Shown here one piece after another: positions 1 to 64,000 of a stretch of 64,000 nt of DNA. The notes under the pieces are model-generated. The model saw only the letters and a program-made list of their open reading frames with translations, had not been told where the DNA came from and searched no databases. This DNA is from a virus. Taxonomy: Duplodnaviria; Heunggongvirae; Uroviricota; Caudoviricetes. The stretch covers positions 46,179 through 110,178 of the IMG/VR virus record IMGVR_UViG_3300035492_000044; one strand, given 5' to 3'. Every line of letters starts with the position of its first letter. Position 1 is the first letter of the stretch. Made by a program: the position numbers and the translations under genes.

Positions 1-128
1 TCTTGAGAGACTTAAACAGCTTACTTAGTACGACGTTTAGGTACTCTGTAAGCCTGTTAGGTTGGGGTACGGGGTAAATCCGAGTATTCTAGTCCCCGTA
101 CATATTGTGAGAAAATGAGGTAAGTAAC

Positions 129-1049
129 GTGGATCTGAACAAACTGAAAGCTATTGCTGGTGATCTGAAGAAGAACCAGGAAGATCGTAAGAAGAATAGT
201 GGTGGGGGTGATTGGCCTAAGGCTACATTCCTCCCCGATGGTACCCACAAGGGTCGCTTCATCTTCGATCCGAATGAAGAAATCTATACCAAGTACGAGT
301 CCATCGGTTACTTTGCCAATGGTCTTCGTAACCCAGAGAACTACAAAGAGCAGTGGCCAGAAGGCTTCTACAATGAGATCCCCGATCTCAGCAAGGAGCT
401 GACTGGAGAGTACAAGATCTGGAAGTATGGTATGAAGACCAACTTCCTCGTATACTTCTACCTACTGGAGACTGATGCCAAGTCTGAGAACTGGCAGCCT
501 GGCACTCTGTATGCCATTATCGGCAACTGGAAGTTCGAAGATGCATTCACTGATCTTCTGACCAACATGGTGTCTGATGCCCCTGAGAAGATCCTGACCT
601 CCCTCGATCCGTCGAAGCCTGGTCCGGTATTCCAGATCACCTCTCAGGGTGGTAATCAGGGCAAGTGCAACATCTCGGCTACTTTCAAAGAGTCTCCGGA
701 GATCAGTATGGAAGGTCAGGGATACAAGTCCCTGGATGTCGCCTACATCCGTCCTGGCTTCGACCTCGAGAAGTACACCAAGATGGTCAAGGCTATGCGT
801 GAAGAACTGGCTCGATGCAAGCAGCGTCGTGCTGATGCTGGGTCTTCTGAGAAGAAGGAAGAGACTAAAGACGAGCCTAAGGCTCAAGAGTCTTCTTCTC
901 AAGCTCAGAGTGAGTCCACTCAGCAGGAACAATCTTCTACTGACGTGAAGCAGGAAGAAGCTAAGTCGGAGAATGTTGCAGAACAGGCTCAGTCTACTTC
1001 TACCGCTGAATCGACCGATGAGAATCCGTTCGCTAGATTCAAGCGTTAA
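129..1049 (+). CDS. ssDNA-binding protein, T4 gp32-like, with a long acidic S/E/Q-rich C-terminal tail
   Basis: N-terminal segment 'DWPKATFLPDGTHKGRFIFDPNEE' resembles the gp32 'W..L....G.AVIRFLP' region. Acidic low-complexity C-terminus is typical of SSBs. Preceded by a class-B motif at 31-65. Confidence 0.55.
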   Translation: MDLNKLKAIAGDLKKNQEDRKKNSGGGDWPKATFLPDGTHKGRFIFDPNEEIYTKYESIGYFANGLRNPENYKEQWPEGFYNEIPDLSKELTGEYKIWKYGMKTNFLVYFYLLETDAKSENWQPGTLYAIIGNWKFEDAFTDLLTNMVSDAPEKILTSLDPSKPGPVFQITSQGGNQGKCNISATFKESPEISMEGQGYKSLDVAYIRPGFDLEKYTKMVKAMREELARCKQRRADAGSSEKKEETKDEPKAQESSSQAQSESTQQEQSSTDVKQEEAKSENVAEQAQSTSTAESTDENPFARFKR

Positions 1050-1105
1050 GTGTTATGATGGGAGAGTTCGCAAGAGCTCTCCCATTTTATTTAGTGAGGA
1101 ATACC

Positions 1106-1963
1106 ATGCAACGAATAGTTATCGATGGCAACTGGCTAGGCATGAGAAACTTCCATGCTGCTGGTAAGATCCAGGATCGTAGTAAACTGGCCATCTCTAT
1201 CATGCAGTCCCTGTTGAAGATTATCCGGACAGATGAATATCGATCCCAGATTATTGTAGCATGGGACGGTGGTTCTTATCGGTATCGTGGATACCAAGAG
1301 GACTACAAAGAGGGTCGTGAGTATGACGAGGCATATAATTGTCTCTGGGAAGTACTGGCAACTCTACACGAACATCTACCTAAGATTGGCATCCACTCCA
1401 TTAGATGTAAGGGTGTTGAAGCAGATGATCTTGGGTACTATTACGGATGGCGTGCAGTTGAAGAGAATGTGTTCACTCTTCTTACTGCCATCGACCGTGA
1501 CTGGCTCATCTCCATAAATGAGAAGACATCGGTATTCCGTCCTGCTATCAATAAAGCACCTGAAGAGCTGGTTACTCACCAGAACATCGTTGAGAAGTTC
1601 CCTATCCAACACTTCTCCGAGTTCCTTATCTATAAGGCTATCTTCGGAGACGGTTCCGATAATATTCCAGGGGTAACTACTGGTGTTAATATTAACGAAG
1701 CTGTGTGCAAGTATAAGACAGGGCAACTCGGAGCTGATATTGTCGAGAAGATCGACAAGAACATCAACCTCATGCGACTTAATCACATTGTTACGGATAC
1801 AGAAGTCCATGAGATGATCAAAGAGTGTGAGAGTAAAATGGTACTTAATGTGCCTATCAGGGACCCTCTCACTGCTATTTGTGGCACCTTCCCTGAGTAC
1901 TTTAATGGTGTTGTTGGTAAATACCATCGTCTTCGCAAGTCAGAACTGATCGAGAGACTTTAG
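1106..1963 (+). CDS. 5'-3' exonuclease / flap endonuclease (T4 RNase H / PolI 5'-exo family)
   Basis: 'IVIDGNWLGMRNFHA', 'GVEADDL' and 'KAIFGDGSDNIPGV' match FEN/53EXO motifs. RBS 'gagga' before the ATG at 1106. Confidence 0.85.
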   Translation: MQRIVIDGNWLGMRNFHAAGKIQDRSKLAISIMQSLLKIIRTDEYRSQIIVAWDGGSYRYRGYQEDYKEGREYDEAYNCLWEVLATLHEHLPKIGIHSIRCKGVEADDLGYYYGWRAVEENVFTLLTAIDRDWLISINEKTSVFRPAINKAPEELVTHQNIVEKFPIQHFSEFLIYKAIFGDGSDNIPGVTTGVNINEAVCKYKTGQLGADIVEKIDKNINLMRLNHIVTDTEVHEMIKECESKMVLNVPIRDPLTAICGTFPEYFNGVVGKYHRLRKSELIERL

Positions 1964-1964
1964 C

Positions 1965-4742
1965 ATGAAATTTGTTATCTCAAGTGACGTACACATCTTC
2001 GACTTCCAACAGTTCAACTCTGGTGGTAATCGACTGAAGCAGTTCCCGCTTCTAGCTCATCGTCTTAATGCCATTGGTAGAGAGGAGGGGTCTAAGGACC
2101 TCATCCTCGCTGGTGACATTATTCACAAGGCAGTCCTCCGGCCATATGTAGTACACGTAGCTAAGGAGTTCTTCGATATCCTTCGGCTGCACTACACCAA
2201 CATCTATTACATCGTAGCTCAACACGATGCTGATAGTAAGGCTGAAGACTTAGGGTATGGTGATAGTCTTATCCCTATTATCTGCCCAGAAGCTAAGTAC
2301 ATGGACGGCCAGATCCTCGAGTTGGATAACAACCGTACTATGGCCTTCAGCAACTGGCGACCAGAGCAGAATTGGAGTTTCATTAAGGATAAGGTAGACA
2401 TTCTTATCGGGCATCTTACTCTGCATCCTATGTATGGCCAGGAGTACGATTGCAGCAAATACGAACTAGGATTCTTTGGTGACATACACCAGAAGTCCTC
2501 GTATGACAACGGTCGTACTAATACCATCAACGTTCCTATGCCTAACTACATCTCTGATGATCAGGAAGGCAGCGTAGTAGTTCTTGAGACTGATGACTTG
2601 TCATGGAAGCGTGTGCTGACTGAGTCTGAAGACTTCAAGTATCTGAAGATCTACTACGAAGACGAAGTACCTGCAGGTCTGGAAGGATATCCCAACCTAG
2701 CTCTGGTTGGACGATCGAAGGTGGATCCCTCCATTCAGCATATTCACACTTCAGTGAATGTTGATGAAGTAATCAAGGCGATTGTATCTAAGCTGGAGCT
2801 AGGTGAAATTCATAGCCAGCTTACTGGTCAAGTAGATCGTACTGATGTTTCTCCTCTCAATCTGAATTTCCGTCTCCGTACTATGGAGATCAACAACTTC
2901 AGGTCTATAGACAGGTTCGTATATGACTTTGATAGTGGTCTCACTACTATTACTGGCCATAATGGGGCTGGTAAGAGCTCCTTCATGGGAGCCCTTGACT
3001 ACGTACTTCGTGGATCATCCACGGCTCGTACTCTGGTTAAGAAAGGGACAGATAACATGTCTGTCACTATTACACTGGACTACGATGGTCGCTCTCACAC
3101 TATCATTCGTGGTGTTTCTGGTGGCAGCGGCATTATTAAGTACATTGTGGATGGTGAGGAGATGGTTGGAGCTGGCTCTCGTCAGATTGCAGCTGAAATC
3201 TCTGCCAAGCTTCCATTCTTAGCTCACTATGAGCTTATGTACCGTAGCCAGGAAGCTCCGGGACTACTTACCAGTTACGGTTATAATGACCGAATCAATA
3301 TGGTGAGTGAACTCCTGGGTCTTAGTCTGATCGGCAAATACCATGCAGTGGCTAAGACTAAGCTAGCTGAGGCTACCGCTCAGGTTAATCGTCGGAATAC
3401 TGAGATCGAAGGACTCAAGAGAGTTATTCTTGAGTACTCTGATGTTGATTTCTCTCTTCTTGACAATAAGAAGAACCTGGAAGATCAACTGGCATGGACC
3501 AATGAGTATCTCAAGTCCTATGAGGAGGATATGGGCAGACATAGAGAGCTTGCCCTAGTCCAGAATTCGATCAAGTCAACTCAGGACATGATCAATAGCC
3601 TTAATATTACCTTGACTGGTAATGAAGAGGCTGAAATCCAGGAACTACGTAAGCAGATTTCTGATGGGGAGAGCTTGATAGCTGAATTTACATCAGCCAA
3701 TAAGACTCACTCTGATGAAAGAGCAGCTAAGAAGCAGAGAGCCAAGTCCATTGAGAGTGATATTGAATCACTTAAGAAGCAGACTACTGGTGTTATGACT
3801 GCATGTCCTAGCTGTAAACGTGCATTCGATCCTTCGGATTATGAGAATGTTCTACAACACCTTCAGGATGAGATAGCCAAGAAGACTGAAGAGGCTAATC
3901 TGATACTCGAAGATATCCAGAAGACTGCTGAGCCTCCTCATGCAGAGTCTGATATCACTGAGATCAGAAATATCCTCAACGATCTTCGCAGCAAGATAAC
4001 CACTATCAATACTAAGATTGAGAACTACAATAAAGTTCGAGGTCTGGAAGAGAAGATGGTTACCCTCAAGCTACAGGAAGTTGGCATTCAAGCATCTATC
4101 AAGTATAAGCTGGATGAGATTACTAGTAAGAAGTCGGAGTTGCAAGGTCTGGCTGATGAATGCAATCGTCAACTGGGTGCTATCGATGGACTTCAGAAGC
4201 AATGGGATAAGCTCAAGTCATCTAAGACTGAACTGGCCGATGCTGAGAAGTGCTTAGAGGAGGATATTGCTACTAAGGAAGTACTTACTAAGTACGCAGG
4301 TATCTTCGCTCCGAGTGGTGATGTCACTGCATCTGTGTTCAAGTGTGTGGCTGATGAGATGACTGATGGTCGATTCAAGGTTCGTACCGTACGTGAGCTT
4401 GCTAGTGGTGAGACTCGCATTGACTTTGACATCGAACTCCAGGTTCACGATCTGATGCTACCTTATGGGGAACTGTCGGGAGGTCAACGTACCTATGCTG
4501 ACCTGTTCTTCATGAGTAAGCTGTTCAAGATGTCAGGTGTCGTAGGATGCTTGATTCTTGATGAATCACTTCGAGCTCTGGACCCAGATGCACTTGAAGA
4601 AGTTGTAGCTGAGATCAAGAGTGCTCCTATCAACAGCATCATTCTATCGACTCACGTAGAATCATTCCAGTTCTACGATGCCCGTCTGATGGCGCAACTG
4701 GTGGATAACACTACCAGATTCAGCGTTCACGGTAAGGTGTAA
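1965..4742 (+). CDS. Fused Mre11/SbcD-like phosphoesterase nuclease plus Rad50/SbcC-like ABC ATPase in one polypeptide
   Basis: N-terminus 'MKFVISSDVH..LILAGDIIH..IVAQHD..GHLTL' matches gp47/Mre11 metallophosphatase motifs. Then Walker A 'GHNGAGKSS', long coiled coil, zinc hook 'CPSCKRAF', signature 'LSGGQRTYADLFF', Walker B 'CLILDES'. Confidence 0.85.
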   Translation: MKFVISSDVHIFDFQQFNSGGNRLKQFPLLAHRLNAIGREEGSKDLILAGDIIHKAVLRPYVVHVAKEFFDILRLHYTNIYYIVAQHDADSKAEDLGYGDSLIPIICPEAKYMDGQILELDNNRTMAFSNWRPEQNWSFIKDKVDILIGHLTLHPMYGQEYDCSKYELGFFGDIHQKSSYDNGRTNTINVPMPNYISDDQEGSVVVLETDDLSWKRVLTESEDFKYLKIYYEDEVPAGLEGYPNLALVGRSKVDPSIQHIHTSVNVDEVIKAIVSKLELGEIHSQLTGQVDRTDVSPLNLNFRLRTMEINNFRSIDRFVYDFDSGLTTITGHNGAGKSSFMGALDYVLRGSSTARTLVKKGTDNMSVTITLDYDGRSHTIIRGVSGGSGIIKYIVDGEEMVGAGSRQIAAEISAKLPFLAHYELMYRSQEAPGLLTSYGYNDRINMVSELLGLSLIGKYHAVAKTKLAEATAQVNRRNTEIEGLKRVILEYSDVDFSLLDNKKNLEDQLAWTNEYLKSYEEDMGRHRELALVQNSIKSTQDMINSLNITLTGNEEAEIQELRKQISDGESLIAEFTSANKTHSDERAAKKQRAKSIESDIESLKKQTTGVMTACPSCKRAFDPSDYENVLQHLQDEIAKKTEEANLILEDIQKTAEPPHAESDITEIRNILNDLRSKITTINTKIENYNKVRGLEEKMVTLKLQEVGIQASIKYKLDEITSKKSELQGLADECNRQLGAIDGLQKQWDKLKSSKTELADAEKCLEEDIATKEVLTKYAGIFAPSGDVTASVFKCVADEMTDGRFKVRTVRELASGETRIDFDIELQVHDLMLPYGELSGGQRTYADLFFMSKLFKMSGVVGCLILDESLRALDPDALEEVVAEIKSAPINSIILSTHVESFQFYDARLMAQLVDNTTRFSVHGKV

Positions 4743-4750
4743 TTTGATTA

Positions 4751-4784
4751 GGGATAGTGGAGAAATCTGCTATCCCTTTTCATA
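4751..4784 (+). terminator. rho-independent terminator
   Basis: GGGATAG..CTATCCC hairpin + TTTTCAT after the SbcCD-like gene. Confidence 0.6.
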
Positions 4785-4796
4785 TGCAAAAATAGA

Positions 4797-4845
4797 GGGC
4801 GCTTACAGACGTCTAAAGCCAGTTAGGTTGGAAGGGGAATTCCCC
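4797..4845 (+). promoter_or_regulatory. Class-A conserved motif GGGCGCTTA-N9-AAAGCCAGTTARGGTGGAAG + GC hairpin (GGGGAATTCCCC)
   Basis: One of 9 near-identical copies: 4797, 16567, 22254, 28440, 32177, 57580, 61978, 62336, 63742. All on + strand, 25-60 nt upstream of a start codon. Confidence 0.6.
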
Positions 4846-4885
4846 AAATCAAAGCCAGTAAAAGGAAATGATCTTGAAAAATAAC

Positions 4886-5038
4886 ATGGTTCCGTTTGAT
4901 GCATCTTCGGTTGAATTCCTTATCACCAGCTACGACCCATTCGCTGGTGTATTCAACTGCGTTGACTCGGAGTTCAATGAATTCCGGGTATTCAAATGCA
5001 AGACTACTGGTAACCTGTTTATGGAGAAGTCGGTATGA
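4886..5038 (+). CDS. small hypothetical protein (50 aa)
   Basis: ORF found by eye below the track's size cutoff; lies between class-A motif 4797 and the next gene; ATGA overlap with the following ORF. Confidence 0.3.
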   Translation: MVPFDASSVEFLITSYDPFAGVFNCVDSEFNEFRVFKCKTTGNLFMEKSV

Positions 5039-5196
5039 AATTCAAATCTGGTCAGTCTTTCAAATATAAGGACAGGTACTTCGAAGTACTTGAACTGAAC
5101 ACTAATGAAGGGGCCTACATTTGCCTGGACGACCAGGAGGTTGTAGTTACCTTCCTAGTGACTGACGAGTCCGAGATGGAATTAGTGGAAGACTAA
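5035..5196 (+). CDS. small hypothetical protein (53 aa)
   Basis: ORF found by eye; translationally coupled to the upstream small ORF. Confidence 0.3.
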   Translation: MKFKSGQSFKYKDRYFEVLELNTNEGAYICLDDQEVVVTFLVTDESEMELVED

Positions 5197-5198
5197 AA

Positions 5199-5243
5199 CG
5201 ACGTTTTCTCATGTCGAAACCCTGTTAGGGGGAACGGTTCCCT
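5199..5243 (+). promoter_or_regulatory. Class-B conserved motif CGACGTTT-N7-10-TCGAAACCCTGTTAGGGTGGAAG + hairpin
   Basis: One of ~16 copies: 31, 5199, 8954, 9112, 12165, 17377, 26218, 33032, 34478, 35896, 36155, 36319, 41503, 43638, 47890, 52466. Some are degenerate. Confidence 0.6.
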
Positions 5244-5270
5244 TCCCTCTAACGTGATTGCGAGGACACT

Positions 5271-7268
5271 ATGTCGGCAGACATTAAGATTACAAAGTTG
5301 GTGTACCCGGAGACTATCCGCCAGAACGTGGGTATGTATCTGGGCGAGACTAAGGACTACACCACTCCGCTTCGTGAGATTATCAACAACTCCGAAGACG
5401 AAATCCTGAATAACCACGCCACTTGGATGCTGGTAGTCAACAAAGACAACGCCAAGATGGTCGTGGATAATGGCCGTGGTCTTCCAATCTACGAAGATCC
5501 TGACCATCCTGGTCGAGTGATTGCTCACTCCACCTTCACCGATGTCCACTCTGGTTCCAAGTTCGATAACCCGGATGAGGTTACTTCTGGTATCCACGGT
5601 GTAGGATCGTCGGCAGTAAACGCAGTAAGTGCACGCTACTGTGTGGCTGTCAACCTGAAGAAGAAAGATCTCAGCAAGACGACAGCAGCAATTCGTGCTG
5701 AAGTTGAGAACGAGAAGCTGAATAACCCCATCCTCTACATCGAGTACCAGAAGGGTCTGCTAGTGGCAGATCAAGTGCTGGATGGTGTCGAGTCTCTGAA
5801 GAATGTCTGGGGAGAAGATGTCCCTGAAGACTTTAGTACCGCAGTATTCATGGTACCGGACACCGATATCTACCAGTCCGGTCGAGCTAAGGTCTCGATG
5901 CTTCCGATTCAAATCATCCTGCAGGATAAGCCCAATGTGCGGATTACGGTGGACGGAGTAGAGGCTGAGCCCTACGACTTCGCTAAGTCCCTGGGTGATG
6001 AGGTAGCTCTATTCGAAGAAACTACTCTCAACTTCGAATACGAGCACAACTCCAGGCTGAAGATCAAAGGTGTGTTTGGTTTCGATACCAACACTATGAA
6101 CTACAACCACACCAGCTTGATTAACCTGATCGAGAACCCAGAAGGTGGTCTGATTGAGCGGGTAGTAACCCGAGCTCTTGGTGAATCCTTCAAGAAGCTG
6201 CATAGTGCACTTACCCCTTCGGATATCCGCATGGGGTTCAACCTGTTCACATCCAGCTTCAGCTCGTACAAGAAGAGCTTCGGATCTCAGACTAAGGAGA
6301 AACTGGTCAGCCTAGGTCTGCCAATGCACGAGGCATTGAGTAAGCTGAAGCTGCAGGGTCTGGAGGAGACTCCTGAGAATCTCTCGATTTACACCGTGAG
6401 TGAGGGGGAGATTCGTGATGGCCTGATCAAGTTCTTCGACAAGTTCATTAGCAAGAACAAGGCATTCTTCGAACTGCTAGCTGCTCGAGTAATTGAGTAT
6501 AAGCGTCAGATGAACCGCCTGTCTAGCATGGACTTCGTCAAGTCCAAGGTAATCATGGGCGATGAGAGTGACCGTAAGCGCTCTAATATCGCAGATGCTG
6601 CTAAGGTCTACGAGGCATCCTCGAGTGACTGGAAGCGACGTGAGCTCTACCTAACCGAGGGTCTCTCAGCATCAGGTGGCTTGATTAAGTTCCGTGATAA
6701 ACAACTTCAGTCCATTCTCCCACTTCGTGGTAAGATCCTGAACTGCTCTACCATGGAAGATGTTGACCTGGTGTCTAATGGTGAACTGCTGGCGGTGATT
6801 AACACCGTAGGTTGTGGTCTCGGAGAACTGGCCGATATCACCAAGTCCCGTTACGGCAAGATCATCATCGCAACAGACTCCGACTCGGACGGTAGCCATA
6901 TCGCCAACCTGATCCTTGCGATCTTCCTGATTCACGCCAGACCTCTGGTTGAAGCAGGTATGGTGTACAAGCTGACTCCTCCTTACTACCACGTGAAGAC
7001 AGGTAAGGAAGAGGCTTACTACAGCCACGCTGAACGTGACCTGATCGATTTCAATAAGTCGACGGTAACTAAGCGTAAGGGTCTTGGATCCTACAGCCCG
7101 GATGAAGTGAAAAAGTTCATGGTTAATCCGAGTACTCGCTGCCTTACCCAGATTACTCTGGATTCGGTGGATGAAGACACTCTGAAGCAAGCGATCTCCC
7201 TGCTCTACTCTAGCGCAGCACGTAAGAAGCTGATGATCGAAACTGGCGTACTGCGAGACGAGGAATAA
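5271..7268 (+). CDS. Type II DNA topoisomerase large subunit (GHKL ATPase + TOPRIM; T4 gp39/gp60-like)
   Basis: 'DNGRGLPI', 'IHGVGSSAVNAVS', TOPRIM 'YLTEGLSASG', 'IIIATDSDSDGSHI'. Confidence 0.9.
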   Translation: MSADIKITKLVYPETIRQNVGMYLGETKDYTTPLREIINNSEDEILNNHATWMLVVNKDNAKMVVDNGRGLPIYEDPDHPGRVIAHSTFTDVHSGSKFDNPDEVTSGIHGVGSSAVNAVSARYCVAVNLKKKDLSKTTAAIRAEVENEKLNNPILYIEYQKGLLVADQVLDGVESLKNVWGEDVPEDFSTAVFMVPDTDIYQSGRAKVSMLPIQIILQDKPNVRITVDGVEAEPYDFAKSLGDEVALFEETTLNFEYEHNSRLKIKGVFGFDTNTMNYNHTSLINLIENPEGGLIERVVTRALGESFKKLHSALTPSDIRMGFNLFTSSFSSYKKSFGSQTKEKLVSLGLPMHEALSKLKLQGLEETPENLSIYTVSEGEIRDGLIKFFDKFISKNKAFFELLAARVIEYKRQMNRLSSMDFVKSKVIMGDESDRKRSNIADAAKVYEASSSDWKRRELYLTEGLSASGGLIKFRDKQLQSILPLRGKILNCSTMEDVDLVSNGELLAVINTVGCGLGELADITKSRYGKIIIATDSDSDGSHIANLILAIFLIHARPLVEAGMVYKLTPPYYHVKTGKEEAYYSHAERDLIDFNKSTVTKRKGLGSYSPDEVKKFMVNPSTRCLTQITLDSVDEDTLKQAISLLYSSAARKKLMIETGVLRDEE

Positions 7269-7271
7269 GAA

Positions 7272-8519
7272 ATGACTGAAGCAATTCAAATCTCTGCTGA
7301 CAAGTTCCTGGTTGATAACTATCAGGACTACGGCAGTTACATCAACTTCAACCGAGTAATTCCTGGAGTTGATGGTCTCAAGCCATCGCTGCGTCGTATC
7401 CTGATGGCTCTTCATAAGGTAGCTGGTGGCTCACTTACCAGCACGGTGAATGCCATCGGTGCTACTCAGGTCTACCACCCATTCGGTGACATGTCCATCT
7501 TCAACACGATGACGGATATGGCCCGAGTTGGTGCAGTAGATAGCTTCGGTGACTTCGGAATCAAGCTGATCGAATCGGTCGATGCCTCTGCTCCTCGTTA
7601 TACCAAGGTAGGTCTGTCCAAGTCCCAAGACGACTACTACTTCAAGCTGCTGAACTACACTCCGCAGGTTGAAGGTGAAGAAACTATGGAGCCTGAGTTC
7701 CTTCTGGTTCCTGTTCCGTACTCTCTGATCTACGGCACCATGTCCTGGGGTCTGGGTATCAACGTCAGATCTCCGGCCTTCACTTACGACTCCATTGTGG
7801 AAGCGTATCGGTCAGATGACCCCAGCAAGCTAGTCCCTCAGTATGGCTATAAGATCAATCGTAGCCAGAGTGACCTAGAGGAACTCTGGAATAGAGGTAC
7901 TGGACGAGTAGCTCTGGGGTATAAGGTAGAGCGACTTGATTCGGACACCGTCCTTATGATTGGCTCTGGTGAGGTGTTTACTCCCAAGCTAGCTGCCTTC
8001 GGTAAATGGACTGAAGAGGGTCAGATCAAGGTAACTAACGAGTCCGACGAGAAGGTGATCATCCGGATTACCAGAATCAAGGGTGCTCGTAAGGTCAATA
8101 TGGACGAGGTCTACGAGACTGCAGTTCGAATTGGTACCAACATCCGACGCTACGATATCCGGATCGTACACGAGGGTAAGATTATCCGCCTCGGTATGAA
8201 GGACTGGCTGGATGTGACGATGACTCTGTTCAAGCAGAAGTACGAACAGTTCAAGTCAGATCGAGTTGCTAAGCTGGAAGAGGAGATCCGTGTACTGGAG
8301 ATCCTACCAGAAGTAGGTAAGCTGATTCTGGCTGGTAAGAGTAATGAGGAAATCGCTGATGCTGTCAAGGCTTCTGCCGAGGATGTAGCCAAGTGTATGA
8401 AGAAGCCTGTAGGCATGCTTCGTAAGGGTGAATTCACTGCAGAGATCAAGTCCAATGAAGACAAGATCAAGGCTATCAAAGCAGAGTCTGCCGAAGACCT
8501 GATTACCAAGGGCATGTAA
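7272..8519 (+). CDS. Type II DNA topoisomerase DNA breakage-reunion subunit (T4 gp52 / GyrA-like)
   Basis: 'GLKPSLRRILMAL' and the active-site region 'APRYTKVGLSKS'. Confidence 0.85.
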   Translation: MTEAIQISADKFLVDNYQDYGSYINFNRVIPGVDGLKPSLRRILMALHKVAGGSLTSTVNAIGATQVYHPFGDMSIFNTMTDMARVGAVDSFGDFGIKLIESVDASAPRYTKVGLSKSQDDYYFKLLNYTPQVEGEETMEPEFLLVPVPYSLIYGTMSWGLGINVRSPAFTYDSIVEAYRSDDPSKLVPQYGYKINRSQSDLEELWNRGTGRVALGYKVERLDSDTVLMIGSGEVFTPKLAAFGKWTEEGQIKVTNESDEKVIIRITRIKGARKVNMDEVYETAVRIGTNIRRYDIRIVHEGKIIRLGMKDWLDVTMTLFKQKYEQFKSDRVAKLEEEIRVLEILPEVGKLILAGKSNEEIADAVKASAEDVAKCMKKPVGMLRKGEFTAEIKSNEDKIKAIKAESAEDLITKGM

Positions 8520-8525
8520 TAAGTA

Positions 8526-8558
8526 GGGTGGGTGAAATATCCCACCCTATATTATTTT
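8526..8558 (+). terminator. rho-independent terminator (GGGTGGG..CCCACCC + TATATTATTTT)
   Basis: Hairpin + T-run after the topoisomerase genes. Confidence 0.65.
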
Positions 8559-8569
8559 GTAGGTGGCTC

Positions 8570-8938
8570 ATGATTGCATATCATTTCTCCCATCATGTGT
8601 TTAATCGTCCGGACTATGCCCAGATTCGAGCTAATCGAACTAACCATGAGAATGGCGCTCTAGGTCTATGGGTGGCGATGGAAGACACATGGGCCAGAGG
8701 CTTCGGAGAGAATAAGTATACTATCTGTTTTGATGATAGTCAAGCTTATCAGTTACCTGTCCATAAATTATCTCTAATGAGATTTGACGAGGAGCAGTTC
8801 TCGCAGATGAGAGATAATCTTATGGAGAAGGGGTATAAAGTAATTCACATAGTTGAGTCTAGTGGATCAATTGATATGATGGTCATTATGGACTTTGATT
8901 GTATCATTGATATCAAACATCAGAAAATAACTTCGTGA
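8570..8938 (+). CDS. hypothetical protein
   Basis: ORF; start moved to the ATG after RBS 'aggtgg' because the track start lies inside the terminator hairpin. Confidence 0.4.
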   Translation: MIAYHFSHHVFNRPDYAQIRANRTNHENGALGLWVAMEDTWARGFGENKYTICFDDSQAYQLPVHKLSLMRFDEEQFSQMRDNLMEKGYKVIHIVESSGSIDMMVIMDFDCIIDIKHQKITS

Positions 8939-9172
8939 AAAGTACAATCAGACCGACGTTTTAATCGCTCGAAACCCTGTTGGGGTGGAGGGCGGGTAGT
9001 AGGCCCAAGTGCTCTAGGATGCTCAGGCATCCTAGCCTACTTAATACACTACCACTATCAGGAGAGGAAAATAGAGGATATACATGAAGAGTGCACTTAT
9101 GAAAAATAGTACGACGTTCATGTACCTCGAAACCCTGTTAGGGTGGATTCCCCAATCACTAGGACCCAATAA

Positions 9173-10174
9173 ATGAACAATCTGGATTTACGTGCAGTAG
9201 TATTGCCAAAGGCAATCATCGAGAAATTCCTGAGCATCGAGAAAGAAGTACTCGAGTCTGGCAATCTGGCATGGTCAGTCTACGACAAGAACTGGTGGAA
9301 TGATGGTGGCATCTTCCGTATCCCAGTATCCAGCAATTGCACTGGTCAACTACTGGTAGCTATGTACCACATAGCTAAGCACGGTATCAAAGCTCTAGTC
9401 TACCCGAAGAATACCTTCGAGGGAATCAAGACTACTTATCGTATGCTTCATGCATTCGGTATTCAGACATACCAAGTGGATATGGGTCTCAATAACACCA
9501 ATATCCCATCTGCGGAAGATATCCGTGAACTCACTGGCCATTTTATCGATGACGTGCTTCTGGTAGCTACCAACATTGGTGGCATGAAGTTCGACTACGA
9601 TACCAGCGATTACCTCCATGTAATGCTGGATGGTGCACATGCCCAGTTCCTGGAATATGAAGAAGACGAGAACTACGACTCGGTAGTATACAGCTTCTTC
9701 GCTACTAAGTCTACTCCGGTGGGAGAAGGTGGTCTCATCGCTACTCGTGATGAAGAAATGGCTGACTGGCTCATCCAGACCCTTATGTACGACAAGCCTC
9801 ACTTCAAGGCTCTAGGTCTGAACTTCCGTGTATCTACGGCCACCGCTCTGAAGATGCGTTACCTCCTAACTAGTGGGGAGTCTACCAGTACTCTTCTCGA
9901 GCACAGAGTTGATATTTGGCAGATGTATGCCAAAGTATGTACTGAACTTGGAGTGAGCTTTGTCAATCCTCGTTCTGGTACCATGAACGGGTATAAGTTC
10001 ATGATTACCGATCCTCGGATCACTGACATGGAATGCCTGACTACCAGTAAGGCATTCGAACTGTACCACAACGTCTGCCCGGCTACTTATCCTCAACTGT
10101 CTGAGCAACTGCCAGAACTGGAAAGAGTATTCCGCAGTATCATCACCAAGAATCTGGAGAAAGCTTCAGCATGA
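9173..10174 (+). CDS. DegT/DnrJ/EryC1-like PLP sugar aminotransferase (short form)
   Basis: 'SFFATKSTPVGEGGLIATRDEEMADWL' resembles the DegT 'SFHxxKxxxxGEGG' lysine region. Preceded by two class-B motifs. Confidence 0.5.
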   Translation: MNNLDLRAVVLPKAIIEKFLSIEKEVLESGNLAWSVYDKNWWNDGGIFRIPVSSNCTGQLLVAMYHIAKHGIKALVYPKNTFEGIKTTYRMLHAFGIQTYQVDMGLNNTNIPSAEDIRELTGHFIDDVLLVATNIGGMKFDYDTSDYLHVMLDGAHAQFLEYEEDENYDSVVYSFFATKSTPVGEGGLIATRDEEMADWLIQTLMYDKPHFKALGLNFRVSTATALKMRYLLTSGESTSTLLEHRVDIWQMYAKVCTELGVSFVNPRSGTMNGYKFMITDPRITDMECLTTSKAFELYHNVCPATYPQLSEQLPELERVFRSIITKNLEKASA

Positions 10175-11307
10175 GTCACATGAACCTCAACCAACAAATC
10201 CCAGCTCGTCCTGTTCGTGAGTTCGACAAAGTAGTTGTCGTTACTGGTGGATCGGGATTCATCGGAGGTGCATGTGTCAAGCTCCTCAATGAAGATCCAT
10301 GCGTTTCTGAGATCCGAATCCTGGACGTAGCATTCCCTGACTACGAACTGACTTCGAAGATGCGCTACTTCCGAGTAGACGTCAACGATCTGGCAACTCT
10401 TCTGAAGTACTCTGTCGATGCTGACGAGTGGATCGACAACGTAGGTCTGCTCGGCACTGGTGATACTCATGAACTGGGTAGCTATCCTGCGACAGCTCTG
10501 GCGACTAACGTCAATGGCTTCCTCAATCAGCTGGAAGCTGCGTACCTCAACGGTGTACCTCGCTTCTTCCACCAGACCAAGAATCGCTTCGATACTACCA
10601 ATGGTACTGAAGGTGGTCTGTCTGAAAACTGGTATACTGCTACTAAGAGTATGGCGGAGATCGCTGCATTCTGGGCACGTAAGAGTCGTCATCAGCAGGT
10701 AACTGTAGTTCGTTACCTCAATGCATCCGGTCGTCGTCAGCATCTGGGTCCAGTTCGTAAGCTGTTCCCTCTGGCAGTAGTCAACGCTATTCTGGACATC
10801 GACTTCACTGTCTACGGTGATGGTCAGCAACTGGCCGACTTCATTCATGTGGAAGACCTGGCTTCTGCAGCTATGACCTTCATGCGTGCCGATAGCATGG
10901 ACAAGCCTGTCCGTATGCTGGATATCGGTACTGGTCAAGCTATCAGTATTCTTGATCTGGTCACCAAGATCAAGCAGAAGATTCCTAGCAGCAAGTCTGC
11001 TATCCAGTTCCTCCCTATGCGTAAGGGTGAGAAAGAGAATACTCGCATCGAAGCTGATCTTCGTGACATCGAGGAGGCTCGCAGCTATGGCTGGGAATGC
11101 AAGTTCTCTGAAGAAGATGTGATCAACGACTACATCCAGTACTACCTGTCTGGAGATGTGGACTACACTTACATCTACAATACCATGGTCTACTTCCAAG
11201 AGACCTACAGCCCATTCACTTCCAATGGTCAACCAATCAACATCCGTGATATGGGTGTCGAAGGTGTCCGTCAGAAGTTCATCGAGAAGATGCAGAACGA
11301 TGGCTAA
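10171..11307 (+). CDS. NAD-dependent sugar epimerase/dehydratase (extended SDR)
   Basis: 'VTGGSGFIGG' Rossmann motif and 'YTATKSMAE' YxxxK. Confidence 0.8.
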   Translation: MSHMNLNQQIPARPVREFDKVVVVTGGSGFIGGACVKLLNEDPCVSEIRILDVAFPDYELTSKMRYFRVDVNDLATLLKYSVDADEWIDNVGLLGTGDTHELGSYPATALATNVNGFLNQLEAAYLNGVPRFFHQTKNRFDTTNGTEGGLSENWYTATKSMAEIAAFWARKSRHQQVTVVRYLNASGRRQHLGPVRKLFPLAVVNAILDIDFTVYGDGQQLADFIHVEDLASAAMTFMRADSMDKPVRMLDIGTGQAISILDLVTKIKQKIPSSKSAIQFLPMRKGEKENTRIEADLRDIEEARSYGWECKFSEEDVINDYIQYYLSGDVDYTYIYNTMVYFQETYSPFTSNGQPINIRDMGVEGVRQKFIEKMQNDG

Positions 11308-12172
11308 ATACGACGTAGTGCTGACAGGTTCTGATGGCTACATTGGGACCTATGTCAAGAATGCTCTTTCCACTATGGGTCTGAGTGTTCTCTGTGTTGA
11401 CCTCAAGTCAGGTCTTCACATGGCTGACGTCATGGGTGTATCTGCTAAGTGGTTGATCCACTTAGCAGCACTTATTGATGTTCGAGAGAGCCATGACAAG
11501 AACCATGCTTACTTCGACAATAACTGTGGCGCCTACTACGATCTGGTGATGAAGAATGGTAACACATTCGAAAATATCATCTATGCTTCGAGTGCTGCAG
11601 TTTATGACGACCACGGGAACATCAATCCTCAGTCTGTCTACGGGATGACTAAGCTTAATGGGGAATACATCACTAAGATGGCTTCTCCTACTAATCACCT
11701 AGTTCTCCGGTTCGCTAACCCAGTTGGAGTCAGCCCGGTTAGTACTCCTAAGATGGGTGATGGTCTATTCTTCAAACTGGCTCAAGCAGCCGTTGATGAG
11801 AAGGTCTTCTCCATCCACAACTCCGAACATATGAAGCGGGACTTCTTCCCGGTAATCTGGATTCCTCTTCTGATCTCTGCGGTCATTAAGGATGAGAACT
11901 TCAGCATGTTCGGTACTCATGACCTATGTAGCGGAAAGCTGGTCACTGTTCGCAGTGTCGTTGAAGCTCTCTGCGATCTTCATGAGATCGGGTACAAACT
12001 GGTAGCACCTCCCATCGGAACTCTGGAGAATGTGGAAGAGCGTGATTGCCCTATCCTCAACCAGTACCTGGATATCGTTTATCGTGGGTATGATCCAGTT
12101 GCATTTGTTACTGAGCAGTTCCCCAACTATCTCAAGTTAGCAGCTAAGATCGCTATCAAGTCCAGCGTTTAA
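11300..12172 (+). CDS. NAD-dependent epimerase/reductase family (SDR)
   Basis: 'LTGSDGYIGTYV' and 'YGMTKLNGEY' YxxxK; ATG overlaps the upstream stop. Confidence 0.7.
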   Translation: MAKYDVVLTGSDGYIGTYVKNALSTMGLSVLCVDLKSGLHMADVMGVSAKWLIHLAALIDVRESHDKNHAYFDNNCGAYYDLVMKNGNTFENIIYASSAAVYDDHGNINPQSVYGMTKLNGEYITKMASPTNHLVLRFANPVGVSPVSTPKMGDGLFFKLAQAAVDEKVFSIHNSEHMKRDFFPVIWIPLLISAVIKDENFSMFGTHDLCSGKLVTVRSVVEALCDLHEIGYKLVAPPIGTLENVEERDCPILNQYLDIVYRGYDPVAFVTEQFPNYLKLAAKIAIKSSV

Positions 12173-12191
12173 GTACGGCGAAAGCCTGTTA

Positions 12192-12226
12192 GGGTAATGG
12201 CGCGAATGTCATTACCCTATTTATTT
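12192..12226 (+). terminator. terminator-like hairpin GGGTAATG..CATTACCC + TATTTATTTC, fused to a degenerate class-B motif
   Basis: The hairpin begins at the GGGT of the motif's GTTAGGGT. Confidence 0.5.
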
Positions 12227-12242
12227 CTAGGAGATATGATTC

Positions 12243-13385
12243 ATGAAGATTTCGTACATCCAGTCTGCGTATGGTGGTGCTCAATGTAAGCGTGGGTATC
12301 CACACGTACGTGACATCGTACCTCTTCTGAAAGGCCTGATGAATGATGGCCATGAAATCACCCAAGTATTCCCAGACTACGCTAAGGGTGGTCTGATTGA
12401 CCGTTACTGGCATGACCCTAAGGCTCGTCAAGAGAACTTGATGGAGCACTTCCGTCTAGGTGTTCGTCCGTATCACCATATCCAGAAGGAAGATACTGAC
12501 ATCGTTCTGATGTACGCTATGCCGTGGAGCGACATCAACACCAACTATGTAATCGAGGGTCTTCAGTGGTACACTGACCGCAAGATCCCCATCTATTACA
12601 TCTGCGCTGACTACGAGATCGAGAATACTCGCGCTGGTGATAGCGTGATCTTCAAGATCATTCGCACTCGTCATCCAGAAATCTGGGCGAATATCAAACA
12701 TATCTTCACGTGCATCCCGTTCTATCCAGAGAAGCTGAAGAATGAATTCGGTCTGGAGAATGTGACGTACATTCCGACTACTTATGACCCGAGCTATGAA
12801 CTTCCGATCCGTAATGTTCACGAACGTGACAGTACCCTAATTTTCGGAGGTCCTATCAGCTTCCGTCATAACCTGTTCGCTCATATGGACAAGCTGGTTA
12901 AGTCATCTGACCGACTGTGCCACTTCTATAATGAGTCGGACAAAGCTCGACGTAACTCTCGTGCCAAGGATCCGATCGATGTACGTGCTACGTACAAGGA
13001 CTCTCCGAACGTAGTAGTCTATGATGAGCCGATTTACATGGCTTATCCCGAGTATCTGGCCAAGCTGACTAATAGCTGCTTCGCTGTGGGTGATTCTACC
13101 TTTACTGATCTGAACATCGGTCATGATGTCAATCACCACACTACTCGCATCATCGATGGTCTCTATGCCGGCTGCCTGTCTCTGATGACTGAGACTCAGT
13201 CCATCAAGTTGTATGTAGGGAATCCTGATCAGTTCTTTATCGAGAGATTCGATCAGGACGATTTCATGGCAGTTCTGTCTAACAGTATCTTCTTTGATGA
13301 TGCAGTAAGAGCTCGTCGAGAAGCATTCAATGAGGCATTCGGTATCGATCGCTGGTACCCAATCTTCGCATCCAAACTGGTATAA
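12243..13385 (+). CDS. GT-B glycosyltransferase resembling T4 DNA beta-glucosyltransferase (Bgt)
   Basis: 'MKISYI', 'LIFGGPISFRH' vs Bgt 'VIYGGSFRSGQRE', and 'CFAVGDSTFTDL..RIIDGLYAGCLSLMTE' vs Bgt 'LIIGDKNYND..RVWETMASDAVMLIDE' (Bgt sequence recalled from memory). Confidence 0.45.
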   Translation: MKISYIQSAYGGAQCKRGYPHVRDIVPLLKGLMNDGHEITQVFPDYAKGGLIDRYWHDPKARQENLMEHFRLGVRPYHHIQKEDTDIVLMYAMPWSDINTNYVIEGLQWYTDRKIPIYYICADYEIENTRAGDSVIFKIIRTRHPEIWANIKHIFTCIPFYPEKLKNEFGLENVTYIPTTYDPSYELPIRNVHERDSTLIFGGPISFRHNLFAHMDKLVKSSDRLCHFYNESDKARRNSRAKDPIDVRATYKDSPNVVVYDEPIYMAYPEYLAKLTNSCFAVGDSTFTDLNIGHDVNHHTTRIIDGLYAGCLSLMTETQSIKLYVGNPDQFFIERFDQDDFMAVLSNSIFFDDAVRARREAFNEAFGIDRWYPIFASKLV

Positions 13386-13387
13386 TC

Positions 13388-14266
13388 ATGCTCAAGAATA
13401 CAGCTCTAGGCTACGTGATTGCATTCTACAATGAGACTGTGATCGATCGTTTCGTCAAGGGTGGTATTACTCGTCGTGTACCCCATGGGTACACTTCGGG
13501 TGACTCCACATACAGCACTCTGCTTCCTCTGGCTGAGTTCACTCCATACATAACTGTCTTCTTCGACCCAGCACTGGAAGATAAGATTAAGGAGTCTGGT
13601 GCATTCGATCTTATCAAGACCTTGTCTGATGAGTCGATGATCACTTATCACCATGAGATGTGCAAGCAATTCAAGGGTCGCTGGAGACTGATGCAGGAGA
13701 TGACTCAGCGTCAAGACGCTGAGTACCTGTTTATCGTCGAAGATGACTTTGTGCTGAACAAGCTGAACTATGACACCACTGTGCTTGATAATGCACTGGA
13801 GTCTGGCAAGTACGACTTCATCAGTCTTAATCGCAACTACAGCATGAAGGCCACTGAGGCTGAACATACTCATTCGTTCTATGGTATCCCCATGAGCGAG
13901 CGTGGTATGCGTGATGGATTTATTGTTCGTCGCACTATGACGAATGATCTCTTCGAGTATGCCATCAAGCACTTCTTCAAAGAATACAAGGCTGGTAACT
14001 ACAAGTACCACCACATCCATCAGTGGGATGACTGCCTCTGGGTTAGTGGAGTCAAGCACAATCCTCAGGTATTCTCCAGTGTAGTATACGAAGGAACTAT
14101 TCCTCTGATTCATGCTGAGTTCTATAGTAAGTCCGCCAGGTCTTCCTTCGTTCGTAACTACGAGATAGGTGGAGAGATTGCTCCACTGGAATCGTTCCTA
14201 CAAGAACTGATTGTGGAGTCTCATGTTGACTTCGCAACTAAACTCTATGGTGAACTCAATGTCTGA
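13388..14266 (+). CDS. putative GT-A fold glycosyltransferase (GT25-like)
   Basis: 'EYLFIVEDDFVL' DxD-like motif. Confidence 0.35.
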   Translation: MLKNTALGYVIAFYNETVIDRFVKGGITRRVPHGYTSGDSTYSTLLPLAEFTPYITVFFDPALEDKIKESGAFDLIKTLSDESMITYHHEMCKQFKGRWRLMQEMTQRQDAEYLFIVEDDFVLNKLNYDTTVLDNALESGKYDFISLNRNYSMKATEAEHTHSFYGIPMSERGMRDGFIVRRTMTNDLFEYAIKHFFKEYKAGNYKYHHIHQWDDCLWVSGVKHNPQVFSSVVYEGTIPLIHAEFYSKSARSSFVRNYEIGGEIAPLESFLQELIVESHVDFATKLYGELNV

Positions 14267-15071
14267 GATGCCAACAAGACAGAAATTAGTGATGTGTATT
14301 CTTAGTGGTGGATTCGATCCTATCCACTCTGCGCACATCGACATGATCAAAGATGCTGCAGAGAAGTATGACTTCGTCATTGTCGGTGTCAATAGTGACG
14401 AGTGGCTGACTCGCAAGAAGGGCATGAACTTCATGTCCATCAAGGATCGTATTGCAGTAGTCTCTCAATTCAAGGGAGTAACTGGTGTTCATACGTTCGA
14501 TGACTCTGACGATACAGCTAACCAGCTGATTCTGAAGATCCATGAAGAGTATGGGAATAACTACAAGATCGTCTTCGGTAATGGAGGTGATCGCGTAGCT
14601 GGTAAGACTATCCCAGAAGAAACCCTATGTAAGACTCTAGGTATCGACATCGTCGATGGCCTTGGCGGTACTACTAAGGGTAATAGCTCTTCGTGGATCC
14701 TGGGTCGCTGGTCTGACTTCGCACGTGAGGCTCAGCCAGTAGTCCGTAGATGGGGCAAGTTCTTCAGTCTGTTCAAGCAGGATGGAGTCAAGGTCAAGAA
14801 GCTGGTGATTGATTCTGGTAAGAGTATCAGTCTTCAGCTTCATCATCATCGTAGTGAGCACTGGATCGTAACTAGCGGCGCTGGTCTTTTCAGTGTAGAT
14901 GGACACGAACAATATCTGTCAGAAGGTAAGTCGGTATTCGTACCGGCATGTGCCCAGCACAAGATTACCAATACTGGCTCAATTCCTCTCGAGATCATTG
15001 AGGTTCAAACTGGCAAAATACTGTCAGAAGAGGACATCATCCGTTTCGAAACTATTGAAGGGTCTCTGTAA
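14259..15071 (+). CDS. Sugar-phosphate nucleotidyltransferase (cytidylyltransferase-like HxGH) fused to a C-terminal cupin domain
   Basis: 'SGGFDPIHSAHIDMI' nucleotidyltransferase motif. C-terminal 'HHHRSEHWIVTSGAG..VPACAQHKITNTG' is a cupin, like ManC/RfaE-type enzymes. Confidence 0.7.
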   Translation: MSEMPTRQKLVMCILSGGFDPIHSAHIDMIKDAAEKYDFVIVGVNSDEWLTRKKGMNFMSIKDRIAVVSQFKGVTGVHTFDDSDDTANQLILKIHEEYGNNYKIVFGNGGDRVAGKTIPEETLCKTLGIDIVDGLGGTTKGNSSSWILGRWSDFAREAQPVVRRWGKFFSLFKQDGVKVKKLVIDSGKSISLQLHHHRSEHWIVTSGAGLFSVDGHEQYLSEGKSVFVPACAQHKITNTGSIPLEIIEVQTGKILSEEDIIRFETIEGSL

Positions 15072-16567
15072 TGACACTCAAGATTGGCATCACTTCGTTT
15101 GGCTCTGGTGTACGTGGTATCTCCAAGTACGAGGAGAGTCTTAGTAATAGCGGTATCATCGATTCTGGTCTCTTCCAGATGTTGGTCCAAGAGATGGGTG
15201 CTGAACTCATCATTGTAGGTGCCATGCAGAAACGCTGTAAGGATATTGTGCAGGATGGCACTAATCCTTATCACGAGCCGTGGATGGACGGTATCCGAGT
15301 AGTTCAGTCATGGGCTGATATGCCAGAAGACCTGGATTGCCTAGTAGTGCAGCAAGGCGCTGAGAATCTTCGATTCACTGTCAGCTTTGATGGTGTCACC
15401 TGCACTGCTGCCTATCATGTCTACAAACTGATGGACGTATACCGCAACACTCCTGTTGTATACTTCCAGACAGACTTTGGCACTCCTCTCTGGATGCCAG
15501 AGACTTATGGTGGATTCTTCGCCAAGGCATTCAAGCCAGATGCTCTGTACAAGAAGCGTAAGGTGTATGTCCTTCCTGCTGGTCACATCAACAATGATGC
15601 AGCACGTAAGATCATGGTTAATACTCTGGCCTATCGTCATAGTGGAATCGAGATCCTGGACAACTATCCTGACATTCACTTCCTGACTGACATCAACTAC
15701 AAAGATAGTTACCCTATCACCAGTGCTCCGACAGGTCTGGCATTCGCTGGTAAGTCACGGAGATTCGGTGACAGATCTCCTCTCGTACGAGACATCATTA
15801 AGGCTCTGCCCAGTGAGATCAGCTTCACTCTCATGGGCAAGTGGTCTGAGATGGTAACTGAAGTCCTAAGAGAAAATGATGTCAATAAGGGTTATCTGCA
15901 GCAACATAGCGAAGTCTTGAAGACTTACAATGAAGCAGGATTCACTCTGTACATTACTGCCCCAGAGTATCGCACCATTCGAGCCTTCACGTCTCGTATG
16001 ACTGATGCCATTGTGGCTAATTGCCTGCCTATCATCTGGCACGAAGACTGGGATGTAATCAAGCATCAGTTCGGAGTTGATCCTGACGTAACTACTATCT
16101 TGGCTGGACTGGTAGTTGAAAAGGCAGAAGATATTCCCCATAAGATGGTTGAGTTCTACGATAAGGACAAGCGTGAGAGTATCCTGTCCATGCTTCGTAA
16201 TACTTTCCTCTATCAGTCGGATACTGCCAAGGAGAACATTGGTCGTAAGCTGGAGTACATCATCAATCACGACGATGCTGATGAGACTGTAGCGGTACCT
16301 ACTGAGATCTTCGGCTTGTACGTTGATGGGCAGTTGTCGGCACGTCGTAATAAGGCAGCCACTACTGAAGAAGCTCAAGCACGCTATGAAGAAGCATTCA
16401 ATAGCGAGCTGACAGCTAATGACATCTACAACGTTAAGATGCAGACTGGACTCTTCATGGAGTACGGTAGCAAGGAGACGTTCAAAGACGTACCTCAAGA
16501 GTGGCTGGAGAAGACCTTCAATACTCCATCTACTAAACGCTTCCTCGAGTACGCCCTATCCAACTAG
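15071..16567 (+). CDS. hypothetical; weak resemblance to T4 alpha-glucosyltransferase (Agt) N-terminus
   Basis: 'KIGITSFGSGVRGISKY' vs Agt 'RICIFMARGLEGCGVTKF'; 'RSPLVRDIIKA' vs 'RSPAFIAIKEKG'. Tentative. Confidence 0.3.
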   Translation: MTLKIGITSFGSGVRGISKYEESLSNSGIIDSGLFQMLVQEMGAELIIVGAMQKRCKDIVQDGTNPYHEPWMDGIRVVQSWADMPEDLDCLVVQQGAENLRFTVSFDGVTCTAAYHVYKLMDVYRNTPVVYFQTDFGTPLWMPETYGGFFAKAFKPDALYKKRKVYVLPAGHINNDAARKIMVNTLAYRHSGIEILDNYPDIHFLTDINYKDSYPITSAPTGLAFAGKSRRFGDRSPLVRDIIKALPSEISFTLMGKWSEMVTEVLRENDVNKGYLQQHSEVLKTYNEAGFTLYITAPEYRTIRAFTSRMTDAIVANCLPIIWHEDWDVIKHQFGVDPDVTTILAGLVVEKAEDIPHKMVEFYDKDKRESILSMLRNTFLYQSDTAKENIGRKLEYIINHDDADETVAVPTEIFGLYVDGQLSARRNKAATTEEAQARYEEAFNSELTANDIYNVKMQTGLFMEYGSKETFKDVPQEWLEKTFNTPSTKRFLEYALSN

Positions 16568-16642
16568 GGCGCTTAGAGTACTGGAGAGCCAGTTAGGGTG
16601 GGAGGAGTTTCGGCTCCCTCACCCTTCTACTTAGGAGACATC

Positions 16643-17362
16643 ATGAGCTACATGTCGTCACAAGAGATTCTGGATAGGTTAGTGGAATTGTCTGGTAAAG
16701 AAGACAAGACTGAGCTCATCCAGTTCGTAACTGATAAGCTGCCATGCATTAAGAATTCTGATATGTGCCAGCCTATCTTCGAATTCATCTACAAGAACGT
16801 ACCTGATCCATGGCATTACATGGATGACCGTCATAATGCCTTCAATATGAAGTTCATGAATGATCTTCGTCCACATATCGAAGGTAAGTCCGTAGTGGAT
16901 ATTGGATCTGGCGTAGGTGTTAAGTGGAACTATGCAGGATTTCCACTTCAGTCTGTTACTCTGGTGGATATTAGCCCAGAGTGCATTGAGAAGGCTAAGG
17001 AGCTGACTAAGCCTAATTCCTTCTTCGTGAACTACGTAGTCGGTGGATTCCAGGACTACGATATCCCAGAAGACTTGGATGTTCTCTATACGATGAACGC
17101 CCTGTACTATGTTCCGACCGGAGCACGTACTACCTTCTACCGTAATGTGGCTGTGAAGAAGCCTCGCATGATTATTACGGGATCGAATAATGTCGACCCT
17201 AATGACGACTGGCGTGACTACATGATCAAGTGGCCAGAACTCCTCAGCACCAGATACAAGTGTCAAGATGTACTTGGGGACAAGAAGTATGAGCTGGCTG
17301 GTGTAGTCCACACCGTTGACGGTGACTTGGATTACTACCTAAACGTCTACGTTTTGAAATAA
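16643..17362 (+). CDS. Class I SAM-dependent methyltransferase
   Basis: 'VVDIGSGVGV' motif I and 'DLDVLYTMNALYYV'. Start moved to the ATG after RBS 'aggaga', downstream of the class-A motif hairpin. Confidence 0.55.
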   Translation: MSYMSSQEILDRLVELSGKEDKTELIQFVTDKLPCIKNSDMCQPIFEFIYKNVPDPWHYMDDRHNAFNMKFMNDLRPHIEGKSVVDIGSGVGVKWNYAGFPLQSVTLVDISPECIEKAKELTKPNSFFVNYVVGGFQDYDIPEDLDVLYTMNALYYVPTGARTTFYRNVAVKKPRMIITGSNNVDPNDDWRDYMIKWPELLSTRYKCQDVLGDKKYELAGVVHTVDGDLDYYLNVYVLK

Positions 17363-17404
17363 AACGTGTAAAATCACGACGTTTAAGTCTCTTGAAAACC
17401 TGTT

Positions 17405-17436
17405 AGGGTAGGGGAACTCTTCCTCTACCCTATTTT
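17405..17436 (+). terminator. terminator-like hairpin GGGTAGGGGAA..TTCCTCTACCC + TATTTTTG, fused to class-B motif
   Basis: Hairpin + T-run immediately after the motif. Confidence 0.5.
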
Positions 17437-17451
17437 TGTGAGTAATTATTC

Positions 17452-18456
17452 ATGAGAAATAAGCCTGCAGACATACCTTATTGTGGGGTAGATAGAGCCA
17501 AGATTCTATCAGCACGCCCAATAATTAATGCTGATGTTCTCAGAATGTACGTGTCGTGGATCAAGCAGAGAGCTCACGTATACTACATGAAAGAGATTGT
17601 CGGAGAGCCTGGTCCATGGACCACTGATCCGATTCTTAGTAAGTACAAGTTCACCAATATCCGGCGAGAACTGGATCGGGAGACTAAGTGGCTTATTGAT
17701 AATGTGATCAACAGTGATAAGCTGTCTATCCTGGATAAGGCACTCAATTGTGCATTATTCCGGTGCATCAATACTGGGCAGTACTTCCAGGAAGTCTGGC
17801 ATGGTCCACTACGCCTTAGTAATATGAAGGATTTCGATTTCAATCATCTTAATGATATGGAACGAGATTCGGAATATTCTGGACCTCTGCAGTCTAATGC
17901 GTACTTCCTTTCTCAGATGAGACGAGTGGCTAACGACCTATGCAAGAGGCAGAATGCTAGTCATCTAGCATACAGCAATACTGCTCTAGCGTACTTCATA
18001 TGGTTCCATCGCCGGACTATTGAAGATGCATTAGCAGCTGATACTCCATCTAAGGCTACGATTCTTCTGGAGACTATCCCAGGATTCGGTAAGTTCATGT
18101 CATACCAAGTGTGGGTAGACTGGACTTACATGGAAGACTACGAGTTTAGTGAAAATGAGTTCGTACTATCTGGACCAGGATGTGACCTAGGCCTGTCGTA
18201 TCTATTCAAAGACCAGGATGGCATGTCTCCAGAAGAGACTCTATTCTGGATGAGAGACAATCTAGTTAAAGTCTGCAGAGACCTTGAAATAGATTTTGAT
18301 CCTGGAGTGATTCAGAGCTACTTACCACCAGATAAACGTAACTTTGGTGTTATGCAGCACGAAAATGGTCTATGTGAGCTAAGCAAGTATTACCGTCTTC
18401 ATACAGGTGAACGTATGAGGGCAAGATATTATGCCCCTGGTACTGATAGTAAATAA
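17452..18456 (+). CDS. hypothetical protein
   Basis: ORF preceded by class-B motif 17377 and RBS. Confidence 0.4.
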   Translation: MRNKPADIPYCGVDRAKILSARPIINADVLRMYVSWIKQRAHVYYMKEIVGEPGPWTTDPILSKYKFTNIRRELDRETKWLIDNVINSDKLSILDKALNCALFRCINTGQYFQEVWHGPLRLSNMKDFDFNHLNDMERDSEYSGPLQSNAYFLSQMRRVANDLCKRQNASHLAYSNTALAYFIWFHRRTIEDALAADTPSKATILLETIPGFGKFMSYQVWVDWTYMEDYEFSENEFVLSGPGCDLGLSYLFKDQDGMSPEETLFWMRDNLVKVCRDLEIDFDPGVIQSYLPPDKRNFGVMQHENGLCELSKYYRLHTGERMRARYYAPGTDSK

Positions 18457-18862
18457 GAGGACTTATCCTCTAACTGACATTGAGTATGTCGGGAGACCCT
18501 CTCCTCTTGGTAATCCGTTCGAGATAGGATGTGATGGTACCAGACGAGTTGTAATAGAAAAGTATCGATTGTGGTTACATGAGAAGATAAGTAATCGCGA
18601 CCCTCTTATTATTACTGAGCTGACAAGACTTCATAATGAGTTAGTCAGCAAGTATATGATTAAGTTAGCATGTTGGTGCTCCCCTCTTCAGTGTCATGCA
18701 TGTGTGATAAAACACGTTCTTGATAATTGGGAGAAGTATATGTCTACTGAAGTAGAAAGCTGTCTTGATGACATTAATGAAGTTATTCCGCCTGAGGATA
18801 AACCTCTGGAAGATGTAAATGACGGTGATGCTACACCGGCATATGTTAATCAAGACCGGTAA
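18431..18862 (+). CDS. hypothetical Cys-rich protein
   Basis: ORF overlapping the upstream gene end. Confidence 0.35.
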   Translation: MPLVLIVNKRTYPLTDIEYVGRPSPLGNPFEIGCDGTRRVVIEKYRLWLHEKISNRDPLIITELTRLHNELVSKYMIKLACWCSPLQCHACVIKHVLDNWEKYMSTEVESCLDDINEVIPPEDKPLEDVNDGDATPAYVNQDR

Positions 18863-18871
18863 GGACTAGTT

Positions 18872-21106
18872 ATGATTGAGTTAGTGACTAAGCGAGATGG
18901 ATCTGTAGTCCCATTTGATGCAGATAAACTCAATATGTGGGCTGAGTATGCTTCCAACGAGGGAGTATCTTGGTCGTCAGTAGTCCTTGAGGCTGTAGAT
19001 AAGCTTCATAATCTGATTGAAACACGCAAGATTCAGCAAGCCCTGGTTGATGTTCTTATCTCCAAGAAGACTGAGGCAGCTGCACGTATGGCAGCTAAAC
19101 TCACTATTGGTGATATTTACAAACAGGTTCATGGTGGACTGTGGCCATCTCCATTCTCCCAGAGATACCGTCAACTGGTAGCTGATGGCTACTGGAAGGA
19201 CTACAATCTGACTGATGAGGAACTGGCTCGACTAGAAGCAGAAATTGATCATGACTTTGATCACACGTACGAGTATGCTTCTCTCCATCAATGGGCCAGT
19301 AGATATGCACTGAGGCGTAAGTCTGATGAGGAACTCGTTGAGTCTCCACAAGAGACCCTTATGGGTATCGCTATCTGCCTATTCGAACATGAGAAAGGTG
19401 ATCGTGTTCATCAGATGCTGCGGTACTACCGTAAGTCTAAGCCACGTAAGCTCAATCAGGCTACTCCGATTCTAGCTGCCTCTCGTACCGGTGAGAATGC
19501 CCAGGCGTCCTGCTGTGTAATCACTGCGGGGGATAGTATCCCTAGTCTAATGGCGGCTGAGAACGTAGCATTCGGCATGACTGCTGCACGTGCAGGTCTA
19601 GGTGTCGAATTCGATATCCGCTCCTATGGGGATATCGTAGGTAATAATAAGTGCAAGCACTCAGGAAAGATACCTCAGTTTAATAAACTGCTGCATTCCA
19701 TCAAGTCTGTCACCCAAGGTGTACGAGCAGGTGCGGCTACAGTAAGCTTCAACTGCATGGACCCAGAGTTCGAAGATCTAATTCGACTCAAGCGAGTTAC
19801 TACTCCGGAAGATCGTCGTATCCTTCTTCTGGACTACTCTCTGGTTATCAATAACGACTTCCTGTCTCGAGTAGCTCGTAATGATGACTGGATGCTAGTC
19901 TCTAAGAGAGTTGCCCCAGACCTGTGGCATGCCTTCTACGAAGACAGAGATGCATTCCCAGGTATCATGCAGAGATATCTGGATGAGCGTAAGGTAGGTG
20001 TCGGTACTGTAGTTAAGGCTCGTGAAGTACTTACTGCGTACATTCAATCTCGTTACGATACTGGTCGTTACTACCGCTTCAATGTGGATAACGTCAATGA
20101 TCACACACCGTTCCGTGATGTTGTTCGTTTATCTAACCTATGCCAAGAGATTGCTCTGGTAACCAAGGAGTATGGTTCCGTCATGGAACTATTCCGTGAA
20201 TATCAGGATGGTGATGGTATTACTGCACTGTGCTTCCTCCTAGCTGTTGACGTAGCTAAGATTGAGGATGACGAAGACTATGCTGAGACCATTAGCATTG
20301 GTCAGCGTGCTCTTGATAATATCATCCAGCACATGCACTATCCATTCCCGAATATCGAATCCACTGCCAAAGGATTCAATAGCATTGGTATTGGTATCAC
20401 CAACTTAGCTTATCTGTTGGCTCGAGAAGACCTGACATATAGCAGCGAGGAAGGTCGTAACTTCATCCATCGTCTATCTGAAACTCACCTGTATCACTCC
20501 ATTAAGTCGTCCATTGAGCTGGCTAAGGAGAGAGGTGCATTCAAGTTTATTGATAAGACTAAGTGGGGTGATGGCTATCTACCCATTGACTCGTACAAGC
20601 GTGAAATTGACGAACATCACTCTCAACCTCTGCTGCGTGACTGGGAATCTCTGAGACCTCAGCTGAGAACCTATGGATGTCGCTTCAGTACTCACGTAGC
20701 TCATATGCCGTGTGAGTCTTCAAGCGTATTTGGTTACAGTACTAATGGTCTATATCCGATTCGTCAAGGTATCCTACTCAAAGGTAAGGAGAGACTTCTC
20801 TTCATCGCACCTGAGTGGGAACGTCTGCAAGATAAGTACGAGATGGCATGGGACATCGCTACTCGTGACTTGTATAAGTGCTATGGTCTTGTCCAGAAAT
20901 TCTCTGATCAAGCTATCAGTGCTGATACTTATGTGGACTTCAGCCAGTATCCAGACGGTAAGGTACCTCTTCGTGAGTCTATGTCTGACTTCCTATTTGG
21001 TAATAAGATAGGTATGAAGACAGATTACTACCTCACTCCAAAGACTAGTTTCGATCTAGGTGGTGACGAGGGAACTGATCCATGTGGCGGTGCATGTAAA
21101 ATGTAA
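18872..21106 (+). CDS. nrdA: Ribonucleotide reductase class I large subunit with ATP-cone
   Basis: N-terminal 'VTKRDGSVVPFDADKL' ATP-cone, 'SNLCQEI' active-site motif, C-terminal 'CGGACKM' redox tail. Confidence 0.9.
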   Translation: MIELVTKRDGSVVPFDADKLNMWAEYASNEGVSWSSVVLEAVDKLHNLIETRKIQQALVDVLISKKTEAAARMAAKLTIGDIYKQVHGGLWPSPFSQRYRQLVADGYWKDYNLTDEELARLEAEIDHDFDHTYEYASLHQWASRYALRRKSDEELVESPQETLMGIAICLFEHEKGDRVHQMLRYYRKSKPRKLNQATPILAASRTGENAQASCCVITAGDSIPSLMAAENVAFGMTAARAGLGVEFDIRSYGDIVGNNKCKHSGKIPQFNKLLHSIKSVTQGVRAGAATVSFNCMDPEFEDLIRLKRVTTPEDRRILLLDYSLVINNDFLSRVARNDDWMLVSKRVAPDLWHAFYEDRDAFPGIMQRYLDERKVGVGTVVKAREVLTAYIQSRYDTGRYYRFNVDNVNDHTPFRDVVRLSNLCQEIALVTKEYGSVMELFREYQDGDGITALCFLLAVDVAKIEDDEDYAETISIGQRALDNIIQHMHYPFPNIESTAKGFNSIGIGITNLAYLLAREDLTYSSEEGRNFIHRLSETHLYHSIKSSIELAKERGAFKFIDKTKWGDGYLPIDSYKREIDEHHSQPLLRDWESLRPQLRTYGCRFSTHVAHMPCESSSVFGYSTNGLYPIRQGILLKGKERLLFIAPEWERLQDKYEMAWDIATRDLYKCYGLVQKFSDQAISADTYVDFSQYPDGKVPLRESMSDFLFGNKIGMKTDYYLTPKTSFDLGGDEGTDPCGGACKM

Positions 21107-21156
21107 TATGAAGGGGAGTTGAAATATACTCCCCATCTCTTAATGTTGGAGATGTC

Positions 21157-22251
21157 ATGAGAGAGATTTTCAATCCGTCCAATAGTAATAACCTAAGAGG
21201 TCACTACCCTCTACTTCTGGGTGAAGACCTTGGATTCCATGATAACATCAACGTAACATATCCGAAGATAGCTAAGGTTCGTGACGAACTCAAAGCGAAT
21301 AACTGGGTGTGGGATGAGATCAAGCTGAAGCAGGATGCTCGTGACATCCTCAACCCAGCACTTGCTCCGTCAGTTGATGTAATGATCAAGACACTAAGTT
21401 TCCAGATGGCTGGTGATGCTATTGCGTCACGTAGCGTCCAGGATATCTTAGGTCTGTTCTGCAGTAATAACGAGTTAGATGGTCTTCTGAAGTACTGGGC
21501 ATGGAACGAGTATGTCCATGGCATGACTTACTCTGAGATTGTACGTGCAGCCTTCCGTAATAGCCAGGAAGTCTTCGAGTCGATTAAGAGCGACATGCAT
21601 GTACTTAAGAGAGCTAAGTCTGTAGCTAAGGTATTCAAAGAGACCTATGAACTAGGTCTTCGCTATAAGCTCGGTGAGAACATTCCTCGTGAAGTTCTGA
21701 TGAGAGCTATCCTGCGGTACCTGGTTGTACTGTACGCTCTGGAGACTATCAGCTTTGGTGCATCGTTCGCATCTACTTTTGCTCTGGTAGACTCTACTAA
21801 GAGCTTCGTAGGTATCGGATCTAATGTTCAGCTGATTGCCAAGGATGAGCTGAAGCACTCATTCGCTGGTAAGACTATTCTGATGATCCTGTTGAAGGAC
21901 ATTGAATGGCGTAAGGTGTATGCTTCTATCCTCCTTGAGGTTAAGTATCTTCTTGATGAAGTTATGACCCTTGAATTCTCATGGGGTCCATACTTGTTCA
22001 GTGAAGGTCGTCAGATCCTCGGTCTTAACTCCAAGCTACTGGCTAACTACACTACTCATCTGGCAGCTCCTGTCTATGATTTCCTGGAGATCAAGATGGA
22101 GTATCAAGCCCCGTCATCGAATCCTCTACCTTGGATGGATGATTGGCTTGATATGGATAAGTCCCAGAAAGCTGCTCAGGAAGAACAACTGGTTAACTAC
22201 AAAGTTAATAGTGTAGTTGACGATCTTGGTAGTGATGTTCTGACGTTCTAA
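21157..22251 (+). CDS. nrdB: Ribonucleotide reductase class I small subunit
   Basis: 'WNEYVHGMTYS' and 'ALETISFGASFASTFAL' ferritin-like motifs. Confidence 0.85.
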   Translation: MREIFNPSNSNNLRGHYPLLLGEDLGFHDNINVTYPKIAKVRDELKANNWVWDEIKLKQDARDILNPALAPSVDVMIKTLSFQMAGDAIASRSVQDILGLFCSNNELDGLLKYWAWNEYVHGMTYSEIVRAAFRNSQEVFESIKSDMHVLKRAKSVAKVFKETYELGLRYKLGENIPREVLMRAILRYLVVLYALETISFGASFASTFALVDSTKSFVGIGSNVQLIAKDELKHSFAGKTILMILLKDIEWRKVYASILLEVKYLLDEVMTLEFSWGPYLFSEGRQILGLNSKLLANYTTHLAAPVYDFLEIKMEYQAPSSNPLPWMDDWLDMDKSQKAAQEEQLVNYKVNSVVDDLGSDVLTF

Positions 22252-22253
22252 TC

Positions 22254-22307
22254 GGGGCGCTTACAGACTGTAAAAGCCAGTTAAGGTGCGAGGGGCGAAC
22301 TGCCCCT
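22254..22307 (+). promoter_or_regulatory. Class-A motif copy + hairpin AGGGGCGAACTGCCCCT
   Basis: 'GGGGCGCTTACAGACTGTAAAAGCCAGTTAAGGTGCGAGGGGCGAACTGCCCCT' upstream of 22330. Confidence 0.6.
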
Positions 22308-22329
22308 TCTACCTACTTTGGAGATCCAC

Positions 22330-22656
22330 ATGAGCAAGCAACTTGACCTTATCAAAGAAGCCTATGCCAAGCATAAGGATGTAATCGATGCCTACATAAT
22401 TGCTGTGGCAGACAAGTTCGTAGGTGAAGACCTCGATACGTCCTACGCCTACACCATGATGTTCGACGATGGATGCCTCGATGCATTCTCGAACTGCTAC
22501 GAGCCCTACCTGGAGTACGTAGCTGAATATGGAAATGACGATGATGATGCCGAGTTCGCCGGTCAAGTGTGGATTGATGTTCTGCGGGAAACTGGTGACG
22601 ATAAATACGAGGCAATCCTCGCTCGCTTCGTCGATATCCAGGAAAATGGTTTGTAA
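22330..22656 (+). CDS. small highly acidic protein
   Basis: D/E-rich composition ('GNDDDDAEFAG'); preceded by class-A motif 22254 and RBS 'ggaga'. Confidence 0.5.
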   Translation: MSKQLDLIKEAYAKHKDVIDAYIIAVADKFVGEDLDTSYAYTMMFDDGCLDAFSNCYEPYLEYVAEYGNDDDDAEFAGQVWIDVLRETGDDKYEAILARFVDIQENGL

Positions 22657-22717
22657 CCCTACGTGATCTAATGGGTGGAGAAATGTCCCTTCGCCCTATA
22701 CATAAGGAGATGCCCTC

Positions 22718-22978
22718 ATGAAATTCATTACCTCCCTCGCTATCGTAATGGCTATGGCTACTATCGCCCAGGCCGATCCTGTCAACTCTACCATGGATCT
22801 GAAGGAGTTCACTCCTCAGATTGTACTGGCGAAGTTCTACGACTTCGATGCCGACGTAATCTGCTACGCTCAAACTACCAATACCTTCTCGTGTGTCTCG
22901 GTAAATACCTTGACCACTGATGGCCAAGATCACTATCTGGAGAAGAAGGAACAATATCTCCGGTCGATAGATAAGTGA
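22718..22978 (+). CDS. small secreted protein with signal peptide
   Basis: 'MKFITSLAIVMAMATIAQA' signal-peptide-like N-terminus. Confidence 0.5.
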   Translation: MKFITSLAIVMAMATIAQADPVNSTMDLKEFTPQIVLAKFYDFDADVICYAQTTNTFSCVSVNTLTTDGQDHYLEKKEQYLRSIDK

Positions 22979-22986
22979 GGTAGCTT

Positions 22987-23400
22987 ATGAGTGCTCGAAG
23001 TCTAGGAGAGTTTAATCTCCTGTTAGAGGGAGCAGAGAGGGATGCGATGTGCTACCTAATACGTAAGCACTTGCCAGAGCACCTACATCTTCGACAAGAC
23101 CCAGAAGATCCATGCCTAGTAGCCACCGACCTTGAATGGGCTATTAAGATATTGGATGCCTGTCCTGAGTATTTAGTTCCTTATATGGAGCGAGTACTAG
23201 CCGAAGCGATAATCCGAGCTACTGCTCACATTGACCAGAAGATATTTAAGAAGTACTTCAATGAGCCCCTAACTGAGTTCACTGTCCAGAGAATGAACCA
23301 GACTCTGCGTGAATGGGAACATAAAGAGGTACGAGAAGGAAGATTTGGTCTTCGTGATTTGATTCTGCACTATTCTGGTGTAGTTCCAGCTAATAAATAA
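22987..23400 (+). CDS. hypothetical protein
   Basis: ORF; N-terminus 'MSARSLGEFNLLLEG' loosely fits the LxE paralog peptide. Confidence 0.4.
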   Translation: MSARSLGEFNLLLEGAERDAMCYLIRKHLPEHLHLRQDPEDPCLVATDLEWAIKILDACPEYLVPYMERVLAEAIIRATAHIDQKIFKKYFNEPLTEFTVQRMNQTLREWEHKEVREGRFGLRDLILHYSGVVPANK

Positions 23401-23672
23401 TAAGGAGAAGTTGCATGTGGTTGTTCATTGTATTTTCGTGTGGTCTGATGGATCATAATTGCCGGGTAGAGAAGACCCAGTATCCAACAGAAGAGTCATG
23501 CGGTATCCGATCGGAGTCATTTGCAGCTAGTCTCGAAGTAATTAAGCCTAAGGCACGTATTATCTACTACTGCCAAGAGGCTGCTCTGGAGGATGAACAA
23601 ACTCCATGAGAAAGAATTCCGTCTGGTATAACCAGTTAGAAAATAACTAACTTAAATATGAGGTTTATCACG

Positions 23673-23963
23673 ATGAGTAAAGCGAAAGAGGTGTTATCTC
23701 ACCTTAACGAGATAAACGAGGCTGCAGCTGTTGATATGCAGGGAGCAGCTAAGGCTATTAAGGCAGAGCTTGCCGGCAAGTATAACCGTGCAGTTCTATA
23801 CTCTGATCGAGATCAGCCAGGTGTGATCAATGTGGCTTTTAATATTGATATGGACGATGTTCCGGACTCTGTGGTTTATGGCCTAGAGAACATAGGGAAG
23901 AAGTTTAATGTTAAAGTGTGGTCAAGCCGAGCAATATACGGTGACAGCCTGGAGAGAATGTGA
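23673..23963 (+). CDS. paralog-family protein (N-terminal 'MSKAKEVLSHLNEI')
   Basis: Shares the N-terminal peptide with the four downstream paralogs; start chosen at the second ATG to match the family. Confidence 0.5.
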   Translation: MSKAKEVLSHLNEINEAAAVDMQGAAKAIKAELAGKYNRAVLYSDRDQPGVINVAFNIDMDDVPDSVVYGLENIGKKFNVKVWSSRAIYGDSLERM

Positions 23964-24862
23964 TGAGTAGGGCTAAATCTCTTATCGACTTATGTGAAGC
24001 AGTCGATAAATACGGGGTAGGTCAGGTGATTGATGTCGACTGGGATGGTCCCAGTAAGGCGCTAATTGCTAGTCGCGAAGGATCCGACAGCTACATACTG
24101 AAACGGGTTATCAATGGGAAGCCGTCTAATAAAGACGAAGACCATTGCGAAGTCAGTAAGGCTGAACTGGAAGATATGATGGAGTCCAAGACTGAATTCA
24201 ATCTAATCAAGTTCAACGACAGAAAGACTTACGACGCTGCCCTTCGTAAGTTCGATTCCCAGATCGAATTTGAGAATGAGGATCCGGACGAGCTTACTCT
24301 GAAGGTTCCATCGAGGGTATCCGATGCTATTGAAGACTACCTTAACGACAGTTCTCTGTACAAGGTGACCTTTAATATCCAAGAGGCAGTAGAAGATAAT
24401 GGATGCTACTGGGTTTGGACTAAGAGACTTAGTCACTTACAGAAATATGACTGGGTTATCGAGCGAGGCTATGAAACAGAGCAGGATGCCTATTCTGCCG
24501 CTAAGTCGATTATCCATAACGGTAAGAGGCCAGTGCTAGCGGCTATTGGCACTGAGACTATGCCTGGTTATCTGGTTAACTACGGGATGACTTTCAAAGA
24601 AGTCAAGAGTAAACCTCTAGCTAAAGCTGTTAATGAGGCCCTTGACCTTACTACTATGATGAAAGCGGGTAAGACTTATGCGGTCTACATGAATGATCCC
24701 CGTACTAATGAGTGGTCGTATCTTATGGGGTACTACGAAGCCAAACCTAATCAGGATCTCAAAGCATTCAAGAAGAGCATGCACCCAGACTGGGCGTACG
24801 TTTATGTGTTTGAAGAACCTGTCAGAGACAACAAGAAGGTAAAAGAGGTAGGTGAAAAATGA
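23960..24862 (+). CDS. paralog-family protein (N-terminal 'MSRAKSLIDLCEAV')
   Basis: Conserved N-terminal peptide; tandem array. Confidence 0.55.
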   Translation: MMSRAKSLIDLCEAVDKYGVGQVIDVDWDGPSKALIASREGSDSYILKRVINGKPSNKDEDHCEVSKAELEDMMESKTEFNLIKFNDRKTYDAALRKFDSQIEFENEDPDELTLKVPSRVSDAIEDYLNDSSLYKVTFNIQEAVEDNGCYWVWTKRLSHLQKYDWVIERGYETEQDAYSAAKSIIHNGKRPVLAAIGTETMPGYLVNYGMTFKEVKSKPLAKAVNEALDLTTMMKAGKTYAVYMNDPRTNEWSYLMGYYEAKPNQDLKAFKKSMHPDWAYVYVFEEPVRDNKKVKEVGEK

Positions 24863-25788
24863 ATAAGGCTAAGAAACTACTAAGCATATGTGAATCTATT
24901 CAGCAAGGAGATCGAGTTTTCCTGACTTCCGCTGGATGGTGGAAAAGCAGAGCCACTGCTATGACGGAAGAGTGGTCTCATGAGGACCGTCCAGGTCACG
25001 TCATTATTCTGAAGGACGATAGTTCAGATCCGTCTTACGTAGTAAATAGAAAGACAATTCACAATGGGCCTCTGGCTGGTAAGACCTTCCAGAATCTCAT
25101 TATGAAGGGGATTGAAGAATCGGGATCTCCGTACCAGGATCTGGTGGCTAAGTACATCAAAGAGAATGGTAAAGATGACAAGCCCGTCATCAATGCTCTT
25201 GAGAACTTCGCCAATATGTGCGATGATGGCGCAGATGAACAGGAAGCATTTGACGATGCTTTCCGTAAGTTCGCTCATGGTACCAAGGAGAATATCAAGC
25301 ATAAGCTGAAAGGCTTGGGTATTGATATTCAGGAGTCAAAGGACGAAGGATTCAAAGTTATTTGGACTGATCGTGACTATAAGGAGTTTAGCAAGAACTT
25401 TAGTAATAGCAAGTTAGGATCTCCAGATGAAGCTGAGAATAAAGCGCGTAGCTTCATGAAGAAACTGGAGAAGGATGAGAATATTCGCTCAGTGTCAATG
25501 AAGTCTATTAATGAGGCCCAAGCTGCTACGTGGGTAAAGACCACAGCTGACGGCAATCGTGCTCTCGAGTACTTTGATAAGTCAGGTAGCGGCGAGACTT
25601 ACGTTGTAGTTAAGGATCCTAAAGTATACAACAGATTCGAAGTGTATGCTATCGGATGGGAAGATGACTCTGTATCCTTCAAGGTAGATAATTACGACGC
25701 CTTCAAGAATACCTACGATAAGTCATTCGGCCATGGACCAGTTCCAGGAGAGAATGAGTATAATTATCTAGTAACAGGTAAGAAGTAG
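24859..25788 (+). CDS. paralog-family protein (N-terminal 'MNKAKKLLSICESI')
   Basis: Conserved N-terminal peptide; translationally coupled. Confidence 0.55.
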   Translation: MNKAKKLLSICESIQQGDRVFLTSAGWWKSRATAMTEEWSHEDRPGHVIILKDDSSDPSYVVNRKTIHNGPLAGKTFQNLIMKGIEESGSPYQDLVAKYIKENGKDDKPVINALENFANMCDDGADEQEAFDDAFRKFAHGTKENIKHKLKGLGIDIQESKDEGFKVIWTDRDYKEFSKNFSNSKLGSPDEAENKARSFMKKLEKDENIRSVSMKSINEAQAATWVKTTADGNRALEYFDKSGSGETYVVVKDPKVYNRFEVYAIGWEDDSVSFKVDNYDAFKNTYDKSFGHGPVPGENEYNYLVTGKK

Positions 25789-25789
25789 G

Positions 25790-26164
25790 ATGAATAGGTC
25801 TCAGAAACTAATATCTCTTTGTGAATCTATAAAACAAAAGAAGATTTCTGAAGAAGAGGCCAAGTCTAAAGGATGGTACTTACTCCCAGAACATAAGAAG
25901 TGGTTGGCAGACAATCTTTCAACTCTAGTTGAGGTTAATGTCGATGACTGTTATCAATGGGAATATAATCCACCTCTTGATGAAAACAACAAGACTGTGA
26001 TTAGTATAGTAGATGATATGAAACAGGGTTATCGTCTTCCTATTATCGAAATACGATATGACAGCTCTCGTAGAAAATACAAGATCTCTGACGGTCAGCA
26101 TAGATGGGTTGCATGGGGAAGTCTAGGTAATAAGACCATCCCAGCCTTGCTAACTAAAGAGTGA
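25790..26164 (+). CDS. paralog-family protein (N-terminal 'MNRSQKLISLCESI')
   Basis: Conserved N-terminal peptide. Confidence 0.55.
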   Translation: MNRSQKLISLCESIKQKKISEEEAKSKGWYLLPEHKKWLADNLSTLVEVNVDDCYQWEYNPPLDENNKTVISIVDDMKQGYRLPIIEIRYDSSRRKYKISDGQHRWVAWGSLGNKTIPALLTKE

Positions 26165-26286
26165 TTTAATGCTGGTACTCGATTTAGGGTACCAGCTTTT
26201 TATATGCCATTCATTCCAACGTCCAGATAAGTCGAAACCCTGTAAGGTCGGGGAAGGTCCTCCACTTAATTAGGAGTTTAATTAGT

Positions 26287-26571
26287 ATGTCCATTACTAT
26301 CAATGTCTTCAATGAGAATCGTGAGCTGGTATCTGATTATCCATTTCTGCGTATGTGGAAACAGTTCATTGATGCGTGGACTGGCAAGGACCTGTATATT
26401 GAGGAAGAAGGATGCTATCTCTGCGAGCTATCTCGTCTCGATGCTAAACACTTCTTCTCCTTCATTCTGAATGTAGGTACTAATGATAATGTCTGGGACA
26501 AGATGGATCTTCAGAAGCTCCTTCGTGACATCGAGTATTATAAAGACTGCACAGTGAGGATTGTTGGATGA
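26287..26571 (+). CDS. hypothetical protein
   Basis: ORF after class-B-like motif 26218. Confidence 0.4.
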   Translation: MSITINVFNENRELVSDYPFLRMWKQFIDAWTGKDLYIEEEGCYLCELSRLDAKHFFSFILNVGTNDNVWDKMDLQKLLRDIEYYKDCTVRIVG

Positions 26572-27101
26572 GTCATGTTCGGATCTACCACTACCACATA
26601 ACCGTGGAGTGTGATCGTGAAGAACTGATTAATTTCTCCAAACTATTAGGAGCTAAGGCAACTACTATCGATTTGCATCGAGATGCCAGGATGCAGATTG
26701 ACCGTATGCTAACCAAATACTCCACCGATCTGGCAGATATGAAGAGTATTACTGCCAGTCATTCAACCCAGATCCACGAATTAGGATATGAGGTAAAGAG
26801 AGCAAAGATCGAGGAAGTCCTTAGTACCTTCGTAGGTATTGACATAAAGGACTACTTGTATCTTGAGGCTCATATCAAAGTGGCTGATGACGGCCATCTC
26901 CCGGACGTAGATGGATTCTCAATGTCCACTAATCCATTCCAGGGAAATAGATTCTATAATGCTCGTATTTATACTGAGGAAGACCTCGTACGATACTGGC
27001 GGAATATTAAGTATCTACCTAACATAGTCAAGACTCAACTCGAAGGAGTAGTCTATGACTCAAACCAAGACCACGACAAGTGGTGGAGTAATCATGAATA
27101 A
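26568..27101 (+). CDS. hypothetical protein
   Basis: ORF, ATGA-coupled to the upstream gene. Confidence 0.4.
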   Translation: MSHVRIYHYHITVECDREELINFSKLLGAKATTIDLHRDARMQIDRMLTKYSTDLADMKSITASHSTQIHELGYEVKRAKIEEVLSTFVGIDIKDYLYLEAHIKVADDGHLPDVDGFSMSTNPFQGNRFYNARIYTEEDLVRYWRNIKYLPNIVKTQLEGVVYDSNQDHDKWWSNHE

Positions 27102-27588
27102 AGCACAGAAAGTTCTTAGTAAGCTTCGTAGCATTAATGAGGGCTATATCGCTATCTCATTTGATGCAGATACACGTCAGCGTCTGTCGGAGATCTGTGA
27201 TCTTATTGGCGAGACTTCTATCATGGAGGAAATCTCCTTCGTCGATAGTAACGAGTTCCATACGACCCTCATGTACTCTCCCACTACCCCGGTACTAGAC
27301 ATCATTCCGGAACTGGTAGGTAAGACTATCGTGGCACATAACCCACGATTCCAACTGTTCGGACCAGAAAATGATGTACTCGTAATTCAGTTCGAATCTC
27401 CCGAGCTGGATATTCTGAATCAGAAGTACAAGGATATGGGTGAGATTCCAAGTGAACTGAGTGCAGAGTACAAGCCTCACATTACTCTGGCTAAGGATGT
27501 AGTAGGCCTTGAAATGCCTACTCTTCCGGCACTACCTCTCAACATCCCATTGGTTATTACTGACCATTACGCTGAAGAAATCAAGTAG
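27094..27588 (+). CDS. 2H phosphoesterase (LigT/Acb1-like) carrying the paralog-family N-terminal peptide
   Basis: Two HxT/S motifs, 'FHTTLMYS' and 'PHITLAKD'; N-terminal 'MNKAQKVLSKLRSINEG'. Confidence 0.7.
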   Translation: MNKAQKVLSKLRSINEGYIAISFDADTRQRLSEICDLIGETSIMEEISFVDSNEFHTTLMYSPTTPVLDIIPELVGKTIVAHNPRFQLFGPENDVLVIQFESPELDILNQKYKDMGEIPSELSAEYKPHITLAKDVVGLEMPTLPALPLNIPLVITDHYAEEIK

Positions 27589-27593
27589 GTAAT

Positions 27594-28418
27594 ATGGCCA
27601 ATAAGGTTTATCGTGATGGCGAGCGAGACGGATACGGTCCTCGCCATACTAAGAACTTTAATCCCAATAACTACATCACTGTCTTTACTGATGCCTCCTA
27701 TTGTGATAGGACAGGTAAAGGAGGTATGGCTGCCTGGATCAAGGCAGCCGATGGAGTTACCCATAAACTGTACGAGAGCTTCCGAGCTAAGGACTCTGTA
27801 TCAGCAGAGAAGCAGGCTCTACAAACAGCGCTTGACTACATTATTCAGAACTTCCACACTGAGAACAAGACTCTTGTAATCAACTGTGACTGCATGCCTG
27901 TACTTGAGAGTCTGGATGTAGAGGAGATTGAAGAAGCTGGGATGTTCCTGAAGATTACTCTGAAACATGTCAAGGCTCACCGAGGTGTAAATGGACCTCG
28001 TTCATCAGTGAACACCTGGTGTGACAGCAGAGCTAAGGAGATCATGAGACTCTTCCGGGATCAGAATACGGAAGTAGGGTTTACTGTAGAAGTAGAAGAC
28101 TTCGCAGCCAGACATCGTGATAGTAAGAAGACAATAGAGGAACCATCTATGCAGGGTGAGTACAAGACATTCAACGAATGGAAGTCGTTGGGTAGAATAG
28201 TATGTAAGGGAGAACGCTCTCATAAGAGGAATGATGAGGGCAAGGCTGTATTTCATTATGACCAGACGGATAGTCTAGGTAAGAGTGAGGCTCCTCGTAA
28301 TGTCAATCACGTGAGAGGTTCCGGCATACCGGATCTTGAGAATTCTCGTGAGAATGAGAATCTGGTTAGTTCCTATACAATGTACGATGAGTACTGCAAG
28401 GAAGCTCCCTTCATGTAA
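27594..28418 (+). CDS. RNase H1-like ribonuclease with C-terminal extension
   Basis: 'VFTDASY' (D), 'AEKQAL' (E), 'INCDCM' (D), 'KAHRG..NTWCDSRAK' (H/D) catalytic pattern. Confidence 0.7.
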   Translation: MANKVYRDGERDGYGPRHTKNFNPNNYITVFTDASYCDRTGKGGMAAWIKAADGVTHKLYESFRAKDSVSAEKQALQTALDYIIQNFHTENKTLVINCDCMPVLESLDVEEIEEAGMFLKITLKHVKAHRGVNGPRSSVNTWCDSRAKEIMRLFRDQNTEVGFTVEVEDFAARHRDSKKTIEEPSMQGEYKTFNEWKSLGRIVCKGERSHKRNDEGKAVFHYDQTDSLGKSEAPRNVNHVRGSGIPDLENSRENENLVSSYTMYDEYCKEAPFM

Positions 28419-28511
28419 CGAAAAATAGTTTAGTATATCGGGGCGCTTAGGAGCCTCTAAAGCCAGTTAAGTTGGAAGGCGGGACTTCCCGCCGTACTTA
28501 CTACTTTAGAG

Positions 28512-28826
28512 GTGACAAGCATGGTTCGTCCAGTTTCGGTTATTATGCGCGAATATCGTCAGTCCACTGTTTCTTCGATTGCAGTATTCGACGAGCTTCT
28601 CAGCTACCTTCGACTGGAGGTTCGCCACGTATCTCTTGACGTGATCGCTGACCGCTGCAATATGCACCCGAATACTCTGGCTCGTTGGATGTCTGGTGAC
28701 ACCAAGTACCCCAGAACAATTTCTATCATGCAAGTGGCAGAGTACTTCGGTCTTGAACTCCAGCTTGTAGCTATCCGCAGCAAGACTATCAAGGCCAAGT
28801 CGAAGATCGATATCCGGAAAGTATGA
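28512..28826 (+). CDS. HTH DNA-binding protein (XRE-like)
   Basis: 'VSLDVIADRCNMHPNTLARWMSG' helix-turn-helix; preceded by class-A motif 28440. Confidence 0.5.
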   Translation: MTSMVRPVSVIMREYRQSTVSSIAVFDELLSYLRLEVRHVSLDVIADRCNMHPNTLARWMSGDTKYPRTISIMQVAEYFGLELQLVAIRSKTIKAKSKIDIRKV

Positions 28827-28833
28827 GGTAAAT

Positions 28834-29208
28834 ATGCAGCTTCCTTCAAATCTTCTTGAGATCCAACTTAACTCGTCCTCAGTCCAGACTGCTATTGAAG
28901 TGGTTCTGGACGAGATTATCGGGGCATATGTTCCAGTGAAAGCTAACCTGGAGATAGGGCCAGAAGGTCCCATGATTCAGGTTACCTCGACATCCGAGCT
29001 CAGTACTCCCCGTCCTCGAGTATTTAAGAGCCTCAAGCTCGAGAGTAAGGGTGGCTGCTGGGATGCTGAGAAAGAAGTTTACCGCATCCCGATGATCTAC
29101 GTTTACACCAACATCAACGATGAGTCTGGTGAGATCCCGATTGTCGAAATACGAGTTAACTCTCGCGGGACTTACCACAGTAATTCCAACGATGGGGAGA
29201 TTGTGTAA
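28834..29208 (+). CDS. hypothetical protein
   Basis: ORF. Confidence 0.35.
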   Translation: MQLPSNLLEIQLNSSSVQTAIEVVLDEIIGAYVPVKANLEIGPEGPMIQVTSTSELSTPRPRVFKSLKLESKGGCWDAEKEVYRIPMIYVYTNINDESGEIPIVEIRVNSRGTYHSNSNDGEIV

Positions 29209-29519
29209 TGAGAAAGTGTCTGAAGAATGGCGTCAACCTGCTGGTAGATGGCAAGCTGAGTCGTGGTGACCTCTACCTCGAAAATGGTGCTCTGATGGTT
29301 CGTGGAACTGATCCTATTGTTCACCCTGAGATGCACCACATCGACATGAAGATCCTGGCTCATAAGTCGGAGGAGGAACGTGGCTACGTCAACTTCTATC
29401 CTGACCCATCGGAGCAGATTATCTTCTCCATTCAGTTCTTAAATGAGGTCTGTAAAATCAACCCAGATCTGGATCTCAAGTCTTCCTGTCGTATTTCCGT
29501 CGTCGGAATAATCCACTAA
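29208..29519 (+). CDS. hypothetical protein
   Basis: ORF. Confidence 0.35.
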   Translation: MRKCLKNGVNLLVDGKLSRGDLYLENGALMVRGTDPIVHPEMHHIDMKILAHKSEEERGYVNFYPDPSEQIIFSIQFLNEVCKINPDLDLKSSCRISVVGIIH

Positions 29520-29532
29520 GTAGGACCCTGAA

Positions 29533-29724
29533 ATGATCAAGACGTTGACACTGCAGTGCTCAGGTATTCGGTCTACTGACCGAGGTGTAGTTGTCTCACA
29601 TGATGACTCCTTGGACATTGTAATTCACGGAAAGAATAGTTCTGTCAACTCACTTGTTCTTAGCCTCGAGGACACCATACGTCTTCGGGACTTCCTTAAT
29701 GACCACATAGAGAAGAGAACATAA
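29533..29724 (+). CDS. hypothetical protein
   Basis: ORF. Confidence 0.3.
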   Translation: MIKTLTLQCSGIRSTDRGVVVSHDDSLDIVIHGKNSSVNSLVLSLEDTIRLRDFLNDHIEKRT

Positions 29725-30065
29725 TGGAAGAGTTTAATGGGTATAAGGAAATCGTAACTCAGTTCTGGGGATTCGATGGCCGTTATGCCAGCCAGCTGAT
29801 GTATGCTCTCCCTGATAGGGAATTCCTGGAGAGTCCAGTATTGTTTCTAGATACTGACGAATGCCCTGAGGGCTTTATTGAGGGAAGCCGTCTCCTTAAG
29901 TATATGGGGACTGACATGGTGCGGGTCACTATCCCCATCAACGGCGAAGAGATACCGGCAGTTACTATGACAGCTGACGGCGGATTTATCAGCTTACTGT
30001 TTCTTGCCAAGCACAAAGACAAGATTGAAGCAGAGTTCCCTGGTATAGCGTGGGTGAAGAAGTGA
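29724..30065 (+). CDS. hypothetical protein
   Basis: ORF. Confidence 0.35.
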   Translation: MEEFNGYKEIVTQFWGFDGRYASQLMYALPDREFLESPVLFLDTDECPEGFIEGSRLLKYMGTDMVRVTIPINGEEIPAVTMTADGGFISLLFLAKHKDKIEAEFPGIAWVKK

Positions 30066-30232
30066 TTGAAGACGAGAAAGAGAAAGACTTCCATAAGCTT
30101 TCTGCAGCTAAACGATTCGGTGTACCTGTCGAGAAGGTGACTCCTGAACAGAGGAGGGCAGCTAAGTCTGCCAATTACTTCGATATGTACCACGATCCTG
30201 AATCCTTCAATAAGTTCTTCCAGTCTTTGTAG
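30050..30232 (+). CDS. hypothetical protein
   Basis: ORF, weak. Confidence 0.3.
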   Translation: MGEEVIEDEKEKDFHKLSAAKRFGVPVEKVTPEQRRAAKSANYFDMYHDPESFNKFFQSL

Positions 30233-30246
30233 AAGATAACAATAAA

Positions 30247-30579
30247 ATGACTAAATCCTTTATTGACCGGGTTGAGGACACTAGTATCCTCCAGTACATC
30301 GATCTCTCGTCAGATAACACCGAGTTCCATTGTGACGGAGAAGTTATCTGTCAAGTCGATGGAAATATGGCTTTCCTGACGGATAGCCTAGGTGTCCGCA
30401 TAGGTCGATTCCACCTCCATAATGGTGAAGGTGGATATCGCTGGGTATTCAAACGTGAAGAGTTCCCGGACGATGACTATGGTCGCTCAGTTCGTGATGA
30501 CCTGATCAGCTACGAACGAACTGTAGTCGCGAGACTAGTTGCTGAGAAAGTAATCAAAGTACCTGAGGTGTCTGAGTAA
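30247..30579 (+). CDS. hypothetical protein
   Basis: ORF. Confidence 0.35.
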   Translation: MTKSFIDRVEDTSILQYIDLSSDNTEFHCDGEVICQVDGNMAFLTDSLGVRIGRFHLHNGEGGYRWVFKREEFPDDDYGRSVRDDLISYERTVVARLVAEKVIKVPEVSE

Positions 30580-31112
30580 TGAATAAGCCCTGGATGATTC
30601 AAGTTGATAACGCAATGCAGACTAACTATCAGTACGCGCTTATCATGCCAGTTGGTGATCTAAGTGATCTTCCTAACTTCAAGCCAGAATTAACTCCATT
30701 CCAGATGCTGGAGTATGGAGTATTTGGTGGTAAGTACTTCGGTGATATCCCAGATACTACGGAGTACAACGAAGAGTTCAGGGAGCTTATTCGTCGTAAG
30801 TCGGCAGGGGTAGGTAAGCCCTACGATGTAAATCTCAATTACTTCAAGGTAGATGCAAGTCAGTCTCTGACTGATTGGGTAGCTAGTGGCTGGGTACGTG
30901 AGCAAGATCCTCGTGGATGGTTCGAGTGGTATTGCCGTACCTGGTTCGGTCGCAGAAGTCCCGACGATAATCGGCAGATTGGAAGATGGTCAGCCATTAC
31001 TCGCCATATTGGACAGATTAAGAAGCACTGTGAAATAGGTGACCATAACTGCCGTCCTCGTCAACGTCAAGCTCTACTTCACTGGGCTTATGACACTGTA
31101 GGTAAGTATTAA
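30579..31112 (+). CDS. hypothetical W/R-rich protein
   Basis: 'PRGWFEWYCRTWFGRRSPDDNRQIGRW'; no family recognised. Confidence 0.4.
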   Translation: MNKPWMIQVDNAMQTNYQYALIMPVGDLSDLPNFKPELTPFQMLEYGVFGGKYFGDIPDTTEYNEEFRELIRRKSAGVGKPYDVNLNYFKVDASQSLTDWVASGWVREQDPRGWFEWYCRTWFGRRSPDDNRQIGRWSAITRHIGQIKKHCEIGDHNCRPRQRQALLHWAYDTVGKY

Positions 31113-31543
31113 TGGAAAGAATAGATTCATTCAGAGGAGAGTATGAATTCCTCTCCAATATGTACCCAGTTAAGCTGGTGTACGAAGGGATCGAATATCC
31201 GTCTTCTGAGAATGCCTATCAAGCAGCTAAGTACACGGATGTCAAAGTCAAGATGCATATAGCTACCTTGACACCTAAGGAATCGAAGAAGTATTCACGT
31301 GAGCACCCAATTACTACTCCTAATTGGAATGCTGTTCGTCTCCACACTATGTACCGAATCCTTGAGATTAAGTTCTCTGTCCCTGAGTTGTTATTCAAGC
31401 TCTTGAAGACAGGTAATGCTGAGCTTGTTGAAGGGAACTGGTGGGGAGACATCTACTGGGGTAAAGTAGATGGATGTGGCCATAACTTCATGGGCAAGCT
31501 ATTAACCGGAATACGTGAAGTAAATAAGGACGTGAGGATATAA
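31112..31543 (+). CDS. NADAR (YbiA-like, DUF1768) domain protein
   Basis: 'FRGEYEFLSNMYP', 'SSENAYQAAKY', and the C-terminal 'ELVEGNWWGDIYWG' match the NADAR/YbiA pattern. Confidence 0.75.
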   Translation: MERIDSFRGEYEFLSNMYPVKLVYEGIEYPSSENAYQAAKYTDVKVKMHIATLTPKESKKYSREHPITTPNWNAVRLHTMYRILEIKFSVPELLFKLLKTGNAELVEGNWWGDIYWGKVDGCGHNFMGKLLTGIREVNKDVRI

Positions 31544-31545
31544 CG

Positions 31546-31947
31546 ATGTCTGACAACGAAGTTCAAATGAATCCCTATGAAGTCAAGTTCAAAGACCACT
31601 TCATGGCTGCTACTACCTTGACAAAGCAGATAATTCAGAAGAGTCAGGATACTGAGAACAAGATTATGCAGGCGTGCAGAGATCTTGATTCTCTCGATGC
31701 ATCTCTGAATCTCCTGGAAGATCAGGTAGCTAAGGATGCTATAACAGCCAAGATGGACTCTCTTCGCGAAGACATCAAGTCTTTGAATCGTCTCCTTGAG
31801 ACGTACAAGAGACAAGGTACGGAGAACTCGAATAAGATCCGTATTCTCCAGGAAGTATGCCCTCATACTGAAACTGTATGGGATCACGACAATCCTCATA
31901 CTCGTGAGGACTACTACCGCTGCACTCTGTGTAATTCTGTTAACTAA
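31546..31947 (+). CDS. hypothetical protein with C-terminal zinc ribbon
   Basis: 'CPHTE..CTLCNS' Cys pairs. Confidence 0.4.
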   Translation: MSDNEVQMNPYEVKFKDHFMAATTLTKQIIQKSQDTENKIMQACRDLDSLDASLNLLEDQVAKDAITAKMDSLREDIKSLNRLLETYKRQGTENSNKIRILQEVCPHTETVWDHDNPHTREDYYRCTLCNSVN

Positions 31948-32111
31948 TAAGGAACTTCTGTGGACACTTACGAATTCAATGTACTGATGAAGAACGGCAC
32001 TCAGGACAAGGTACGTGCTACCGGTCATGACTATAAGTCGGCTCACCAGACTGCAAAGAATAGTAATAAGAAGATCGTGAAGATTATCTCCGGTCGCAAG
32101 ATGTAAGTATA

Positions 32112-32146
32112 GTCGGGAGTGGGAAACTGCTCCCGACTATTATTTT
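32112..32146 (+). terminator. rho-independent terminator (GTCGGGAG..CTCCCGAC + TATTATTTT)
   Basis: Hairpin + T-run. Confidence 0.65.
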
Positions 32147-32253
32147 GATATTCACTGAAAAATATTTTCAAATACAGGGGCGCTTACAGACTCCAAAAGC
32201 CAGTTAAAGTGGAAGGGCCGGTTGGCCGCAACTAAATAAACTGGAGCTAAATC

Positions 32254-32718
32254 ATGGGTAACTTCTCTTACATCTCCCAGAACCGTAATGAAGCAGTAAC
32301 CAATCCGTGGCATAACGAGACTCTCTGCGAAATCCAATACGTGAAGGATGGCGTAGTTCGGGAGACCTTCCGCGGTATTTACGATGGTTACGGCTGCGTT
32401 AAGCTGGATCGTCAGTTCAAGCACATGGTCTGGAGCGGTGAGGTGAACTGCCTGGTTGACGTTACTGAGAATACCAGGTTCTCCTACGAGCAGAAGGAAT
32501 TCGCATGCTCCGGTAGTGCTTGGCAGTATGAGACTACCGAAAACTCCGATGGTTGGGGTGAAATGGTTGATGTCCACTTCGGTAATGGAACTGACGGTTT
32601 CGCTATCTGGCACCTGCGTGACATGAACGAGCTGGTGCCGATGGCTACCCAACGTAGTAAGAACGACCCTAATCAGGGTGACCTCTTCGACGATGAAGAA
32701 GACGACGAAGAATACTAA
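32254..32718 (+). CDS. hypothetical protein with acidic C-terminal tail
   Basis: Preceded by class-A motif 32177; ends 'DDEEDDEEY'. Confidence 0.45.
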   Translation: MGNFSYISQNRNEAVTNPWHNETLCEIQYVKDGVVRETFRGIYDGYGCVKLDRQFKHMVWSGEVNCLVDVTENTRFSYEQKEFACSGSAWQYETTENSDGWGEMVDVHFGNGTDGFAIWHLRDMNELVPMATQRSKNDPNQGDLFDDEEDDEEY

Positions 32719-32764
32719 TTTAAATAGGGGCTCTTAATTGAGCCCCTTATCTGGAGAAAAGAAG

Positions 32765-33022
32765 ATGATCGTTGAATACACTATCCGCCAAGTAAATCCG
32801 GAAATGCCGGTTAGTACCGTAACCGTTACTCGAGTTGACGGTAAGGTAGCTAGTATGGAAATCCCGGTAGCTGCTAGCAAGATCCTGAAGTGGTTCGGTA
32901 CTCCGAAGACTGTACGTCCCTTTGCACAGGATTACTTCCAGGAGCTCAATGCCAGTCAACGGGAATTCCTTATCAGTGGAATTACTCCTGAAGAATGGGA
33001 TGAAATGTTCAAGGAGATGTGA
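32765..33022 (+). CDS. hypothetical protein
   Basis: ORF; start at the ATG after RBS 'ggagaaaagaag'. Confidence 0.35.
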   Translation: MIVEYTIRQVNPEMPVSTVTVTRVDGKVASMEIPVAASKILKWFGTPKTVRPFAQDYFQELNASQREFLISGITPEEWDEMFKEM

Positions 33023-33135
33023 AACTCCAAACGACGTTTATGTCCTGCGAAAACCTGTTAGGGTGGCGGGTGGGTCCAGTACTCCCGCTTACTGTACTTA
33101 CTCAGAGACTACTTAGGAAGAGAGGAAAGAAGAGT

Positions 33136-33327
33136 ATGAATAGTGACACTAAGAATAAGAAGAGGTACACTGGTGCAGTACTGCTGGTGATCATTGTAGT
33201 CCTATACGGAATTACTGGGAATATGTCCTACGATGACGCTAAGGATAGTGTGTCTACCTATTGCTCAATGGTAGAGCAAGGGACATGGCCTGATTATAAC
33301 GAGAACTATAATCAGGTGTGTAAGTAG
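33136..33327 (+). CDS. small membrane protein
   Basis: TM helix 'AVLLVIIVVLYGI'; RBS 'aggaaagaagag'; class-B motif 33032 upstream. Confidence 0.4.
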   Translation: MNSDTKNKKRYTGAVLLVIIVVLYGITGNMSYDDAKDSVSTYCSMVEQGTWPDYNENYNQVCK

Positions 33328-33335
33328 GGAGTAGA

Positions 33336-33364
33336 TGGGGCCATCAAGGCCCCACTATATTTTT
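33336..33364 (+). terminator. rho-independent terminator (TGGGGCC..GGCCCCA + CTATATTTTT)
   Basis: Hairpin + T-run. Confidence 0.65.
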
Positions 33365-33384
33365 GACAATACCTGGAGATTAGC

Positions 33385-33636
33385 ATGGCGGTAATTCAGG
33401 GTATACTTTACTGGGATTTATTCAATCCCTCGTCAAGACCAAGTAGTCAGAAACTACGTGACGTACTTAAGAAGATGGGCTTCTCTGAAAGAGATATGCC
33501 TGGGGATCTACATTCCCTTATTGAATGGACCCAGACTAAAGTCCATCTGTTCATGGGGAGATATTTAGCATGTCCTCCTGAGGACTTCTTCCAGACAACG
33601 ATAGTACTTCCTACCGGAATTAGGGTAATAGCATAA
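33385..33636 (+). CDS. hypothetical protein
   Basis: ORF after terminator 33336. Confidence 0.35.
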   Translation: MAVIQGILYWDLFNPSSRPSSQKLRDVLKKMGFSERDMPGDLHSLIEWTQTKVHLFMGRYLACPPEDFFQTTIVLPTGIRVIA

Positions 33637-33998
33637 TGAAGCGTAAATACATCGAGCCTCCATATCCGGCCAAGATAAGCGACATAGTAAGGTTCTATGC
33701 TCAACTTCAGGCAGAGCATGGTGACATAGTTGTTCATCAAGATGCAGGTCATAATAATATCGAGACCTACATCAACGAGGAAGATAACTGGATCATCCAA
33801 GTACGCGACAAGTCTGCGAAGAGAAACGCTACTAAAGAGTATATCTTTAGTGTAAGAGCTTCAGTTGATTCTCTGGAAGTAGAGACTACCTTTGCTAAGG
33901 AGTCTGCTGAACAGTTTACAGATAGTAAAGTCGAAGTACTCCGGAAGCTAGCAGCACTGCTGGGGTATGACAAGATTATTGAGGCAATAAAGCTGTGA
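33636..33998 (+). CDS. hypothetical protein
   Basis: ORF. Confidence 0.35.
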   Translation: MKRKYIEPPYPAKISDIVRFYAQLQAEHGDIVVHQDAGHNNIETYINEEDNWIIQVRDKSAKRNATKEYIFSVRASVDSLEVETTFAKESAEQFTDSKVEVLRKLAALLGYDKIIEAIKL

Positions 33999-34243
33999 GG
34001 AAGTTAGTTATGAAGATCGATGACAATAGTCTCCCACGGTTCGCGGCTGATAAAGTAGCCGTTCAGCTGAGTAAGGGAGTTCAGAAAGGTTACTCCAGAT
34101 CTAGCTGGACTGACCCAGACCGTTGTGATACTGAACATCTCCACAGAATGGCAGAGCAGAAGTTAGCTGAGAAGGATTACGATTCGGCTATGACTTACTG
34201 TGCCATGCTCTCTGCCAGAGAACGTAATAAGGAAGCTAGCTAA
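33995..34243 (+). CDS. hypothetical protein
   Basis: ORF. Confidence 0.3.
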   Translation: MRKLVMKIDDNSLPRFAADKVAVQLSKGVQKGYSRSSWTDPDRCDTEHLHRMAEQKLAEKDYDSAMTYCAMLSARERNKEAS

Positions 34244-34470
34244 TGACTCTCGAAGAAGCTAAAGTATATAAGGCTTCACTCAAGCCTGAAGGCATGGATG
34301 AAATCTACGCTGAGATCAAGAAGAGCATAGACAAGAATCATTCATACACCACGTACTACAATCTTGATCATCTCCAGATACTTAAACTGGAGCAAGATGG
34401 CTATGAGGTCGTTAATCAGGGGAAGAATCAGATGGATCAGAACACTATGTTCAGAATCTCTGGTTGGTAA
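34243..34470 (+). CDS. hypothetical protein
   Basis: ORF. Confidence 0.3.
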   Translation: MTLEEAKVYKASLKPEGMDEIYAEIKKSIDKNHSYTTYYNLDHLQILKLEQDGYEVVNQGKNQMDQNTMFRISGW

Positions 34471-34556
34471 CTCCAAACGACGTTCAGATAAGTCGAAACC
34501 CTGTTAGTGTGTAAGTCCCGAAACTCTGTTCTCAACTAAATAAAGGAAATAGCTTC

Positions 34557-35885
34557 ATGCTCGTATCTATCGCTATTGGCGTAGTTATCGCTCTGCTGGC
34601 TCTGGCAGTTATCGTTGCATTCATGTTCCGTCGTGTAGTACCGACTAACATGGTGCATATCGTGCAGTCCTCCAAGAAGACTACGGCCTATGGTCGGGGT
34701 AAAGATGACGGCAACACCTACTATGAATGGCCGAGCTTCCTGCCATTCATCGGTGTCAATGTCACTACCTTCCCTGAGTCGATCTTCCAGGTGAACCTGT
34801 CCGACTATGAAGCCTATGATTCGGCACGTCTGCCATTCATGGTTGATGTTGGTGCATTCTTCCGTGTCGATGACGCTAGCACTGCAGCTCAGCGTGTATC
34901 CTCCTTCGGTGAACTGCAACAGCAACTGGTATCGGTACTGCAGGGTGCAGTTCGTCGTATCCTGGCTACTAACTCTCTGGAAGAGATTATGCAGGAGCGT
35001 AGCAGCTTCGGCGTACAATTCACCAATGAGGTGAAGGATCAAATCAAAGAGTGGGGTGTTCTGCCTGTCAAGACTATCGAGTTCATGGACATCCGTGACT
35101 CCAAGGGTTCTCAGGTGATTCAGAACATCATGGCTAAGGAGAAGTCTCGTATCGAGATGGAATCCCGTGTCCAGGTAGCTGAGAACATGCAGAATGCTCA
35201 GCTGAAAGAGATCGATGCTCAGCGTACTGTTGACGTTCAGCAACAGGATGCACTGCAGCAGGTAGGTATCCGTACTGCTGAGAAAGACAAGATCGTTGGT
35301 ATTGCTAAAGAGCAATCTCAGCAGGAGATCAAGGCTCAGGCCAAGATTACCACTGAGCGTTCGATGGAAGTTACCAAGGTCGAACAAGTCCGTCATGCAG
35401 AAATCGCACGTGATGTGGCTGTAGTTCATGCTGAACAGCAGGCCAAGGTAGCTGTAGTGGCAGCTGATGCTGACAAGCAGACTACCATCGTCCGTGCTGA
35501 CGGTCAGCTGGAAGCTGCTAAGCGTGAAGCTGAGGGTATCAAGGTCAATGGTCTGGCAGCAGCTGAAGCTGAGAAGGCCATGCTCATGGCACCGGTCGAT
35601 ACCCAGATTACTCTGGCGAAAGAGATCGGTGAGAATCAGGGTTATCAGCAGTACCTGATCACCATCGAGCAAGTCAAGGCCAATCAGTTCGTAGGTATCG
35701 AGATGGCGAAAGCTCTCGGCCAGTCGGATCTGAAGATCATCGCCAACTCCGGCGATATCGGTGGTGGTGTGAAGAACTTGGTAGATCTGCTGTCTCCTCA
35801 GGGCGGTACTGCTATTGGCGGTATGCTGGAAGCTCTGAAGAACACTGATGCTGGTAAGGCTCTGCTGTCGAAAGTCGGTCAGTAA
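34557..35885 (+). CDS. SPFH/Band-7 (flotillin/YqiK-like) membrane protein
   Basis: N-terminal TM 'IAIGVVIALLALAVIVAF', PHB domain, long Q/A/E-rich coiled-coil, Gly-rich C-terminus. Confidence 0.75.
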   Translation: MLVSIAIGVVIALLALAVIVAFMFRRVVPTNMVHIVQSSKKTTAYGRGKDDGNTYYEWPSFLPFIGVNVTTFPESIFQVNLSDYEAYDSARLPFMVDVGAFFRVDDASTAAQRVSSFGELQQQLVSVLQGAVRRILATNSLEEIMQERSSFGVQFTNEVKDQIKEWGVLPVKTIEFMDIRDSKGSQVIQNIMAKEKSRIEMESRVQVAENMQNAQLKEIDAQRTVDVQQQDALQQVGIRTAEKDKIVGIAKEQSQQEIKAQAKITTERSMEVTKVEQVRHAEIARDVAVVHAEQQAKVAVVAADADKQTTIVRADGQLEAAKREAEGIKVNGLAAAEAEKAMLMAPVDTQITLAKEIGENQGYQQYLITIEQVKANQFVGIEMAKALGQSDLKIIANSGDIGGGVKNLVDLLSPQGGTAIGGMLEALKNTDAGKALLSKVGQ

Positions 35886-35895
35886 GACTCCAGAA

Positions 35896-35934
35896 CGACG
35901 TTTTCATAAGTCGAAAACCTGTTAGGTTGGAAGT
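35896..35934 (+). promoter_or_regulatory. Class-B motif copy at the entrance of the tRNA island
   Basis: 'CGACGTTTTCATAAGTCGAAAACCTGTTAGGTTGGAAG'; further copies at 36155 and 36319 precede tRNAs. Confidence 0.6.
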
Positions 35935-36059
35935 GGGAATAACTGGTGCTATCAGTCTGGCAGATTAGTTCGCAACTAATTGTCAATTCACTAGTGAGAA
36001 CGAAAACGAGATCCTCAGGATAAACGTCTTCTCAAGTCAAGACTGAATTCCCACGATTT

Positions 36060-36144
36060 CCGGGTATGGTGAAATCGGTAGACACAAGAGCCTTAAACCC
36101 TCTGGACTATTGTCATGCCAGTTCGAGTCTGGCTACCCGGACCA
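36060..36144 (+). tRNA. tRNA-Leu (anticodon TAA), type II
   Basis: Acceptor CCGGGTA/TACCCGG, long variable arm, T-arm GCCAG-TTCGAGT-CTGGC, encoded CCA. Confidence 0.75.
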
Positions 36145-36359
36145 TATTTCTAAACGACGTTTTACTACGTCGAAACCCTGTTAGGGTGGAAGACGAGTGT
36201 ATTTGAGAAGGCTGGCCAGAATAGCTTCTGGTAGGGTGAACTCTCTGGAGACCGATGACGCCATGCTTCGGTAGCGCATGAAGATGATCCGTCAGTCCTT
36301 CTCCAATACAATCTAGACCGACGTCCAAATAAATCGAAACCCTGTTAGGTTGGAAGTGC

Positions 36360-36438
36360 GATTAAAAGGACCCTAGGCTAACCTCAGTAGGTCTCCCCCA
36401 GATGCTGAAGCTGGATGTCCTAGGATCCTTTTAATCTC
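36360..36438 (+). repeat. Long imperfect inverted repeat (~17 bp arms, ATTAAAAGGACCCTAGG / CCTAGGATCCTTTTAAT) forming an ~80 nt stem-loop
   Basis: Lies directly between class-B motif 36319 and tRNA-Arg. Confidence 0.5.
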
Positions 36439-36443
36439 ATTTC

Positions 36444-36520
36444 GCGTCCATAGCTCATCTGGATAGAGCAGGGGATTTCTAATCCCCTGGTGGTAGGTTC
36501 GAGTCCTACTGGACGCGCCA
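36444..36520 (+). tRNA. tRNA-Arg (anticodon TCT)
   Basis: Acceptor GCGTCCA/TGGACGC, anticodon loop TTTCTAA in stem GGGGA/TCCCC, GGTTCGAGTCC T-arm, CCA. Confidence 0.8.
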
Positions 36521-36969
36521 TATACCCGGCACTTACTGATGTCGTAGCTCGATAAACTCTAGTATCATTAGTTAGGATCGAAACCTCTACTAATGCTCTA
36601 TTAGATAAGGTTGGGTCAGTGGAGCAGTAGCCCTTACGTGGAGTGGGTATGTGTCAGAAGAGGCACTCCGCTCGATAACTGTCACGTGTGAATAATGAAT
36701 ACTATGCAGCTAGTTTTATTATTCTGGGTTTAGATGTCATGCTGCTACTCATGCATTATTTCTCCTGTTGGAGAGTGCAGGCGGAGAGGAGGCATCCTCG
36801 TAGAAGCCGAGTAGAGTCGACCACGGTCTAGCGGTGGAGGCAGTGCCCGTACTGTCATTTAGAATGATATCCTTCGGCTGTAAGGATGACGGGTAATAGA
36901 GCAAGCGGTGAGTACTAACTGCCTGCAGGACTTTGATGTGGTGTCAGAGTCCTGTGGAGTAAGTATTCT

Positions 36970-37046
36970 GCGGAATTAGCTCAGTTGGATAGAGCATCTG
37001 CCTTCCAAGCAGAGGGTCACGAGTTCGAGTCTCGTATTCCGCTCCA
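36970..37046 (+). tRNA. tRNA-Gly (anticodon TCC)
   Basis: Acceptor GCGGAAT/ATTCCGC, loop CTTCCAA, U73, CCA. Confidence 0.8.
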
Positions 37047-37050
37047 TTAT

Positions 37051-37127
37051 TGGGGTATAGCACAGTTGGTAGTTGCGTCTGACTGTTAATCAGAATGTCG
37101 TAGGTTCGAGCCCTACTACCCCAGCCA
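37051..37127 (+). tRNA. tRNA-Asn (anticodon GTT)
   Basis: Acceptor TGGGGTA/TACCCCA, loop CTGTTAA, GGTTCGAGCCC T-arm, CCA. Confidence 0.7.
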
Positions 37128-37371
37128 AATTTGGTGTTACTCCCGATCGAAAGATACTGAAACATGAAATCGTCTCCGCACGATGTAGGCCTTACGAGGT
37201 CATGATCAGCCAAGAGATGACAGGTCCGAGTAGATTAGTAGCACCGTCTTAATCACGCAGAGGCGGACTGCATCGAGAGCCATTAGAAAAGTGTAACTCC
37301 ACGAGAACCTCAGACTCTGGACTACATGACCGGCACTAGCTTCACTCGATCTAATAATTAAACGCAACCAT

Positions 37372-37456
37372 GCGGATGTGGTGAAATTGGTAGACACACC
37401 TGGTTTAGGTCCAGACGCCTACGGGCGTGAGAGTTCGAATCTCTCCATCCGCACCA
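37372..37456 (+). tRNA. tRNA-Leu (anticodon TAG), type II
   Basis: Acceptor GCGGATG/CATCCGC, long variable arm, loop TTTAGGT, CCA. Confidence 0.65.
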
Positions 37457-37711
37457 TATTCGAGACCCCACTAGTCAGCCGAAGTACTGGTGGAGATTAG
37501 TGTCATGAGCTAGTCTGCCCAGGTCTCGAATCAAAACAGGAGAGTCCTTAGATGGTGCTATCTAGCCAGTTGCATTCGTAGTCTACCCGTCGGCTACATT
37601 GAATGCCTAAGTGACTCTCCGCCTATTATGGGGTATGCCTCGTCTAAAGCATTGGGATCTGTGATGATACCAGGGTGGGTAACTACGTAGTCCCACATAC
37701 TCCACCAGTTT

Positions 37712-37787
37712 GCCGGTATAGCTCAGCTGGTAGAGCAGCTGACTTGTAATCAGCAGGTCGTGAGTTCGAATCCCACTGCCGGCACCA
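37712..37787 (+). tRNA. tRNA-Thr (anticodon TGT)
   Basis: Acceptor GCCGGTA/TGCCGGC, stem GCTGA/TCAGC with loop CTTGTAA, CCA. Confidence 0.8.
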
Positions 37788-37799
37788 TATTGTGGTTAC

Positions 37800-37916
37800 T
37801 GGTTCCTATCATTATGTGGTTGGAAGCAAAAAGTCTAGTAATCACAACCTAATTGCTGTAATCCCTCTTGAAGTGAAACATGATGGACGGGAGTTCGACT
37901 CTCCCCAGCTCCACCA
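37800..37916 (+). ncRNA. ssrA: tmRNA acceptor piece (3' half of a permuted ssrA): T-arm + 3' acceptor strand + CCA
   Basis: 'GGACGGGAGTTCGACTCTCCCCAGCTCCACCA' ends 37916 and closely matches the E. coli tmRNA 3' end '..GGGTTCAACTCCC.CCAGCTCCACCA'. No matching 5' acceptor strand upstream. Left boundary is approximate. Confidence 0.65.
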
Positions 37917-37986
37917 TAGTTACCCTGGTAGTGACAGCCTTTGAGTGCGGTCTTAATCTACCATGGCTATCAGAGTAACTATGATG

Positions 37987-38240
37987 GGGCTGATCTGGAT
38001 TCGACATTGTGCGTAGTGAATAGAGGCAGCACAGGTAGATGACTGCCTGAAGTTGAGCCACCTTGCGGAAGGTCTGGGCTCAGCTGAAATAGCATAAATC
38101 AAGTAACTGCCAACGATGAATCGTTCGCACCTCTGGCTCTGGTTGCTTAAGTAACCTGATGCTGGTCGGGTATCTTCGGATCGCTCTCCTGCTATAGCTA
38201 ATACCTATAGTTGCCTCGGAACAGAAAGAGAGCACCTATT
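37987..38240 (+). ncRNA. ssrA: tmRNA coding piece (5' acceptor strand GGGGCTGATCTGGATTCGAC..., tag ORF ANDESFAPLALVA-stop)
   Basis: 'GGGGCTGATCTGGATTCGAC' at 37987 matches the tmRNA 5' end 'GGGGCUGAUUCUGGAUUCGAC'. Tag frame 'GCC AAC GAT GAA TCG TTC GCA CCT CTG GCT CTG GTT GCT TAA' at 38109-38150. Lies downstream of the CCA end, so the gene is circularly permuted. 3' boundary approximate. Confidence 0.7.
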
Positions 38241-38257
38241 TCATTAGTGAGGACTAA

Positions 38258-38467
38258 ATGGAACATCACATCCTTAATCTCACTGCCCAGAAGGGTCGCC
38301 TGTATTACTACCAGGGTAATTTCTACCATCCGCTTGATCTGGTAGGTAACTCGGTAGGTCTAGTGAAGAGAGGAATTCGAGAGTTCCTCGCTAAGAATAA
38401 AGATATGGTAGCTCGTGACAGAGCTAGCCCAGACTACAAGACTCTGGTTGAATTATCAGGTCTTTAA
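38258..38467 (+). CDS. hypothetical small protein
   Basis: ORF within the tRNA island. Confidence 0.3.
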   Translation: MEHHILNLTAQKGRLYYYQGNFYHPLDLVGNSVGLVKRGIREFLAKNKDMVARDRASPDYKTLVELSGL

Positions 38468-38570
38468 CTAATCCTGTCGTTGGGACTACCCAGTAGCCAT
38501 GAACTTCTGGGCGTCAGTAGAAGATACTGGACCAGTACGAAACCTGGTAATAATTAATTAGGAGAGCAGC

Positions 38571-38774
38571 ATGATGCTATCTGAGTTGGGTCAACGTATC
38601 TTGGCCCACTATGTTGAAAGACGTAGCGGTAAGTCGGGTAACTACATCCCTACTGACTGTGATCGTAAAGCAGCTCAACTAGCTGCTGAGAATACCACGG
38701 ATCATCTACGTGGAGCTACTGTTATGGCTCGGATGTATGATGACAAGCTTGCTGGTAAGGCTCCTATTAAGTAG
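38571..38774 (+). CDS. hypothetical small protein
   Basis: ORF with RBS 'ggagag'. Confidence 0.3.
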   Translation: MMLSELGQRILAHYVERRSGKSGNYIPTDCDRKAAQLAAENTTDHLRGATVMARMYDDKLAGKAPIK

Positions 38775-38917
38775 GAGCCGACTCGTACTTTCTGATGAGT
38801 AGCCCGAGTATAAAAGGCACGAAACTGTAATAGTCAAAGAGCCACTGATGGTGGCCAGTTAGTAACTCACACTGTAGCTAACTGAATTACGTTTGCAGAG
38901 GACCGTCAATCTGAAGC

Positions 38918-39625
38918 ATGAAGTGTACGCCTATGGTACTGACACTACCTTGGAAGTTGTACTGTGCTGGCGCTATACCAGCACTTAATACAGTGCAGCC
39001 TACAATCTATTCTTGCCTCGAACTGGATGAGTCCACAGAGGATGCGCACTTGAGTAGATTGTGGGAAGTACTGGAGATAATCATGACCAGAGAAGATTTA
39101 ATAAATCTATCCAAGATACCTCCTTCAAATATATCAGTAGCAAAGTCTCTTGAAGCTAGAGGTTATCCATATTATGGTAACCTAAAATCTTCATATCCGA
39201 TTCATTGGGCCAGCTTCTCTGCTATGCACGGAAGAGTTAGAGATTTTGGCCTTGATTGTGATTTTCCTAGAAATGTGGATGGATTTATTGATTTTATCCT
39301 TTATGTCGGACCTGTTCCTGGAGATATGATTAGGCCAACTCTTGGTAGATCAGATCATTCAATTGGGTACTTAAAGGGTAATTTTAAGTGGCAGGAGTCC
39401 AGTGATAATACATCGGAGTCTGCTACAAGAAACAAGACTGTAGTCAAGATTCAAGAGTGTCGTTTAAATAGGTTGGAAGACCTAGTAAGTAGTCTAGGGG
39501 ATAAAGTTGAAATAGACTCCTTATTTACGACCTCTCACTTTAGATATAAGAAGGATTTGTACAGGCTACTTAGAAGTAGGGGATATAAAATATCTTCTGA
39601 CTATAAAGTAGCTAGTAAAGTTTAA
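38918..39625 (+). CDS. HNH homing endonuclease (paralog 1)
   Basis: 'LGRSDHSIGYLKGNFKWQ' resembles the HNH 'RIDNxxGYxxxNxRW' motif; AT-rich codon usage differs from the neighbours; embedded between tRNAs. Confidence 0.5.
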   Translation: MKCTPMVLTLPWKLYCAGAIPALNTVQPTIYSCLELDESTEDAHLSRLWEVLEIIMTREDLINLSKIPPSNISVAKSLEARGYPYYGNLKSSYPIHWASFSAMHGRVRDFGLDCDFPRNVDGFIDFILYVGPVPGDMIRPTLGRSDHSIGYLKGNFKWQESSDNTSESATRNKTVVKIQECRLNRLEDLVSSLGDKVEIDSLFTTSHFRYKKDLYRLLRSRGYKISSDYKVASKV

Positions 39626-39626
39626 T

Positions 39627-39716
39627 GGAGAGTTGGCCGAGTGGTTTAAGGCACCTGACTTGAAATCAGACGGATCAGCAATGGTCCCCAGGGTTCGAAT
39701 CCCTGGCTCTCCACCA
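39627..39716 (+). tRNA. tRNA-Ser (anticodon TGA), type II
   Basis: Acceptor GGAGAG../..CTCTCC, long variable arm, loop CTTGAAA, GGTTCGAATCC T-arm, CCA. Confidence 0.7.
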
Positions 39717-40045
39717 TATTGACCTAAGAAGATTACACTCATCATGGGTGGGATTAGCCTCTTATCTTCTTGGTCAATATTCTCTGTTACTCACAAGTAC
39801 CTTAACTAACAACTGCACAGACGTTAGCCAACCAGATGTGAGTAATCGAGGTTCCACTCTCATTCCGAGAGTGTTGATAAGGGGGTGATCCTTATCTCCG
39901 GCTGCAGCTACGGATACTGCAGAAAGGCTAGTTAATGTCGTGAGACATCGACAGGCCTACCGTTGTACCAGAGGCGAATAGGGTAGCTCCCGTTCCAGCA
40001 CTGCTTTGCTGGATAGCCTCTTCTTATACCTAAGCAGAGGTTAGT

Positions 40046-40585
40046 ATGAACATACCTGAAATAAAATATGATACCGAGTACCTAATAAAAATAGCTTTCC
40101 ATAATTTTGATTTATGGAGCCATCACGAGCAAATGGCCGTTAAGTCTATGGAAGCTAGAGGTATTCCATGTTATGGTTTATTACCTAAAATGTTTCCGAT
40201 TCATCGGAACCGTTTTAGAAATATGCATAATAGAATAGACGAACAGTGTTTAGAGACTTCGTTTAAAAGAGATTTAGAAGGTTTTGCTAAATTTGTGGAA
40301 TATCTTGGACCAGTTCCTACTGAAATGAAAGTCCCGTCTTTAGGAAGAATCGATCATTCTAAAGGTTATGTAATAGGCAACTTTACATGGCAGGAACTTA
40401 GAGATAATATAGAAGAAATGGCCAATAGAACCAAGTCTTCAGATAATAAGTTCTGGGTAAACAGCCCAGGATGCACAGGTTATAGATGGTATAACGACGG
40501 ACAGACTGAATTCTTTCTGAGAGAAAATAATCCTTTAATTGAAGACGCTGGTCTAGTTAGAGGTCGGTTTTCTAATCGACGTTAA
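40046..40585 (+). CDS. HNH homing endonuclease (paralog 2)
   Basis: 'SLGRIDHSKGYVIGNFTWQ' HNH motif; clear paralogy to 38918-39625 ('EARGIPCYG', 'LGPVPTEMKVPSLGR'). Confidence 0.55.
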   Translation: MNIPEIKYDTEYLIKIAFHNFDLWSHHEQMAVKSMEARGIPCYGLLPKMFPIHRNRFRNMHNRIDEQCLETSFKRDLEGFAKFVEYLGPVPTEMKVPSLGRIDHSKGYVIGNFTWQELRDNIEEMANRTKSSDNKFWVNSPGCTGYRWYNDGQTEFFLRENNPLIEDAGLVRGRFSNRR

Positions 40586-40638
40586 TCCATCAGAAGCCAC
40601 TAATGCTGTGGAAAACTCTGCAAAAATTTAGGTGACTT

Positions 40639-40932
40639 ATGAATAAGGTAGTTAGATTCCTTAATGCCATTCGTAGGTCACACCCAGATATGGTCGAGTT
40701 GTATACTCAGGGCCAATGCTACAACTTCCATCTTATCCTCCGAGAGGTCTTCCCAGATGCTGTTGCCTGGTATGACCCAGTTGAGGGCCATGTGTACTCC
40801 AAGATTGGAGACTGCTGGTACGATATAAGAGGAAGACATTTCAAACTGGATCCACGAGCTAGTATTCTGGATCATCGTATGTCCGACAAACCTCATCGCT
40901 GGGGTGGACGTGATAGAAGAAGACTAAGGTGA
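40639..40932 (+). CDS. hypothetical protein
   Basis: ORF. Confidence 0.4.
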   Translation: MNKVVRFLNAIRRSHPDMVELYTQGQCYNFHLILREVFPDAVAWYDPVEGHVYSKIGDCWYDIRGRHFKLDPRASILDHRMSDKPHRWGGRDRRRLR

Positions 40933-40935
40933 GTT

Positions 40936-41502
40936 ATGGCTCGTAAATCATTCAAGGACATGACCCAGTTTCAAGTAGGCCAGCACTTCTGTGAATGTGA
41001 TCTAGGCCAGGTACTCGAGTTCGCTATCACTACCGAACCTGTAGTTAAGGACGTGGATGGTCGACGCCAGATTACCTGGACAGGTCGTGACGTGAAGACT
41101 CAGCGGGATATTGAGTATCTCGTTACTGAGGGCTTCGAACATTATGGCCCTAAGATCTACGACCCAGCTGACATGTTCAGCCCAGAGGATGTAGCTCTTG
41201 CTCTCCGACAGTTGCGCCAGTCTCCTAATGTCCTTCAGAAGGTCGAGGTAGATCCTGGTGCACCTGGTGGTGATGAGACGGTAGTTAGCTGTATAGTTCC
41301 TATTAATGGAAAAGATCATCACCTAGTCCTACCGGTTACATTGCATTATCGTGGTATCTGCAGACTGGCTGGATATAATGACGACAGACTGTACACCATT
41401 ACCTACGTCTCTCAGCAAGGTAGTGGTATAGTCGGGCCTAATGACTCTCTCCAGATTACAGCTGGTACAAAGATAAATGTGGCATTGACCAACAATGCAT
41501 AA
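40936..41502 (+). CDS. hypothetical protein
   Basis: ORF. Confidence 0.4.
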   Translation: MARKSFKDMTQFQVGQHFCECDLGQVLEFAITTEPVVKDVDGRRQITWTGRDVKTQRDIEYLVTEGFEHYGPKIYDPADMFSPEDVALALRQLRQSPNVLQKVEVDPGAPGGDETVVSCIVPINGKDHHLVLPVTLHYRGICRLAGYNDDRLYTITYVSQQGSGIVGPNDSLQITAGTKINVALTNNA

Positions 41503-41546
41503 CGACTTCCAGATAGTCCGAAACCCTGTTAGGGTGGAAGTCGGAA

Positions 41547-41888
41547 ATGGAGAGAGTTATGCTTGGTAAACCCATGAAGTCGATTAAGGTTCAATATGAG
41601 CCTGGCTGGAATGGTGGAACTTGGTCTGTAGTCAGTCGGAAGATTGATGCAGTATCTAAAGTCCACGATCTTCCTATGGATGTCAAGGTCAAGATACGGG
41701 GTATCCTAATCGACGCCTGTAAATCTACTCGAAAGGGTACTGACTATGACATGGGCCATCAGTACGACTGGGAATCCTGGGACCTGACTCTTAAGGTCAA
41801 GACTGAACTGGGTGTAATGGAGTTCAGTTTCTATGAGTATGCCCAGAAGCATCCTCGAGTCAAGACCTGGGAGATCTTCTACGAATAA
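41547..41888 (+). CDS. hypothetical protein
   Basis: ORF after class-B motif 41503. Confidence 0.4.
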   Translation: MERVMLGKPMKSIKVQYEPGWNGGTWSVVSRKIDAVSKVHDLPMDVKVKIRGILIDACKSTRKGTDYDMGHQYDWESWDLTLKVKTELGVMEFSFYEYAQKHPRVKTWEIFYE

Positions 41889-41966
41889 GGGCCTCTAGCA
41901 TAACTGGTAAATGCGTCCGGCTCATAACCGGAGGACAGATCGGTTCGAATCCGACGGGGCCCACCA
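41889..41966 (+). tRNA. tRNA-Met/Ile2 (anticodon CAT)
   Basis: Acceptor GGGCCTC/GGGGCCC, stem TCCGG/CCGGA with loop CTCATAA, GGTTCGAATCC T-arm, CCA. G1-C72 pair means it is not an initiator. Confidence 0.75.
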
Positions 41967-42484
41967 CACATCCTTGTCAAAAGTGCCTACTGGGAACAAA
42001 TAATCCAAGAGGCTGGAATGGCGTAATGGCCTACTGCACACATGTTGACCCGAATGTGTTAAGACATGAAATAATCGGGTCCTGAATCTAAATAACACGA
42101 GGTGTGTATTATGTTGCTAGCAGCCTACTGCGCTGCGGTGATTATGATGCATACTCAGATTCCAACGATAGACATCTGCACTGCGCCGTCTCTGTACGCC
42201 GCTCCTGATGTCATTCTGCGGAATATCGTGCAACCTGCCATAGTCAAATTATCCTCACCTGATAAGAAGACTATTGGTGTTTTCATAATCGACCTGACTA
42301 TCCCGGGACCTGTCGAGGTATTCCGGGACATGGCTAGACGGCCAACTAATAGTACGGATCGAATATGAAGCTCGGGTTGTCGCTGAGTGAGCAGCTAATC
42401 CCGCCAGCAAATTATCATGAAGGTCAGATACTTATCCCCCATATCCGTGTAGCTATGGCAGGGTGAGATAAGTCAGTGCCTAGT

Positions 42485-42510
42485 AAAAGCCCGCTCAGTG
42501 CGGGCTTTTA
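42485..42510 (+). terminator. rho-independent terminator (AAAAGCCCGC..GCGGGCTTTT)
   Basis: Perfect bidirectional-type hairpin flanked by A and T runs. Confidence 0.8.
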
Positions 42511-42688
42511 TGTAGTCATCATAGTAGTCCACTATCACACGTACTGACCATCTCTTCATCTCGAAGGTAGGTGCCGTTAGTAGAGTCGGACTAAGTAGCT
42601 CATTAATGAGACCACCGATTCCAGGAGTACCCATTGAATGGTACTTGATAGTGGACTCCTATGATGATTCCTACTGAGGAAGTGTAGT

Positions 42689-42880
42689 ATGAACGGTGAG
42701 ACTCTGGTACAGAAGTACCGTAAAGCTATCGCCAGTTATTATGCAGAGGTTGAGAAGGTAGACCGGTGCCGTCGTCTCAACCTCCGTCATAAGGACAAGC
42801 GTGACCTTATTAAGGTCAAGGTAGCTAAACTCAAGAAGCAACTGGATCAACAAGCTAAGGGTGTGGTAATCAAACCATGA
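42689..42880 (+). CDS. small basic protein
   Basis: ORF translationally coupled to the dUTPase gene. Confidence 0.35.
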   Translation: MNGETLVQKYRKAIASYYAEVEKVDRCRRLNLRHKDKRDLIKVKVAKLKKQLDQQAKGVVIKP

Positions 42881-43581
42881 ATGAAGCACAACTACGTACA
42901 ATGCTAGGTCTGCAATATGACCTGAACAAGGCCATCTTCCCAGACTTCCTGGAACGTAAGCTACCGTACTATCGAGCTACCTGGATCGAAGCAGGTGAGC
43001 TGATGGACCACGTAGGTTACAAGTGGTGGAAGAAGCGTAATGATGACCTGAGTCAGGCTCGCCTGGAACTGGTTGACATGTGGCACTTCATCCTCAGTGA
43101 ACTGATGGTCGGTGCTTATGTACTGATCAAGACCACTGATCGTGACCGCATCATCGAGACTGCTATCGATATGGTGCTCGATGACGTTACCTCTGAGATG
43201 GGTGTCATTGAGGGTGTCGATGTACTCGACCTGATCGAGCAGTTCACCTGTAATCTCCTCCAGACTCGTCTTGGTCAGGGAGCTAACTTCTGCAGTGACA
43301 TCAGTATGTTCCGTCAACTGTGCCTGACTCTGGGCCTGACTGATGAGCAGCTGTTCCTGCAGTATATCGGCAAGAATACCCTGAATCACTTCCGTCAGCA
43401 ACATGGGTACAAAGAAGGTACCTATCGGAAGAATACCTGGGGTATGTCGTCCAATCAGGAAGACAATGAATTCCTGACCGACGTCCTGAATGCATATCAG
43501 GAACAGCTGCTGAGCTCCAATCCGGAAGAGGTCTCGGAGAAGGTATATGACCTGCTCCGGATCAACTATCCGAAGATGTAA
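42877..43581 (+). CDS. All-alpha (dimeric-type) dUTPase/dCTPase, T4 gp56-like NTP pyrophosphatase
   Basis: 'YYRATWIEAGELMDHVGYKWWKK' and 'ARLELVDMWHFILS' are hallmark motifs of dimeric dUTPase/dCTPase. Confidence 0.7.
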   Translation: MNEAQLRTMLGLQYDLNKAIFPDFLERKLPYYRATWIEAGELMDHVGYKWWKKRNDDLSQARLELVDMWHFILSELMVGAYVLIKTTDRDRIIETAIDMVLDDVTSEMGVIEGVDVLDLIEQFTCNLLQTRLGQGANFCSDISMFRQLCLTLGLTDEQLFLQYIGKNTLNHFRQQHGYKEGTYRKNTWGMSSNQEDNEFLTDVLNAYQEQLLSSNPEEVSEKVYDLLRINYPKM

Positions 43582-43590
43582 GTGAAGATA

Positions 43591-43626
43591 GGGTAGATTC
43601 CTCACGGGGTCTACCCTATTTATTTA
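43591..43626 (+). terminator. rho-independent terminator (GGGTAGA..TCTACCC + TATTTATTT)
   Basis: Hairpin + T-run after the dUTPase gene, immediately before class-B motif 43638. Confidence 0.65.
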
Positions 43627-43697
43627 CCTATTTATTCCGACGTTTATGTGCTTCGAAACCCTGTTAGGGTGTAGGTTGTTCAACGTGAGGTATAACC

Positions 43698-44438
43698 ATG
43701 TCAAGTAAGAAACACTCAGTAGTGTTTACTGGACCTCAGGGATCTGGTAAGACTACTCTCGCACAAGCCTGGAGTCAGCACTACGATGTACCGTATGCTG
43801 GTATTGAGACTCGCAAGTTCCTACCACCAGGTATCAAGAGCCATCTGGACGTACTGAGTCTCGCAGTAAACGAGCCTGACTCTGGTATCTCATTCCAGGA
43901 GAATCTCATCCGCAAGAGAGCCGAACTATTCAAGGATCTCCGGGATACTAAGAAAGTGTATACTAGTGATCGAGCTGTCATTGATAGCTTCGTCTACTAC
44001 GCTATGCACAACTCGATGTTCTCCTCTGCTGAGAAGAGTAAGGAACTCGAAGAGATCACTCGTGAGGCTCTGTGCTACCCAGATATCACGATCATGCTCT
44101 ACCCATCGTCCATCCAGATCGCTGATGACGGTGTTCGTATTCACAGTAGCCCATACTACTCTGCATTCGGCGCTACTATGAACTACGTAATGAATGCCAT
44201 GCTGCGAGAGAAGACATCTCCTGATCTTCCTCCTGTCCAGATTACTATCAGTGACAAGCTGACTGTTCAAGTGGCAGTAACGACAGAAGGTAGTCTGGTA
44301 GCATTCTTCCTGGAGAATAATGGATTCTCTAGCATGGAAGATCGTATTGCTGGAGTCGAGTGGCTTACTCACTTCAAGAGTAATCCGAAGGCTACCTATG
44401 GTAACCACTATCCTGTCAATGTTCAGACTGTTCACTGA
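43698..44438 (+). CDS. Deoxynucleoside/deoxynucleotide kinase-like P-loop kinase
   Basis: Walker A 'FTGPQGSGKTTLA' and dNK-type 'TSDRAVIDSFVYY' (ERS-like) motif. Confidence 0.6.
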   Translation: MSSKKHSVVFTGPQGSGKTTLAQAWSQHYDVPYAGIETRKFLPPGIKSHLDVLSLAVNEPDSGISFQENLIRKRAELFKDLRDTKKVYTSDRAVIDSFVYYAMHNSMFSSAEKSKELEEITREALCYPDITIMLYPSSIQIADDGVRIHSSPYYSAFGATMNYVMNAMLREKTSPDLPPVQITISDKLTVQVAVTTEGSLVAFFLENNGFSSMEDRIAGVEWLTHFKSNPKATYGNHYPVNVQTVH

Positions 44439-44449
44439 GAGTTCATCCC

Positions 44450-45514
44450 ATGCACGTAGTAAAGGCACGTGGCATTAATGATGCCGTCAAGCAACTGATC
44501 CATGATGTTCACCATTTCGGTACTGAGACTAAGTCCGATAAGGGGACAGTGAAGGAAATCAATCGTCTACTACTGGAGATCGAGCGGCCTGTCAATCGAT
44601 ATCTGTGCATCCCTGGACGTAAGAACAACATCTACGCCATGATCGCCGAGACCATGTGGGTACTGTCAGGCACCAATCTGATTGAACCATTGCTGTCGGC
44701 AGTTCTCCCAAGAGCTAAGGACTTTAGTGATGATGGAGTTTCCTGGAGAGCTGGCTACGGTCCTCGACTCTATAAGGATGGGCAGCTCGATACTGCTATT
44801 AATCGTCTTAGGAAGTCACCTGCTACTCGCCAGTCTGTTATCTCGATTTACGATCCTGCTCTTGATACCGATAGTGCAATTCACGCGCAGCTTGGTGTAT
44901 CTGCTAGTAAGGATGTACCTTGCAACAATATGCTGTATCTCTATACTGACCCTGATAATCGCAATAGACTCAATCTGAGTGTGATTCAGCGCAGTGGTGA
45001 TGCACTATGGGGCTTTGGTAGCATCAATATCTTCGAGTGGTCGTTCCTCCAGGAAGTGGTGGCATCTGTTCTGGGTATGGATGTGGGTACTTACGCCCAC
45101 TACTGCAACAATACCCATATCTACTACGACAAGCCGGTAGTGCTCCGCCAAGTCCAGGATATCGTCGCCAATACTGATGCCGTATCGCCGAATATGGCTA
45201 CTGGAATGCAGATGGACATTGGTGTCATTCACAGTGCTCACGATATCCGCATGTTCTTCAATCTGGTATGCCAGGTTATGGGACGAGTGGCTATCAAAGA
45301 GCTCGACCGTGAAGCAGGCATGTCTGCTATTCGTAATGTCTTCGAGACTTACCGAGTAGCTCGCACTACTAACAAGCTGTGGCACTACTGCGAACTGGTA
45401 GTAGCTCAGTTGACTCCGGAAGAAGAGGAACAGATCGATCTCTCTGGGTATTCTCAGGACTTGATCAATGCTGTATGCTGCAGCACGTTCACTAAGTTCA
45501 AGTACATTATTTAA
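44450..45514 (+). CDS. Thymidylate synthase family enzyme (ThyA or dUMP hydroxymethylase) with ~80 aa C-terminal extension
   Basis: Catalytic Cys 'DVPCNNMLYLY' (vs 'APCHAFFQFYV'), 'IQRSGDALWGFGSINIFEWSF' (vs '[20 protein letters not shown]'). Asn at the pyrimidine-discriminating position suggests a uracil substrate. Confidence 0.85.
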   Translation: MHVVKARGINDAVKQLIHDVHHFGTETKSDKGTVKEINRLLLEIERPVNRYLCIPGRKNNIYAMIAETMWVLSGTNLIEPLLSAVLPRAKDFSDDGVSWRAGYGPRLYKDGQLDTAINRLRKSPATRQSVISIYDPALDTDSAIHAQLGVSASKDVPCNNMLYLYTDPDNRNRLNLSVIQRSGDALWGFGSINIFEWSFLQEVVASVLGMDVGTYAHYCNNTHIYYDKPVVLRQVQDIVANTDAVSPNMATGMQMDIGVIHSAHDIRMFFNLVCQVMGRVAIKELDREAGMSAIRNVFETYRVARTTNKLWHYCELVVAQLTPEEEEQIDLSGYSQDLINAVCCSTFTKFKYII

Positions 45515-45526
45515 GGTAGGTTCGTT

Positions 45527-46192
45527 ATGAGCATTGCTCAGTTAGTTACTTTCATGAAGGAAGTTGATGGTCTCCGATTCACTGGTCGCTGGAATGGCCA
45601 CTTTATGTTCGATCGGAGTAATGTTGCTGAGCACAGCTTCCGGGTAGCATGGTGGGCTAGTCTCATCACCGACACGTACACCACTACCGATCGTGGTGAT
45701 AATACTCCTCTCTGCACAGTGAACGAGCATGAGCTCTACTCCTGTGTCCAGCGTACCATCCTGTCTCACGACATGGCTGAGAAGTACACTGGTGATGTTC
45801 GTCATGACATCAAGCGTGAGTACCCCACTCTGAAGGCAGTGCTGGATGATGTGGAAGAGGATCTCCTCAATCGTGTCATGCCATTCCGGAATAAGGTCAC
45901 TTATAGTGACGAAGTCCGTAAGATCACCAAGGCTATCTACAAGGGAGCTGACATTCTCGACTTCACTCTGGAGGCATTGAAAGAGATGAAGCGTGGTAAT
46001 GAGATCGTCGACTTCCCAGTAGCAGTAGTCCGTGGTCTGGTTCATATCCAGAGCCTTCCAGTCGAGGATGTTTCCTACATCTGCGAGGCTATGTTCTCCT
46101 ACATGCTGAACTCGTACGGTTATGAGTACAATAAACTCCGTGACCAGTACGCCAGTCAAGCTCAGTTCCACACTGATGGCGTTAGTGCCTAA
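45527..46192 (+). CDS. HD-domain phosphohydrolase (YfbR-like 5'-deoxynucleotidase)
   Basis: 'VAEHSFRVA' (H) and 'ILSHDMAE' (HD) motifs. Confidence 0.65.
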   Translation: MSIAQLVTFMKEVDGLRFTGRWNGHFMFDRSNVAEHSFRVAWWASLITDTYTTTDRGDNTPLCTVNEHELYSCVQRTILSHDMAEKYTGDVRHDIKREYPTLKAVLDDVEEDLLNRVMPFRNKVTYSDEVRKITKAIYKGADILDFTLEALKEMKRGNEIVDFPVAVVRGLVHIQSLPVEDVSYICEAMFSYMLNSYGYEYNKLRDQYASQAQFHTDGVSA

Positions 46193-46207
46193 TAAGTTGA
46201 GGTAGGT

Positions 46208-47182
46208 ATGAAGATCGACCTTGCTCGTATGATCAAACAGCCTACTTCAATGTTAGTGAATACTTCCACATTATCGAAGAAGGTGTTTGAGTTCGATCCT
46301 GCTGAACATGAGGTTCATGGCCACAGTAAGAATCACGAGCACTACATCTGTCCGTTGTGTAAGGAAGAACATGGAGATGACTACGCTAAGGTCAAGCTCT
46401 ATTGGAACTACGAGAAGCTAATTGGGTTCTGCTTCATATGTGAACATGTGGCAATCCTCAAGACTGATCGTCCACGCTACGAGGTGGCTCTGACAGTAAT
46501 TCTAAATAGGTTGCTGTCAGACCTCTCTCATAATCCCGAGATTATGGAGCGTGAGCTTAGGAGCTTCAGTGAAATCAATTATTCTGGGATAGCTAAAGCA
46601 CCTACTGATGTAGCGGTCGAGTACTTAGCTCATCGTGTACCTATCTACCCAGACTTACTTGATGTCTTCAGATTCGGAGAGGTGCCGAAGACAGGAGTAA
46701 CTGTACCTGTCTTCATTAATGGCAAGATAGTGTCGTACATCCTCCGGTTCTACAAGCCGCCAGGTAAGATGAAGTACTACCTGCCTGAGAACTCCAAGGT
46801 ATTGTATTCGCCTACTGGGGATCTCTGGATAGGTAAGCATGTCGAAGAGATTACTCTAGTTGAGGGTCCATTCGATGCGATAGCTGCGGCTATTGATGGC
46901 TTCCCTAATCCTATGGCAGTATTTGGCAAGACTATTACTCCATTCCAGACCTATCTGCTTCGCAGTATGGCCCCAGATAAGATTAACTTCTATCTGGACG
47001 AGACTGAGTTATCTCAGAAGATGAGGATGGAAGTACGTGGCCAGTTGCCGACTGTTAGTAGTACTCGTGTAATTAGATCTCCTGGAGACGATCCTGAGGA
47101 GAGGCTATTGTGGAAATTAATGAACTACGGAGACGACTATCTTCAAAAGTTAAGTGAGAATATTCAGAGACTAAAAGGGTAA
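46208..47182 (+). CDS. DNA primase (N-terminal zinc ribbon + TOPRIM)
   Basis: 'CPLCKEEHGDD..CFICEH' Zn ribbon; TOPRIM 'ITLVEGPFDAIAAAIDG'. Confidence 0.6.
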   Translation: MKIDLARMIKQPTSMLVNTSTLSKKVFEFDPAEHEVHGHSKNHEHYICPLCKEEHGDDYAKVKLYWNYEKLIGFCFICEHVAILKTDRPRYEVALTVILNRLLSDLSHNPEIMERELRSFSEINYSGIAKAPTDVAVEYLAHRVPIYPDLLDVFRFGEVPKTGVTVPVFINGKIVSYILRFYKPPGKMKYYLPENSKVLYSPTGDLWIGKHVEEITLVEGPFDAIAAAIDGFPNPMAVFGKTITPFQTYLLRSMAPDKINFYLDETELSQKMRMEVRGQLPTVSSTRVIRSPGDDPEERLLWKLMNYGDDYLQKLSENIQRLKG

Positions 47183-47186
47183 TCTG

Positions 47187-47903
47187 ATGAGTAAGATACT
47201 TGAGATAGCTCTTAAGTCAAAGATATGCAGACCATCGAAGAAGGTGGTGGATGACTACAAGCCATGGGGCATCTCCATCACCCAAACGATGAATTGCATG
47301 AGGTTCAACTGGATTAACTACAATCGACCTAAGGAGATTGATGGGTACGAATTCGTCTACATGAAGGATGACCCTTACAACTACTCTGGTTCGCTGATTG
47401 TAGGTATGGGGTACTGTGTTGAGAATATTGTGGCAGAGTTCCTCAAGGAGTCTGGCATCTTCATCTCCACTCAGGATAAGGTCCGGGACCTAGGTAACAA
47501 GTGGAGAGGTAACCTCGACTACCTAGTCAATCTCAAGCCATGGGGTTATGGTATTGGTGACTGTAAGGGTATGTCAGAGAGGAAGTTCCAGGGATTCCTG
47601 GAGAGACCACTCAAAGAGGTTATGTTCGACTACTACGTCCAGTTGACCTCTTACATCCACATCATGGATGTACCGTACGGATTCATCGTTGGAGTAAACC
47701 GAAGTAATGGCAAGGTAGAAGTACGTGTCATTACTAAGGAAGAGACCAAGGATGACTTCCTGTTCTATCGTGGTCGAGTCAAGCAGACCCTAGATGCTCA
47801 GAGTGTGTACGATCTCCCTATCGAGGAAGATAAGTGCCATGGGTGCAGTAATGTACCTTTCTGTCATCGAGGTAAGCCTGAATTGATTGCGACGTTCACG
47901 TAA
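47187..47903 (+). CDS. Cas4/RecB-like PD-(D/E)xK nuclease with Cys cluster
   Basis: 'LDYLVN..IGDCKG' (D..DxK) and 'YYVQLTSY' (QxxxY). One N-terminal Cys plus C-terminal 'CHGCSNVPFCH' (Fe-S-like). Confidence 0.5.
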   Translation: MSKILEIALKSKICRPSKKVVDDYKPWGISITQTMNCMRFNWINYNRPKEIDGYEFVYMKDDPYNYSGSLIVGMGYCVENIVAEFLKESGIFISTQDKVRDLGNKWRGNLDYLVNLKPWGYGIGDCKGMSERKFQGFLERPLKEVMFDYYVQLTSYIHIMDVPYGFIVGVNRSNGKVEVRVITKEETKDDFLFYRGRVKQTLDAQSVYDLPIEEDKCHGCSNVPFCHRGKPELIATFT

Positions 47904-47950
47904 CTCGAGAACCTGTTAGGGTGTTGGAAGACACCCTACTGGAGGTATGT

Positions 47951-48199
47951 ATGAGTGACAACGAAACATCTGGTGCATGTATCGGAACATTCGATCGACG
48001 AGTGTCCTTTGATGTAACCAGTCAGCGACATGGTAACCACAGCTTCTGTATCGATCTGGACGACCTCTCGGCAGCTAAGTTCGAGGATGACCCCATGACC
48101 ATTATCGTGAAGCATCGTGGTACTACGGAGAAGACCAATATCCTCTTCGAAGATAAGGCTCAGTACGAGTCTGCTAAGGCTCTCCTCACCGGCAAGTAA
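47951..48199 (+). CDS. hypothetical protein
   Basis: ORF; start after RBS 'ggagg', downstream of class-B motif 47890. Confidence 0.4.
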   Translation: MSDNETSGACIGTFDRRVSFDVTSQRHGNHSFCIDLDDLSAAKFEDDPMTIIVKHRGTTEKTNILFEDKAQYESAKALLTGK

Positions 48200-48210
48200 T
48201 AGGTACCGTT

Positions 48211-49830
48211 ATGTCAGATGTTGAACGTCTGTTAGATTCTGTAGTGGCGGATGTATTTCCGTCATTCCAGTGGCGTCCTAACCAGAAAGAAGCAGTGATG
48301 GAAGTGCTCACTGCCTTTCTGGTGGATAACTACACCAAGGTAGTCCTGGATGCACCTACTGGTGCTGGTAAGTCATGGATTGCACGGATCATCGCTGAGT
48401 GTCTGAATCGGGTAGTGGGTCAGGTAGCATCTACTCTGTTCCTCACCAAGACCATCAGTCTCCAGAATCAGTATCTTCGTGACTTCCCTAGCATGAAGAA
48501 GTTGATGGGAGCTAGTAACTACAGCTGCCATACTGATAATCCGCCGGCAATTCTCCCAGCACATAAACACCATACGTCGTGTAAGTATTCCACTTCTGAT
48601 GGTCAGTGTGAGTACAATATCGCCCGTAGTGAGTACAAGGCTGCTCCTCTCAAGACCCTGAACTATGCATTCTATTTTACTGGGTATCCTCGCTATGCAG
48701 GCGTTGATACTCTTATTGTGGATGAGTGCCACAATCTACCAGATTTCCTCATTGATTATACGAAGGTCGAGTTCAACCTTAATCGTATTAATGAGATGAC
48801 TCCTGAAGTCACCATGACGGATTACTTCAATCCGATCGAACTGAATAAGCGTGGTCTTCAGTTCAGTGACCTACCGGAGATCTATGAGTTCATTCGTGAT
48901 ACTCAATCCGCAGTTCAAATGGCATTCAATGAACTGATGGACTCCATTGAGAATATGCCTGAAGATAGTAAGCTGGCTAAGCTACTGTCCGATAAGCTGA
49001 TTCCTCTAGAGAAGGATGTTAAGTATCTTCAGGGTCTAGGTGGCAAGCTACTGAATATGGCTAGCCAGGACAAGAGTAATCTGGTGATCGATAGTGACGA
49101 GAATGAGAGCCTGAAGTTCTCCATTACTCCTATCTTCATTCCGGATTATGCCATGGAGATTCTGGATAAGAGCACATTCACTCTGCTTATGTCCGCTACT
49201 CCATTCCTGATGGTACGTGAACTGGATCGCTGCAAGGTACGCTACAAGCGTGTCATCATGCCGTACTCCTACCCAGTTGAGCATCGTCCGTTCATCATCC
49301 AAGGTGAGATGCCGAAGATCAACCACAGTACTCGTCAGCAAGTAATTCAAGAGTACGTTGAGCAAGTAGACAAGATTCTGGACCAGGCTACTGAGTCCGG
49401 ACTTATTCACTCCTCATCGTACAGCTATGCTGAAGATGTACTTAAGTACTCTCGTCATCGTAACCGTCTGTATATCCCACGTGGTGAAGAGCTACGTAAC
49501 ATCAAGTCCGTAGTCCGTCCAGGTCGAGTACTGGTGAGTCCATCTCTCATTGAAGGTGTTGACTTCGCTGGTGATATGGCTGAGTTCCAGATTATTCTCA
49601 AGGTACCGTATCCGGCACTGGGTGATAACTGGATCAAGACTAAGATGGATGTGGATGAAGGGTGGTATGATGCAGTCACCATCACCAATATCATTCAGGC
49701 CTCTGGTCGACCTATCCGTAGTGCTGAGGATGTGGCAGTAACTATCTGTCTGGACCCATCCTTCAAGTGGCTACTCAATCGAGTTAGAAATGACGTACCG
49801 TCCTGGTTCATGGACTCCGTCAGTCAATAG
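48211..49830 (+). CDS. SF2 DNA helicase, DinG/Rad3 (XPD)-like
   Basis: Q-motif, Walker A 'DAPTGAGKSW', 'LIVDECHNL' DEAH box, motif VI 'QASGRPIRS'. Confidence 0.75.
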   Translation: MSDVERLLDSVVADVFPSFQWRPNQKEAVMEVLTAFLVDNYTKVVLDAPTGAGKSWIARIIAECLNRVVGQVASTLFLTKTISLQNQYLRDFPSMKKLMGASNYSCHTDNPPAILPAHKHHTSCKYSTSDGQCEYNIARSEYKAAPLKTLNYAFYFTGYPRYAGVDTLIVDECHNLPDFLIDYTKVEFNLNRINEMTPEVTMTDYFNPIELNKRGLQFSDLPEIYEFIRDTQSAVQMAFNELMDSIENMPEDSKLAKLLSDKLIPLEKDVKYLQGLGGKLLNMASQDKSNLVIDSDENESLKFSITPIFIPDYAMEILDKSTFTLLMSATPFLMVRELDRCKVRYKRVIMPYSYPVEHRPFIIQGEMPKINHSTRQQVIQEYVEQVDKILDQATESGLIHSSSYSYAEDVLKYSRHRNRLYIPRGEELRNIKSVVRPGRVLVSPSLIEGVDFAGDMAEFQIILKVPYPALGDNWIKTKMDVDEGWYDAVTITNIIQASGRPIRSAEDVAVTICLDPSFKWLLNRVRNDVPSWFMDSVSQ

Positions 49831-49842
49831 GAAGTACCCTTT

Positions 49843-50385
49843 ATGTCTATGTTGAGCTACCGTCGTATTATGGAACTGGTTGAGGCTGGTTCTATCCTGG
49901 TCGATAAGAAGTATGTTCAGAGTGCTAGTGTGGATGTTCACTTGAGTGAGAACCTCAAGCTGGAGAGTCCATTCGCTGCACTACTGGACCCCATGAATCC
50001 ATCGAATACTCCCCATCTGCGTGATATCAAGATCCACAAGAGTGGGTACATGCTACGTCCTCGCCAGATCTTCCTAGGTGTTACTGTGGAGCGATTCAAT
50101 CTCCCCAATAACATCGTAGGTGAGTTCACCATGAAGTCATCGATCGCTCGTTGCTTCCTGAATCACCTGCACAGTGATCACATGGATCCAGGCTTCAATG
50201 GTCACTTGACTCTGGAGATGGTGAACATGAATGAACAGCATTCTATTCGCCTGAGTGCAGGTATGCCTATTGGCCAGATCAAGTTCTACGAAGTAGAGCC
50301 GGTACCTGACCACATCCTGTACTCCAATGTGGGCCAGTACAACAATCAGTCTGAGATGCCTGTAGCTAGTAAGGGCGCTCGATAG
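49843..50385 (+). CDS. dcd: dCTP deaminase (Dcd/dUTPase trimeric superfamily)
   Basis: 'SSIARCFLNHLHSDHMDPGFNGHLTLEMVN' and 'AGMPIGQIKF' match Dcd signature regions. Confidence 0.75.
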   Translation: MSMLSYRRIMELVEAGSILVDKKYVQSASVDVHLSENLKLESPFAALLDPMNPSNTPHLRDIKIHKSGYMLRPRQIFLGVTVERFNLPNNIVGEFTMKSSIARCFLNHLHSDHMDPGFNGHLTLEMVNMNEQHSIRLSAGMPIGQIKFYEVEPVPDHILYSNVGQYNNQSEMPVASKGAR

Positions 50386-50394
50386 GAGTCTATT

Positions 50395-50850
50395 ATGGGC
50401 GATGTTATCAATGCCGGAATTATTCACGCTGAGACTGGAGACCTCTTCGATGTCAACGTAGAGGGTAAGAAGAGAGTTAATCTTCATCTTATCTGCCGAG
50501 ACTACAATGCTATCGAGGAAGGTAGTAAGCCTTATGTGGTATTCCGGTTTGATAGCATCGGTGTCCCATGGCCTAAGGAAGTAGCTCCTGATGTAGTGAC
50601 TCAGGTACTCCGGCCACTGCTGACTAAGTACCGTCTTCATAAGTGTCAGCTCCGGGCTGATGAGCTAAGAGCTGACATTGAGAAGATAGGTAGAATTAGA
50701 AAAGAAGTGGAGACCCTCTCCGAAGAAGCACAGGATACTCTGAAATCCCTACTTGAGGATGAGGAGAATGAGACCGAGGGATATCTCCGGAATAAACTGA
50801 TCGAAATACGTGATCTTAGTAAACAGCTTGGAGTGAAGAGTAATGGGTAA
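50395..50850 (+). CDS. hypothetical protein
   Basis: ORF. Confidence 0.4.
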   Translation: MGDVINAGIIHAETGDLFDVNVEGKKRVNLHLICRDYNAIEEGSKPYVVFRFDSIGVPWPKEVAPDVVTQVLRPLLTKYRLHKCQLRADELRADIEKIGRIRKEVETLSEEAQDTLKSLLEDEENETEGYLRNKLIEIRDLSKQLGVKSNG

Positions 50851-51229
50851 GTATGTCAAGAAGCCTATCGTAATCGAGGCACACCAGTGGTTCAAGAATG
50901 GTGATCATCCTCTGGACTACAGTAAGGAACATGATGGCCTACGTGATGGTGTGATGAGTGTCTTCACTCCAGAAGAGCGTAAGGCTAATAACTGGGAGGG
51001 AGATATCGTACGGTACTTCCGCCATCCAGATATCCCAGGTGACTGCAAGTGTGAGATCTGCGGTGTAACTATGCATAACCACGGTTATATCGAAACTCAG
51101 ACTGGTGGTAATATCGTATGCCCTGGTGACTATGTAGTTGAGACACACTCTGGATGGTATGGAGCGATTAAGAAGGATATCTTCGAGGCTACCTACGATA
51201 AGGTAACTGAAGATGAACAGACCGTTTAA
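50843..51229 (+). CDS. hypothetical Cys-containing protein
   Basis: ORF. Confidence 0.4.
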   Translation: MGKYVKKPIVIEAHQWFKNGDHPLDYSKEHDGLRDGVMSVFTPEERKANNWEGDIVRYFRHPDIPGDCKCEICGVTMHNHGYIETQTGGNIVCPGDYVVETHSGWYGAIKKDIFEATYDKVTEDEQTV

Positions 51230-51497
51230 TCTGGAAGACCTGATCGCTCTTCGAGAGAAGATGAAGGAGCTAAATCCTATTAGCCCTGCTCTCCAGGAAA
51301 TTCTCAATAGGATGGGTGCTAAGTGCGACTTCGATCCAGCTAAGCATACTATGATCCTCCATAGTCGATTTCAGAGCATGATCCCTCACCCGCCAGAGTG
51401 GCTATCATTCTCCTCTATGATTGAGCCTAATCAGGTAATCATGATGGAGAGACCTAACATCGACTTCCTCGATATTGAGATGAAGTTCACTTACTGA
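51213..51497 (+). CDS. hypothetical protein
   Basis: ORF. Confidence 0.35.
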   Translation: MNRPFNLEDLIALREKMKELNPISPALQEILNRMGAKCDFDPAKHTMILHSRFQSMIPHPPEWLSFSSMIEPNQVIMMERPNIDFLDIEMKFTY

Positions 51498-51504
51498 GGT
51501 AAGC

Positions 51505-51714
51505 ATGAATAGTCTACTGTCTCTTCTAATAGGCATGGTCCTAGGAGTTACTCTGGCTGCTAGCTTAATGCAATCCAATTTCAAGACAGACTGCACTGAA
51601 GCCGGTGAGACTAGAATCGGTGATACCTTCTATAGCTGCGATCCAGTAGGAGCTATGGTTAATGGTGAACGACGTGCATTTAATGATGCATTCAACGATC
51701 CGTCTAATGACTAA
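51505..51714 (+). CDS. small membrane/secreted protein
   Basis: Hydrophobic N-terminus 'LLSLLIGMVLGVTLAASL'. Confidence 0.4.
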   Translation: MNSLLSLLIGMVLGVTLAASLMQSNFKTDCTEAGETRIGDTFYSCDPVGAMVNGERRAFNDAFNDPSND

Positions 51715-51756
51715 CTAAGTGTTAGTTTTAGTTTATCTCTCCATAAGGAGTTAGTA

Positions 51757-52275
51757 ATGAAACAGTCTAAGTTGATGTCTCTTATCGAGACTATCGTCAA
51801 TACCATCATCGGATTTCTCCTGTCACTGTTCGTAGTATGGCCTTTAGTGAGTATTGTCCTAGGTCTCGAGCATAGTGCTAAGGAGGACTTCCTCATCGTT
51901 ACTCTGTTCACTGTCGTAAGTATCATCCGGGGGTATGTAATCCGTAGATGGTTCGAGACTAAGATCCATGGACTATCTGCCTGGATCACTGAGTTCTTCG
52001 ATACTGAACCAGAGAACTCACCTACTCGGATAGTGAAGAAGTACGTACTATTCCCTGGATGGATACGTAGCCGTAGCGATAATCAACGGCACTACATCAG
52101 TTATGTCAAGCTAGCTAATCTGTATGGAGTCGACCTTAAGGAGTGCATAGTCATGCCTGATGTTGACAGTCCTCAGTACCACACTGAACTACAGAGACTG
52201 GCTGATATGAGAGAGTTGATCATGCTCCATCCTCAGTACGACGGTAACTACACTATCTCGGAGGTTCTCGCATGA
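51757..52275 (+). CDS. membrane protein (2 TM)
   Basis: 'IVNTIIGFLLSLFVVWPLVSIVLGL' and 'FLIVTLFTVVSIIRGYVI'. Confidence 0.45.
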   Translation: MKQSKLMSLIETIVNTIIGFLLSLFVVWPLVSIVLGLEHSAKEDFLIVTLFTVVSIIRGYVIRRWFETKIHGLSAWITEFFDTEPENSPTRIVKKYVLFPGWIRSRSDNQRHYISYVKLANLYGVDLKECIVMPDVDSPQYHTELQRLADMRELIMLHPQYDGNYTISEVLA

Positions 52276-52409
52276 AATACGAAGTATCGGTAGCCATCAT
52301 CTGCCTAACTATTCTGGGTATCTTCTTTGCAGGTGAACATGACCTGATGGATAGTATCAAGGAGAGGATGGCTACTCCAGTATGTGAAGTAGTAGATCGT
52401 TCAGAATAA
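52272..52409 (+). CDS. small membrane protein (45 aa)
   Basis: ORF found by eye; ATGA-coupled; 'VAIICLTILGIFFAG' TM segment. Confidence 0.3.
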   Translation: MKYEVSVAIICLTILGIFFAGEHDLMDSIKERMATPVCEVVDRSE

Positions 52410-52465
52410 AGTAGTATGGGTAGCCTCTTGATGAGCCTACCCTATTACTGTGGGTACTGTCAGTA

Positions 52466-52503
52466 CGACGTTTTACTGTCTCGAAACCCTGTTAGGTTGG
52501 AGC
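52466..52503 (+). promoter_or_regulatory. Class-B motif copy upstream of the DNA polymerase gene
   Basis: 'CGACGTTTTACTGTCTCGAAACCCTGTTAGGTTGGAGCAG'. Confidence 0.6.
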
Positions 52504-52525
52504 AGTCCTACACTAGGAATCAACA

Positions 52526-55500
52526 ATGAAGTTAATCACTGAACCATCGAAGAGTAAGTATGCTGTCGTAGGTATCGGTCTGGGGCAGAGTGAGGGTGCA
52601 TTCTCCACTGATGCTGGCGACATGATGCGAGCTATCTTCCTCTCCCAGACCGTCTTCCCGCACTATGTAGAACTCCGTAAGGATAACTTCGATGACGAAG
52701 AAATTCCTGATGAGCTAAAGTCTGCTGTTTATTCGTATCTGGCAGACAACGGTATCGAGAAAGTCATCCTACTGGGTTCTCAGACTGCACGGCAGCTAGC
52801 ACCTAGTCTTACTGCCAAGTCCACTATCGCTAAGCTCAACAGTATGCCATTCCTAGGCGTACAAGAGTTTACTGCACAGGCAGCAGTGATCCACCATCCT
52901 CGATTCGTAGTGCATGCACTGAAGAATAACCCTGACTCCGAGATCGAGTATTCCAATCGTATTCAAGGTCTACTGAAGCACACACCTCAAGCCTACAATA
53001 TCCACATCAATAGTATCTCGATCGATGGACTGATATCGGATATCCTACCATGGCTACTCAATAACTATCGAGGCAAGATAGGGGTAGACTTCGAGACTAA
53101 TGGAGAGGAGATCTGGCATAAGGACTTCAAGATCACCCTATTCAGTCTATCGATGAAGGATGACGATGGATCCCACATTACATGGTGGATACCTGTAACG
53201 GGTAATGAGACCGAATGGGAATTAGAACAGCTGCGCTCATTCTTTTTGGGAACTAAGGATAGGCTGTGGGCATTCAACTGTCCATTCGAGATGAAGGTAT
53301 TCTGGCGATGGCTAGGAGTATTTATCGGGATCAACGACTCGATGGTACTGATCACGATGGAGTCCTCGCGTAGTAGCTTGAAGGACGCAGTACGTCGTCA
53401 CCTAGCATCAGACTTCTGGGAAGCTGAAGTACACGAGCAGCTGAACGCATTCTCAGCTACCTTTAAGCAGATGACCAAGATGATTAAGGGTCAACCTGAA
53501 CTCATCGAGACTCTTCGTAATGGTGGATATCCTGCCATGGAAGAGATTCAGCACAACGAGAGTCTGCAATTCATCCGTGAAAACCACGAGGATATTCTCG
53601 AGGATTACGGTATTGAAGAACTAGCACGATGCATTACTGGATACCCGTATCACTGGGCGGCAGTTCCCCACGAGATTCTGGGACCATACTGCTGTCGTGA
53701 CTCGGCGTACGGTGTAATCCTAGCTGAGAAGTTCGAAGACAAGTTCCGTGATGGATATCCGGTGTATATCCGCCATCCATGGCTTGCAACAGTGTTCGAA
53801 TCGTATGGAATCACCTACGATCGTGATGTTTCCTATGAGGAACAGAACAAATTCACTCAAGAAATGATCGCGTCGCTGAACCTAATCATCCAAGACTTGG
53901 ACATTCCGATTGAGTCAAAGATGAAGGCTAACGACATCCTGTCATGGAACCTTCCGCATACGATCGTGTCATATACCGAGAAGACCAAGAAGGAGAAGCG
54001 TAGGGTCATTAAGGATGAAGGTGATCGTCACGAAGAACTGAAGGGTATCTTCAATCCTGCGAGTAACCATAGTACTACTCGGGATATGTTCTGGAACCAC
54101 TATCTTGATGAAAGTATCGAGATGGCAACTATTCTGTGGGCATTCGTAACCGAATTGCGTAATCGGGATATCTGGCCTGAAGTATTGAAGAACTTGAGTA
54201 CCTTCAGTACCGAGGAAGAGTTCCTTAGGTCCAAGCCTGCTGATGAAATGATGGATTCCCTTATTGGGCTAATGCAGCAGCATCAGGGCAAAATATTCGG
54301 TATCGATATTCAGAACTGTCTGGTCGAGGCTACGAACAACTACAAGGAGCTTTATACTGGTCGATTTGCACGTGATGTAATGGAAGCTCAGTACAAGGTC
54401 CACACTTACTTCTTCGGCGTCAATGTCGACGATAAGTCAACGTGGAATCCTAAGTTCGAGCTACTGTTCAACCTGCATAAGTGGAAGAAGCTAGCTAAGA
54501 CGGTAAGTACTTACATCACGGGTTCTATCGGCCGTGACTCAGTCTACCTGTCTAAGTACGATCCCAAGGACATTACTAAACCGCCAATTCGGATAGCTAA
54601 GGCTGACCTCCTGCCTCTGGATTACCAATTGAAGGAGGATGAGTGCTGGGTATTCAACGTAGGGTTCAACTCTCTATCGGCGATTACTCATCGTTGGTCA
54701 TCGGGAGCACATACGATCCCTTCGGGATCATCAGTAAGACGCATGCTCATTCCGCGTAATCCTGACGGTGTGTGGTTCCATGCTGACTTCAGTCAGGCTG
54801 AACTAGTTATCCTATCGTTCTTCAGTCAAGACCCGAAGATGCTTCAGGTATTCTTGTCTGGTGGTGACATGCACCGTTATGTTGCTAGCCAGGTATTCAA
54901 GAAGCCCGAAGATGAGGTTACTAGTGAGGAGCGACGTGGAGCTAAGGCAGTATCGTTCGGTATTATTTACGGTAAGTCCATTGAATCTACTGCGGTAGAG
55001 ATCTTCGGTGGTGACGTAGGTCGTACTCAAGCGATGTTCGATGCATTCTTCCTCCAGTTCCCTGGTATTAAGGTCTGGATGGAGGAGCGTTACAAGGAGG
55101 TCGATACTCACGGTAAGGTAACCAACATGTTTGGTGCACTTATCCAGGTTGAGACTGACGCGCCAGGTAACGCTAAGTACCGTCAAGGCTGCAACTATCC
55201 GATTCAGTCATCAAGTAGCATGCTTGCTGGTACTTCCATGTGGAACTTGCATGAGCACTGCCAGACGATTGATCTGACTCAGCTGTCTCACAACTTCACC
55301 CATGACGCCCTCGATTCTGAGTGCGAAGTAAGAAGGATATTCGACTACACCAAAGCTCTGCGATTCAAGATGCAGGACGAGTTGTATGAGCAGCTTGGTG
55401 CACCTATGCGTATTGACCACGAGGTAGGTATTAACTGCTTCCACATCTGCGGTATTGGAGATATCGAGGAGACCCCTGACGGGATCAAATTCGAGCTTGA

Positions 55501-55702
55501 AGGCACTCAAGAGGCAGTTGATCTTCTTCTGGACAAGATGAATAAGCATAGTCCATGGGTAGTTGACAGTACCGAGATCGTTAAGACTAAGGAACTGTAC
55601 ACTAGCTGGGATGAGATGTTCACTACCAAGTCAGCTTACAAGAGCTACTGGGGTGTTACTCAGACCAAGATCGTTGCACATATTCAACTGAAGAATAAGT
55701 GA
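52526..55702 (+). CDS. Family A DNA polymerase with 3'-5' exonuclease and an N-terminal UDG-like domain
   Basis: Motif A 'HADFSQAELVIL', motif B 'RRGAKAVSFGIIYGKS', motif C 'THDALDSE', Exo I 'GVDFETNG'. N-terminal 'VVGIGLGQSEGAFSTDAGDMMRAIF ... VIHHPRF' loosely resembles family-4 UDG motifs. Confidence 0.9.
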   Translation: MKLITEPSKSKYAVVGIGLGQSEGAFSTDAGDMMRAIFLSQTVFPHYVELRKDNFDDEEIPDELKSAVYSYLADNGIEKVILLGSQTARQLAPSLTAKSTIAKLNSMPFLGVQEFTAQAAVIHHPRFVVHALKNNPDSEIEYSNRIQGLLKHTPQAYNIHINSISIDGLISDILPWLLNNYRGKIGVDFETNGEEIWHKDFKITLFSLSMKDDDGSHITWWIPVTGNETEWELEQLRSFFLGTKDRLWAFNCPFEMKVFWRWLGVFIGINDSMVLITMESSRSSLKDAVRRHLASDFWEAEVHEQLNAFSATFKQMTKMIKGQPELIETLRNGGYPAMEEIQHNESLQFIRENHEDILEDYGIEELARCITGYPYHWAAVPHEILGPYCCRDSAYGVILAEKFEDKFRDGYPVYIRHPWLATVFESYGITYDRDVSYEEQNKFTQEMIASLNLIIQDLDIPIESKMKANDILSWNLPHTIVSYTEKTKKEKRRVIKDEGDRHEELKGIFNPASNHSTTRDMFWNHYLDESIEMATILWAFVTELRNRDIWPEVLKNLSTFSTEEEFLRSKPADEMMDSLIGLMQQHQGKIFGIDIQNCLVEATNNYKELYTGRFARDVMEAQYKVHTYFFGVNVDDKSTWNPKFELLFNLHKWKKLAKTVSTYITGSIGRDSVYLSKYDPKDITKPPIRIAKADLLPLDYQLKEDECWVFNVGFNSLSAITHRWSSGAHTIPSGSSVRRMLIPRNPDGVWFHADFSQAELVILSFFSQDPKMLQVFLSGGDMHRYVASQVFKKPEDEVTSEERRGAKAVSFGIIYGKSIESTAVEIFGGDVGRTQAMFDAFFLQFPGIKVWMEERYKEVDTHGKVTNMFGALIQVETDAPGNAKYRQGCNYPIQSSSSMLAGTSMWNLHEHCQTIDLTQLSHNFTHDALDSECEVRRIFDYTKALRFKMQDELYEQLGAPMRIDHEVGINCFHICGIGDIEETPDGIKFELEGTQEAVDLLLDKMNKHSPWVVDSTEIVKTKELYTSWDEMFTTKSAYKSYWGVTQTKIVAHIQLKNK

Positions 55703-55816
55703 CTTGAAGGGAGACTTGGGTAACCATTTCTCCCTAATAGTCGTTTATGAGAAGTGTACTGATGATCCTAAGTGCATGGTTAATCCTGGATCAAACTGTC
55801 TATTTAGGAGAGATAA

Positions 55817-56974
55817 ATGGACTCCAACCCTATGAATGGCGGTATCCATACGATTGAGGAGGCTCTGGGGGATATTACTCGATATCTTGACGAACAGACC
55901 ATTGCCCACCTCATTGCGGATCAGAAACAGGCTGATCAACGAGGCGTAATGTCTCAGTATCAGCGTTTCTCCCGTATGGCTGAACAAGAGCCTGATGCTC
56001 GCAAGAAGATCTACTACGAGTTCCGGGCACTTCTCCCAGAAGACCTAGCTCGTAAGCTAGCTATGGAGTATTACCAGAAGGAGATCCGTAATGGGGTTTA
56101 CTCTCTGGACTCGATGATGGATAGCCCTGATGGTGAAGGTGAGATGGAATCATCCGCACTGAACATCAAGGGATCCTACGGTAATCCGAATATCACCAAG
56201 GGCATGTTCGAGACTATGCTCAATAAGGGCATGGACACTCCTGAACGTCGTCTTGAGGTATCGGACCTGTTCGAGAAACTCATCGATAATCTGGGCAGAG
56301 CTGCACGAATCATCCTGATTACTCGCCTCGTAACTGGGGCAAGTACTGGTAAAATACGTCAGAAGGAAGGTAGTCCGATGTTTGGACTCGACCTTACCCA
56401 GATCGTTCGTAAGATCCCTGCCGAGTACAATCTGGTGATGAATCAGATTAAGGCTCTCGAGAAGGAGACTCTGGTTAAGCCTGAGCACATCACTTCTACT
56501 CTTATCTTCAACGGCACCACTAAGATGGTTGGTAACGATGAACGTAAGGTCGAGCGGATTATCGGTAAGCGAGAAATCACTTCTGGTAATGAGGAGCTTC
56601 AGAAGGCTCTGATGAAGCTATCTGGTGCATCGGATCTGAAAGAGCTAGTTGCATTCCTGGATGTTCGTGAGTCTAAGGACGACGTTCCGGCTGGAGCTAT
56701 GCTGAAGGCTATCGAAGCTATCCTGTCGGGGGGTAAGGTAGAACTCAGTACTCTTATTCGTGTAATCGTGATGGCTGTTAGTGCGAATATCAAAGGAGCT
56801 ACCGACCTAAGTCTGAGTAAGGCATGGTCTGGTCGTCCTCTGAAAGAGATCGCCAGGAGCTACCTCAATATGGCCAAGATAGCTCGTACTGAGCTTGACT
56901 GGATGCCTCTTCAAGATCTAATTATGGCTCCGGTTTTTGATAAAGAGAATCCGTTAGCTAAATTAGTTAAGTAA
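55817..56974 (+). CDS. hypothetical protein
   Basis: ORF. Confidence 0.4.
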   Translation: MDSNPMNGGIHTIEEALGDITRYLDEQTIAHLIADQKQADQRGVMSQYQRFSRMAEQEPDARKKIYYEFRALLPEDLARKLAMEYYQKEIRNGVYSLDSMMDSPDGEGEMESSALNIKGSYGNPNITKGMFETMLNKGMDTPERRLEVSDLFEKLIDNLGRAARIILITRLVTGASTGKIRQKEGSPMFGLDLTQIVRKIPAEYNLVMNQIKALEKETLVKPEHITSTLIFNGTTKMVGNDERKVERIIGKREITSGNEELQKALMKLSGASDLKELVAFLDVRESKDDVPAGAMLKAIEAILSGGKVELSTLIRVIVMAVSANIKGATDLSLSKAWSGRPLKEIARSYLNMAKIARTELDWMPLQDLIMAPVFDKENPLAKLVK

Positions 56975-57024
56975 AATGGAGAGGGGTGAGTTAATACCCA
57001 CCCCTCTCTTACGAGAACTTAGAT

Positions 57025-57486
57025 ATGGAAGATATTGGTCTACTTAGGCGAAAATATAAGCAGAAAATAATCAATGCCCAAAAGGATGGTTTTAATGTCT
57101 ACCTGACATTCGAAGAGTATTTAGCCAAGGCAGAAGAAGCTGGGATTAAACATCCTGATGAGATATCTCCTAGTGGGTTTCATTTATCTCGAGTTAATGA
57201 CGAGGGAGATTACAGAAATGATAACTGCCGATTCTTACCGTGTAAGGAGAATCATAGAGAGAAGAAACACTTACGTGGGGTTAATCACCCATGTTATGGG
57301 AAGCCTGGTAATTTACTAGGTAAGAAGGTAGTGAGGAGTTGTAATAGAAAGCTCTCTGACGATATGGTAGTTGCTATCTTTAATGACACCAGAAAAGTAG
57401 GTGAAATATGCAAAGAGTATAATGTAGTTGTCTCTACTGTCAATAAGATAAAGAGACGAGAAATTTATAGCTATCTTACAAGTTAG
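57025..57486 (+). CDS. putative HNH homing endonuclease
   Basis: 'GFHLSRVNDEGDYRNDNCRF' HNH-like; AT-rich codons differ from neighbours; free-standing between large conserved genes. Confidence 0.45.
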   Translation: MEDIGLLRRKYKQKIINAQKDGFNVYLTFEEYLAKAEEAGIKHPDEISPSGFHLSRVNDEGDYRNDNCRFLPCKENHREKKHLRGVNHPCYGKPGNLLGKKVVRSCNRKLSDDMVVAIFNDTRKVGEICKEYNVVVSTVNKIKRREIYSYLTS

Positions 57487-57645
57487 TTCTCTGGGTATCA
57501 GTGTTGAGTACTCAGAGATTCGGAGGATAAATTATTTTTCTGAAATACGAAAAATACTTTATCTATTCGTGGTTTTTCAGGGCGCTTACAGACTGTTAAA
57601 GCCAGTTAGTTTGGCCTTGGAGGCCTAACCTCTTGCAATAAGGCA

Positions 57646-58233
57646 ATGCTAATGTCAGACCAACGGAAATTATCAACACTAAAACTGGATACCTCGGGGG
57701 AATTCCTTGACCTTAGCTTCTACGATACGGTGCTTAAAGAGAAGTCCGTTGACCGGATGGACTACTACTTAAGTCGGGTTACTAATAACCCAGCCTACTC
57801 TGAATCTCTTCGTCTCGAAGCATACAACCACTTCCATCCGCGATTTGGTAAGTTCTGCTCTCTTGGTGAAGTGTCCGACTCGGTGGCTACTACGCCCACC
57901 TCTCAAGTTACGGTACTTGAGTCCACTTCTGTTAAGCAAGCAAGTCCTTCTTCTGACGCTAAGACCGACTTGACCTTAACTCGGTTAGTACGTATTATCA
58001 GCACTAAGCCGAATTCTGACAACCTACTCAAAGTCCTTGCATGGCATCTGGTGATGTGCAACATTACATTCTCCAATCCCATGCTGGATGAGCTTATCGC
58101 ACAATTCCGTCGTATATCCAATCTCACCTTCAACCACTTAATAGAGTGTATTGGATCGCGGTACGGTGCAGAACGAGCTAGAGAGAGTTTCAAATCGGTT
58201 TACAATAAGCACGTTCTGGGACAAATGGAGTAA
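57646..58233 (+). CDS. hypothetical protein
   Basis: ORF after class-A motif 57580. Confidence 0.4.
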   Translation: MLMSDQRKLSTLKLDTSGEFLDLSFYDTVLKEKSVDRMDYYLSRVTNNPAYSESLRLEAYNHFHPRFGKFCSLGEVSDSVATTPTSQVTVLESTSVKQASPSSDAKTDLTLTRLVRIISTKPNSDNLLKVLAWHLVMCNITFSNPMLDELIAQFRRISNLTFNHLIECIGSRYGAERARESFKSVYNKHVLGQME

Positions 58234-58239
58234 TTAGGG

Positions 58240-59694
58240 ATGCGTCCTGTACTTAAGATCAAACTTATGTCAGACAGCAATATTAAGTCTGTCAGTTCTG
58301 GGGAAATTGAGTCCTACCGTCTGTACAACTTCAAGTACAAGACACCTCGCCCAGTACCGGGTGGTCTATTCTGCGAGAAGATCTTTGGTCCTATCCAGGA
58401 TTACACCTGTGCCTGCGGTATCCGTCACTCTATTGCCTTGAAAGTATGCGAGACCTGCGGTGTGCCTATTCTTAGTGCACGTGAACGCCGTAATCGTATG
58501 GGGCATATCAATTGTCGCCTCCCCTACCTAAATCCAATTGCCTCTGACCTAGTCGGCGGTATCTTCGGAGTTAGTGGTAAGGCTCTCCTCGATGTGGCAG
58601 TAGGTACCTCGCGGTACTACATAGAGGAGGCAGCTGGTTCAGGTCCATTGATCAGTTCGAGCGGTGTGCGTTATCGCATTCAAATCGTAGGTAAGGAAGA
58701 TCCTGAGTGGGAGAACTCCGATTACTCGATTTACTCGCTTCTCTCTGACCTGATTGACCTGGACATTAGTGGTGAGGAGACACTCTCCAAGCACAAAAAT
58801 CCTGATGTTCGTCGGTATTATGAAAACGGGTTCACTTCGGTCCTGAATTTCTTCAATACCTCAGTTCTTGTTCCGCCACCTCTCCACCGAGATATCTCCA
58901 TCTCGAATGGTGAGATTTCGTATCACCCCACTAATATCCTCTACCTTCGACTCATTCGAGTAGCTCATCGATTCCAGGTTATTATGGAATCGGAGAACGA
59001 GGATATGTTGGTTCTACTCCGTGAAGAAGCTCGAGTTCTCCAGCATCTGGTGAATTCAGTTTACACTGAAGGAGCTAAGGACCATCGCGGTAACGCTATC
59101 CCAGCCATTATGGACAAACTGGGAGGTAAAGAGGGTCTGTTTCGTGGTAATATGCTAGGCAAGCGTATTGACTACTCCGGACGTTCCTCGATTACTACAG
59201 GTCCCGATCTCCCGATTGATACCTGCGCTGTACCGTTCAAAATGATGTACACTCTGCTTGAACCCCATATCCTCGGAAGGCTAGTTACTCTGGCAGAAGA
59301 GCGATTCAATGGGGAGGCTAATCCGTACACTGTGGCTTCTCGTTGGTATAAGAGGCAGACCACTGAGGCGGTTGAAGCCTGCTATGACCTTGCCAAGGAG
59401 GCTATTGTAATCCTTAACCGAGCTCCATCGCTCCATCGCTATTCGGTAATGGGATTTAAGGTAGTTCTTCACTCTGGTAAGAGTATCCGGATACCTCCGC
59501 TAATCTGCTCCCCATTCAACGCAGACCATGATGGCGACACCATGGCGATTCACCTGCCGTTGTCTAAGCAGGCACTAGCTGAGTTCCCTCTGTATTCGGT
59601 TCAGCATAATCTGATGAGTTCTATCGATTATGACACCCCGAATATGTCTCCGTCCCACGAGGCTGTAGTGGGTCTGTACCAGCTCACCCTGTGA
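58240..59694 (+). CDS. Multisubunit RNA polymerase beta' subunit, N-terminal half
   Basis: Zn-binding 'DYTCACGIRHS..CETCGV', 'ARERRNRMGHINCRLPYLNPI' (vs 'RRERMGHIELASPTAHIW'), catalytic 'NADHDGDTMAIHLPLS' (vs 'NADFDGDQMAVHVPLT'). Confidence 0.9.
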   Translation: MRPVLKIKLMSDSNIKSVSSGEIESYRLYNFKYKTPRPVPGGLFCEKIFGPIQDYTCACGIRHSIALKVCETCGVPILSARERRNRMGHINCRLPYLNPIASDLVGGIFGVSGKALLDVAVGTSRYYIEEAAGSGPLISSSGVRYRIQIVGKEDPEWENSDYSIYSLLSDLIDLDISGEETLSKHKNPDVRRYYENGFTSVLNFFNTSVLVPPPLHRDISISNGEISYHPTNILYLRLIRVAHRFQVIMESENEDMLVLLREEARVLQHLVNSVYTEGAKDHRGNAIPAIMDKLGGKEGLFRGNMLGKRIDYSGRSSITTGPDLPIDTCAVPFKMMYTLLEPHILGRLVTLAEERFNGEANPYTVASRWYKRQTTEAVEACYDLAKEAIVILNRAPSLHRYSVMGFKVVLHSGKSIRIPPLICSPFNADHDGDTMAIHLPLSKQALAEFPLYSVQHNLMSSIDYDTPNMSPSHEAVVGLYQLTL

Positions 59695-59775
59695 TTTAGA
59701 AGGATTTAGAATGTAATCTGACTAACAATAAGTTAGAATTACTTAGTCTTGTTAATTAATCTGAGGTAATCCATA

Positions 59776-61299
59776 ATGCTGGTAAATAACGTTCATTATT
59801 TCAACAATCCTCAAGCAATTCACGAAGCGTATGAGAACGGGTTGATTACTTACCATACCGAGGTTAAGTATAAGTTCCGGGACACTACTGAGTGGGTTGA
59901 CATTACTTATGGGCGATTCCTGATCTGGGAATTCACTGGGTACCTCCCAGAGGGTGCCCTTAGTAAGAAGGGTGTGAAGAATCTCGTTATCCACATTAAC
60001 CGGGAGTACAGCCCTGAAGTAGCTGTTAAGAAGATGAAACAGCTACAAGATCTGGCTTTCAAGATCGCCACTGAGAAGGGAATTACCCTTGGGATGGACG
60101 ACTTCCACCCAATGCCTGGTACTAACGAGATCATGGCAGAAGAGCAGGTCCGTATCTCGGCTCTTCCTATCGAAGAGCGAGCTGAAGAGTGGGATACCGT
60201 TATTAACGGCCAGGTAGATCGCTGGATTAACGAGGTCGATCGAAATAACCCTCTCTACGCCATGTACCAGTCAGGTGCTCGAGTAACTCCCTCCCAGATA
60301 CGCCAGATGGTTGTTGGTAAGGGTCTTCTCACTAAGATGAACGGTGAGATTAACCCGGATGCAGTTACTCAGTCTCTGGCAACAGGACTTAGTGTGTACA
60401 ATTACTTCATGACATGTGGGCCTGCTCGGAGAGGTCTGGCTAACAACTTCTTCGTAGTTCCTGCCTCTGGATACTTCGCACGGCAGCTGGTTAATGCTGC
60501 GCGTGACCTTACCATCGTAGAAGAGGACTGCGGTACTCGAGAGGGGGTAGAGGTCAAGTCGAAATACGCAGTAGGTCGCTACCTTGCAGGTACATCCGAA
60601 CTCTGGACTAAGGACAGCAAGACTGACATGCCTTACCTCAAGGTGAGGAGTCCTCTTACCTGCTCCTCTGTTCTAGGTGGACTCTGCGCTAAGTGCTGTG
60701 GACAGGATCCTGCCACTAACGAGGATTGGAGAGTAGGTTTCGGTATGGGGACAGCGTCGGCTCAGCATATCTCGGAACCAGCTACTCAGGCCGGTCTACG
60801 TGGTAAGCATACCTCAGGTTCGGTTACTCTGGCGGATTACCGTAACTCGGTTGATAACGTACTTCCGAACATCATCAGGGCTTTCGGTGGTATCGGTACT
60901 CAGTTCGTAACTACTGAGGGAGCTACTTCGAAGACCCTATACGACTTCAGCAAGACTGAGAAGGATCCTATTACTGCAGCTGAGAAGCTCTGCCAGCACA
61001 TTAAGGACCTGTTCGTGGAGGGTGGTCTGGGTGTAGCTAGCATCCACATCGAGGTAATTATTCGCTCCTGTATTGAGCAGGTAATTAAGAAAGATGGTGA
61101 AGTAGGTCTTCGGTCTCATGGAGATGAGGGCCGAATCAAGTGCCTCAACGTGAGTCAGGTTCCTCTTAATTACCCGAGCTGGCTGAAGTCTATCAGCTTC
61201 GGCTACACCTCCAGCCGACTCCGTAAGGCAGTATGCCGGATGGAGAAGACTTACGGCGTAATGACGGAGCAGATTATGACAACTGCGTTCCAACACTAA
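59776..61299 (+). CDS. Multisubunit RNA polymerase beta' subunit, C-terminal half
   Basis: 'VPASGYFARQLVNAARDLTIVEEDCGT' (vs '[26 protein letters not shown]') and trigger-loop 'SEPATQAGLRGKHTSG' (vs 'GEPGTQLTMRTFHIGG'). Confidence 0.85.
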   Translation: MLVNNVHYFNNPQAIHEAYENGLITYHTEVKYKFRDTTEWVDITYGRFLIWEFTGYLPEGALSKKGVKNLVIHINREYSPEVAVKKMKQLQDLAFKIATEKGITLGMDDFHPMPGTNEIMAEEQVRISALPIEERAEEWDTVINGQVDRWINEVDRNNPLYAMYQSGARVTPSQIRQMVVGKGLLTKMNGEINPDAVTQSLATGLSVYNYFMTCGPARRGLANNFFVVPASGYFARQLVNAARDLTIVEEDCGTREGVEVKSKYAVGRYLAGTSELWTKDSKTDMPYLKVRSPLTCSSVLGGLCAKCCGQDPATNEDWRVGFGMGTASAQHISEPATQAGLRGKHTSGSVTLADYRNSVDNVLPNIIRAFGGIGTQFVTTEGATSKTLYDFSKTEKDPITAAEKLCQHIKDLFVEGGLGVASIHIEVIIRSCIEQVIKKDGEVGLRSHGDEGRIKCLNVSQVPLNYPSWLKSISFGYTSSRLRKAVCRMEKTYGVMTEQIMTTAFQH

Positions 61300-61312
61300 T
61301 AAGGCGGAGTAG

Positions 61313-61978
61313 ATGTCCGGTCGAGTTTACAACATAGCTAAACTCACCAGTTCTCCCTCGAAGATATTCTTCGAGGGAGATATTTTAATATCTGGTGATA
61401 GTCTAACGGTTAGGAGTAAGAATCTGGAGTCAGATGTATTTGCTAACTCACGTAGAGGCCGGAATGTTAATCTCCGAGTCACTGAGGAAGCATGCGTAAG
61501 ACTACTCCAGACATTTGATAATCCTCAATATCCATATAACGATTTCATCTGCTATTCCATACTCACAGTTAAGAAGATAAGGCTATCGAGTTACAGAGAG
61601 GTTGCTCATGACCTTAAGTATCTAGATCTTCTTCTGATGAAGCCAGGTATAACGAACATCGTTACTAGAATCTGCCATCAATTTGACGTTATACTTACAG
61701 ACTACCCCACTCTGATTGGTAAGACACAGTCGAAGATAATTGATCTTAATAAGGTATCCCTAGATGGAATTCCTCTTCCTAAGGTCAGATCCCGAGATAT
61801 TCTAGTAGAGAAGAATATTATGCAGGAGATAAACAACCAGACTAATGCTGGGATAAATCACAGGCATAAAGTTCTAGTACTGCTATATGACAATCAGTTA
61901 GTGGCCCATGATATATCTATGTTCGATAGACATAAGATTCTACCTTGTACACTCCTGAAATATCCAGGGTGTATTTAG
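61313..61978 (+). CDS. hypothetical protein
   Basis: ORF directly downstream of the beta' genes. Confidence 0.4.
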   Translation: MSGRVYNIAKLTSSPSKIFFEGDILISGDSLTVRSKNLESDVFANSRRGRNVNLRVTEEACVRLLQTFDNPQYPYNDFICYSILTVKKIRLSSYREVAHDLKYLDLLLMKPGITNIVTRICHQFDVILTDYPTLIGKTQSKIIDLNKVSLDGIPLPKVRSRDILVEKNIMQEINNQTNAGINHRHKVLVLLYDNQLVAHDISMFDRHKILPCTLLKYPGCI

Positions 61979-62053
61979 GGGCGCTTACAGAGCTCTAAAG
62001 CCAGTTAAGGTGAGGGGGAAGTTCCCCAGACTTCTGTTTAGGTGGAGAAAATT

Positions 62054-62317
62054 ATGTTTCGTGAACGTGATGAAGGTTTTACTTACGCACCCACTCTCAC
62101 TTCTGAGAAGGGTCGAGTGACTCTTACTTGGGACCATTCCGACAACATGTACTACGTTTTCGTACATGGTGAGGATGAAAATCCTCGAGCTTACCGGAAT
62201 ATCCTTGATAGCATTATCGGAGCCAAGGCTGCTGCAGATCACCTTCTGGACTCGTTCAGTCAGGTTGATATGGAGAAGTTTATTGACTTCCGAGTCGGTC
62301 ATCCTCACGCAGCGTAA
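62054..62317 (+). CDS. hypothetical protein
   Basis: ORF after class-A motif 61978; RBS 'aggtggag'. Confidence 0.4.
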   Translation: MFRERDEGFTYAPTLTSEKGRVTLTWDHSDNMYYVFVHGEDENPRAYRNILDSIIGAKAAADHLLDSFSQVDMEKFIDFRVGHPHAA

Positions 62318-62335
62318 AAATAATTTGCTGTTTGA

Positions 62336-62392
62336 GGGCGCTTAGAACGTCCAAAAGCCAGTTAAAGTGGAAGGGCGGACTTACCGCTTTCC
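62336..62392 (+). promoter_or_regulatory. Class-A motif copy + hairpin
   Basis: 'GGGCGCTTAGAACGTCCAAAAGCCAGTTAAAGTGGAAGGGCGGACTTACCGCTTTCC' upstream of 62419. Confidence 0.6.
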
Positions 62393-62418
62393 TTTAGTAC
62401 TTACTTAGGAGAAACATC

Positions 62419-62799
62419 ATGGTTGCTGCAACTACTACCCCGAAGAAGAAAAACACCACTAAGCCGATGGGTGCTAAGGCCCGGTCTTTCCTGAATCAGG
62501 TGGCTGAGACCGTAGAGTCCAAGTCCAAGACAGCGGCTACTGAGGAGCTCTTCACCGGCCAGAAGCAGGAGGAGGCTCCTGTAGCTCCGGTAGCTGCTCC
62601 GTCGGTTACTGAGGAAATGGCCAAGAAAGGTCTTCAGTGCTGGGCCTGGATCGAAGAGCACAGTAAGTACTACCGTGCTCGAATCACTGAAGTGGTGGAA
62701 CCTGGTAAGTACAACGTGATCTACCGTGACTTCAAGGCAACTGTCGGCCTGGATGACCTCCAGCTGGAGAAGCCGAGTAATCTCAAGGCTAAGGCCTGA
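62419..62799 (+). CDS. small basic protein (Lys-rich N-terminus)
   Basis: After class-A motif 62336; 'TTTPKKKNTTKPMGAKAR'. Confidence 0.45.
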   Translation: MVAATTTPKKKNTTKPMGAKARSFLNQVAETVESKSKTAATEELFTGQKQEEAPVAPVAAPSVTEEMAKKGLQCWAWIEEHSKYYRARITEVVEPGKYNVIYRDFKATVGLDDLQLEKPSNLKAKA

Positions 62800-62811
62800 T
62801 TCAAATCCCTA

Positions 62812-62846
62812 GGGTGAGTGTACTTTGTGTACTCACCCTATTTTTG
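62812..62846 (+). terminator. rho-independent terminator (GGGTGAGTGTAC..GTACTCACCC + TATTTTTG)
   Basis: Hairpin + T-run. Confidence 0.7.
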
Positions 62847-62857
62847 TGCTAAATTAA

Positions 62858-63738
62858 TGAGGTTGAAAATGAAGTGCCGTAGAATTATTTCTCATCTCCT
62901 TGCTGAAGCTCGTCGTCTGGAGGATGAGGGAGATAAATGGCGTAGTATCGCCCATCGTAAGGGTGCTTCTGCCATTAGTCAAGTTCTTAAGTCGAACGAG
63001 GAAGTACCTAAGGATTTTGACTGGATGAGCATAAGTGGAATAGGTCCAAGTCTTAATTCCAAGATTCAAGCAGTATTGGCCGGAGAAGTGAGTACAAATA
63101 CATCTTGGATGGACTGGATGAGTAAGGAAGATAGAGCCGAAATTCTTAAATACTTTGACTGTCAGAGTGATCACGAATTTCTACTCGAGATTAGAAAATC
63201 TCCGTACTATACCCACGTGTCCGATGCCGTACTAAAGCACTACGGGCTATTTAGGATCCCAGAATTATTATACCCGTTGACTCAGGTACTAGAGACCTAC
63301 TTGGGAGACTTGGTAATCCAAGTTACTGGAGGTATACGTAGGAAGAACAATGTGGGGCACGATATTGATTACGTAGCTGCGTGCTCACATGAGGAGTTGA
63401 TGAAGAGGATTGACAAGATAAATAATTCCTCTAAAGTGCAATTGACTCCAATTAATCAGGGTGAGAGCTTCCCTCGATTTATAGCTGATTTCCGAGGACA
63501 TAAAATCAATGTGGACTTCCGTCTCTGTGAACCCAGATTCTTCGCATCCATGGTCCTTTATTTAACTGGGTCTAAGGAGCATAATATTCGGCTTCGTTCG
63601 ATAGCCAAGAAGAAGGGATTCCTTCTTAATGAGTATGGACTTACCAGAATAGGTGCAGAATCCCCTATGGAAATATGGTCTGAGATGGGAATATTTGAGG
63701 TACTTGGTGAGCCTTATATAAAACCAGAGTACCGCTGA
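62858..63738 (+). CDS. Family X DNA polymerase (Pol beta-like, minimal)
   Basis: HhH 'ISGIGPSLNSKI', 'GGIRRKNNVGHDIDYV' (vs Pol beta 'GSFRRGAESSGDMDVLL'), 'YLTGSKEHNIRLRSIAKKKGFLLNEYGL' (vs '[28 protein letters not shown]'). Confidence 0.8.
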
Positions 63739-63825
63739 TTAGGGGCGCTTAGAAGCTTCTAAAGCCAGTTAAAGTGCAGGGGAAGCGCCGCCGCTTACCT
63801 AATTATTTCCTTCGGAGAATGTAAA

Positions 63826-64000
63826 ATGGAAAACGTTGACTTCAATAAGATTAAAGACAAAATCCGTAAGCTGCTGGCTGTAGCTAATGGCAAGGCTAAT
63901 GAGAACGAGTCGCTGATTGCAGCTCGTCAAGCTAACAAGCTAATGGAGAAGTACAACCTCTCGATGGCTGACGTGATTGTCAAGGATCTGGAGAAGGACG
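63826..64000 (+). CDS. DUF2786-like protein (5' partial, runs off the window)
   Basis: 'KIRKLLAVANGKANENESLIAARQANKLMEKYNLS' after class-A motif 63742. Confidence 0.4.
   Translation, partial: MENVDFNKIKDKIRKLLAVANGKANENESLIAARQANKLMEKYNLSMADVIVKDLEKD

Follow-up and report, generated by a model that had tools for sequence, protein, structure and literature searches.

The tRNA island and its tmRNA locus

A circularly permuted tmRNA gene (tmRNA*) is called by ARAGORN at positions 37824-38241 of the window, the 64-kb stretch of viral DNA analyzed here, with the tag ANDESFAPLALVA, and it lies within an island of eight tRNA genes on the same strand (Table 1). The island reads tRNA-Leu(taa), Arg(tct), Gly(tcc), Asn(gtt), Leu(tag), Thr(tgt), tmRNA, Ser(tga) and Met(cat), with the core of the tmRNA 66 nt behind tRNA-Thr, and Rfam finds no riboswitch in it. 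Small ORFs are present among the tRNA genes, including one for a YunG-like protein and one with a weak HNH/GH-E match. The window is from a phage, encoding a split multisubunit RNA polymerase (beta′), topoisomerase II, RNR, PolA and SbcCD, and this is a jumbo-type phage of a poorly sampled lineage.

Two Rfam covariance models match the locus over their full length, RF04321 [tmRNA_permuted; 104 bits, E 3e-19, gathering cut-off 47, model positions 1-213] and RF01850 [beta_tmRNA; 86.6 bits, E 1e-24, gathering cut-off 84, model positions 1-331]. RF01850 is the winner of the tmRNA clan, above the alpha, cyano and standard models, by a thin margin. With a permuted call by ARAGORN and both Rfam models above their gathering cut-offs, the features of the locus are far above chance, and by its covariance-model match the gene is classified as a divergent, expanded tmRNA of the beta type. 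An earlier note, made from the letters of the sequence, had proposed that a phage tRNA island holds a circularly permuted ssrA gene and had named ARAGORN and covariance models as checks. Both agree with it, ARAGORN returning the same tag, as do the unconstrained co-fold and the covariation in relatives that are described below. We consider it very probable, as judged from sequence and predicted structure, that the locus is a functional phage-encoded ssrA gene of circularly permuted (two-piece), beta-type architecture.

The order at the locus is that of an acceptor half, whose CCA ends at 37916, an intervening segment, and a coding half that begins with G1 at 37986. The T-arm and 3′ acceptor strand are present at 37889-37916, as named in the earlier note, and the spacing of about 70 nt that it gave between the CCA and the 5′ end is 69 nt by measurement (37917-37985). 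The 5′ end that it gave, GGGGCTGATCTGGATTCGAC, is also present but starts at 37986 rather than 37987, one base off. Its statement that a 5′ acceptor partner is missing upstream holds within 500 nt, where no upstream site pairs 7/7 with CAGCUCC and the GGGGCUG at 37986 is the only such partner on either side (±500 nt). In the whole 64 kb, 13 sites pair 7/7 with CAGCUCC if G-U pairs are allowed, and GGGGCTG itself occurs twice.

A different reading of these halves is that 37889-37916 is a tRNA fragment or the remnant of an attachment site, and that the RNA beginning with GGGG is a one-piece tmRNA or a fragment of one. Fragments of tmRNA genes are indeed common at prophage integration sites (PMC9004378), and both fragments and one-piece genes turned up among matches in viral contigs. 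The earlier note regarded a failure of GGGGCTG to pair with CAGCTCC, or a one-piece 3′ end downstream of the tag, as evidence against permutation. The two strands pair 7/7, and a scan of the 64 kb found no further T-arm/acceptor 3′ end downstream, the sole perfect match being 37893-37916 and the remaining matches being the 3′ ends of complete tRNAs. In addition, the P2 5′ strands of the upstream half form 17 bp with the coding half, the helix of the intervening segment covaries in 21 sequences, and among the scanned ORFs of the window, which were a part of all, none encoding an integrase was seen. The full-length Rfam matches, the absent downstream 3′ end, the covariation and the co-fold refute the non-permuted reading, which we regard as extremely improbable.

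Table 1. Features of the tRNA island and of the two-piece tmRNA gene in the window.
Feature	Position	Strand	Basis
tRNA island, 8 tRNA genes, same strand	36060..41966	+	ARAGORN, Rfam tRNA matches
5′ extension/spacer, from tRNA-Thr 3′ end (37787) to first P2 strand	37788..37853	+	fold
Core of acceptor piece	37854..37916	+	Rfam alignment, unconstrained co-fold, covariation
P2c 5′ strand UGCUG	37854-58	+	
P2b 5′ strand CCUCU	37864-68	+	
P2a 5′ strand CAUGAUG	37879-85	+	
T-arm: GGGAG (37889-37893), loop UUCGACU, CUCCC (37901-37905)	37889-37905	+	
3′ acceptor strand CAGCUCC	37906-37912	+	
Discriminator A; encoded CCA	37913; 37914-37916	+	
Intervening segment, 69 nt, predicted to be excised from precursor	37917..37985	+	fold, covariation
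5′ part of coding piece	37986..38031	+	co-fold of trimmed pieces
5′ acceptor strand GGGGCUG	37986-92	+	
D-loop analogue AUCUGGAUUCGA	37993-38004	+	
P2a 3′ strand CAUUGUG	38005-11	+	
P2b 3′ strand AGAGG	38022-26	+	
P2c 3′ strand CAGCA	38027-31	+	
PK1-equivalent region, two tandem hairpins	38032..38108	+	fold, Infernal
Hairpin 1, 7 bp, AUGA loop	38032-38049	+	
Hairpin 2, 14 bp, GCGG loop	38051-38085	+	
Tag frame ANDESFAPLALVA: resume codon GCC (38109), stop UAA (38148-50)	38109..38150	+	ARAGORN, translation, Rfam
P5 hairpin, stop codon in loop	38133..38165	+	fold; matches last helix of RF01850 model
3′ pseudoknot domain, homologous to terminal pseudoknot of family	38166..38233	+	comparison with relatives
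Pseudoknot S1: (U)CGGG with CUCG(G)	38166-70 with 38215-19	+	read by eye only
Inserted C(UUCG)G hairpin	38172-81	+	
Pseudoknot S2: GCUCUC with GAGAGC	38183-88 with 38228-33	+	
Inserted hairpin CUAUAG/CUAUAG	38192-38210	+	
Conserved loop 3 AACAGAAA	38220-27	+	

Predicted structure of the two pieces and of their precursor

The acceptor stem pairs in all seven positions and includes the wobble pair G37988·U37910, which is equivalent to G3·U70, the identity element by which AlaRS recognizes alanine-accepting RNAs. The T-loop is of the GUUCRA type, and the 5′ acceptor strand is followed by the D-loop analogue AUCUGGAUUCGAC, which is of the GG..UUCGAC type. When the trimmed pieces are co-folded with no constraints, the acceptor stem, T-arm, P2a, P2b and P2c emerge exactly, with 24 intermolecular pairs, P2 accounting for 17 bp in three segments. 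On this model, the acceptor stem and the three-part P2 (24 bp) would hold the two RNAs together. The co-fold of the whole tRNA-like domain (TLD) is only mildly more stable than those of shuffled sequences (z −1.67). The unconstrained co-fold of both pieces at full length misfolded P2 onto the 5′ extension and was set aside in favor of Rfam-guided and trimmed-piece folds. The extension (37788-37853) forms a hairpin with an outer stem of 13 bp (37790-37802 with 37836-37848), and its fold (−20.5 kcal/mol, z −3.15) is equaled in stability by none of 200 shuffles.

The ends of the intervening segment pair with each other, UAGUUAC (37917-23) with GUAACUA (37975-81), and the pairing continues inward, so that in the predicted fold the acceptor stem is extended into one long precursor hairpin (37906-37992; −39.3 kcal/mol, z −5.4). 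A 4-nt leader, UGAU (37982-85), stands directly before G1, where RNase P is expected to cut, and the same leader is usual in relatives. In 21 family members the terminal stem of the segment is 89.6% paired, all 11 of its pairs change on both sides, and its covariation score was reached by none of 500 shuffles. The mature RNA is predicted from these features to consist of two base-paired pieces.

The coding piece departs from the family in the region that corresponds to PK1, which folds as tandem hairpins (−29.5 kcal/mol, z −3.46). According to Infernal, the gene has an insertion of 43-47 nt after P2 relative to the family, most of it being hairpin 2, and this is absent in the relatives L091 and PA_L9. 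A 23-nt single strand follows the hairpins, its GUAACU abutting the resume codon, and the distance from G1 to the tag is 123 nt, compared with about 85 nt in most relatives. No convincing second PK1 stem was seen by eye in 38032-38108; one candidate, GAU with AUC, has only three possible pairs and was discarded as evidence.

The tag frame translates to ANDESFAPLALVA followed by a stop, in agreement with the frame given in the earlier note, and the Rfam alignment places its GCC AAC GAU GAA .. UUC GCA block on the beta_tmRNA consensus. The tag has the canonical proteobacterial start ANDE.. and a hydrophobic C-terminus, ..ALVA. A C-terminus ending in ..LVA is a working ClpXP degron in reporter studies in E. 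coli. With the charged alanine, the peptide added would be AANDESFAPLALVA. Tags of relatives are similar, such as ANDTSFDVRLAA, ANEDIFEAPLALAA and ANEKFALVA. The core of P5, in which the stop codon lies in the loop, consists of GGUUGC (38141-46), UUAA and GUAACC (38151-56), and the hairpin has a folding energy of −13.0 kcal/mol (z −2.55).

The case for the 3′ pseudoknot domain rests on comparison, because its energy is not significantly different from that of shuffles (z +0.39). Relative to PA_L9, in which S2 is UCCUCCCC/GGGGAGGG, the differences in S2 are compensatory, as are those in the inner of the two inserted hairpins (CUACGG/CCGUAG in PA_L9) and in the small hairpin (AGCC-UCCG-GGCU in PA_L9). 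S2 differs in sequence in five more relatives (L061, L071, L011, L037 and L044), all of which keep the complementarity. An automatic search for the longest stem was noisy here, identifying the correct stem for only about one in two sequences. The coding piece, which has no U-tail, is predicted to end between 38234 and ~38250, and the next ORF starts at 38258.

Relatives, covariation and expression

About 30 related permuted tmRNA genes were gathered from cultured phages, viral contigs and metagenomes, and covariation was evaluated on 20-21 of these genes. Pairing is complete (100%, 20 sequences) in the acceptor stem and in the T-arm, and G3·U70 is invariant (21 of 21 relatives). P2a is 95.7% paired (20 sequences), with 7/7 of its pairs changed on both sides, and both P2a and P2b show compensatory differences between the window and PA_L9. 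In the distal segments of P2, pairing in a fixed register is 62-63%, owing to drift of the alignment in distant members, but their differences from PA_L9 are compensatory. As a control, none of 500 shuffles gave the observed covariation score, and pairing falls to 43-54% when the registers are slid.

Cultured carriers of the same gene type are lytic phages, Samunavirus PA_L9/SM1 and Achromobacter phage JWDelta, and some 30 viral and metagenomic contigs also carry the permuted type, often beside tRNA arrays. Several other viral-contig matches were tmRNA fragments or one-piece genes. Of the probes derived from the gene, the P2 signature AAUUGCUGUAAUCCC..GGACGG detected true tmRNA genes on contigs as long as 198 kb, both viral and metagenomic, and in 185,579 species-representative bacterial genomes it detected no tmRNA, giving two chance matches inside unrelated sequence. 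The exact 27-mer of the T-arm and acceptor strand had no match in viral contigs, and the 16-mer AATTGCTGTAATCCCT was rejected as a probe, its matches being mostly by chance (tmRNA at 5 of 29 loci). Diverged relatives of the phage lineage itself were not found using the SPFH gene, the dUTPase, a 235-aa neighbor protein or Logan contigs. Sequences with a related SPFH gene (57-58% amino acid identity) were discarded as lineage relatives, sharing that gene only, with no synteny, tRNA or tmRNA; the dUTPase as an anchor gave nothing; the 235-aa protein has a single, near-identical homolog; and one Logan contig (L093) contributes no variation, being 100% identical to the window.

Most relatives have a sigma70-like promoter at the position of 37788-37853, which is lacking both here and in PA_L9. 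On the plus strand no such promoter was found anywhere in 35800-40381, and no terminator belonging to the tmRNA gene was detected. The want of a promoter and terminator of its own, which most family members have, might mean that the gene is a recent acquisition in decay, a pseudogene that sits in the tRNA island without being processed or used. That RF01850 is barely passed (86.6 versus 84), that there is a large insertion at the position of PK1 whose stem 2 was not found, and that no diverged relatives of the lineage were found to show conservation, would all fit with this. Yet all scorable elements of identity and structure are intact (the acceptor stem with 7/7 pairs, G3·U70, CCA, T-arm and 17 P2 pairs), the tag frame is open and canonical with its stop codon in a hairpin loop, and the insertions in the PK1 region, unlike random sequence, fold into stable hairpins (z −3.46). 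Moreover, the extra 3′ hairpins are shared with the Samunavirus phages and show compensatory changes, and since PA_L9/SM1 also have no recognizable promoter and carry the gene right behind a tRNA, this resembles an alternative mode of expression rather than decay. Hence we think it improbable that the gene is a pseudogene and favor a functional one.

A further proposal, which we put forward tentatively and with more doubt than conviction, is that the gene belongs to a beta-type sub-lineage maintained by phages and is not a recent capture from a host. It is based on the P2 signature, seen in viral and metagenomic tmRNAs and in none of the 185,579 bacterial genomes, and on the one-piece tmRNA that we take to be used by Pseudomonas and Achromobacter, the hosts of the cultured carriers. 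The proposal includes that in the window and in Samunavirus the promoter-to-terminator cassette was lost, with the RNA being cut from the transcript of a tRNA operon, and that PK1 was replaced. If this is true, loss of the cassette represents a derived mode of expression, and the replacement of PK1 by plain hairpins would provide a natural experiment on whether tmRNA can do without PK1. A copy with no promoter or terminator of its own, the hairpins at the PK1 site and the precursor helix that covaries throughout the family lead to testable predictions on the processing of two-piece tmRNAs and on their dispensable elements.

Proposed function and comparison with known systems

In the mechanism that we propose, the tmRNA gene would be transcribed within the tRNA-island transcript, because it has neither a promoter nor a terminator of its own. 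The intervening segment would fold back and lengthen the acceptor stem into a helix resembling a tRNA precursor, host RNase P would cleave before G37986, and 3′ trimming would halt at the encoded CCA (37916), with the outer ends of both pieces arising from tRNA-type or RNase E-type processing. The two-piece RNA would be alanylated by host AlaRS and then brought by SmpB and EF-Tu of the host to ribosomes that have stalled on mRNAs that are broken or lack a stop codon. Translation would resume at GCC 38109, and the nascent chain would gain AANDESFAPLALVA and be degraded by host proteases. The least certain step is the benefit to the phage, which may be that ribosomes stay free while host and phage mRNAs are cut during infection; the host tmRNA might additionally be supplemented or replaced by one with a phage-specified tag. 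The suggestion of the earlier note, that the RNA could rescue ribosomes stalled by host shutoff or decay of mRNA, is plausible. No SmpB gene was found among 20 size-compatible ORFs of the 64-kb window, in which the best tblastn match to an approximate E. coli SmpB query had an E of 1.3, and function therefore would depend on host SmpB accepting the phage RNA.

The same dependence on the host pool of SmpB might also mean that the RNA serves mainly to manipulate host trans-translation, by titrating SmpB or by out-competing the host tmRNA with a tag specified by the phage. Pseudomonas and Achromobacter hosts presumably have their own one-piece tmRNA, so the phage copy would fill no gap, and its tag is unlike typical host tags, being longer and ending in ..PLALVA. 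Stalled products tagged differently could be delivered to other adaptors or proteases, and a precedent for interference, cited in PMC11915505 and PMC4131195, is mycobacteriophage DS6A, whose TLD-only RNA inhibits tmRNA. The complete tag frame, the context of the resume codon and the stop-codon hairpin are, however, kept across the family, which argues that the mRNA function is used and not the tRNA-like domain alone, and the ANDE.. start and hydrophobic A-L-V-A end of the tag fit ordinary proteolytic tagging. Manipulation as the main role is improbable in our judgment, and it overlaps with ribosome rescue, which we prefer, rather than excluding it.

The beta type to which the gene is assigned corresponds to the "third lineage" of permuted ssrA (Sharkady and Williams, 2004, cited in PMC9004378 and PMC11915505). 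The gene order, the tRNA-like domain, the long P2, the start of the tag (GCC AAC GAU GAA .. UUC GCA, or ANDE.F.) and the stop codon in the loop of P5 are all those of RF01850. The window gene differs from that model in its score, 86.6 bits with a cut-off of 84 and with 104-171 bits for other phage copies (101-171 for the phage relatives gathered here), in its 3′ acceptor strand (CAGCUCC rather than the consensus CACCUCC), in lacking a counterpart to the promoter-like 5′ part of the model, in its 43-47-nt insertion after P2, and in its location in a phage tRNA array rather than on a bacterial chromosome.

The closest relatives found are those of the Samunavirus phages (SM1, PA_L9, PaMx31, FBPa45 and UF_RH6), which are 81-83% identical in the acceptor piece and 85% identical in a part of the 3′ domain. 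They share the P2 5′ strand AAUUGCUGUAAUCCC, the expanded 3′ pseudoknot with two inserted hairpins, the assignment to the beta type by Rfam (101 bits), and a position right behind a tRNA (tRNA-Arg in SM1) with no recognizable promoter or U-tail. In contrast to the window gene, their tag is ANDTSFDVRLAA, their intervening segment is longer (112 versus 69 nt), and they lack the 43-nt hairpin insertion in the PK1 region; the carriers are 93-kb siphoviruses unrelated to the jumbo-type phage of the window. The permuted tmRNA is unannotated in the GenBank records examined for these therapeutic-candidate Pseudomonas phages and for JWDelta, which is a gap in annotation, and a literature search for a Samunavirus or JWDelta tmRNA found no paper except for the SM1 row in Table S1 of Buchholz et al. 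(2022).

Permuted ssrA genes also occur in other lytic phages, some of more than 300 kb, such as marine myophages (the Methylophilales phage Melnitz and pelagimyophages) and the jumbo Caulobacter phages CcrSC and CcrBL9 (PMC9004378). That of Melnitz is of an alphaproteobacterial lineage according to Buchholz et al. (2022), rather than beta-type, and has a glutamine riboswitch in its 3′ domain and an early promoter upstream (PMC9004378), whereas Rfam finds no riboswitch in the island of the window. Components of trans-translation are likewise borne by mycobacteriophages of the Bxz1 group, Bacillus phage G and mycobacteriophage DS6A, usually large and tRNA-rich phages (PMC4131195), but the genes of the Bxz1 group and phage G are one-piece with standard gene order, and the TLD-only RNA of DS6A has no tag frame and is not permuted. 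Huge phages are also known to carry tmRNA (PMC7162821).

The earlier note overstated its case in calling a permuted phage tmRNA notable, because many two-piece forms are already documented in phages, 53 of the 133 unique forms from 402 phage genomes with tmRNA being two-piece (Buchholz et al., 2022; PMC9004378), and the permuted forms in Table S1 of that study include those of jumbo Caulobacter phages and of Pseudomonas phage SM1. Two-piece tmRNAs of phages, jumbo phages and SM1 included, are thus already published and only the example is new, leaving the current picture of trans-translation and of phage auxiliary translation genes unchanged. The gene described here is one more well-supported example of a phage-borne ribosome-rescue RNA, from an otherwise unsampled jumbo-type lineage.

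The permuted tmRNA gene of the tRNA island

The tRNA island of the window contains a circularly permuted tmRNA gene, in which the T-arm and the CCA-ending strand of the acceptor stem precede the 5′ acceptor strand and the tag reading frame (see table). The T-arm and acceptor strand are present as the earlier note described them, and the tag frame proposed there is borne out by its translation and by ARAGORN, which gives the same tag. The 5′ acceptor end that the note had placed downstream of the CCA is also present, although it starts one base before the position assigned to it. As claimed, the 3′ acceptor strand has no partner upstream: within 500 nt on either side, the only 7-mer that pairs with CAGCUCC is the downstream GGGGCUG. 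ARAGORN calls a tmRNA* (permuted) at 37824-38241, and the covariance models of Rfam 15 give full-length matches to tmRNA_permuted (RF04321; 104 bits against a cut-off of 47, E = 3e-19), a model that derives from the 2025 tmRNA database (PMC11915505), and to beta_tmRNA (RF01850; 86.6 bits against a cut-off of 84, E = 1e-24), the top model in the tRNA/tmRNA clan. The gene lies amid eight tRNA genes on the same strand (36060-41966, ARAGORN), at least five of which encode their CCA.

Features of the permuted tmRNA gene in the window and in related phages
Feature	Source	Position	Strand	Sequence or basis
T-arm	window	37889-37905	+	GGGAG/UUCGACU/CUCCC; sequence inspection
3′ acceptor strand	window	37906-37912	+	CAGCUCC, then discriminator A and CCA ending at 37916
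5′ acceptor strand	window	from 37986	+	GGGGCTGATCTGGATTCGAC; 69 nt past CCA
Tag reading frame	window	38109-38150	+	ANDESFAPLALVA-stop
Pseudoknot stem 2	window			GCUCUC/GAGAGC
Pseudoknot stem 2	PA_L9			UCCUCCCC/GGGGAGGG
Pseudoknot stem 2	relative L071			GCCAGCUG/CAGCUGGC
Pseudoknot stem 2	relative L061			GGUGGUUU/AAGCCACC
Permuted tmRNA	PA_L9 (Samunavirus)	L001 1459-1894 = PP869205.1 about 80285-80720		
Permuted tmRNA	SM1 (Samunavirus)	L008 10387-10807		93,191-bp IMG/VR contig
Permuted tmRNA	Achromobacter phage JWDelta	L002 about 1439-2124 = KF787094.1 about 19705-20390		

A one-piece tmRNA, with its 3′ end downstream of the tag, was sought across the 64 kb and is excluded: the sole perfect T-arm/acceptor 3′ end is that at 37893-37916, and the other matches end complete tRNAs. 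A pseudogene is unlikely, since every scorable element is intact.

The modest margin of the beta_tmRNA score has to be read with the model in mind. Its unpaired 5′ region (positions 1 to about 50, aligned to window 37807-37853) appears to be a promoter, as it resembles that of sigma70 (..UUGA..N17..UAuAAU), and a clear TTGACA-N17-TATAAT stands at this position in many phage members of the family. Part of the score therefore reflects promoter sequence, which penalizes promoter-less copies such as that of the window; most of the relatives collected here score 104-171 bits.

Pairing within and between the two pieces

Unconstrained co-folding of the trimmed pieces (37854-37916 and 37986-38031) yielded, as the minimum-energy structure, exactly the canonical one, with 24 intermolecular pairs in total. 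These comprise a 7-bp acceptor stem with G37988·U37910 at the G3·U70 position and the three segments of helix P2, in which CAUGAUG pairs with CAUUGUG (P2a), CCUCU with AGAGG (P2b) and UGCUG with CAGCA (P2c); the T-arm was also recovered. The energy is only mildly below that of shuffled sequences (z −1.67), and hence the weight of the structural argument is comparative. Relatives were drawn from cultured phages matching the acceptor piece, from IMG/VR by a degenerate T-arm/acceptor pattern and by a P2 motif, and from metagenomes by the same motif with gaps, and the approximately 30 collected show the CCA-before-GGGG order and proteobacterial-style tags. Fixed-register alignments of 20-21 distinct sequences show 100% pairing in the acceptor stem and T-arm and an invariant G·U pair; P2a is 95.7% paired and has changed on both sides at all seven of its pairs. 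None of 500 column shuffles reached the observed covariation score, and sliding the partner by 1-3 columns lowers pairing to 43-54%. The distal P2 segments are 62-63% paired in a single fixed register because distant members differ in the positions of bulges, and they show compensatory change between the window (CCUCU/AGAGG) and the Samunavirus phage PA_L9 (CCUUC/GAAGG).

The intervening segments range from 27 to 207 nt and have no sequence in common, but in every member the first bases after the CCA are complementary to those preceding a short leader, usually UGAU, before G1. This terminal stem is 89.6% paired, with 11 of 11 pairs changed on both sides, and in the window 37906-37992 folds as one long hairpin (−39.3 kcal/mol, z −5.4). 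From the description of two-piece tmRNAs in PMC11915505 we infer that such a precursor helix would suit cleavage by RNase P at G1 and that 3′ trimming of the acceptor piece would stop at the encoded CCA.

The tag frame aligns to the beta-type consensus GCC AAC GAU GAA .. UUC GCA of the Rfam alignment, and the loop of a GGUUGC/GUAACC hairpin (z −2.55) contains its UAA stop. In the family a terminal H-type pseudoknot follows: its stem 1 is short and G-rich, its loop 3 is conserved (..AACAGAA.. or ..UUACCAAA..), and its stem 2 differs wholly in sequence between members and is always self-complementary. By energy alone the 3′ domain of the window is not distinguishable from shuffles (z +0.39). Within it are two extra hairpins, found also in the Samunavirus copies, and both change compensatorily between the two (AUC-UUCG-GAU in the window and AGCC-UCCG-GGCU in Samunavirus; CUAUAG/CUAUAG and CUACGG/CCGUAG, respectively).

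Expression context and the PK1 region

Most members have a sigma70-like promoter just upstream of P2 (TTGACA-N17-TATAAT in relative L032, for example), and their stem 2 precedes a U-run and so doubles as a terminator. Neither a recognizable promoter nor a U-tail was found in the window and Samunavirus copies, which lie directly behind a tRNA gene (tRNA-Thr in the window, tRNA-Arg in SM1). Where most relatives have the promoter, the window has a 66-nt spacer behind tRNA-Thr (37788-37853, +) that folds as a hairpin (z −3.15) with a perfect 13-bp outer stem (37790-37802 with 37836-37848) and that may serve as a processing signal or belong to the mature acceptor piece. Permuted tmRNA genes also lie within or beside tRNA arrays on several viral and metagenomic contigs of up to 198 kb (L037, L018, L006, L024, L076, L089); in L006 and L018 the acceptor pattern matched and ARAGORN made no tmRNA call. 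In L089 (8493-8583; VFQS010000038.1, 198 kb) the acceptor piece follows an array of seven tRNA genes and a promoter-like TATAAT of its own and reads ..CUCCACCG, so that the last A of CCA is missing from the gene; the locus as stored stops before the coding piece.

Directly after P2, Infernal places a 43-47-nt insertion in the window copy that is absent from relative L091 and from PA_L9, and G1 is 123 nt from the tag start versus about 85 nt in most relatives. The position of pseudoknot PK1 holds two stable tandem hairpins (38032-49 and 38051-85, z −3.46), and inspection of the window copy revealed no second pseudoknot stem. In E. coli tmRNA, mutational work reportedly indicates that a stable hairpin can replace PK1. 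Diverged relatives of the window phage were looked for and none was found.

An SmpB domain was not found among 20 size-compatible window ORFs, and a six-frame search of the window with an E. coli SmpB query gave a best E of 1.3; the RNA would thus need SmpB from the host if no such gene lies elsewhere in the phage genome. The locus very probably gives rise to a working two-piece tmRNA that relies on host factors, and we have less confidence in any specific benefit to the phage. Its role may possibly be mainly inhibitory or retargeting, for which the TLD-only RNA of DS6A is a precedent, although this overlaps with the explanation as a working tmRNA.

The phage and its relation to known phage tmRNAs

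Family matches of the large window ORFs are to phage replication and transcription proteins: an SbcCD-like nuclease, a topoisomerase II, a class I RNR, a helicase of the DEAD/Rad3 type, a family A DNA polymerase and a multisubunit RNAP β′ in two pieces. G+C is 43-50% all along. DNA-level comparison found no close cultured phage. For PolA and RNAP β′, identity is 34-44% with the proteins of Acinetobacter phage Ab1-TPeters, Ralstonia phage RP13 and Escherichia phages EP_H11 and IME392; with those of the Rhizobium RHph_TM phages (roughly 200 kb) it is 29% for PolA and 38% for RNAP β′. The window is therefore from a large, poorly sampled phage, with a probable proteobacterial host judging from these identities. 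One contig assembled from public run SRR11791770 matches 11 kb of the window at 100% identity. Among other genes, a 177-aa ORF (27055-27588, +) matches Acb1 (anti-CBASS, PF23474; E = 3.3e-12, 46.8 bits against a cut-off of 27) which makes it a counter-defence candidate. The island tRNAs are interspersed with small ORFs (40639-40932 and 41547-41888, +), one encoding a phage protein of YunG-like type (PF24591, E = 7e-24) and the other, with a weak sub-threshold HNH/Endo VII 'GH-E' match (E = 0.0016), possibly a homing-type nuclease. The SPFH/Band-7 protein (34557-35885) has 57-58% identical homologues on six IMG/VR viral contigs (L079-L084, one of 205 kb) that have no other gene in common with the window neighbourhood, and hence this gene seems to pass from one large phage to another by itself.

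The phage tmRNAs listed by Hudson et al. (2014; PMC4131195) were all one-piece or TLD-only, and tmRNAs and SmpB were reported from huge phages (Al-Shayeb et al., 2020; PMC7162821). A survey of 18,146 phage genomes found tmRNA in 402, with 53 of 133 unique forms two-piece, mostly in aquatic phages (Buchholz et al., 2022; PMC9004378); the permuted forms in its Table S1 include those of Pseudomonas phage SM1, Caulobacter phages CcrSC and CcrBL9 (317-322 kb), Stenotrophomonas phages Mendera and Moby, and Sphingobium phage Lacusarx. The 2025 database holds 79 phage and 11,946 permuted sequences (PMC11915505). The window gene is thus a further example of a known gene type, and its interest lies in the atypical context of expression, in a PK1 that is apparently lost and in an annotation gap in cultured phages. 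Further Samunavirus matches are in PaMx31, FBPa45 and UF_RH6; the Samunavirus and JWDelta records examined have no annotated feature under the tmRNA match, that of PaMx31 being wholly unannotated. For JWDelta the ARAGORN tag (AQQSW...) looks wrong, and the alignment gives ANDDYIRLAA.

The window and the Samunavirus phages share a gapped P2 signature with several large viral or metagenomic contigs, and five of the six metagenome hits of this signature are real tmRNA genes. A narrow exact-match scan of 185,579 species-representative bacterial and archaeal genomes gave two matches, both by chance. Pseudomonas and Achromobacter themselves have a one-piece tmRNA. Together these hint at a sub-lineage maintained in phages, which, given the narrowness of the scan, is a lead rather than a result. 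The Samunavirus copies (PA_L9, SM1) are like that of the window in their lack of a recognizable promoter and U-tail, in the tRNA gene directly upstream and in the two extra 3′ hairpins.

Follow-up and report, generated by a model that had tools for sequence, protein, structure and literature searches.

A large uncultured phage whose enzymes most likely put 5-hydroxymethyl-deoxyuridine in the place of thymidine

The DNA of ViI-like, M6 and SPO1 phages carries 5-hydroxymethyl-deoxyuridine (hmdU) or hmdU derivatives. A further group, the RP13/SP15-like phages, has the same gene set as the locus described here, and thymidine hypermodification has already been proposed for it (10.1101/2025.03.26.645540; PMC12686479); the SP15/YerA41-like polymerase subfamily has also been described (10.1101/2025.03.26.645540). 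At the level of residues, positions N177, L143 and D169 (E. coli ThyA numbering) are determinants of uracil versus cytosine, of hydroxymethylation versus methylation and of hydroxylation, respectively (PMC13326640, PMC6400193). We analysed a 64-kb stretch (64,000 nucleotides, the window) of a 110-kb source contig from a large uncultured phage, the enzymes of which, judged by sequence, most likely lead to replacement of thymidine in its DNA by hmdU. The interval 42877-50385 is best explained as encoding the first half, before DNA replication, of a pathway that replaces thymidine, a reading to which we give a probability of roughly 0.75.

The five nucleotide genes named in the original prediction are all open reading frames on the plus strand, with family matches well above chance (Table 1). 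The interval had been presented as a pyrimidine remodelling module, which holds for these five genes but not in the sense of a pure nucleotide module, since four replication genes separate the HD gene from dcd. Synteny with Ab1-TPeters and EP_H11 covers the run kinase, ThyA-like, HD, primase, nuclease, helicase, PolA, and the kinase, ThyA-like, HD trio is found again in metagenome contig L010; in L054 the same three genes are adjacent but ordered HD, kinase, ThyA-like. The HD gene directly follows the ThyA-like gene in M6 (gp59), Ab1-TPeters, EP_H11 and L010, and in L023, L054 and L057 the two are at most about 3 kb apart, in either order. In ViI-like phages and TSW001 the genes run 5-HMUDK, ThyA-like, DNMK-like kinase, dUTPase_2.

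Table 1. Features of the window, by position
Feature	Position	Strand	Matches and remarks
Putative modification island	9173-17362	+	Pfam matches; DegT aminotransferase, two NAD epimerase/dehydratases, 380-aa and 292-aa proteins, nucleotidyltransferase-cupin protein, 498-aa beta-glucosyltransferase-like protein, SAM methyltransferase
aGPT-Pplase clade 1 / 'HMUDK_hel' protein	17452-18456	+	PF18723 6e-57, profile positions 3-276 of 281
Dimeric all-alpha dUTPase	42877-43581	+	PF08761 dUTPase_2 5.5e-25
AAA_28/dNK-like (dNK/NadR-like) P-loop kinase	43698-44438	+	246 aa
ThyA-family dUMP hydroxymethylase (predicted)	44450-45514	+	354 aa; PF00303 7.9e-18; phrog_3676 7.6e-90
YfbR-like HD phosphohydrolase	45527-46192	+	PF12917 1e-17
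Primase-like gene	46208-47182		between HD gene and dcd
Cas4-like nuclease	47187-47903		between HD gene and dcd
92-aa ORF			between HD gene and dcd
DinG/Rad3-like helicase	48211-49830		between HD gene and dcd
dCTP deaminase (Dcd)	49843-50385	+	PF22769 1.4e-28; phrog_1663 2.6e-45; TIGR02274
Family A DNA polymerase, SP15/YerA41-like subfamily	52526-55702	+	PF00476 4.3e-44

The ThyA homolog, which exceeds the 264-aa E. coli enzyme in length, is very probably a dUMP hydroxymethylase, a possibility raised in the original prediction on which diagnostic residues, missed ThyA cut-offs, likeness to MilA and phage relatives now agree. Residue alignment places C158 at the catalytic Cys and N193 at E. coli N177, the pyrimidine-specificity position, both as anticipated; D155 corresponds to L143, three residues ahead of the catalytic Cys, and D184 to D169, and all four residues are invariant in an alignment of 52 homologs. 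Because Asn occupies the N177 position, uracil should be accepted; Asp at L143 is a signature of hydroxymethylation, and the Asp retained at D169 indicates that the protein would not be a 5-hydroxylase. The combination reads as dUMP plus hydroxymethylation rather than 5-hydroxylation, on signature residues derived from dCMP/CMP hydroxymethylases and the SPO1 gp29 alignment, the PDB matches including no dUMP hydroxymethylase structure. Like SPO1 gp29, the ThyA homolog lacks the Ser that partners the catalytic Tyr of T4 dCMP hydroxymethylase (it reads A101-G102-Y103). It also has D30/K31 instead of the Arg found at E. coli R21, and Gln at the R127 position.

The best PDB sequence match of the ThyA homolog is the hydroxymethylase MilA (1.3e-17, versus 1.5e-8 for the best true thymidylate synthase), which is also its best fold match, with a TM score of 0.72-0.74 over 358-363 columns compared with about 0.5 over about 240 for thymidylate synthases; the likeness takes in the C-terminal extension. 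This extension, put earlier at about 80 residues, comes to about 75 (129 residues after the H-x-Y motif, against 55 in E. coli ThyA), is conserved across the 52-sequence family alignment and has a confidently predicted fold (pLDDT mostly >90; 93.6 for the whole AF2 model). Among phages, the best-matching ThyA homologs come from Aeromonas phage TSW001, Ackermannviridae (ViI-like), M6/YuA, SPO1 and SP-10. The alignment to SPO1 gp29 proposed with the original prediction revealed a shared D-x-x-C motif, common also to M6 gp58, the ViI-like proteins, RP13, Ab1-TPeters, EP_H11, TSW001 and T4 gp42, whereas E. coli ThyA has L-A-P-C at this place.

From the observed family memberships, diagnostic residues, folds and conserved gene neighbourhoods, we infer a route with all of its substrates and products, including dTTPase and dTMPase roles and the entire post-replicative step. 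Dcd, which passes the TIGR02274 dCTP deaminase equivalog model (101.8 bits, cut-off 92.8), would convert dCTP to dUTP, and the dimeric dUTPase, best matched among solved structures by 1w2y, the dimeric dUTPase of Campylobacter jejuni (1.7e-20), would yield dUMP and PPi. The dUTPase, homologs of which occur in YerA41 and Carin-5, both T-hypermodified phages, would probably destroy dTTP as well: a same-fold enzyme of phage SH-Ab 15599 is a dTTPase/dUTPase inactive on 5hmdUTP (PMC13458397), and the window enzyme may likewise be a dTTPase that spares hmdUTP. The extended ThyA-family enzyme would then add the CH2-THF methylene at C5 of dUMP, and instead of hydride transfer an attack by Asp155-activated water on the exocyclic methylene would follow, for a net dUMP + CH2-THF + H2O -> 5-hmdUMP + THF; all computational tests run support 5-hmdUMP, not dTMP, as the predicted product. 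Phosphorylation to 5-hmdUDP would fall to the dNK/AAA_28-like kinase and completion of 5-hmdUTP to host NDP kinase, and the phage's own SP15-like family A polymerase would incorporate it to make hmdU-containing DNA. Meanwhile the HD phosphohydrolase (PDB matches Lin2634 3mzo, 4.5e-5, and YfbR 2paq, 0.0027, with the H..HD metal motif aligned) would drain dTMP or dTTP and so keep thymidine out of the DNA. Together with that of the dUTPase, the roles first suggested for Dcd, as a source of dUTP/dUMP, and for the HD nucleotidase, in depleting a canonical dNMP, fit the classical hmdU pathway and also what is known of the SH-Ab 15599 enzyme.

After replication, genes at 9.2-18.9 kb probably enlarge the hmdU of the DNA further, possibly by glycosylation. 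The HMUDK_hel protein has its best phage relative in RP13 (41%), M6 gp55 matches PF18723 likewise (8e-56), and in about 32 of 48 IMG/VR loci a homolog is no more than 10 kb away from a ThyA-like gene; the gene would be a marker of post-replicative 5-hmdU processing. In the adjoining island, the 498-aa protein matches genes of Maribacter phages annotated 'beta glucosyl transferase' (2e-11) and Ab1-TPeters CDS0012 (9e-32), which likewise comes after topoisomerase II, with two glycosyltransferases behind it. Family searches with the 380-aa and 292-aa proteins gave no match; to judge by sequence motifs, both may be glycosyltransferases. The island would make a sugar-type group and transfer it onto DNA hmdU, though it could instead serve host-surface or virion glycosylation. 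Because the HMUDK_hel gene lies in a sugar/glycosyltransferase island, hmdU is probably an intermediate and not the final base, a refinement of the original proposal of 5-hmdU for a modified genome, which is otherwise supported. Scans of most window ORFs of at least about 100 aa and of the 5.5 kb upstream found neither PF18748 5-HMUDK nor AADT (aGPT-Pplase clade 2), and the known post-replicative chemistry is therefore not fully represented in what these scans covered.

The P-loop kinase is most likely an hmdUMP kinase, to judge by the genes it occurs with. It is dNK-like, as predicted, but is not a counterpart of T4 gp1 by homology, belonging to a separate AAA_28/dNK-like family, and its fold is equally close to nucleoside kinases, which phosphorylate a hydroxyl, and to NMP kinases. 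Across all loci examined, AAA_28-like kinases (6 independent loci) and DNMK-like kinases (11 loci) never co-occur, a mutual exclusion suggesting that the window's kinase takes the place of the dNMP kinase. A less likely arrangement, though one deserving some weight, keeps the same hmdU pathway but makes this protein the missing 5-hmdU DNA kinase of RP13-like phages, phosphorylating the 5-hydroxymethyl group in DNA, perhaps with the HMUDK_hel protein, and leaves hmdUMP to host Tmk. M6, ViI-like phages and TSW001 have a PF18748 5-HMUDK at or near the position directly upstream of the ThyA-like gene, EP_H11 has the order HMUDK_hel, window-type kinase, ThyA-like, HD and L054 the order HD, kinase, ThyA-like, HMUDK_hel, and 5-HMUDK is undetectable in RP13 according to a preprint (10.1101/2025.03.26.645540). 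In the 12.7 kb covered around the M6 ThyA-like gene no phage dNMP kinase was seen either, and phages might therefore manage without encoding an hmdUMP kinase. However, the window kinase has no PF18748 match, PF18748 is outside the 25 families matched most often by 72 kinase relatives, and profile-profile comparison with 5-HMUDKs aligns the P-loop region only (56 columns, probability 78%). Moreover, PF18748 kinases are accompanied by a DNMK-like kinase in five of their six loci and the window-type kinase never is, which suggests that it replaces the dNMP kinase rather than the DNA kinase, and it sits in the precursor operon, 25 kb away from HMUDK_hel.

It is far less probable that the ThyA homolog is a thymidylate synthase of the usual kind, only divergent, and that the module serves to raise the supply of dTTP for fast replication, a role that td, dcd and dut have in many large phages. 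PF00303 is matched, relatives are mostly recorded as 'thymidylate synthase' in databases, the thymidylate synthase catalytic Cys, Glu, Tyr, Arg, Asp and Asn are all there (residues kept include E67, Y103, R181, H223 and Y225), and Dcd with dUTPase is equally the standard dUMP route for dTMP synthesis. Against this, the protein scored far under the cut-offs of all seven NCBIfam ThyA equivalog models (for example 62 versus 174.55 and 53.5 versus 327), Leu143 is replaced by the invariant Asp, Trp80 by Ala and the C-terminal lid by a MilA-like helical subdomain, its nearest relatives belong to phages with known hmdU-derived bases, and HD nucleotidase and HMUDK_hel genes accompany it.

Least credible of all is a different C5 outcome, either a flavin-dependent 5-hydroxylase of the RB69/DLP3 5hodCMP synthase type, since fold matches include the TS-fold hydroxylases 9iqu and 9iqc, or PBS2-style uracil-DNA made via dCTP deaminase, dTMPase and dUMP kinase, since the PBS2 enzyme set also includes Dcd, a nucleotidase and a nucleotide kinase. 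D169N, diagnostic of 5-hydroxylases, is missing and D184 invariant (PMC13326640), 5hodCMP-type hydroxylases use dCMP and have Asp at N177, a dUTPase is incompatible with U-DNA, and YerA41 and phiLo, the characterised members of the polymerase subfamily, excise dU (10.1101/2025.03.26.645540); UDG motifs looked for in the N-terminal domain of the window polymerase itself were not confirmed.

Thymidine replacement by way of hmdU also accords with the kinship of the polymerase. Its best phage matches, all full length, are those of Ab1-TPeters (39%), RP13 (36%) and EP_H11 (34%), and its nearest solved chains are 9qhs (1142 aa, 9e-51) and 9qli/9qlh (1306 aa). By this PolA identity of 34-39%, the window phage is a distant relative of the RP13/SP15-like phages, and what is new here is a divergent addition to a phage group already suspected of thymidine replacement.

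Nine ORFs, all co-directional on the + strand, lie in the interval 42877-50385, which the original prediction had read as a pyrimidine module of dUTPase, kinase, ThyA homolog, HD phosphohydrolase and dCTP deaminase (Dcd). Family-profile and structure-sequence matches establish that these five genes are real and that their families had been stated correctly. The module of nucleotide genes stands as far as the five named genes are concerned but not as an uninterrupted set: four replication-type ORFs (a primase-like gene, a Cas4-like nuclease, a 92-aa ORF and a DinG/Rad3-like helicase) are interposed between the HD gene and dcd. Because primase-like, nuclease and helicase genes occupy this gap, the interval is better described as a nucleotide-plus-replication block.

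Features of the nucleotide-plus-replication interval and of other parts of the window discussed in the text
Feature	Coordinates	Strand	Matches and context
Modification island	9173-17362		Between topoisomerase II and HMUDK_hel; syntenic with the Ab1-TPeters glycosyltransferase island
HMUDK_hel	17452-18456		Full-length PF18723, 6e-57; 193.6 bits against 25; profile positions 3-276 of 281
DUF4326 protein	18431-18862		Directly after HMUDK_hel
Acb1-like anti-CBASS protein	27055-27588		PF23474, 3.3e-12
Two weak restriction-endonuclease-like ORFs and an SPFH/Band 7 protein (442 aa), grouped	38918-40585, 34557-35885
Eight tRNA genes, cluster	36060-41966		Enclose the permuted tmRNA
Permuted two-piece tmRNA	37807-38241		RF04321, 104 bits; beta_tmRNA, 86.6 bits; tag ANDESFAPLALVA
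Dimeric all-alpha dUTPase	42877-43581	+	PF08761, 5.5e-25; C. jejuni dUTPase 1w2y, 1.7e-20
P-loop kinase	43698-44438	+	AAA_28, 3e-10
ThyA-family protein, 354 aa	44450-45514	+	PF00303, 7.9e-18; phrog_3676, 7.6e-90
YfbR-like HD phosphohydrolase	45527-46192	+	PF12917, 1e-17
dCTP deaminase	49843-50385	+	TIGR02274 equivalog, 101.8 bits against a cut-off of 92.8
PolA N-terminal domain	52526-53000		About 150 residues before the exonuclease, at the UDG-domain position of YerA41-type polymerases
HNH endonuclease	57025-57486		Between PolA and RNA polymerase genes
RNA polymerase beta', two genes	58240-61299		Rpb1 domains 1-2 and 3-5
PolX gene	62818-63738		Downstream of PolA, as reported for the group

The 7.5-kb interval had no megablast match among 50,697 phage records, and no operon boundaries emerged when 41.5-52.6 kb was scanned for promoters and terminators. 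Sigma-70-like promoter matches between 41500 and 52600 are fewer than expected (7 observed against 17 +/- 4), and this scarcity, together with the split RNA polymerase beta', suggests transcription by a phage-encoded polymerase.

The window covers the part of a large phage genome that serves replication and nucleotide metabolism, and its other genes include those for SbcCD, topoisomerase II, ribonucleotide reductase, PolA and PolX. The ThyA-like protein is on record from a metagenome contig of 110,178 bp. Across the full protein, PolA shares 34-39% identity with the enzymes of Ab1-TPeters (Acinetobacter), RP13 (Ralstonia), and EP_H11 and IME392 (E. coli), and its nearest solved chains are 9qhs and 9qli/9qlh, which we take to be the SP15/YerA41-like polymerases of 10.1101/2025.03.26.645540. 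In an alignment of PolA N-termini from four related phages, a conserved domain precedes the exonuclease, and family-4 UDG motifs are not clearly conserved within it. RP13, YerA41 and Carin-5 resisted standard sequencing. The RP13/SP15-like group combines a dCTP or dCMP deaminase with a dUTPase and a ThyA homolog, and thymidine hypermodification has been proposed for it (10.1101/2025.03.26.645540; PMC12686479).

Gene content and order tie the window to this group. The order SbcCD, topoisomerase II, modification island is syntenic with the group, whose members, with a UDG-fused family A polymerase, are RP13, Ab1-TPeters, EP_H11 and IME392 and, more distantly related, YerA41, SP-15 and Carin-5. 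The window also has its kinase, ThyA-like, HD, primase, nuclease, helicase and PolA genes in the order seen in Ab1-TPeters and EP_H11. PolX, dUTPase, the ThyA homolog and HMUDK_hel (41% identical in RP13, 33% in EP_H11) are likewise found on both sides. The window nevertheless differs from these phages in the absence of nucleotide-level matches, in protein identities of at most about 46%, in the sugar enzymes of its island, and in its split RNA polymerase beta' and tmRNA. Its deaminase is Dcd, as in EP_H11 and IME392, whereas RP13 uses a dCMP deaminase.

The central question is what the ThyA homolog makes. We aligned diagnostic positions across E. coli ThyA, T4 gp42, SPO1 gp29, M6 gp58 and others, and the catalytic residues of the thymidylate synthase (TS) family are retained: E. 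coli C146, E58, Y94, R166/S167 and H207/Y209 align with window C158, E67, Y103, R181/S182 and H223/Y225, and every top fold match is a TS fold. Asn denotes uracil and Asp cytosine at the E. coli N177 position (PMC13326640), which in the window protein is N193; Asp is found there in T4 gp42 and MilA, a CMP hydroxymethylase. At the E. coli L143 position, Leu shuts out water in methylating enzymes, while Asp or Glu in hydroxymethylases activates a substrate water (PMC6400193; PMC13326640). Here the window protein has D155, within a KDVPC motif and three residues ahead of the catalytic Cys, and the resulting D-x-x-C arrangement is common to SPO1 gp29, M6 gp58, the ViI-like enzyme, RP13, Ab1-TPeters, EP_H11, TSW001 and T4 gp42, against L-A-P-C in E. 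coli. N193, D155, C158 and D184 do not vary among the 52 full-length metagenomic homologs that were aligned. Besides L143 to D155, the substitutions relative to E. coli ThyA include W80 to A89 and H147 to N159, and the equivalents of R21 and R127 are also replaced. In T4 dCMP hydroxymethylase a Ser pairs with the catalytic Tyr; the window protein lacks this Ser, and so does SPO1 gp29.

Profile and structure comparisons point the same way. All seven NCBIfam ThyA models score the window protein far under their equivalog cut-offs, the best being 62.4 against 174.55 (TIGR03283), 53.5 against 327, 50.6 against 327, and 40.3 against 108.35. A PDB sequence search, whose matches included no dUMP hydroxymethylase structure, placed MilA at the top (1.3e-17), ahead of the best true thymidylate synthase (1.5e-8). 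An AF2 model (pLDDT 93.6) superposes on MilA with a TM-score of 0.72-0.74 over about 360 columns, compared with approximately 0.5 over about 240 for thymidylate synthases. The roughly 80 extra C-terminal residues first reported amount to about 75, and because the superposition on MilA runs over some 360 columns, they do not form a loose tail; they belong to a C-terminal helical subdomain of roughly 130 residues, common to MilA, that replaces the folate-site-sealing lid of thymidylate synthases. MilA (PDB 5b6d, 5jnh) is thus the best solved match in both sequence and fold and also has Asp at the L143 position, but its identity to the window protein is only about 20-22%, it acts on a ribonucleotide, and its Asp at the N177 position specifies cytosine, where the window's Asn specifies uracil.

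Among phages, the nearest relatives by tblastn are Aeromonas phage TSW001 (37%, full length), Ackermannviridae (approximately 42-48%, core), M6/YuA, SPO1 gp29 and SP-10. The M6-, ViI- and SPO1-type relatives come from phages with well-documented hmdU or hmdU-derived bases (PMC5889632, PMC8989533). M6/ViI-like phages encode an extended ThyA-like dUMP hydroxymethylase of about 350 aa that is 28-42% identical to the window's over approximately 245-270 residues (PMC5889632, PMC8989533); in M6 an HD gene follows the ThyA-like gene, and in ViI-like phages a dUTPase_2 gene lies nearby. Alignment with SPO1 gp29 (33% identical over 208 residues), proposed as a check in the original prediction, shows the D-x-x-C motif, the Asn and the C-terminal extension in both proteins.

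Taken together, the diagnostic residues, the missed ThyA cut-offs and the proximity to MilA in sequence and fold support the reading of this protein as a dUMP hydroxymethylase. An ordinary ThyA was rejected on the L143D change, the failure to reach any equivalog cut-off and the MilA-like architecture, the canonical Leu143, Trp80 and folate-sealing tail all being absent. Nor is the protein a 5-hydroxylase of the RB69 gp48 type: the D169N change marks flavin-dependent 5-hydroxy-dCMP synthases (PMC13326640), together with Asp at N177 in the RB69 gp48 type, whereas the window protein retains D184 and N193 at these positions. On the dUTPase, D184 and the polymerase subfamily, both the 5-hydroxylase and a PBS2-like U-DNA genome were rejected.

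The neighboring enzymes could supply the hydroxymethylase and keep thymidine nucleotides out. The dUTPase scores 89 bits against the PF08761 gathering threshold of 22.9 and resembles the solved dimeric enzyme, although it falls short of the NCBIfam equivalog NF049964 (102 against 300); homologs are found in YerA41 and Carin-5. Dcd scores at equivalog level, and together the two enzymes would generate dUMP. An enzyme of the same fold as the dUTPase, from Acinetobacter phage SH-Ab 15599, hydrolyses dUTP and dTTP but not 5hmdUTP (PMC13458397), and by analogy a dual role for the window dUTPase, feeding dUMP while excluding dTTP, is plausible. The HD enzyme reaches 64.9 bits against 25.9 for PF12917 but misses the NCBIfam equivalog (33 against 122); its H..HD metal motif aligns to YfbR and Lin2634 (3mzo), with EHS and HD kept. 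The HD gene lies immediately 3' of the ThyA-like gene in M6, Ab1-TPeters, EP_H11 and one IMG/VR contig (L010), and within about 3 kb on either side in several IMG/VR loci. A dTMP nucleotidase is encoded by hmU Bacillus phages, and Z-genome phages carry DatZ; by analogy with these enzymes and YfbR, the window HD enzyme would most likely remove dTMP or dTTP.

SPO1 follows the same logic, in which dUMP is made, hydroxymethylated and phosphorylated while dTTP is excluded, though the window differs from it in the deaminase route (dCTP versus dCMP) and in kinase family. SPO1-group phages possess a dTTPase/dUTPase and a dTMPase, the dTMP nucleotidase of SP5C-type phages. SPO1 DNA contains plain hmdU, and no HMUDK_hel was found in the SPO1 stretch scanned.

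About 216 cluster representatives make up the family of the kinase upstream of the ThyA homolog. Among 72 relatives, all match AAA_28 and 34 match dNK. Its model (pLDDT 94) has a dNK/TMPK/NadR-RNK fold, the nearest structures being the NadR ribosylnicotinamide kinase domain, deoxynucleoside kinases and thymidylate kinases; a PDB profile search returned generic P-loop matches only. An IMG/VR search for relatives with a 5-sequence alignment gave 122 pattern matches and no true relative, and an alignment of 72 sequences contained no conserved stretch suitable for such a search. The kinase has no PF21448 match and is not a T4 gp1-type dNMP kinase (DNMK). The resemblance to the T-even set that had been proposed accordingly holds for its architecture (all-alpha NTP pyrophosphatase, TS-family hydroxymethylase and kinase, then a glycosyltransferase-like enzyme acting on DNA, as in gp56, gp42, gp1 and beta-glucosyltransferase) but not for the kinase, which is no gp1/DNMK homolog. 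Window D155 has its counterpart in the Asp three residues before the Cys of T4 gp42, but gp42 is a cytosine enzyme (Asp, against window Asn193) that has 246 aa, lacks the extension and is not significantly similar to the window protein by BLASTP (E 2.6).

Co-occurrence was counted with local HMMs across 48 IMG/VR loci fetched with a ThyA-like alignment, plus reference loci. The samples are small and share phylogenetic history; in them, 6 independent loci have the window-type kinase and 11 a DNMK-like kinase, never together, while five of the six loci with PF18748 kinases (5-HMUDK, the 5-hmdU DNA kinase) also have a DNMK-like kinase. The gene order in ViI-like phages and TSW001 is 5-HMUDK, ThyA-like, DNMK-like, dUTPase_2, and the kinases adjoining the ThyA-like gene there give weak phosphomevalonate-kinase matches, with a weak DNMK match in TSW001 only. 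This co-occurrence pattern suggests that the window kinase substitutes for a dNMP kinase, and we assign to it the putative role of phosphorylating hmdUMP.

An alternative is that this kinase phosphorylates 5-hmdU already in DNA. It adjoins HMUDK_hel in EP_H11 and in one IMG/VR locus (L054), and 5-HMUDK was not detected in RP13 (10.1101/2025.03.26.645540), and for these reasons we retain the idea, while considering it unlikely. In the window itself, unlike EP_H11, HMUDK_hel and the kinase are apart. The kinase is not itself 5-HMUDK, as it has no Pfam match to PF18748 and hhalign covers the P-loop region alone, while M6 gp54, Maynard_145 and the TSW001 homolog match that family at 7.7e-18 to 1.6e-116. 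A broader and slightly less probable proposal, which we regard as doubtful, is that the AAA_28/dNK-like kinases adjoining the hydroxymethylase in the window phage, RP13, Ab1-TPeters and EP_H11 constitute a second, so far unrecognised type of 5-hmdU DNA kinase with HMUDK_hel as partner, and that the island adds an amino- or methylated sugar. If so, the resulting thymidine base would be chemically unlike the amino-acid- and polyamine-derived bases characterised so far.

Hydroxymethylation by the ThyA homolog may be only the first step of the modification. HMUDK_hel belongs to PF18723, formerly named aGPT-Pplase clade 1, the family of M6 gp55, and homologs are found in M6 and TSW001 and, in tblastn searches, in many ViI-like phages. 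It has no PF18748 kinase domain attached, and neither a PF18748 kinase nor AADT (PF18724, aGPT-Pplase clade 2) was found among the window ORFs scanned. Homologs within 10 kb of ThyA-like genes occur in approximately 32 of the 48 IMG/VR loci, mostly without a recognisable PF18748 kinase. Compared with M6/ViI-like phages, the window shows no 5-HMUDK, AADT, PLP decarboxylase or radical-SAM partner; its kinase is of the AAA_28/dNK-like and not the DNMK-like type, and sugar enzymes take the place of amino-acid tailoring enzymes.

Several loci show other arrangements of these genes. In IMG/VR loci L024-L052 (e.g., L024, 9746-11614), many ThyA-like genes lie in open frames of 480-690 codons (stop to stop) and have an unrelated extension of some 250 aa at the C-terminus; HMUDK_hel is immediately upstream. 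In L055 (9986-12055), about 320 inserted residues, which may represent an intein or homing element, interrupt the ThyA-like ORF. Bacillus phage Goe26 (Spounavirinae; L060, 4059-5969) encodes, just upstream of its ThyA-like gene, a protein of 636 aa that matches HMUDK_hel in its C-terminal part and may be a fused kinase and helical domain.

The modification island encodes a DegT aminotransferase, two NAD epimerase/dehydratases, a nucleotidyltransferase-cupin protein and a SAM methyltransferase, together with three proteins of 498, 380 and 292 aa without family match. NCBIfam and PHROGs returned nothing for these three or for a 385-aa protein, PDB sequence searches with the 498-aa, 380-aa and HMUDK_hel proteins gave nothing useful, and the 5.5 kb upstream and 0.8 kb downstream of the window hold no additional modification genes. 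The 498-aa protein resembles Maribacter phage genes annotated 'beta glucosyl transferase' and Ab1-TPeters CDS0012, which occupies the same site after topoisomerase II and is followed by two glycosyltransferases. Glycosylated thymidines are found in SP-15 and YerA41. The presence of HMUDK_hel, sugar enzymes and a glucosyltransferase-like 498-aa protein suggests that the island elaborates hmdU after replication with a sugar-type group, which we infer from gene content.

The observation behind the original prediction is therefore confirmed and its interpretation supported. The precursor pathway follows classical lines that a specialist would expect, and earlier papers have already drawn the inference for the group as a whole; the phage is a new, divergent member. 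Phages whose thymidine is replaced by hmdU-derived bases withstand many restriction enzymes and pose difficulties for sequencing and amplification, and the RP13/SP15-like group is suspected of bulky thymidine modifications. The window extends this group by a divergent phage that has a compact, well-defined precursor operon, a kinase family that consistently accompanies the hydroxymethylase within the group, and a distinct sugar-enzyme island beside HMUDK_hel. What the kinase family acts on and what chemistry the island installs could raise the value of the finding, and operon, kinase and island are concrete candidates for pathway reconstitution and for finding a new DNA modification.

Follow-up and report, generated by a model that had tools for sequence, protein, structure and literature searches.

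The DNA analysed here, a window of 64,000 nt from a caudovirus contig of 110,178 bp, carries two separate and intact genes whose products together make up the catalytic β′ subunit of a multisubunit RNA polymerase, compact but complete. Judged from the sequence, they are almost certainly a real, functional split β′ of an RP13/IME392-like phage. The preferred explanation, to which we give nearly even weight, is that this β′ would work with the β subunit of the host in a hybrid core, or with an unrecognized partner.

Gene organization and integrity

The features of the region are listed in Table 1. The original prediction had placed the N- and C-terminal halves of β′ in separate open reading frames; both were found, with the Pfam domains of β′ divided between them. 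The gap described between them is also real, but it is 81 nt long (59695-59775) rather than 80 nt. Its GC content is 26 % against ~46 % for the window, and it matches no Rfam family at the gathering threshold.

Table 1. Features of the β′ region, numbered by window position.
Feature	Position	Strand	Description
X400	55817..56974	+	Conserved, 385 aa; orthologues adjoin β′ in IME392, L012, L014, L015 and RHph_TM30
HNH-like candidate	57025..57486	+	Free-standing homing-endonuclease candidate; PHROG HNH E 1.6e-5 to 4e-3, no Pfam match
Class B bipartite promoter-like motif	57580..57614	+	GGGCGCTTACAGACTGTT-AAAGCCAGTTA-GTTTGG, upstream of the X200-β′N-β′C-X220 string
X200	57646..58233	+	Conserved, 195 aa, predicted all-helical; always just upstream of the β′ N half
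β′ N half	58240..59694	+	484 aa; Zn ribbon, clamp helices, switch 2, NADHDGD barrel; ends at E. coli β′ ~515
Intergenic spacer	59695..59775	+	81 nt, AT-rich; holds the C-half Shine-Dalgarno GAGG (59763-59766)
β′ C half	59776..61299	+	507 aa; F loop, bridge helix, second Zn site, trigger loop, HIEVIIR, region H
X220	61313..61978	+	Conserved 221-aa α/β protein; always just downstream of the β′ C half

Both β′ reading frames lie in one frame, as would be expected if the pair had arisen by misassembly, by a sequencing error or by the recent breakage of a gene into a pseudogene. Against such an origin, the AT-rich spacer contains five in-frame stops (TGA, TAG, TGA, TAG and TAA) and further stops in the other two frames; therefore no single frameshift, the refuting case named with the original prediction, can join the two frames. 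The C half has its own ribosome site, GAGG, 9 nt before the ATG at 59776. Over 8,849 nt that include the spacer, an independent assembly (Logan, SRR11791770; L007) has the identical sequence, and the same fission recurs in at least ten other phages or contigs with the halves kilobases apart. An artefact or decayed gene has next to no probability.

Domain content and likeness to bacterial β′

RNA_pol_Rpb1 domains 1-2 fall in the N half (E 3.5e-18 and 2.2e-30) and domains 3-5 in the C half (E 1e-6, 6e-8 and 7e-17). Taken in order, the five score 66.4, 106.5, 29.1, 33.0 and 62.2 bits, all above their gathering cut-offs (39.7, 25.3, 28.9, 24.8 and 28.5 bits). In phmmer comparisons with E. coli RpoC, residues 19-110 and 243-514 align with the N half and residues 535-664, 718-822, 876-992 and, weakly, 1234-1263 with the C half. 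The N half contains CACG...CETC at 57, the switch 2 sequence GKRIDYSGR at 307 and NADHDGD at 427-433, which is NADFDGD with F replaced by H; the C half contains the bridge helix ARRGLANNFFVVPASGYFARQLV at 217, the trigger loop ISEPATQAGLRGKH at 332 with its Arg and His kept, and HIEVIIR, and is devoid of SI3 and most of the jaw. NADHDGD and the trigger loop had been named correctly beforehand, but the motif given as RERMGHI reads RERRNRMGHI.

The best PDB matches of the N half are all bacterial β′ (E ~1e-64), and the best 60 PDB matches are all bacterial. Over the full length, bacterial β′ sequences match the window β′ at about 215-260 bits, and they are ~24-37 % identical to it. In the comparison with phages that own a β, bacterial β′ scores 215-249 bits and the β′ of those phages less (mReC-like 167-194 bits, YerA41/Carin-5 102-112 bits). 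A housekeeping cellular RpoC was considered and rejected: the N and C halves score 261 and 164 bits with NCBIfam TIGR02386, below its curated cut-off of 963.5, and the window β′ is a homologue, not an orthologous RpoC.

A lone β′ with no β, whose clamp helices (the σ-binding region in bacteria) can be aligned, could also act as a non-catalytic decoy, the halves sequestering host β/α or σ and so shutting off host transcription. The conservation pattern makes this improbable. All clade members in which the region occurs have the DxDxD triad (NMDVDGD in IME392), switch 2 and the Zn ribbon are conserved throughout, and the bridge helix and trigger-loop Arg/His are conserved in those members in which they were recovered, across hosts from the α-, β- and γ-proteobacteria. 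The phage-specific promoter-like motifs described below, moreover, imply a dedicated transcription activity.

Relatives and lineage of the split gene

The nearest phages to the window are Ab1-TPeters, EP_H11, IME392, RP13 and RHph_TM30 (38-45 % identity, 110-207 kb). The clade discussed here spans genomes of 110-207 kb, the syntenic complete genomes being 110-116 kb, and the IME392 genome (116 kb) is complete and syntenic with the window. In RP13 (ORF144/ORF150), vB_EcoM_IME392, EP_H11, Ab1-TPeters and vB_AbaM_3098 the β′ halves are 38-45 % identical to those of the window and break, like them, at E. coli ~515, a site also shared by several metagenomic contigs; these phages have the same X200, X220 and X400 companions and the same neighbourhood of a long PolA and Pol X. 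In these phages the halves are separated by 1.6 kb to 40 kb or stand in the opposite order, whereas those of the window are adjacent and run N-to-C. Across the split clade the halves are thus adjacent, swapped or up to 40 kb apart, and the N and C halves therefore behave as independent genes, each keeping its own small partner: X200 lies upstream of the former and X220 downstream of the latter. All close relatives have each half once per genome, and the window has a single set. Split phage β′ genes as such are known, and homologues of the pair have been deposited with little annotation: GenBank labels the halves of these five phages as β, β′ or hypothetical, and a literature search found no paper that discusses those of RP13, IME392, EP_H11 or the Acinetobacter phages.

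Relatives from Rhizobium, Vibrio and the human microbiome have the gene in one piece: an unsplit β′ of the same lineage (275-314 bits to the N half) was found in RHph_TM30 and RHph_Y65 (Kleczkowskaviridae), in the Vibrio phages Va2 and 1.031.O and in IMG/VR contigs L021-L023, L025 and L029. These relatives also have an X200-like gene upstream and PolA nearby, but encode β′ as one gene of 1017-1127 aa in place of the two reading frames of the window. The linker of RHph_TM30 (RIKDHDKGFG; RDCVNAKGEG in E. coli) has kept a likeness to the bacterial one, an indication that β′ was ancestrally fused.

In cyanobacteria and plastids β′ is also naturally split downstream of the active-site barrel, as RpoC1/γ and RpoC2/β″. 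That boundary was rejected as the one seen here, since the cyanobacterial break lies ~100 positions further downstream (γ extends to 619-626 and the window N half to 515-521, in NCBIfam profile coordinates); β″ models begin at about residue 55-62 of the window C half.

The original prediction had read the pair as a phiKZ/AR9/PBS1-type organization. The site of the split agrees with that reading: VxGLYxxT lies within 0-3 residues of the end of AR9 gp269 and of the N halves from the window, IME392, RP13 and L016, so that the non-virion β′N of AR9 (gp269) stops where the window N half does, just after this motif at E. coli ~515. AR9/PBS1 and phiKZ likewise make β′ as two polypeptides, and in that type of system the β′ gene is accompanied by an HNH endonuclease, as it is in the window by the HNH-like candidate. 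The lineage and composition do not agree. The AR9/PBS1 and phiKZ polymerases belong to phages of >200 kb with two polymerase sets, a split β and a fifth subunit, phiKZ gp68/AR9 gp226, for promoter specificity (Sokolova et al., PMC7598289; PMC9209446; PMC8287921), whereas the window comes from a 110-kb contig and has one set, with no β found. AR9/PBS1 matches the N half at 57 bits (E 1e-6, 31 % coverage, 25 % identity) and no Pseudomonas phiKZ record matches at E <= 1e-3, in contrast to the scores of bacterial β′ given above. A jumbo-type system with a split β and a second (virion) set elsewhere in the genome could still draw on weak matches to PHROG families of jumbo-phage RNAP subunits (E 9e-25 to 9e-7) and on the ~39 kb of the 110-kb source contig that lie outside the scope of the β searches. 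Such a system is highly improbable, and is already largely refuted for the relatives: the complete IME392 genome has one N half, one C half and no β, and close relatives have the β′ unsplit. Because these close relatives carry an unsplit gene, the fission in the window clade probably arose independently of that in AR9. Its exact coincidence with the AR9 break nevertheless singles out residue ~515 as a site at which fission recurs and which the structure tolerates.

Search for a β subunit

That no β gene lies inside the window, as had been predicted, was confirmed by tblastn with E. coli RpoB, which gave no match, and by phmmer and hmmsearch --max with four β sequences and then a 69-sequence β profile, for which the best E was 0.3. 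The latter searches took in, besides the window and L020 (5.5 kb upstream), all of the IME392 genome and flanks from eight relatives. As to the β fragments and second (virion) set for which a search elsewhere had been suggested, no β fragment was found in L020, the whole of IME392 or the flanks of the relatives, and the β′ copy numbers given above correspond to one set. When E. coli β and YerA41 β were compared by tblastn with 50,697 phage records, the β genes of phiKZ-like phages, AR9, YerA41, Carin-5 and Arash were recovered, and no Rhizobium, Escherichia or Acinetobacter member of the clade was among the matches. As a positive control, 72 IMG/VR loci with a distant β′ (28-32 % identity) have β directly downstream, detected by phmmer at E 1e-71 to 1e-85. 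The five closest IMG/VR loci (34 %) have no β within 10 kb, and none was detected in the Rhizobium phages (RHph_TM30, RHph_Y65) or in IMG/VR contigs L021-L023, L025 and L029. On these searches, β is likely to be truly absent from the phage.

From their gene order, the 72 loci that own a β appear to be of the mReC type, marine Caudovirales with deep-branching β′ and β (Weinheimer & Aylward, PMC7481178). Like the window, mReC-type phages have a compact β′ free of lineage-specific insertions; unlike it, their loci hold an unsplit β′ of ~900 aa, 28-32 % identical to that of the window, which is always followed by a β of ~1000 aa. YerA41 and Carin-5 are hypermodified-DNA phages of the same PolA group as the window and share with it a small gene upstream of β′. 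The β′ of YerA41 is also split, at a point ~65-85 residues further downstream, and its RNAP subunits are virion-associated (PMC7354516). In contrast to the window, both phages encode β immediately downstream of a β′ that is far more divergent by the scores given above.

Companion genes and a possible phage-encoded partner

The small flanking reading frames noted in the original prediction (57646-58233 and 61313-61978) proved to be real and conserved partners of the two halves. The X200 family has ten members beside β′, in phages and contigs that include IME392, RP13, RHph_TM30, Vibrio 150E35-1, L012, L014, L015 and L018; a 176-aa reading frame at the same position in the IMG/VR contig L021 matches the family profile (hhalign E 2e-4). 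X400 follows the DNA polymerase gene with no promoter-like motif between them, and its N-terminal part is paralogous to X200 (hhalign probability 82 %, E 1e-5). No significant Pfam, NCBIfam or PDB match was found for X400, and a word-indexed protein search found only X400 itself. The upstream HNH gene that had been reported is present as a reading frame, 44 % identical to ORF147, a reading frame located between the β′ halves of RP13; the window frame's identity as HNH depends on weak PHROG matches (E 1.6e-5 at best), with no match in Pfam.

X200 is a candidate specificity or assembly factor. Sequence and fold searches gave no support for a specificity-factor role of X200/X400. No Pfam sigma domain was found in 15 family members and no profile match in the PDB; one NCBIfam sigma model matched at E 0.1. 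Neither protein has a PDB sequence match at E < 0.1, in a database that according to the literature holds phiKZ/AR9 polymerase entries. The AF2 model of X200 is helical and poor (pLDDT 48), and a fold search with it gave no match.

The five genes X400, X200, β′N, β′C and X220 stay together through rearrangements. This linkage speaks for a self-sufficient phage polymerase in which the split β′ would be joined by a diverged or non-homologous partner among X400, X200 and X220. Such an enzyme would comprise five polypeptides, as many as the phiKZ/AR9 non-virion RNAP. The three proteins total 932 aa in IME392 (the YerA41 β has 924 aa), the poor X220 model (pLDDT 45) is β-rich in its N-terminal part, and IME392 X400 matches Pfam Rpb2_3 and a small β profile at the level of noise (E 0.097 and 0.31, respectively). 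Profile-profile comparison of the three families with the 69-sequence β alignment, on the other hand, gave probabilities of <= 0.1 %, and X400 matches the large β profile at E 4.4. X200 and the homologous part of X400 are predicted to be all-helical, and the alignments are without a conserved Lys-rich barrel motif. Even the very divergent β of phiKZ/AR9 is still found by tblastn with E. coli β, and the β′ of the window is much better conserved. The AF2 models of X200 and X220 are too poor to exclude a partner role and X400, X200 and X220 could supply a non-homologous partner, but we regard a self-sufficient enzyme as unlikely.

Hypermodification genes and DNA polymerase

The window encodes a 5-hmdU-based thymidine-hypermodification toolkit, as identified from matches to HMUDK_hel (E 6e-57), Thymidylat_synt (E 8e-18), DCD (E 1e-28), dUTPase_2 (E 6e-25) and YfbR-like (E 1e-17), and also carries sugar-nucleotide enzymes; the phage DNA is probably chemically modified. 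The nearest relatives, RP13/IME392/EP_H11/Ab1-like phages, likewise have a thymidine-hypermodification toolkit. Its family A DNA polymerase, PolA, has 1058 aa and a Pfam DNA_pol_A domain. Among solved structures it is closest to 9qhs (1142 aa, E 9e-51) and then to 9qli/9qlh (1306 aa, E 2e-22); the Pfam and PDB alignments cover the polymerase domain only. The PolA region is syntenic with those of IME392 and RP13, which are listed in the long-PolA T-hypermodified phage group (PMC12686479; for context see also bioRxiv 10.1101/2025.03.26.645540). Of the traits of SP15/RP13-like T-hypermodified phages, which also include a UDG-like domain at the N-terminal end of the polymerase and hypermodified thymidine in virion DNA, a long (>900 aa) PolA related to the YerA41-group polymerases and 5-hmdU genes are present in the window.

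Proposed chimeric core

A two-barrel polymerase cannot work with one barrel. With β absent and β′ catalytically intact, either the host β would therefore be borrowed or the partner would have an unrecognizable or new fold. That the partner is the host β is a possibility we place somewhat short of an even chance. In the corresponding mechanism, the X200-β′N-β′C-X220 string would be transcribed from the class B motif at 57580 and the C half translated from its own ribosome site. The two halves would reassemble as in the AR9 and phiKZ polymerases, and the reassembled β′ would replace the host β′ on host β/α2(ω). Under the direction of X200 and X400, which are paralogous and helical, the hybrid core would then read the phage motifs on hypermodified DNA. 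Applied to the clade, we propose with less than even confidence that these phages of 110-207 kb, most of them with a T-hypermodification toolkit, encode β′ only, whether fused or split at E. coli ~515, and install it on host β/α2 as a chimeric core, which together with X200, X400 and X220 would provide recognition of long bipartite promoters and transcription of hypermodified DNA.

Some observations count against a host β. The identity to bacterial β′ is such that the phage subunit may be too divergent to assemble with a host core, and distant members of the same DNA-polymerase group (YerA41, Carin-5) encode β beside β′. No earlier case of a phage β′ working on a host core is known to us. A literature search found none either, and no paper on a whole lineage that is without β and keeps an intact bacterial-like β′.

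If the chimeric core with host β exists, it is a takeover strategy without known precedent, in which a catalytic subunit of the host polymerase is exchanged, instead of the enzyme being redirected by sigma factors, modified covalently or supplanted by a complete viral one. Either outcome, a host β or a hidden partner of a new fold, bears on the minimality and modularity of multisubunit polymerases, on the transcription of hypermodified DNA and on whether rifampicin-type drugs block such phages. Because the clade includes cultured phages of E. coli, Acinetobacter, Ralstonia and Rhizobium, the question is directly testable.

Promoter-like motifs

The window contains two families of long bipartite motifs that are unlike sigma-70 promoters and are, on sequence grounds, promoter-like. 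Sigma-70-like sites are not enriched in the window, and between the class B motif at 57580 and position 61299 there is no further copy and no terminator-like site. Class A is present in 15 copies and class B in nine or ten near-identical copies, all of them intergenic and on the + strand, where the chance expectation for either motif is 0; IME392 has ~28 copies of its cognate motif.

The two β′ genes and the spacer between them

Separate ORFs for the N- and C-terminal halves of RNA polymerase β′, proposed from the sequence alone, were confirmed by ORF calls and by the split of the Pfam RNA_pol_Rpb1 domains, of which domains 1 and 2 lie in the N half and 3, 4 and 5 in the C half (all five above their gathering cut-offs). 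The N half was aligned to E. coli RpoC residues 19-110 (Zn ribbon) and 243-514, the second stretch including the clamp helices, the GKRIDYSGR of switch 2 and, with NADHDGD, the active-site barrel. The C half was aligned to RpoC 535-664, 718-822 (F loop and bridge helix) and 876-992 (second Zn site and trigger loop ISEPATQAGLRGKH); its HIEVIIR and region H segment aligned more weakly. SI3, a lineage-specific insertion, and most of the jaw are absent. The ORF pair is thus a compact β′ in which every catalytic element is kept.

Both ORFs share one reading frame, and a tblastn alignment of RpoC therefore crossed the gap uninterrupted. The spacer of 81 nt contains five in-frame stops, with stops also in the other two frames; its GC content is 26% compared with ∼46% in the window, and GAGG stands at its end, nine bases 5′ of the ATG of the C half. 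The Logan assembly of SRR11791770 is identical over 8,849 nt, spacer included. The frameshift considered in the original prediction is excluded by the stops in all frames, the separate ribosome site and the identical second assembly, as are a nonsense or read-through join and an assembly or sequencing artefact as the cause of the split. An intron or intein join was also rejected: the spacer is too short and matched no family in an Rfam search, and the end of the N half and the start of the C half fall on homologous β′ positions, with no additional sequence of intein size. The two genes are intact and separately translatable.

Source phage and gene neighbourhood

The N half has an identical counterpart among JGI proteins, encoded on a contig of 110,178 bp. 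Megablast with a 14 kb query gave no nucleotide-level relative among 50,697 phage records, and an exact-peptide scan of IMG/VR gave no close relative. The window was extended by 5.5 kb upstream and, with the Logan assembly, by 0.6 kb downstream. All window genes are carried on the + strand and form a replication and nucleotide-metabolism module with an SbcD-SbcC fusion, topoisomerase II, ribonucleotide reductase, a helicase, a 1058-aa family-A DNA polymerase (nearest solved structures 9qhs and 9qli/9qlh) and Pol X. The gene order agrees with that of Escherichia phage IME392 and Ralstonia phage RP13, which are assigned to the 'SP15-like/RP13-like' phages, whose PolA enzymes are long and whose DNA is T-hypermodified (PMC12686479; bioRxiv 10.1101/2025.03.26.645540). 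A hypermodification toolkit was found, comprising a 5-hmdU DNA kinase (E 6e-57), a thymidylate-synthase homologue, dCTP deaminase, dUTPase and a YfbR-like 5′-deoxynucleotidase and, on the sugar side, a DegT aminotransferase, epimerases and a cytidylyltransferase/mannose-6-P-isomerase fusion; judging by this gene content, T in the phage DNA is probably hypermodified. Eight clustered tRNAs and a tmRNA with the tag ANDESFAPLALVA are also present (36060-41966 and 37807-38159). The top-scoring clan model for this phage-borne tmRNA was the betaproteobacterial one, which hints at a betaproteobacterial host.

Coordinates of the features in the window
Feature	Position	Strand	Remark
SbcD (metallophosphatase)-SbcC (SMC/Rad50) fusion	1965-4742	+	single 925-aa protein
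Hypermodification toolkit genes	17452-18456, 44450-45514, 49843-50385, 42877-43581, 45527-46192, 9173-12172, 14211-15071	+	
Class A motif sites	within 5214-52496 (e.g. 52481-52496)	+	n = 15
Class B motif sites	within 4815-63771 (e.g. 57598-57608, 61997-62007, 62354-62364)	+	n ∼10
X400	55817-56974	+	after DNA polymerase gene
X200	57646-58233	+	directly upstream of N half
β′ N half	58240-59694	+	484 aa
β′ C half	59776-61299	+	507 aa
X220	61313-61978	+	directly downstream of C half
126-aa protein	62419-62799	+	weak Tudor-domain match, E 1.6e-4
Family-X DNA polymerase	62818-63738	+	

Relatives and the position of the break

The top protein matches (38-45% identity) were from Acinetobacter phages Ab1-TPeters and vB_AbaM_3098, Escherichia phages EP_H11 and IME392, Ralstonia phage RP13 and RHph_TM30-type Rhizobium phages; several Logan contigs matched β′ at 38-50%. 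The pair is a further member of a family of split phage β′ genes that is already deposited and unstudied. The N half ends at E. coli position ∼514-515 in the window, IME392, RP13 and the relatives L012 and L016, and the same break was found in Ab1-TPeters, vB_AbaM_3098 and EP_H11 using a junction-spanning query. The halves act as independent genes: they lie 40 kb apart in Ab1-TPeters, are in reversed order in IME392, EP_H11 and the relative L015, and have one to several ORFs between them in RP13, L016 and the relative L014. In each close relative the N half and the C half occur once, with no second polymerase set, for which the original prediction had proposed a search.

β′ is unsplit, as one gene of 1017-1127 aa, in the Rhizobium phages, in Vibrio phages Va2 and 1.031.O and in five IMG/VR contigs. 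The linker of RHph_TM30 retains likeness to bacterial sequence, an argument for fusion as the ancestral condition and for the split as derived.

The break lies ∼65-85 residues further downstream in YerA41 and ∼37 residues downstream in Salmonella phage Arash, and the cyanobacterial γ/β″ boundary lies ∼100 profile positions downstream. A reading of the break point as unlike the jumbo-phage site, taken from YerA41 and from the cyanobacterial profiles, was overturned by direct alignment to AR9, whose non-virion β′N (gp269) ends at the identical residue to the N half. The organisation had been described as of phiKZ/AR9/PBS1 type; this stands for the break point, and fails for lineage and composition, since no β was found and each close relative has a single set and since AR9/PBS1 matched residues 290-441 of the N half only, at 25% identity and 57 bits. 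Erwinia and Staphylococcus jumbo phages matched the N half at E 1e-4 to 1e-5 and the Pseudomonas phiKZ records gave no match to it at E ≤ 1e-3, whereas bacterial β′ matched over the full length, and the 60 best PDB matches were all bacterial β′ (E ∼1e-64 to 1e-62). Scores to the N half were 313-510 bits in the clade with the same split, 314 for RHph_TM30, 275-283 for the IMG/VR unsplit group, 215-249 for bacteria, 167-194 for phage β′ with adjacent β (mReC-like) and 102-112 for YerA41 and Carin-5.

Other interruptions of phage β′ genes were observed. In Bacillus phage AR9 (L101, gp269 and gp270 at 1126-3303), gp269 is interrupted by an intron with an HNH gene and is annotated as joined from two pieces around that gene, gp270, ∼14 codons past DGD. 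Mobile endonucleases recur near this part of phage β′ genes (window ORF 57025-57486, RP13 ORF147 and AR9 gp270). In Vibrio phage 150E35-1 (L004, 14992-17502) and the relative L018 (4353-5669) the N part of β′ stops exactly at ...SPFNAD, within the catalytic motif NAD|FDGD; in the former, unrelated ORFs intervene before the β′ gene resumes. The pattern resembles an insertion, of an intron or a homing endonuclease, or else a second point of fission in the active centre. Arash gp206 (L011, 9215-13792; 1525 aa, annotated β) matches both E. coli β and the N half (E 3e-24) and so is a predicted β-β′N fusion, a further rearrangement of phage polymerase genes.

Search for a β subunit

That no β gene lies inside the window was borne out: tblastn with E. 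coli RpoB gave no match there, and no Rpb2 domain was found by Pfam in the 39 largest window ORFs or in the precomputed Pfam results for neighbouring genes. Four β sequences and then a 69-sequence β profile were run using phmmer and hmmsearch with filters off; no match was better than E 0.3 in the window, the 5.5 kb upstream of it, the whole 116 kb IME392 genome and the flanks of eight relatives. The ∼39 kb of the source contig outside this search corresponds to a part of IME392 that holds structural genes. As a positive control, 72 IMG/VR loci (L028 and L030-L100) were fetched with an N-half alignment, and in these a β of ∼1000 aa was detected directly after an unsplit β′ of ∼900 aa at E 1e-71 to 1e-85; the same phmmer run found no β within 10 kb in the five IMG/VR loci nearest to the window. 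With E. coli and YerA41 β as queries, tblastn against the 50,697 phage records recovered phiKZ-like phages, AR9/PBS1, YerA41, Carin-5, Arash and others, with no match in the Rhizobium, Escherichia and Acinetobacter members of the clade. Given the negative searches and the positive control, the lineage of the split pair appears to encode β′ only, and the unsplit β′ of the five IMG/VR contigs, with no β within 10 kb, widens this apparent lineage.

These five (L021, L022, L023, L025 and L029) are contigs of 89-176 kb, two with 7000000xxx sample ids, and carry an unsplit 1017-aa β′ in the order PolA, 176 aa, β′, 213 aa, as in the window. The 72 control loci form a large and uniform group of viral contigs with an unsplit β′ followed by β, probably the mReC lineage of PMC7481178. 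The literature searched yielded no paper on a phage β′ lacking β or on the polymerase genes of IME392, EP_H11, RP13 or the RHph phages, and the ΦM9 paper makes no mention of such a gene.

Companion proteins and proposed assembly of the enzyme

The main rival to host β as partner of the β′ halves would be a phage protein that escaped recognition, among X400, X200 and X220, three clade-specific families linked to the halves; against it, profile-profile comparison by hhalign showed no likeness of any of them to β. The three gave no significant match in Pfam, PHROGs, NCBIfam or PDB sequences and almost no homologues by word-indexed protein search, and an exhaustive search of 1.84 billion representative proteins gave three homologues of X220 in all. 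X200 shares homology in its N-terminal part with a segment of X400 (hhalign probability 82%, E 1e-5), and the X200 profile is matched by the full length of the ORF that occupies the X200 position in the IMG/VR unsplit group (E 2e-4). In Carin-5 the gene in this position is annotated as an RNA polymerase sigma factor; the annotation lacks Pfam support, and hhalign gave no link to the X200 family. The AlphaFold models were of low quality: X200 came out as two blocks, both all-helical (pLDDT 48), and X220 as α/β (pLDDT 45). Fold searches with the models stayed at noise level.

The halves would reassemble, as in the AR9 and phiKZ enzymes, and the reassembled β′ would need a second barrel, for which the most economical source would be host β on the host α2 platform; the product would be a chimeric core fitted to hypermodified templates. 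Loss of SI3 and the jaw would, speculatively, open the downstream-DNA channel. The likeness of this lineage to bacterial β′, closer than that of β′ from β-owning phages, fits continued constraint by a bacterial partner, and is not proof of it. A decoy role of the halves is unlikely because the active site is conserved, the catalytic residues being retained in the clade across α-, β- and γ-proteobacterial hosts. The E. coli phages of the clade are cultured, so that the partner question is directly testable by sensitivity to rifampicin, which binds β, and by pull-downs.

Two hairpins were observed in or beside the companion genes. A perfect 13 bp stem with a 3 nt loop, followed by TATTTTAATA, lies at 61352-61380, within the first 70 nt of the X220 ORF, and may act as an attenuator or terminator inside the gene or have arisen from the coding sequence by chance. 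A GC-rich 13 bp hairpin at 56979-57008, directly after the X400 stop, is terminator-like when read on the - strand and has no T run on the + strand; it may end the DNA polymerase-X400 transcript.

Promoter-like motifs

Two related classes of long bipartite motif were found, in intergenic sequence and on the + strand only. Class A, aCGACGTTt-N~11-TCGAAACCCTGTTAGGgTGG (0 copies expected by chance), precedes topoisomerase, DNA polymerase, tRNA and other genes. Class B, GGGCGCTTAcAGA-N~5-AAAGCCAGTTAaGGTGG, precedes the X200-β′N-β′C-X220 string (57580-57614) and the next three genes. A cognate motif, CCGCTCTTTT-N~8-TCGAAAGGCTGTTAAaGTG, occurs ∼28 times upstream of genes in the whole IME392 genome, so that the architecture is conserved across the clade. 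No enrichment of sigma-70-type sites was found near the RNAP genes. A conserved pair of elements ∼17 bp apart is the geometry read by sigma-family factors. Classes A and B probably represent two types of promoter used by a transcription system specific to the phage, and the co-occurrence of two motif classes with two paralogous helical proteins is at most suggestive. A GC-rich hairpin often lies 3′ of a class A or class B motif.
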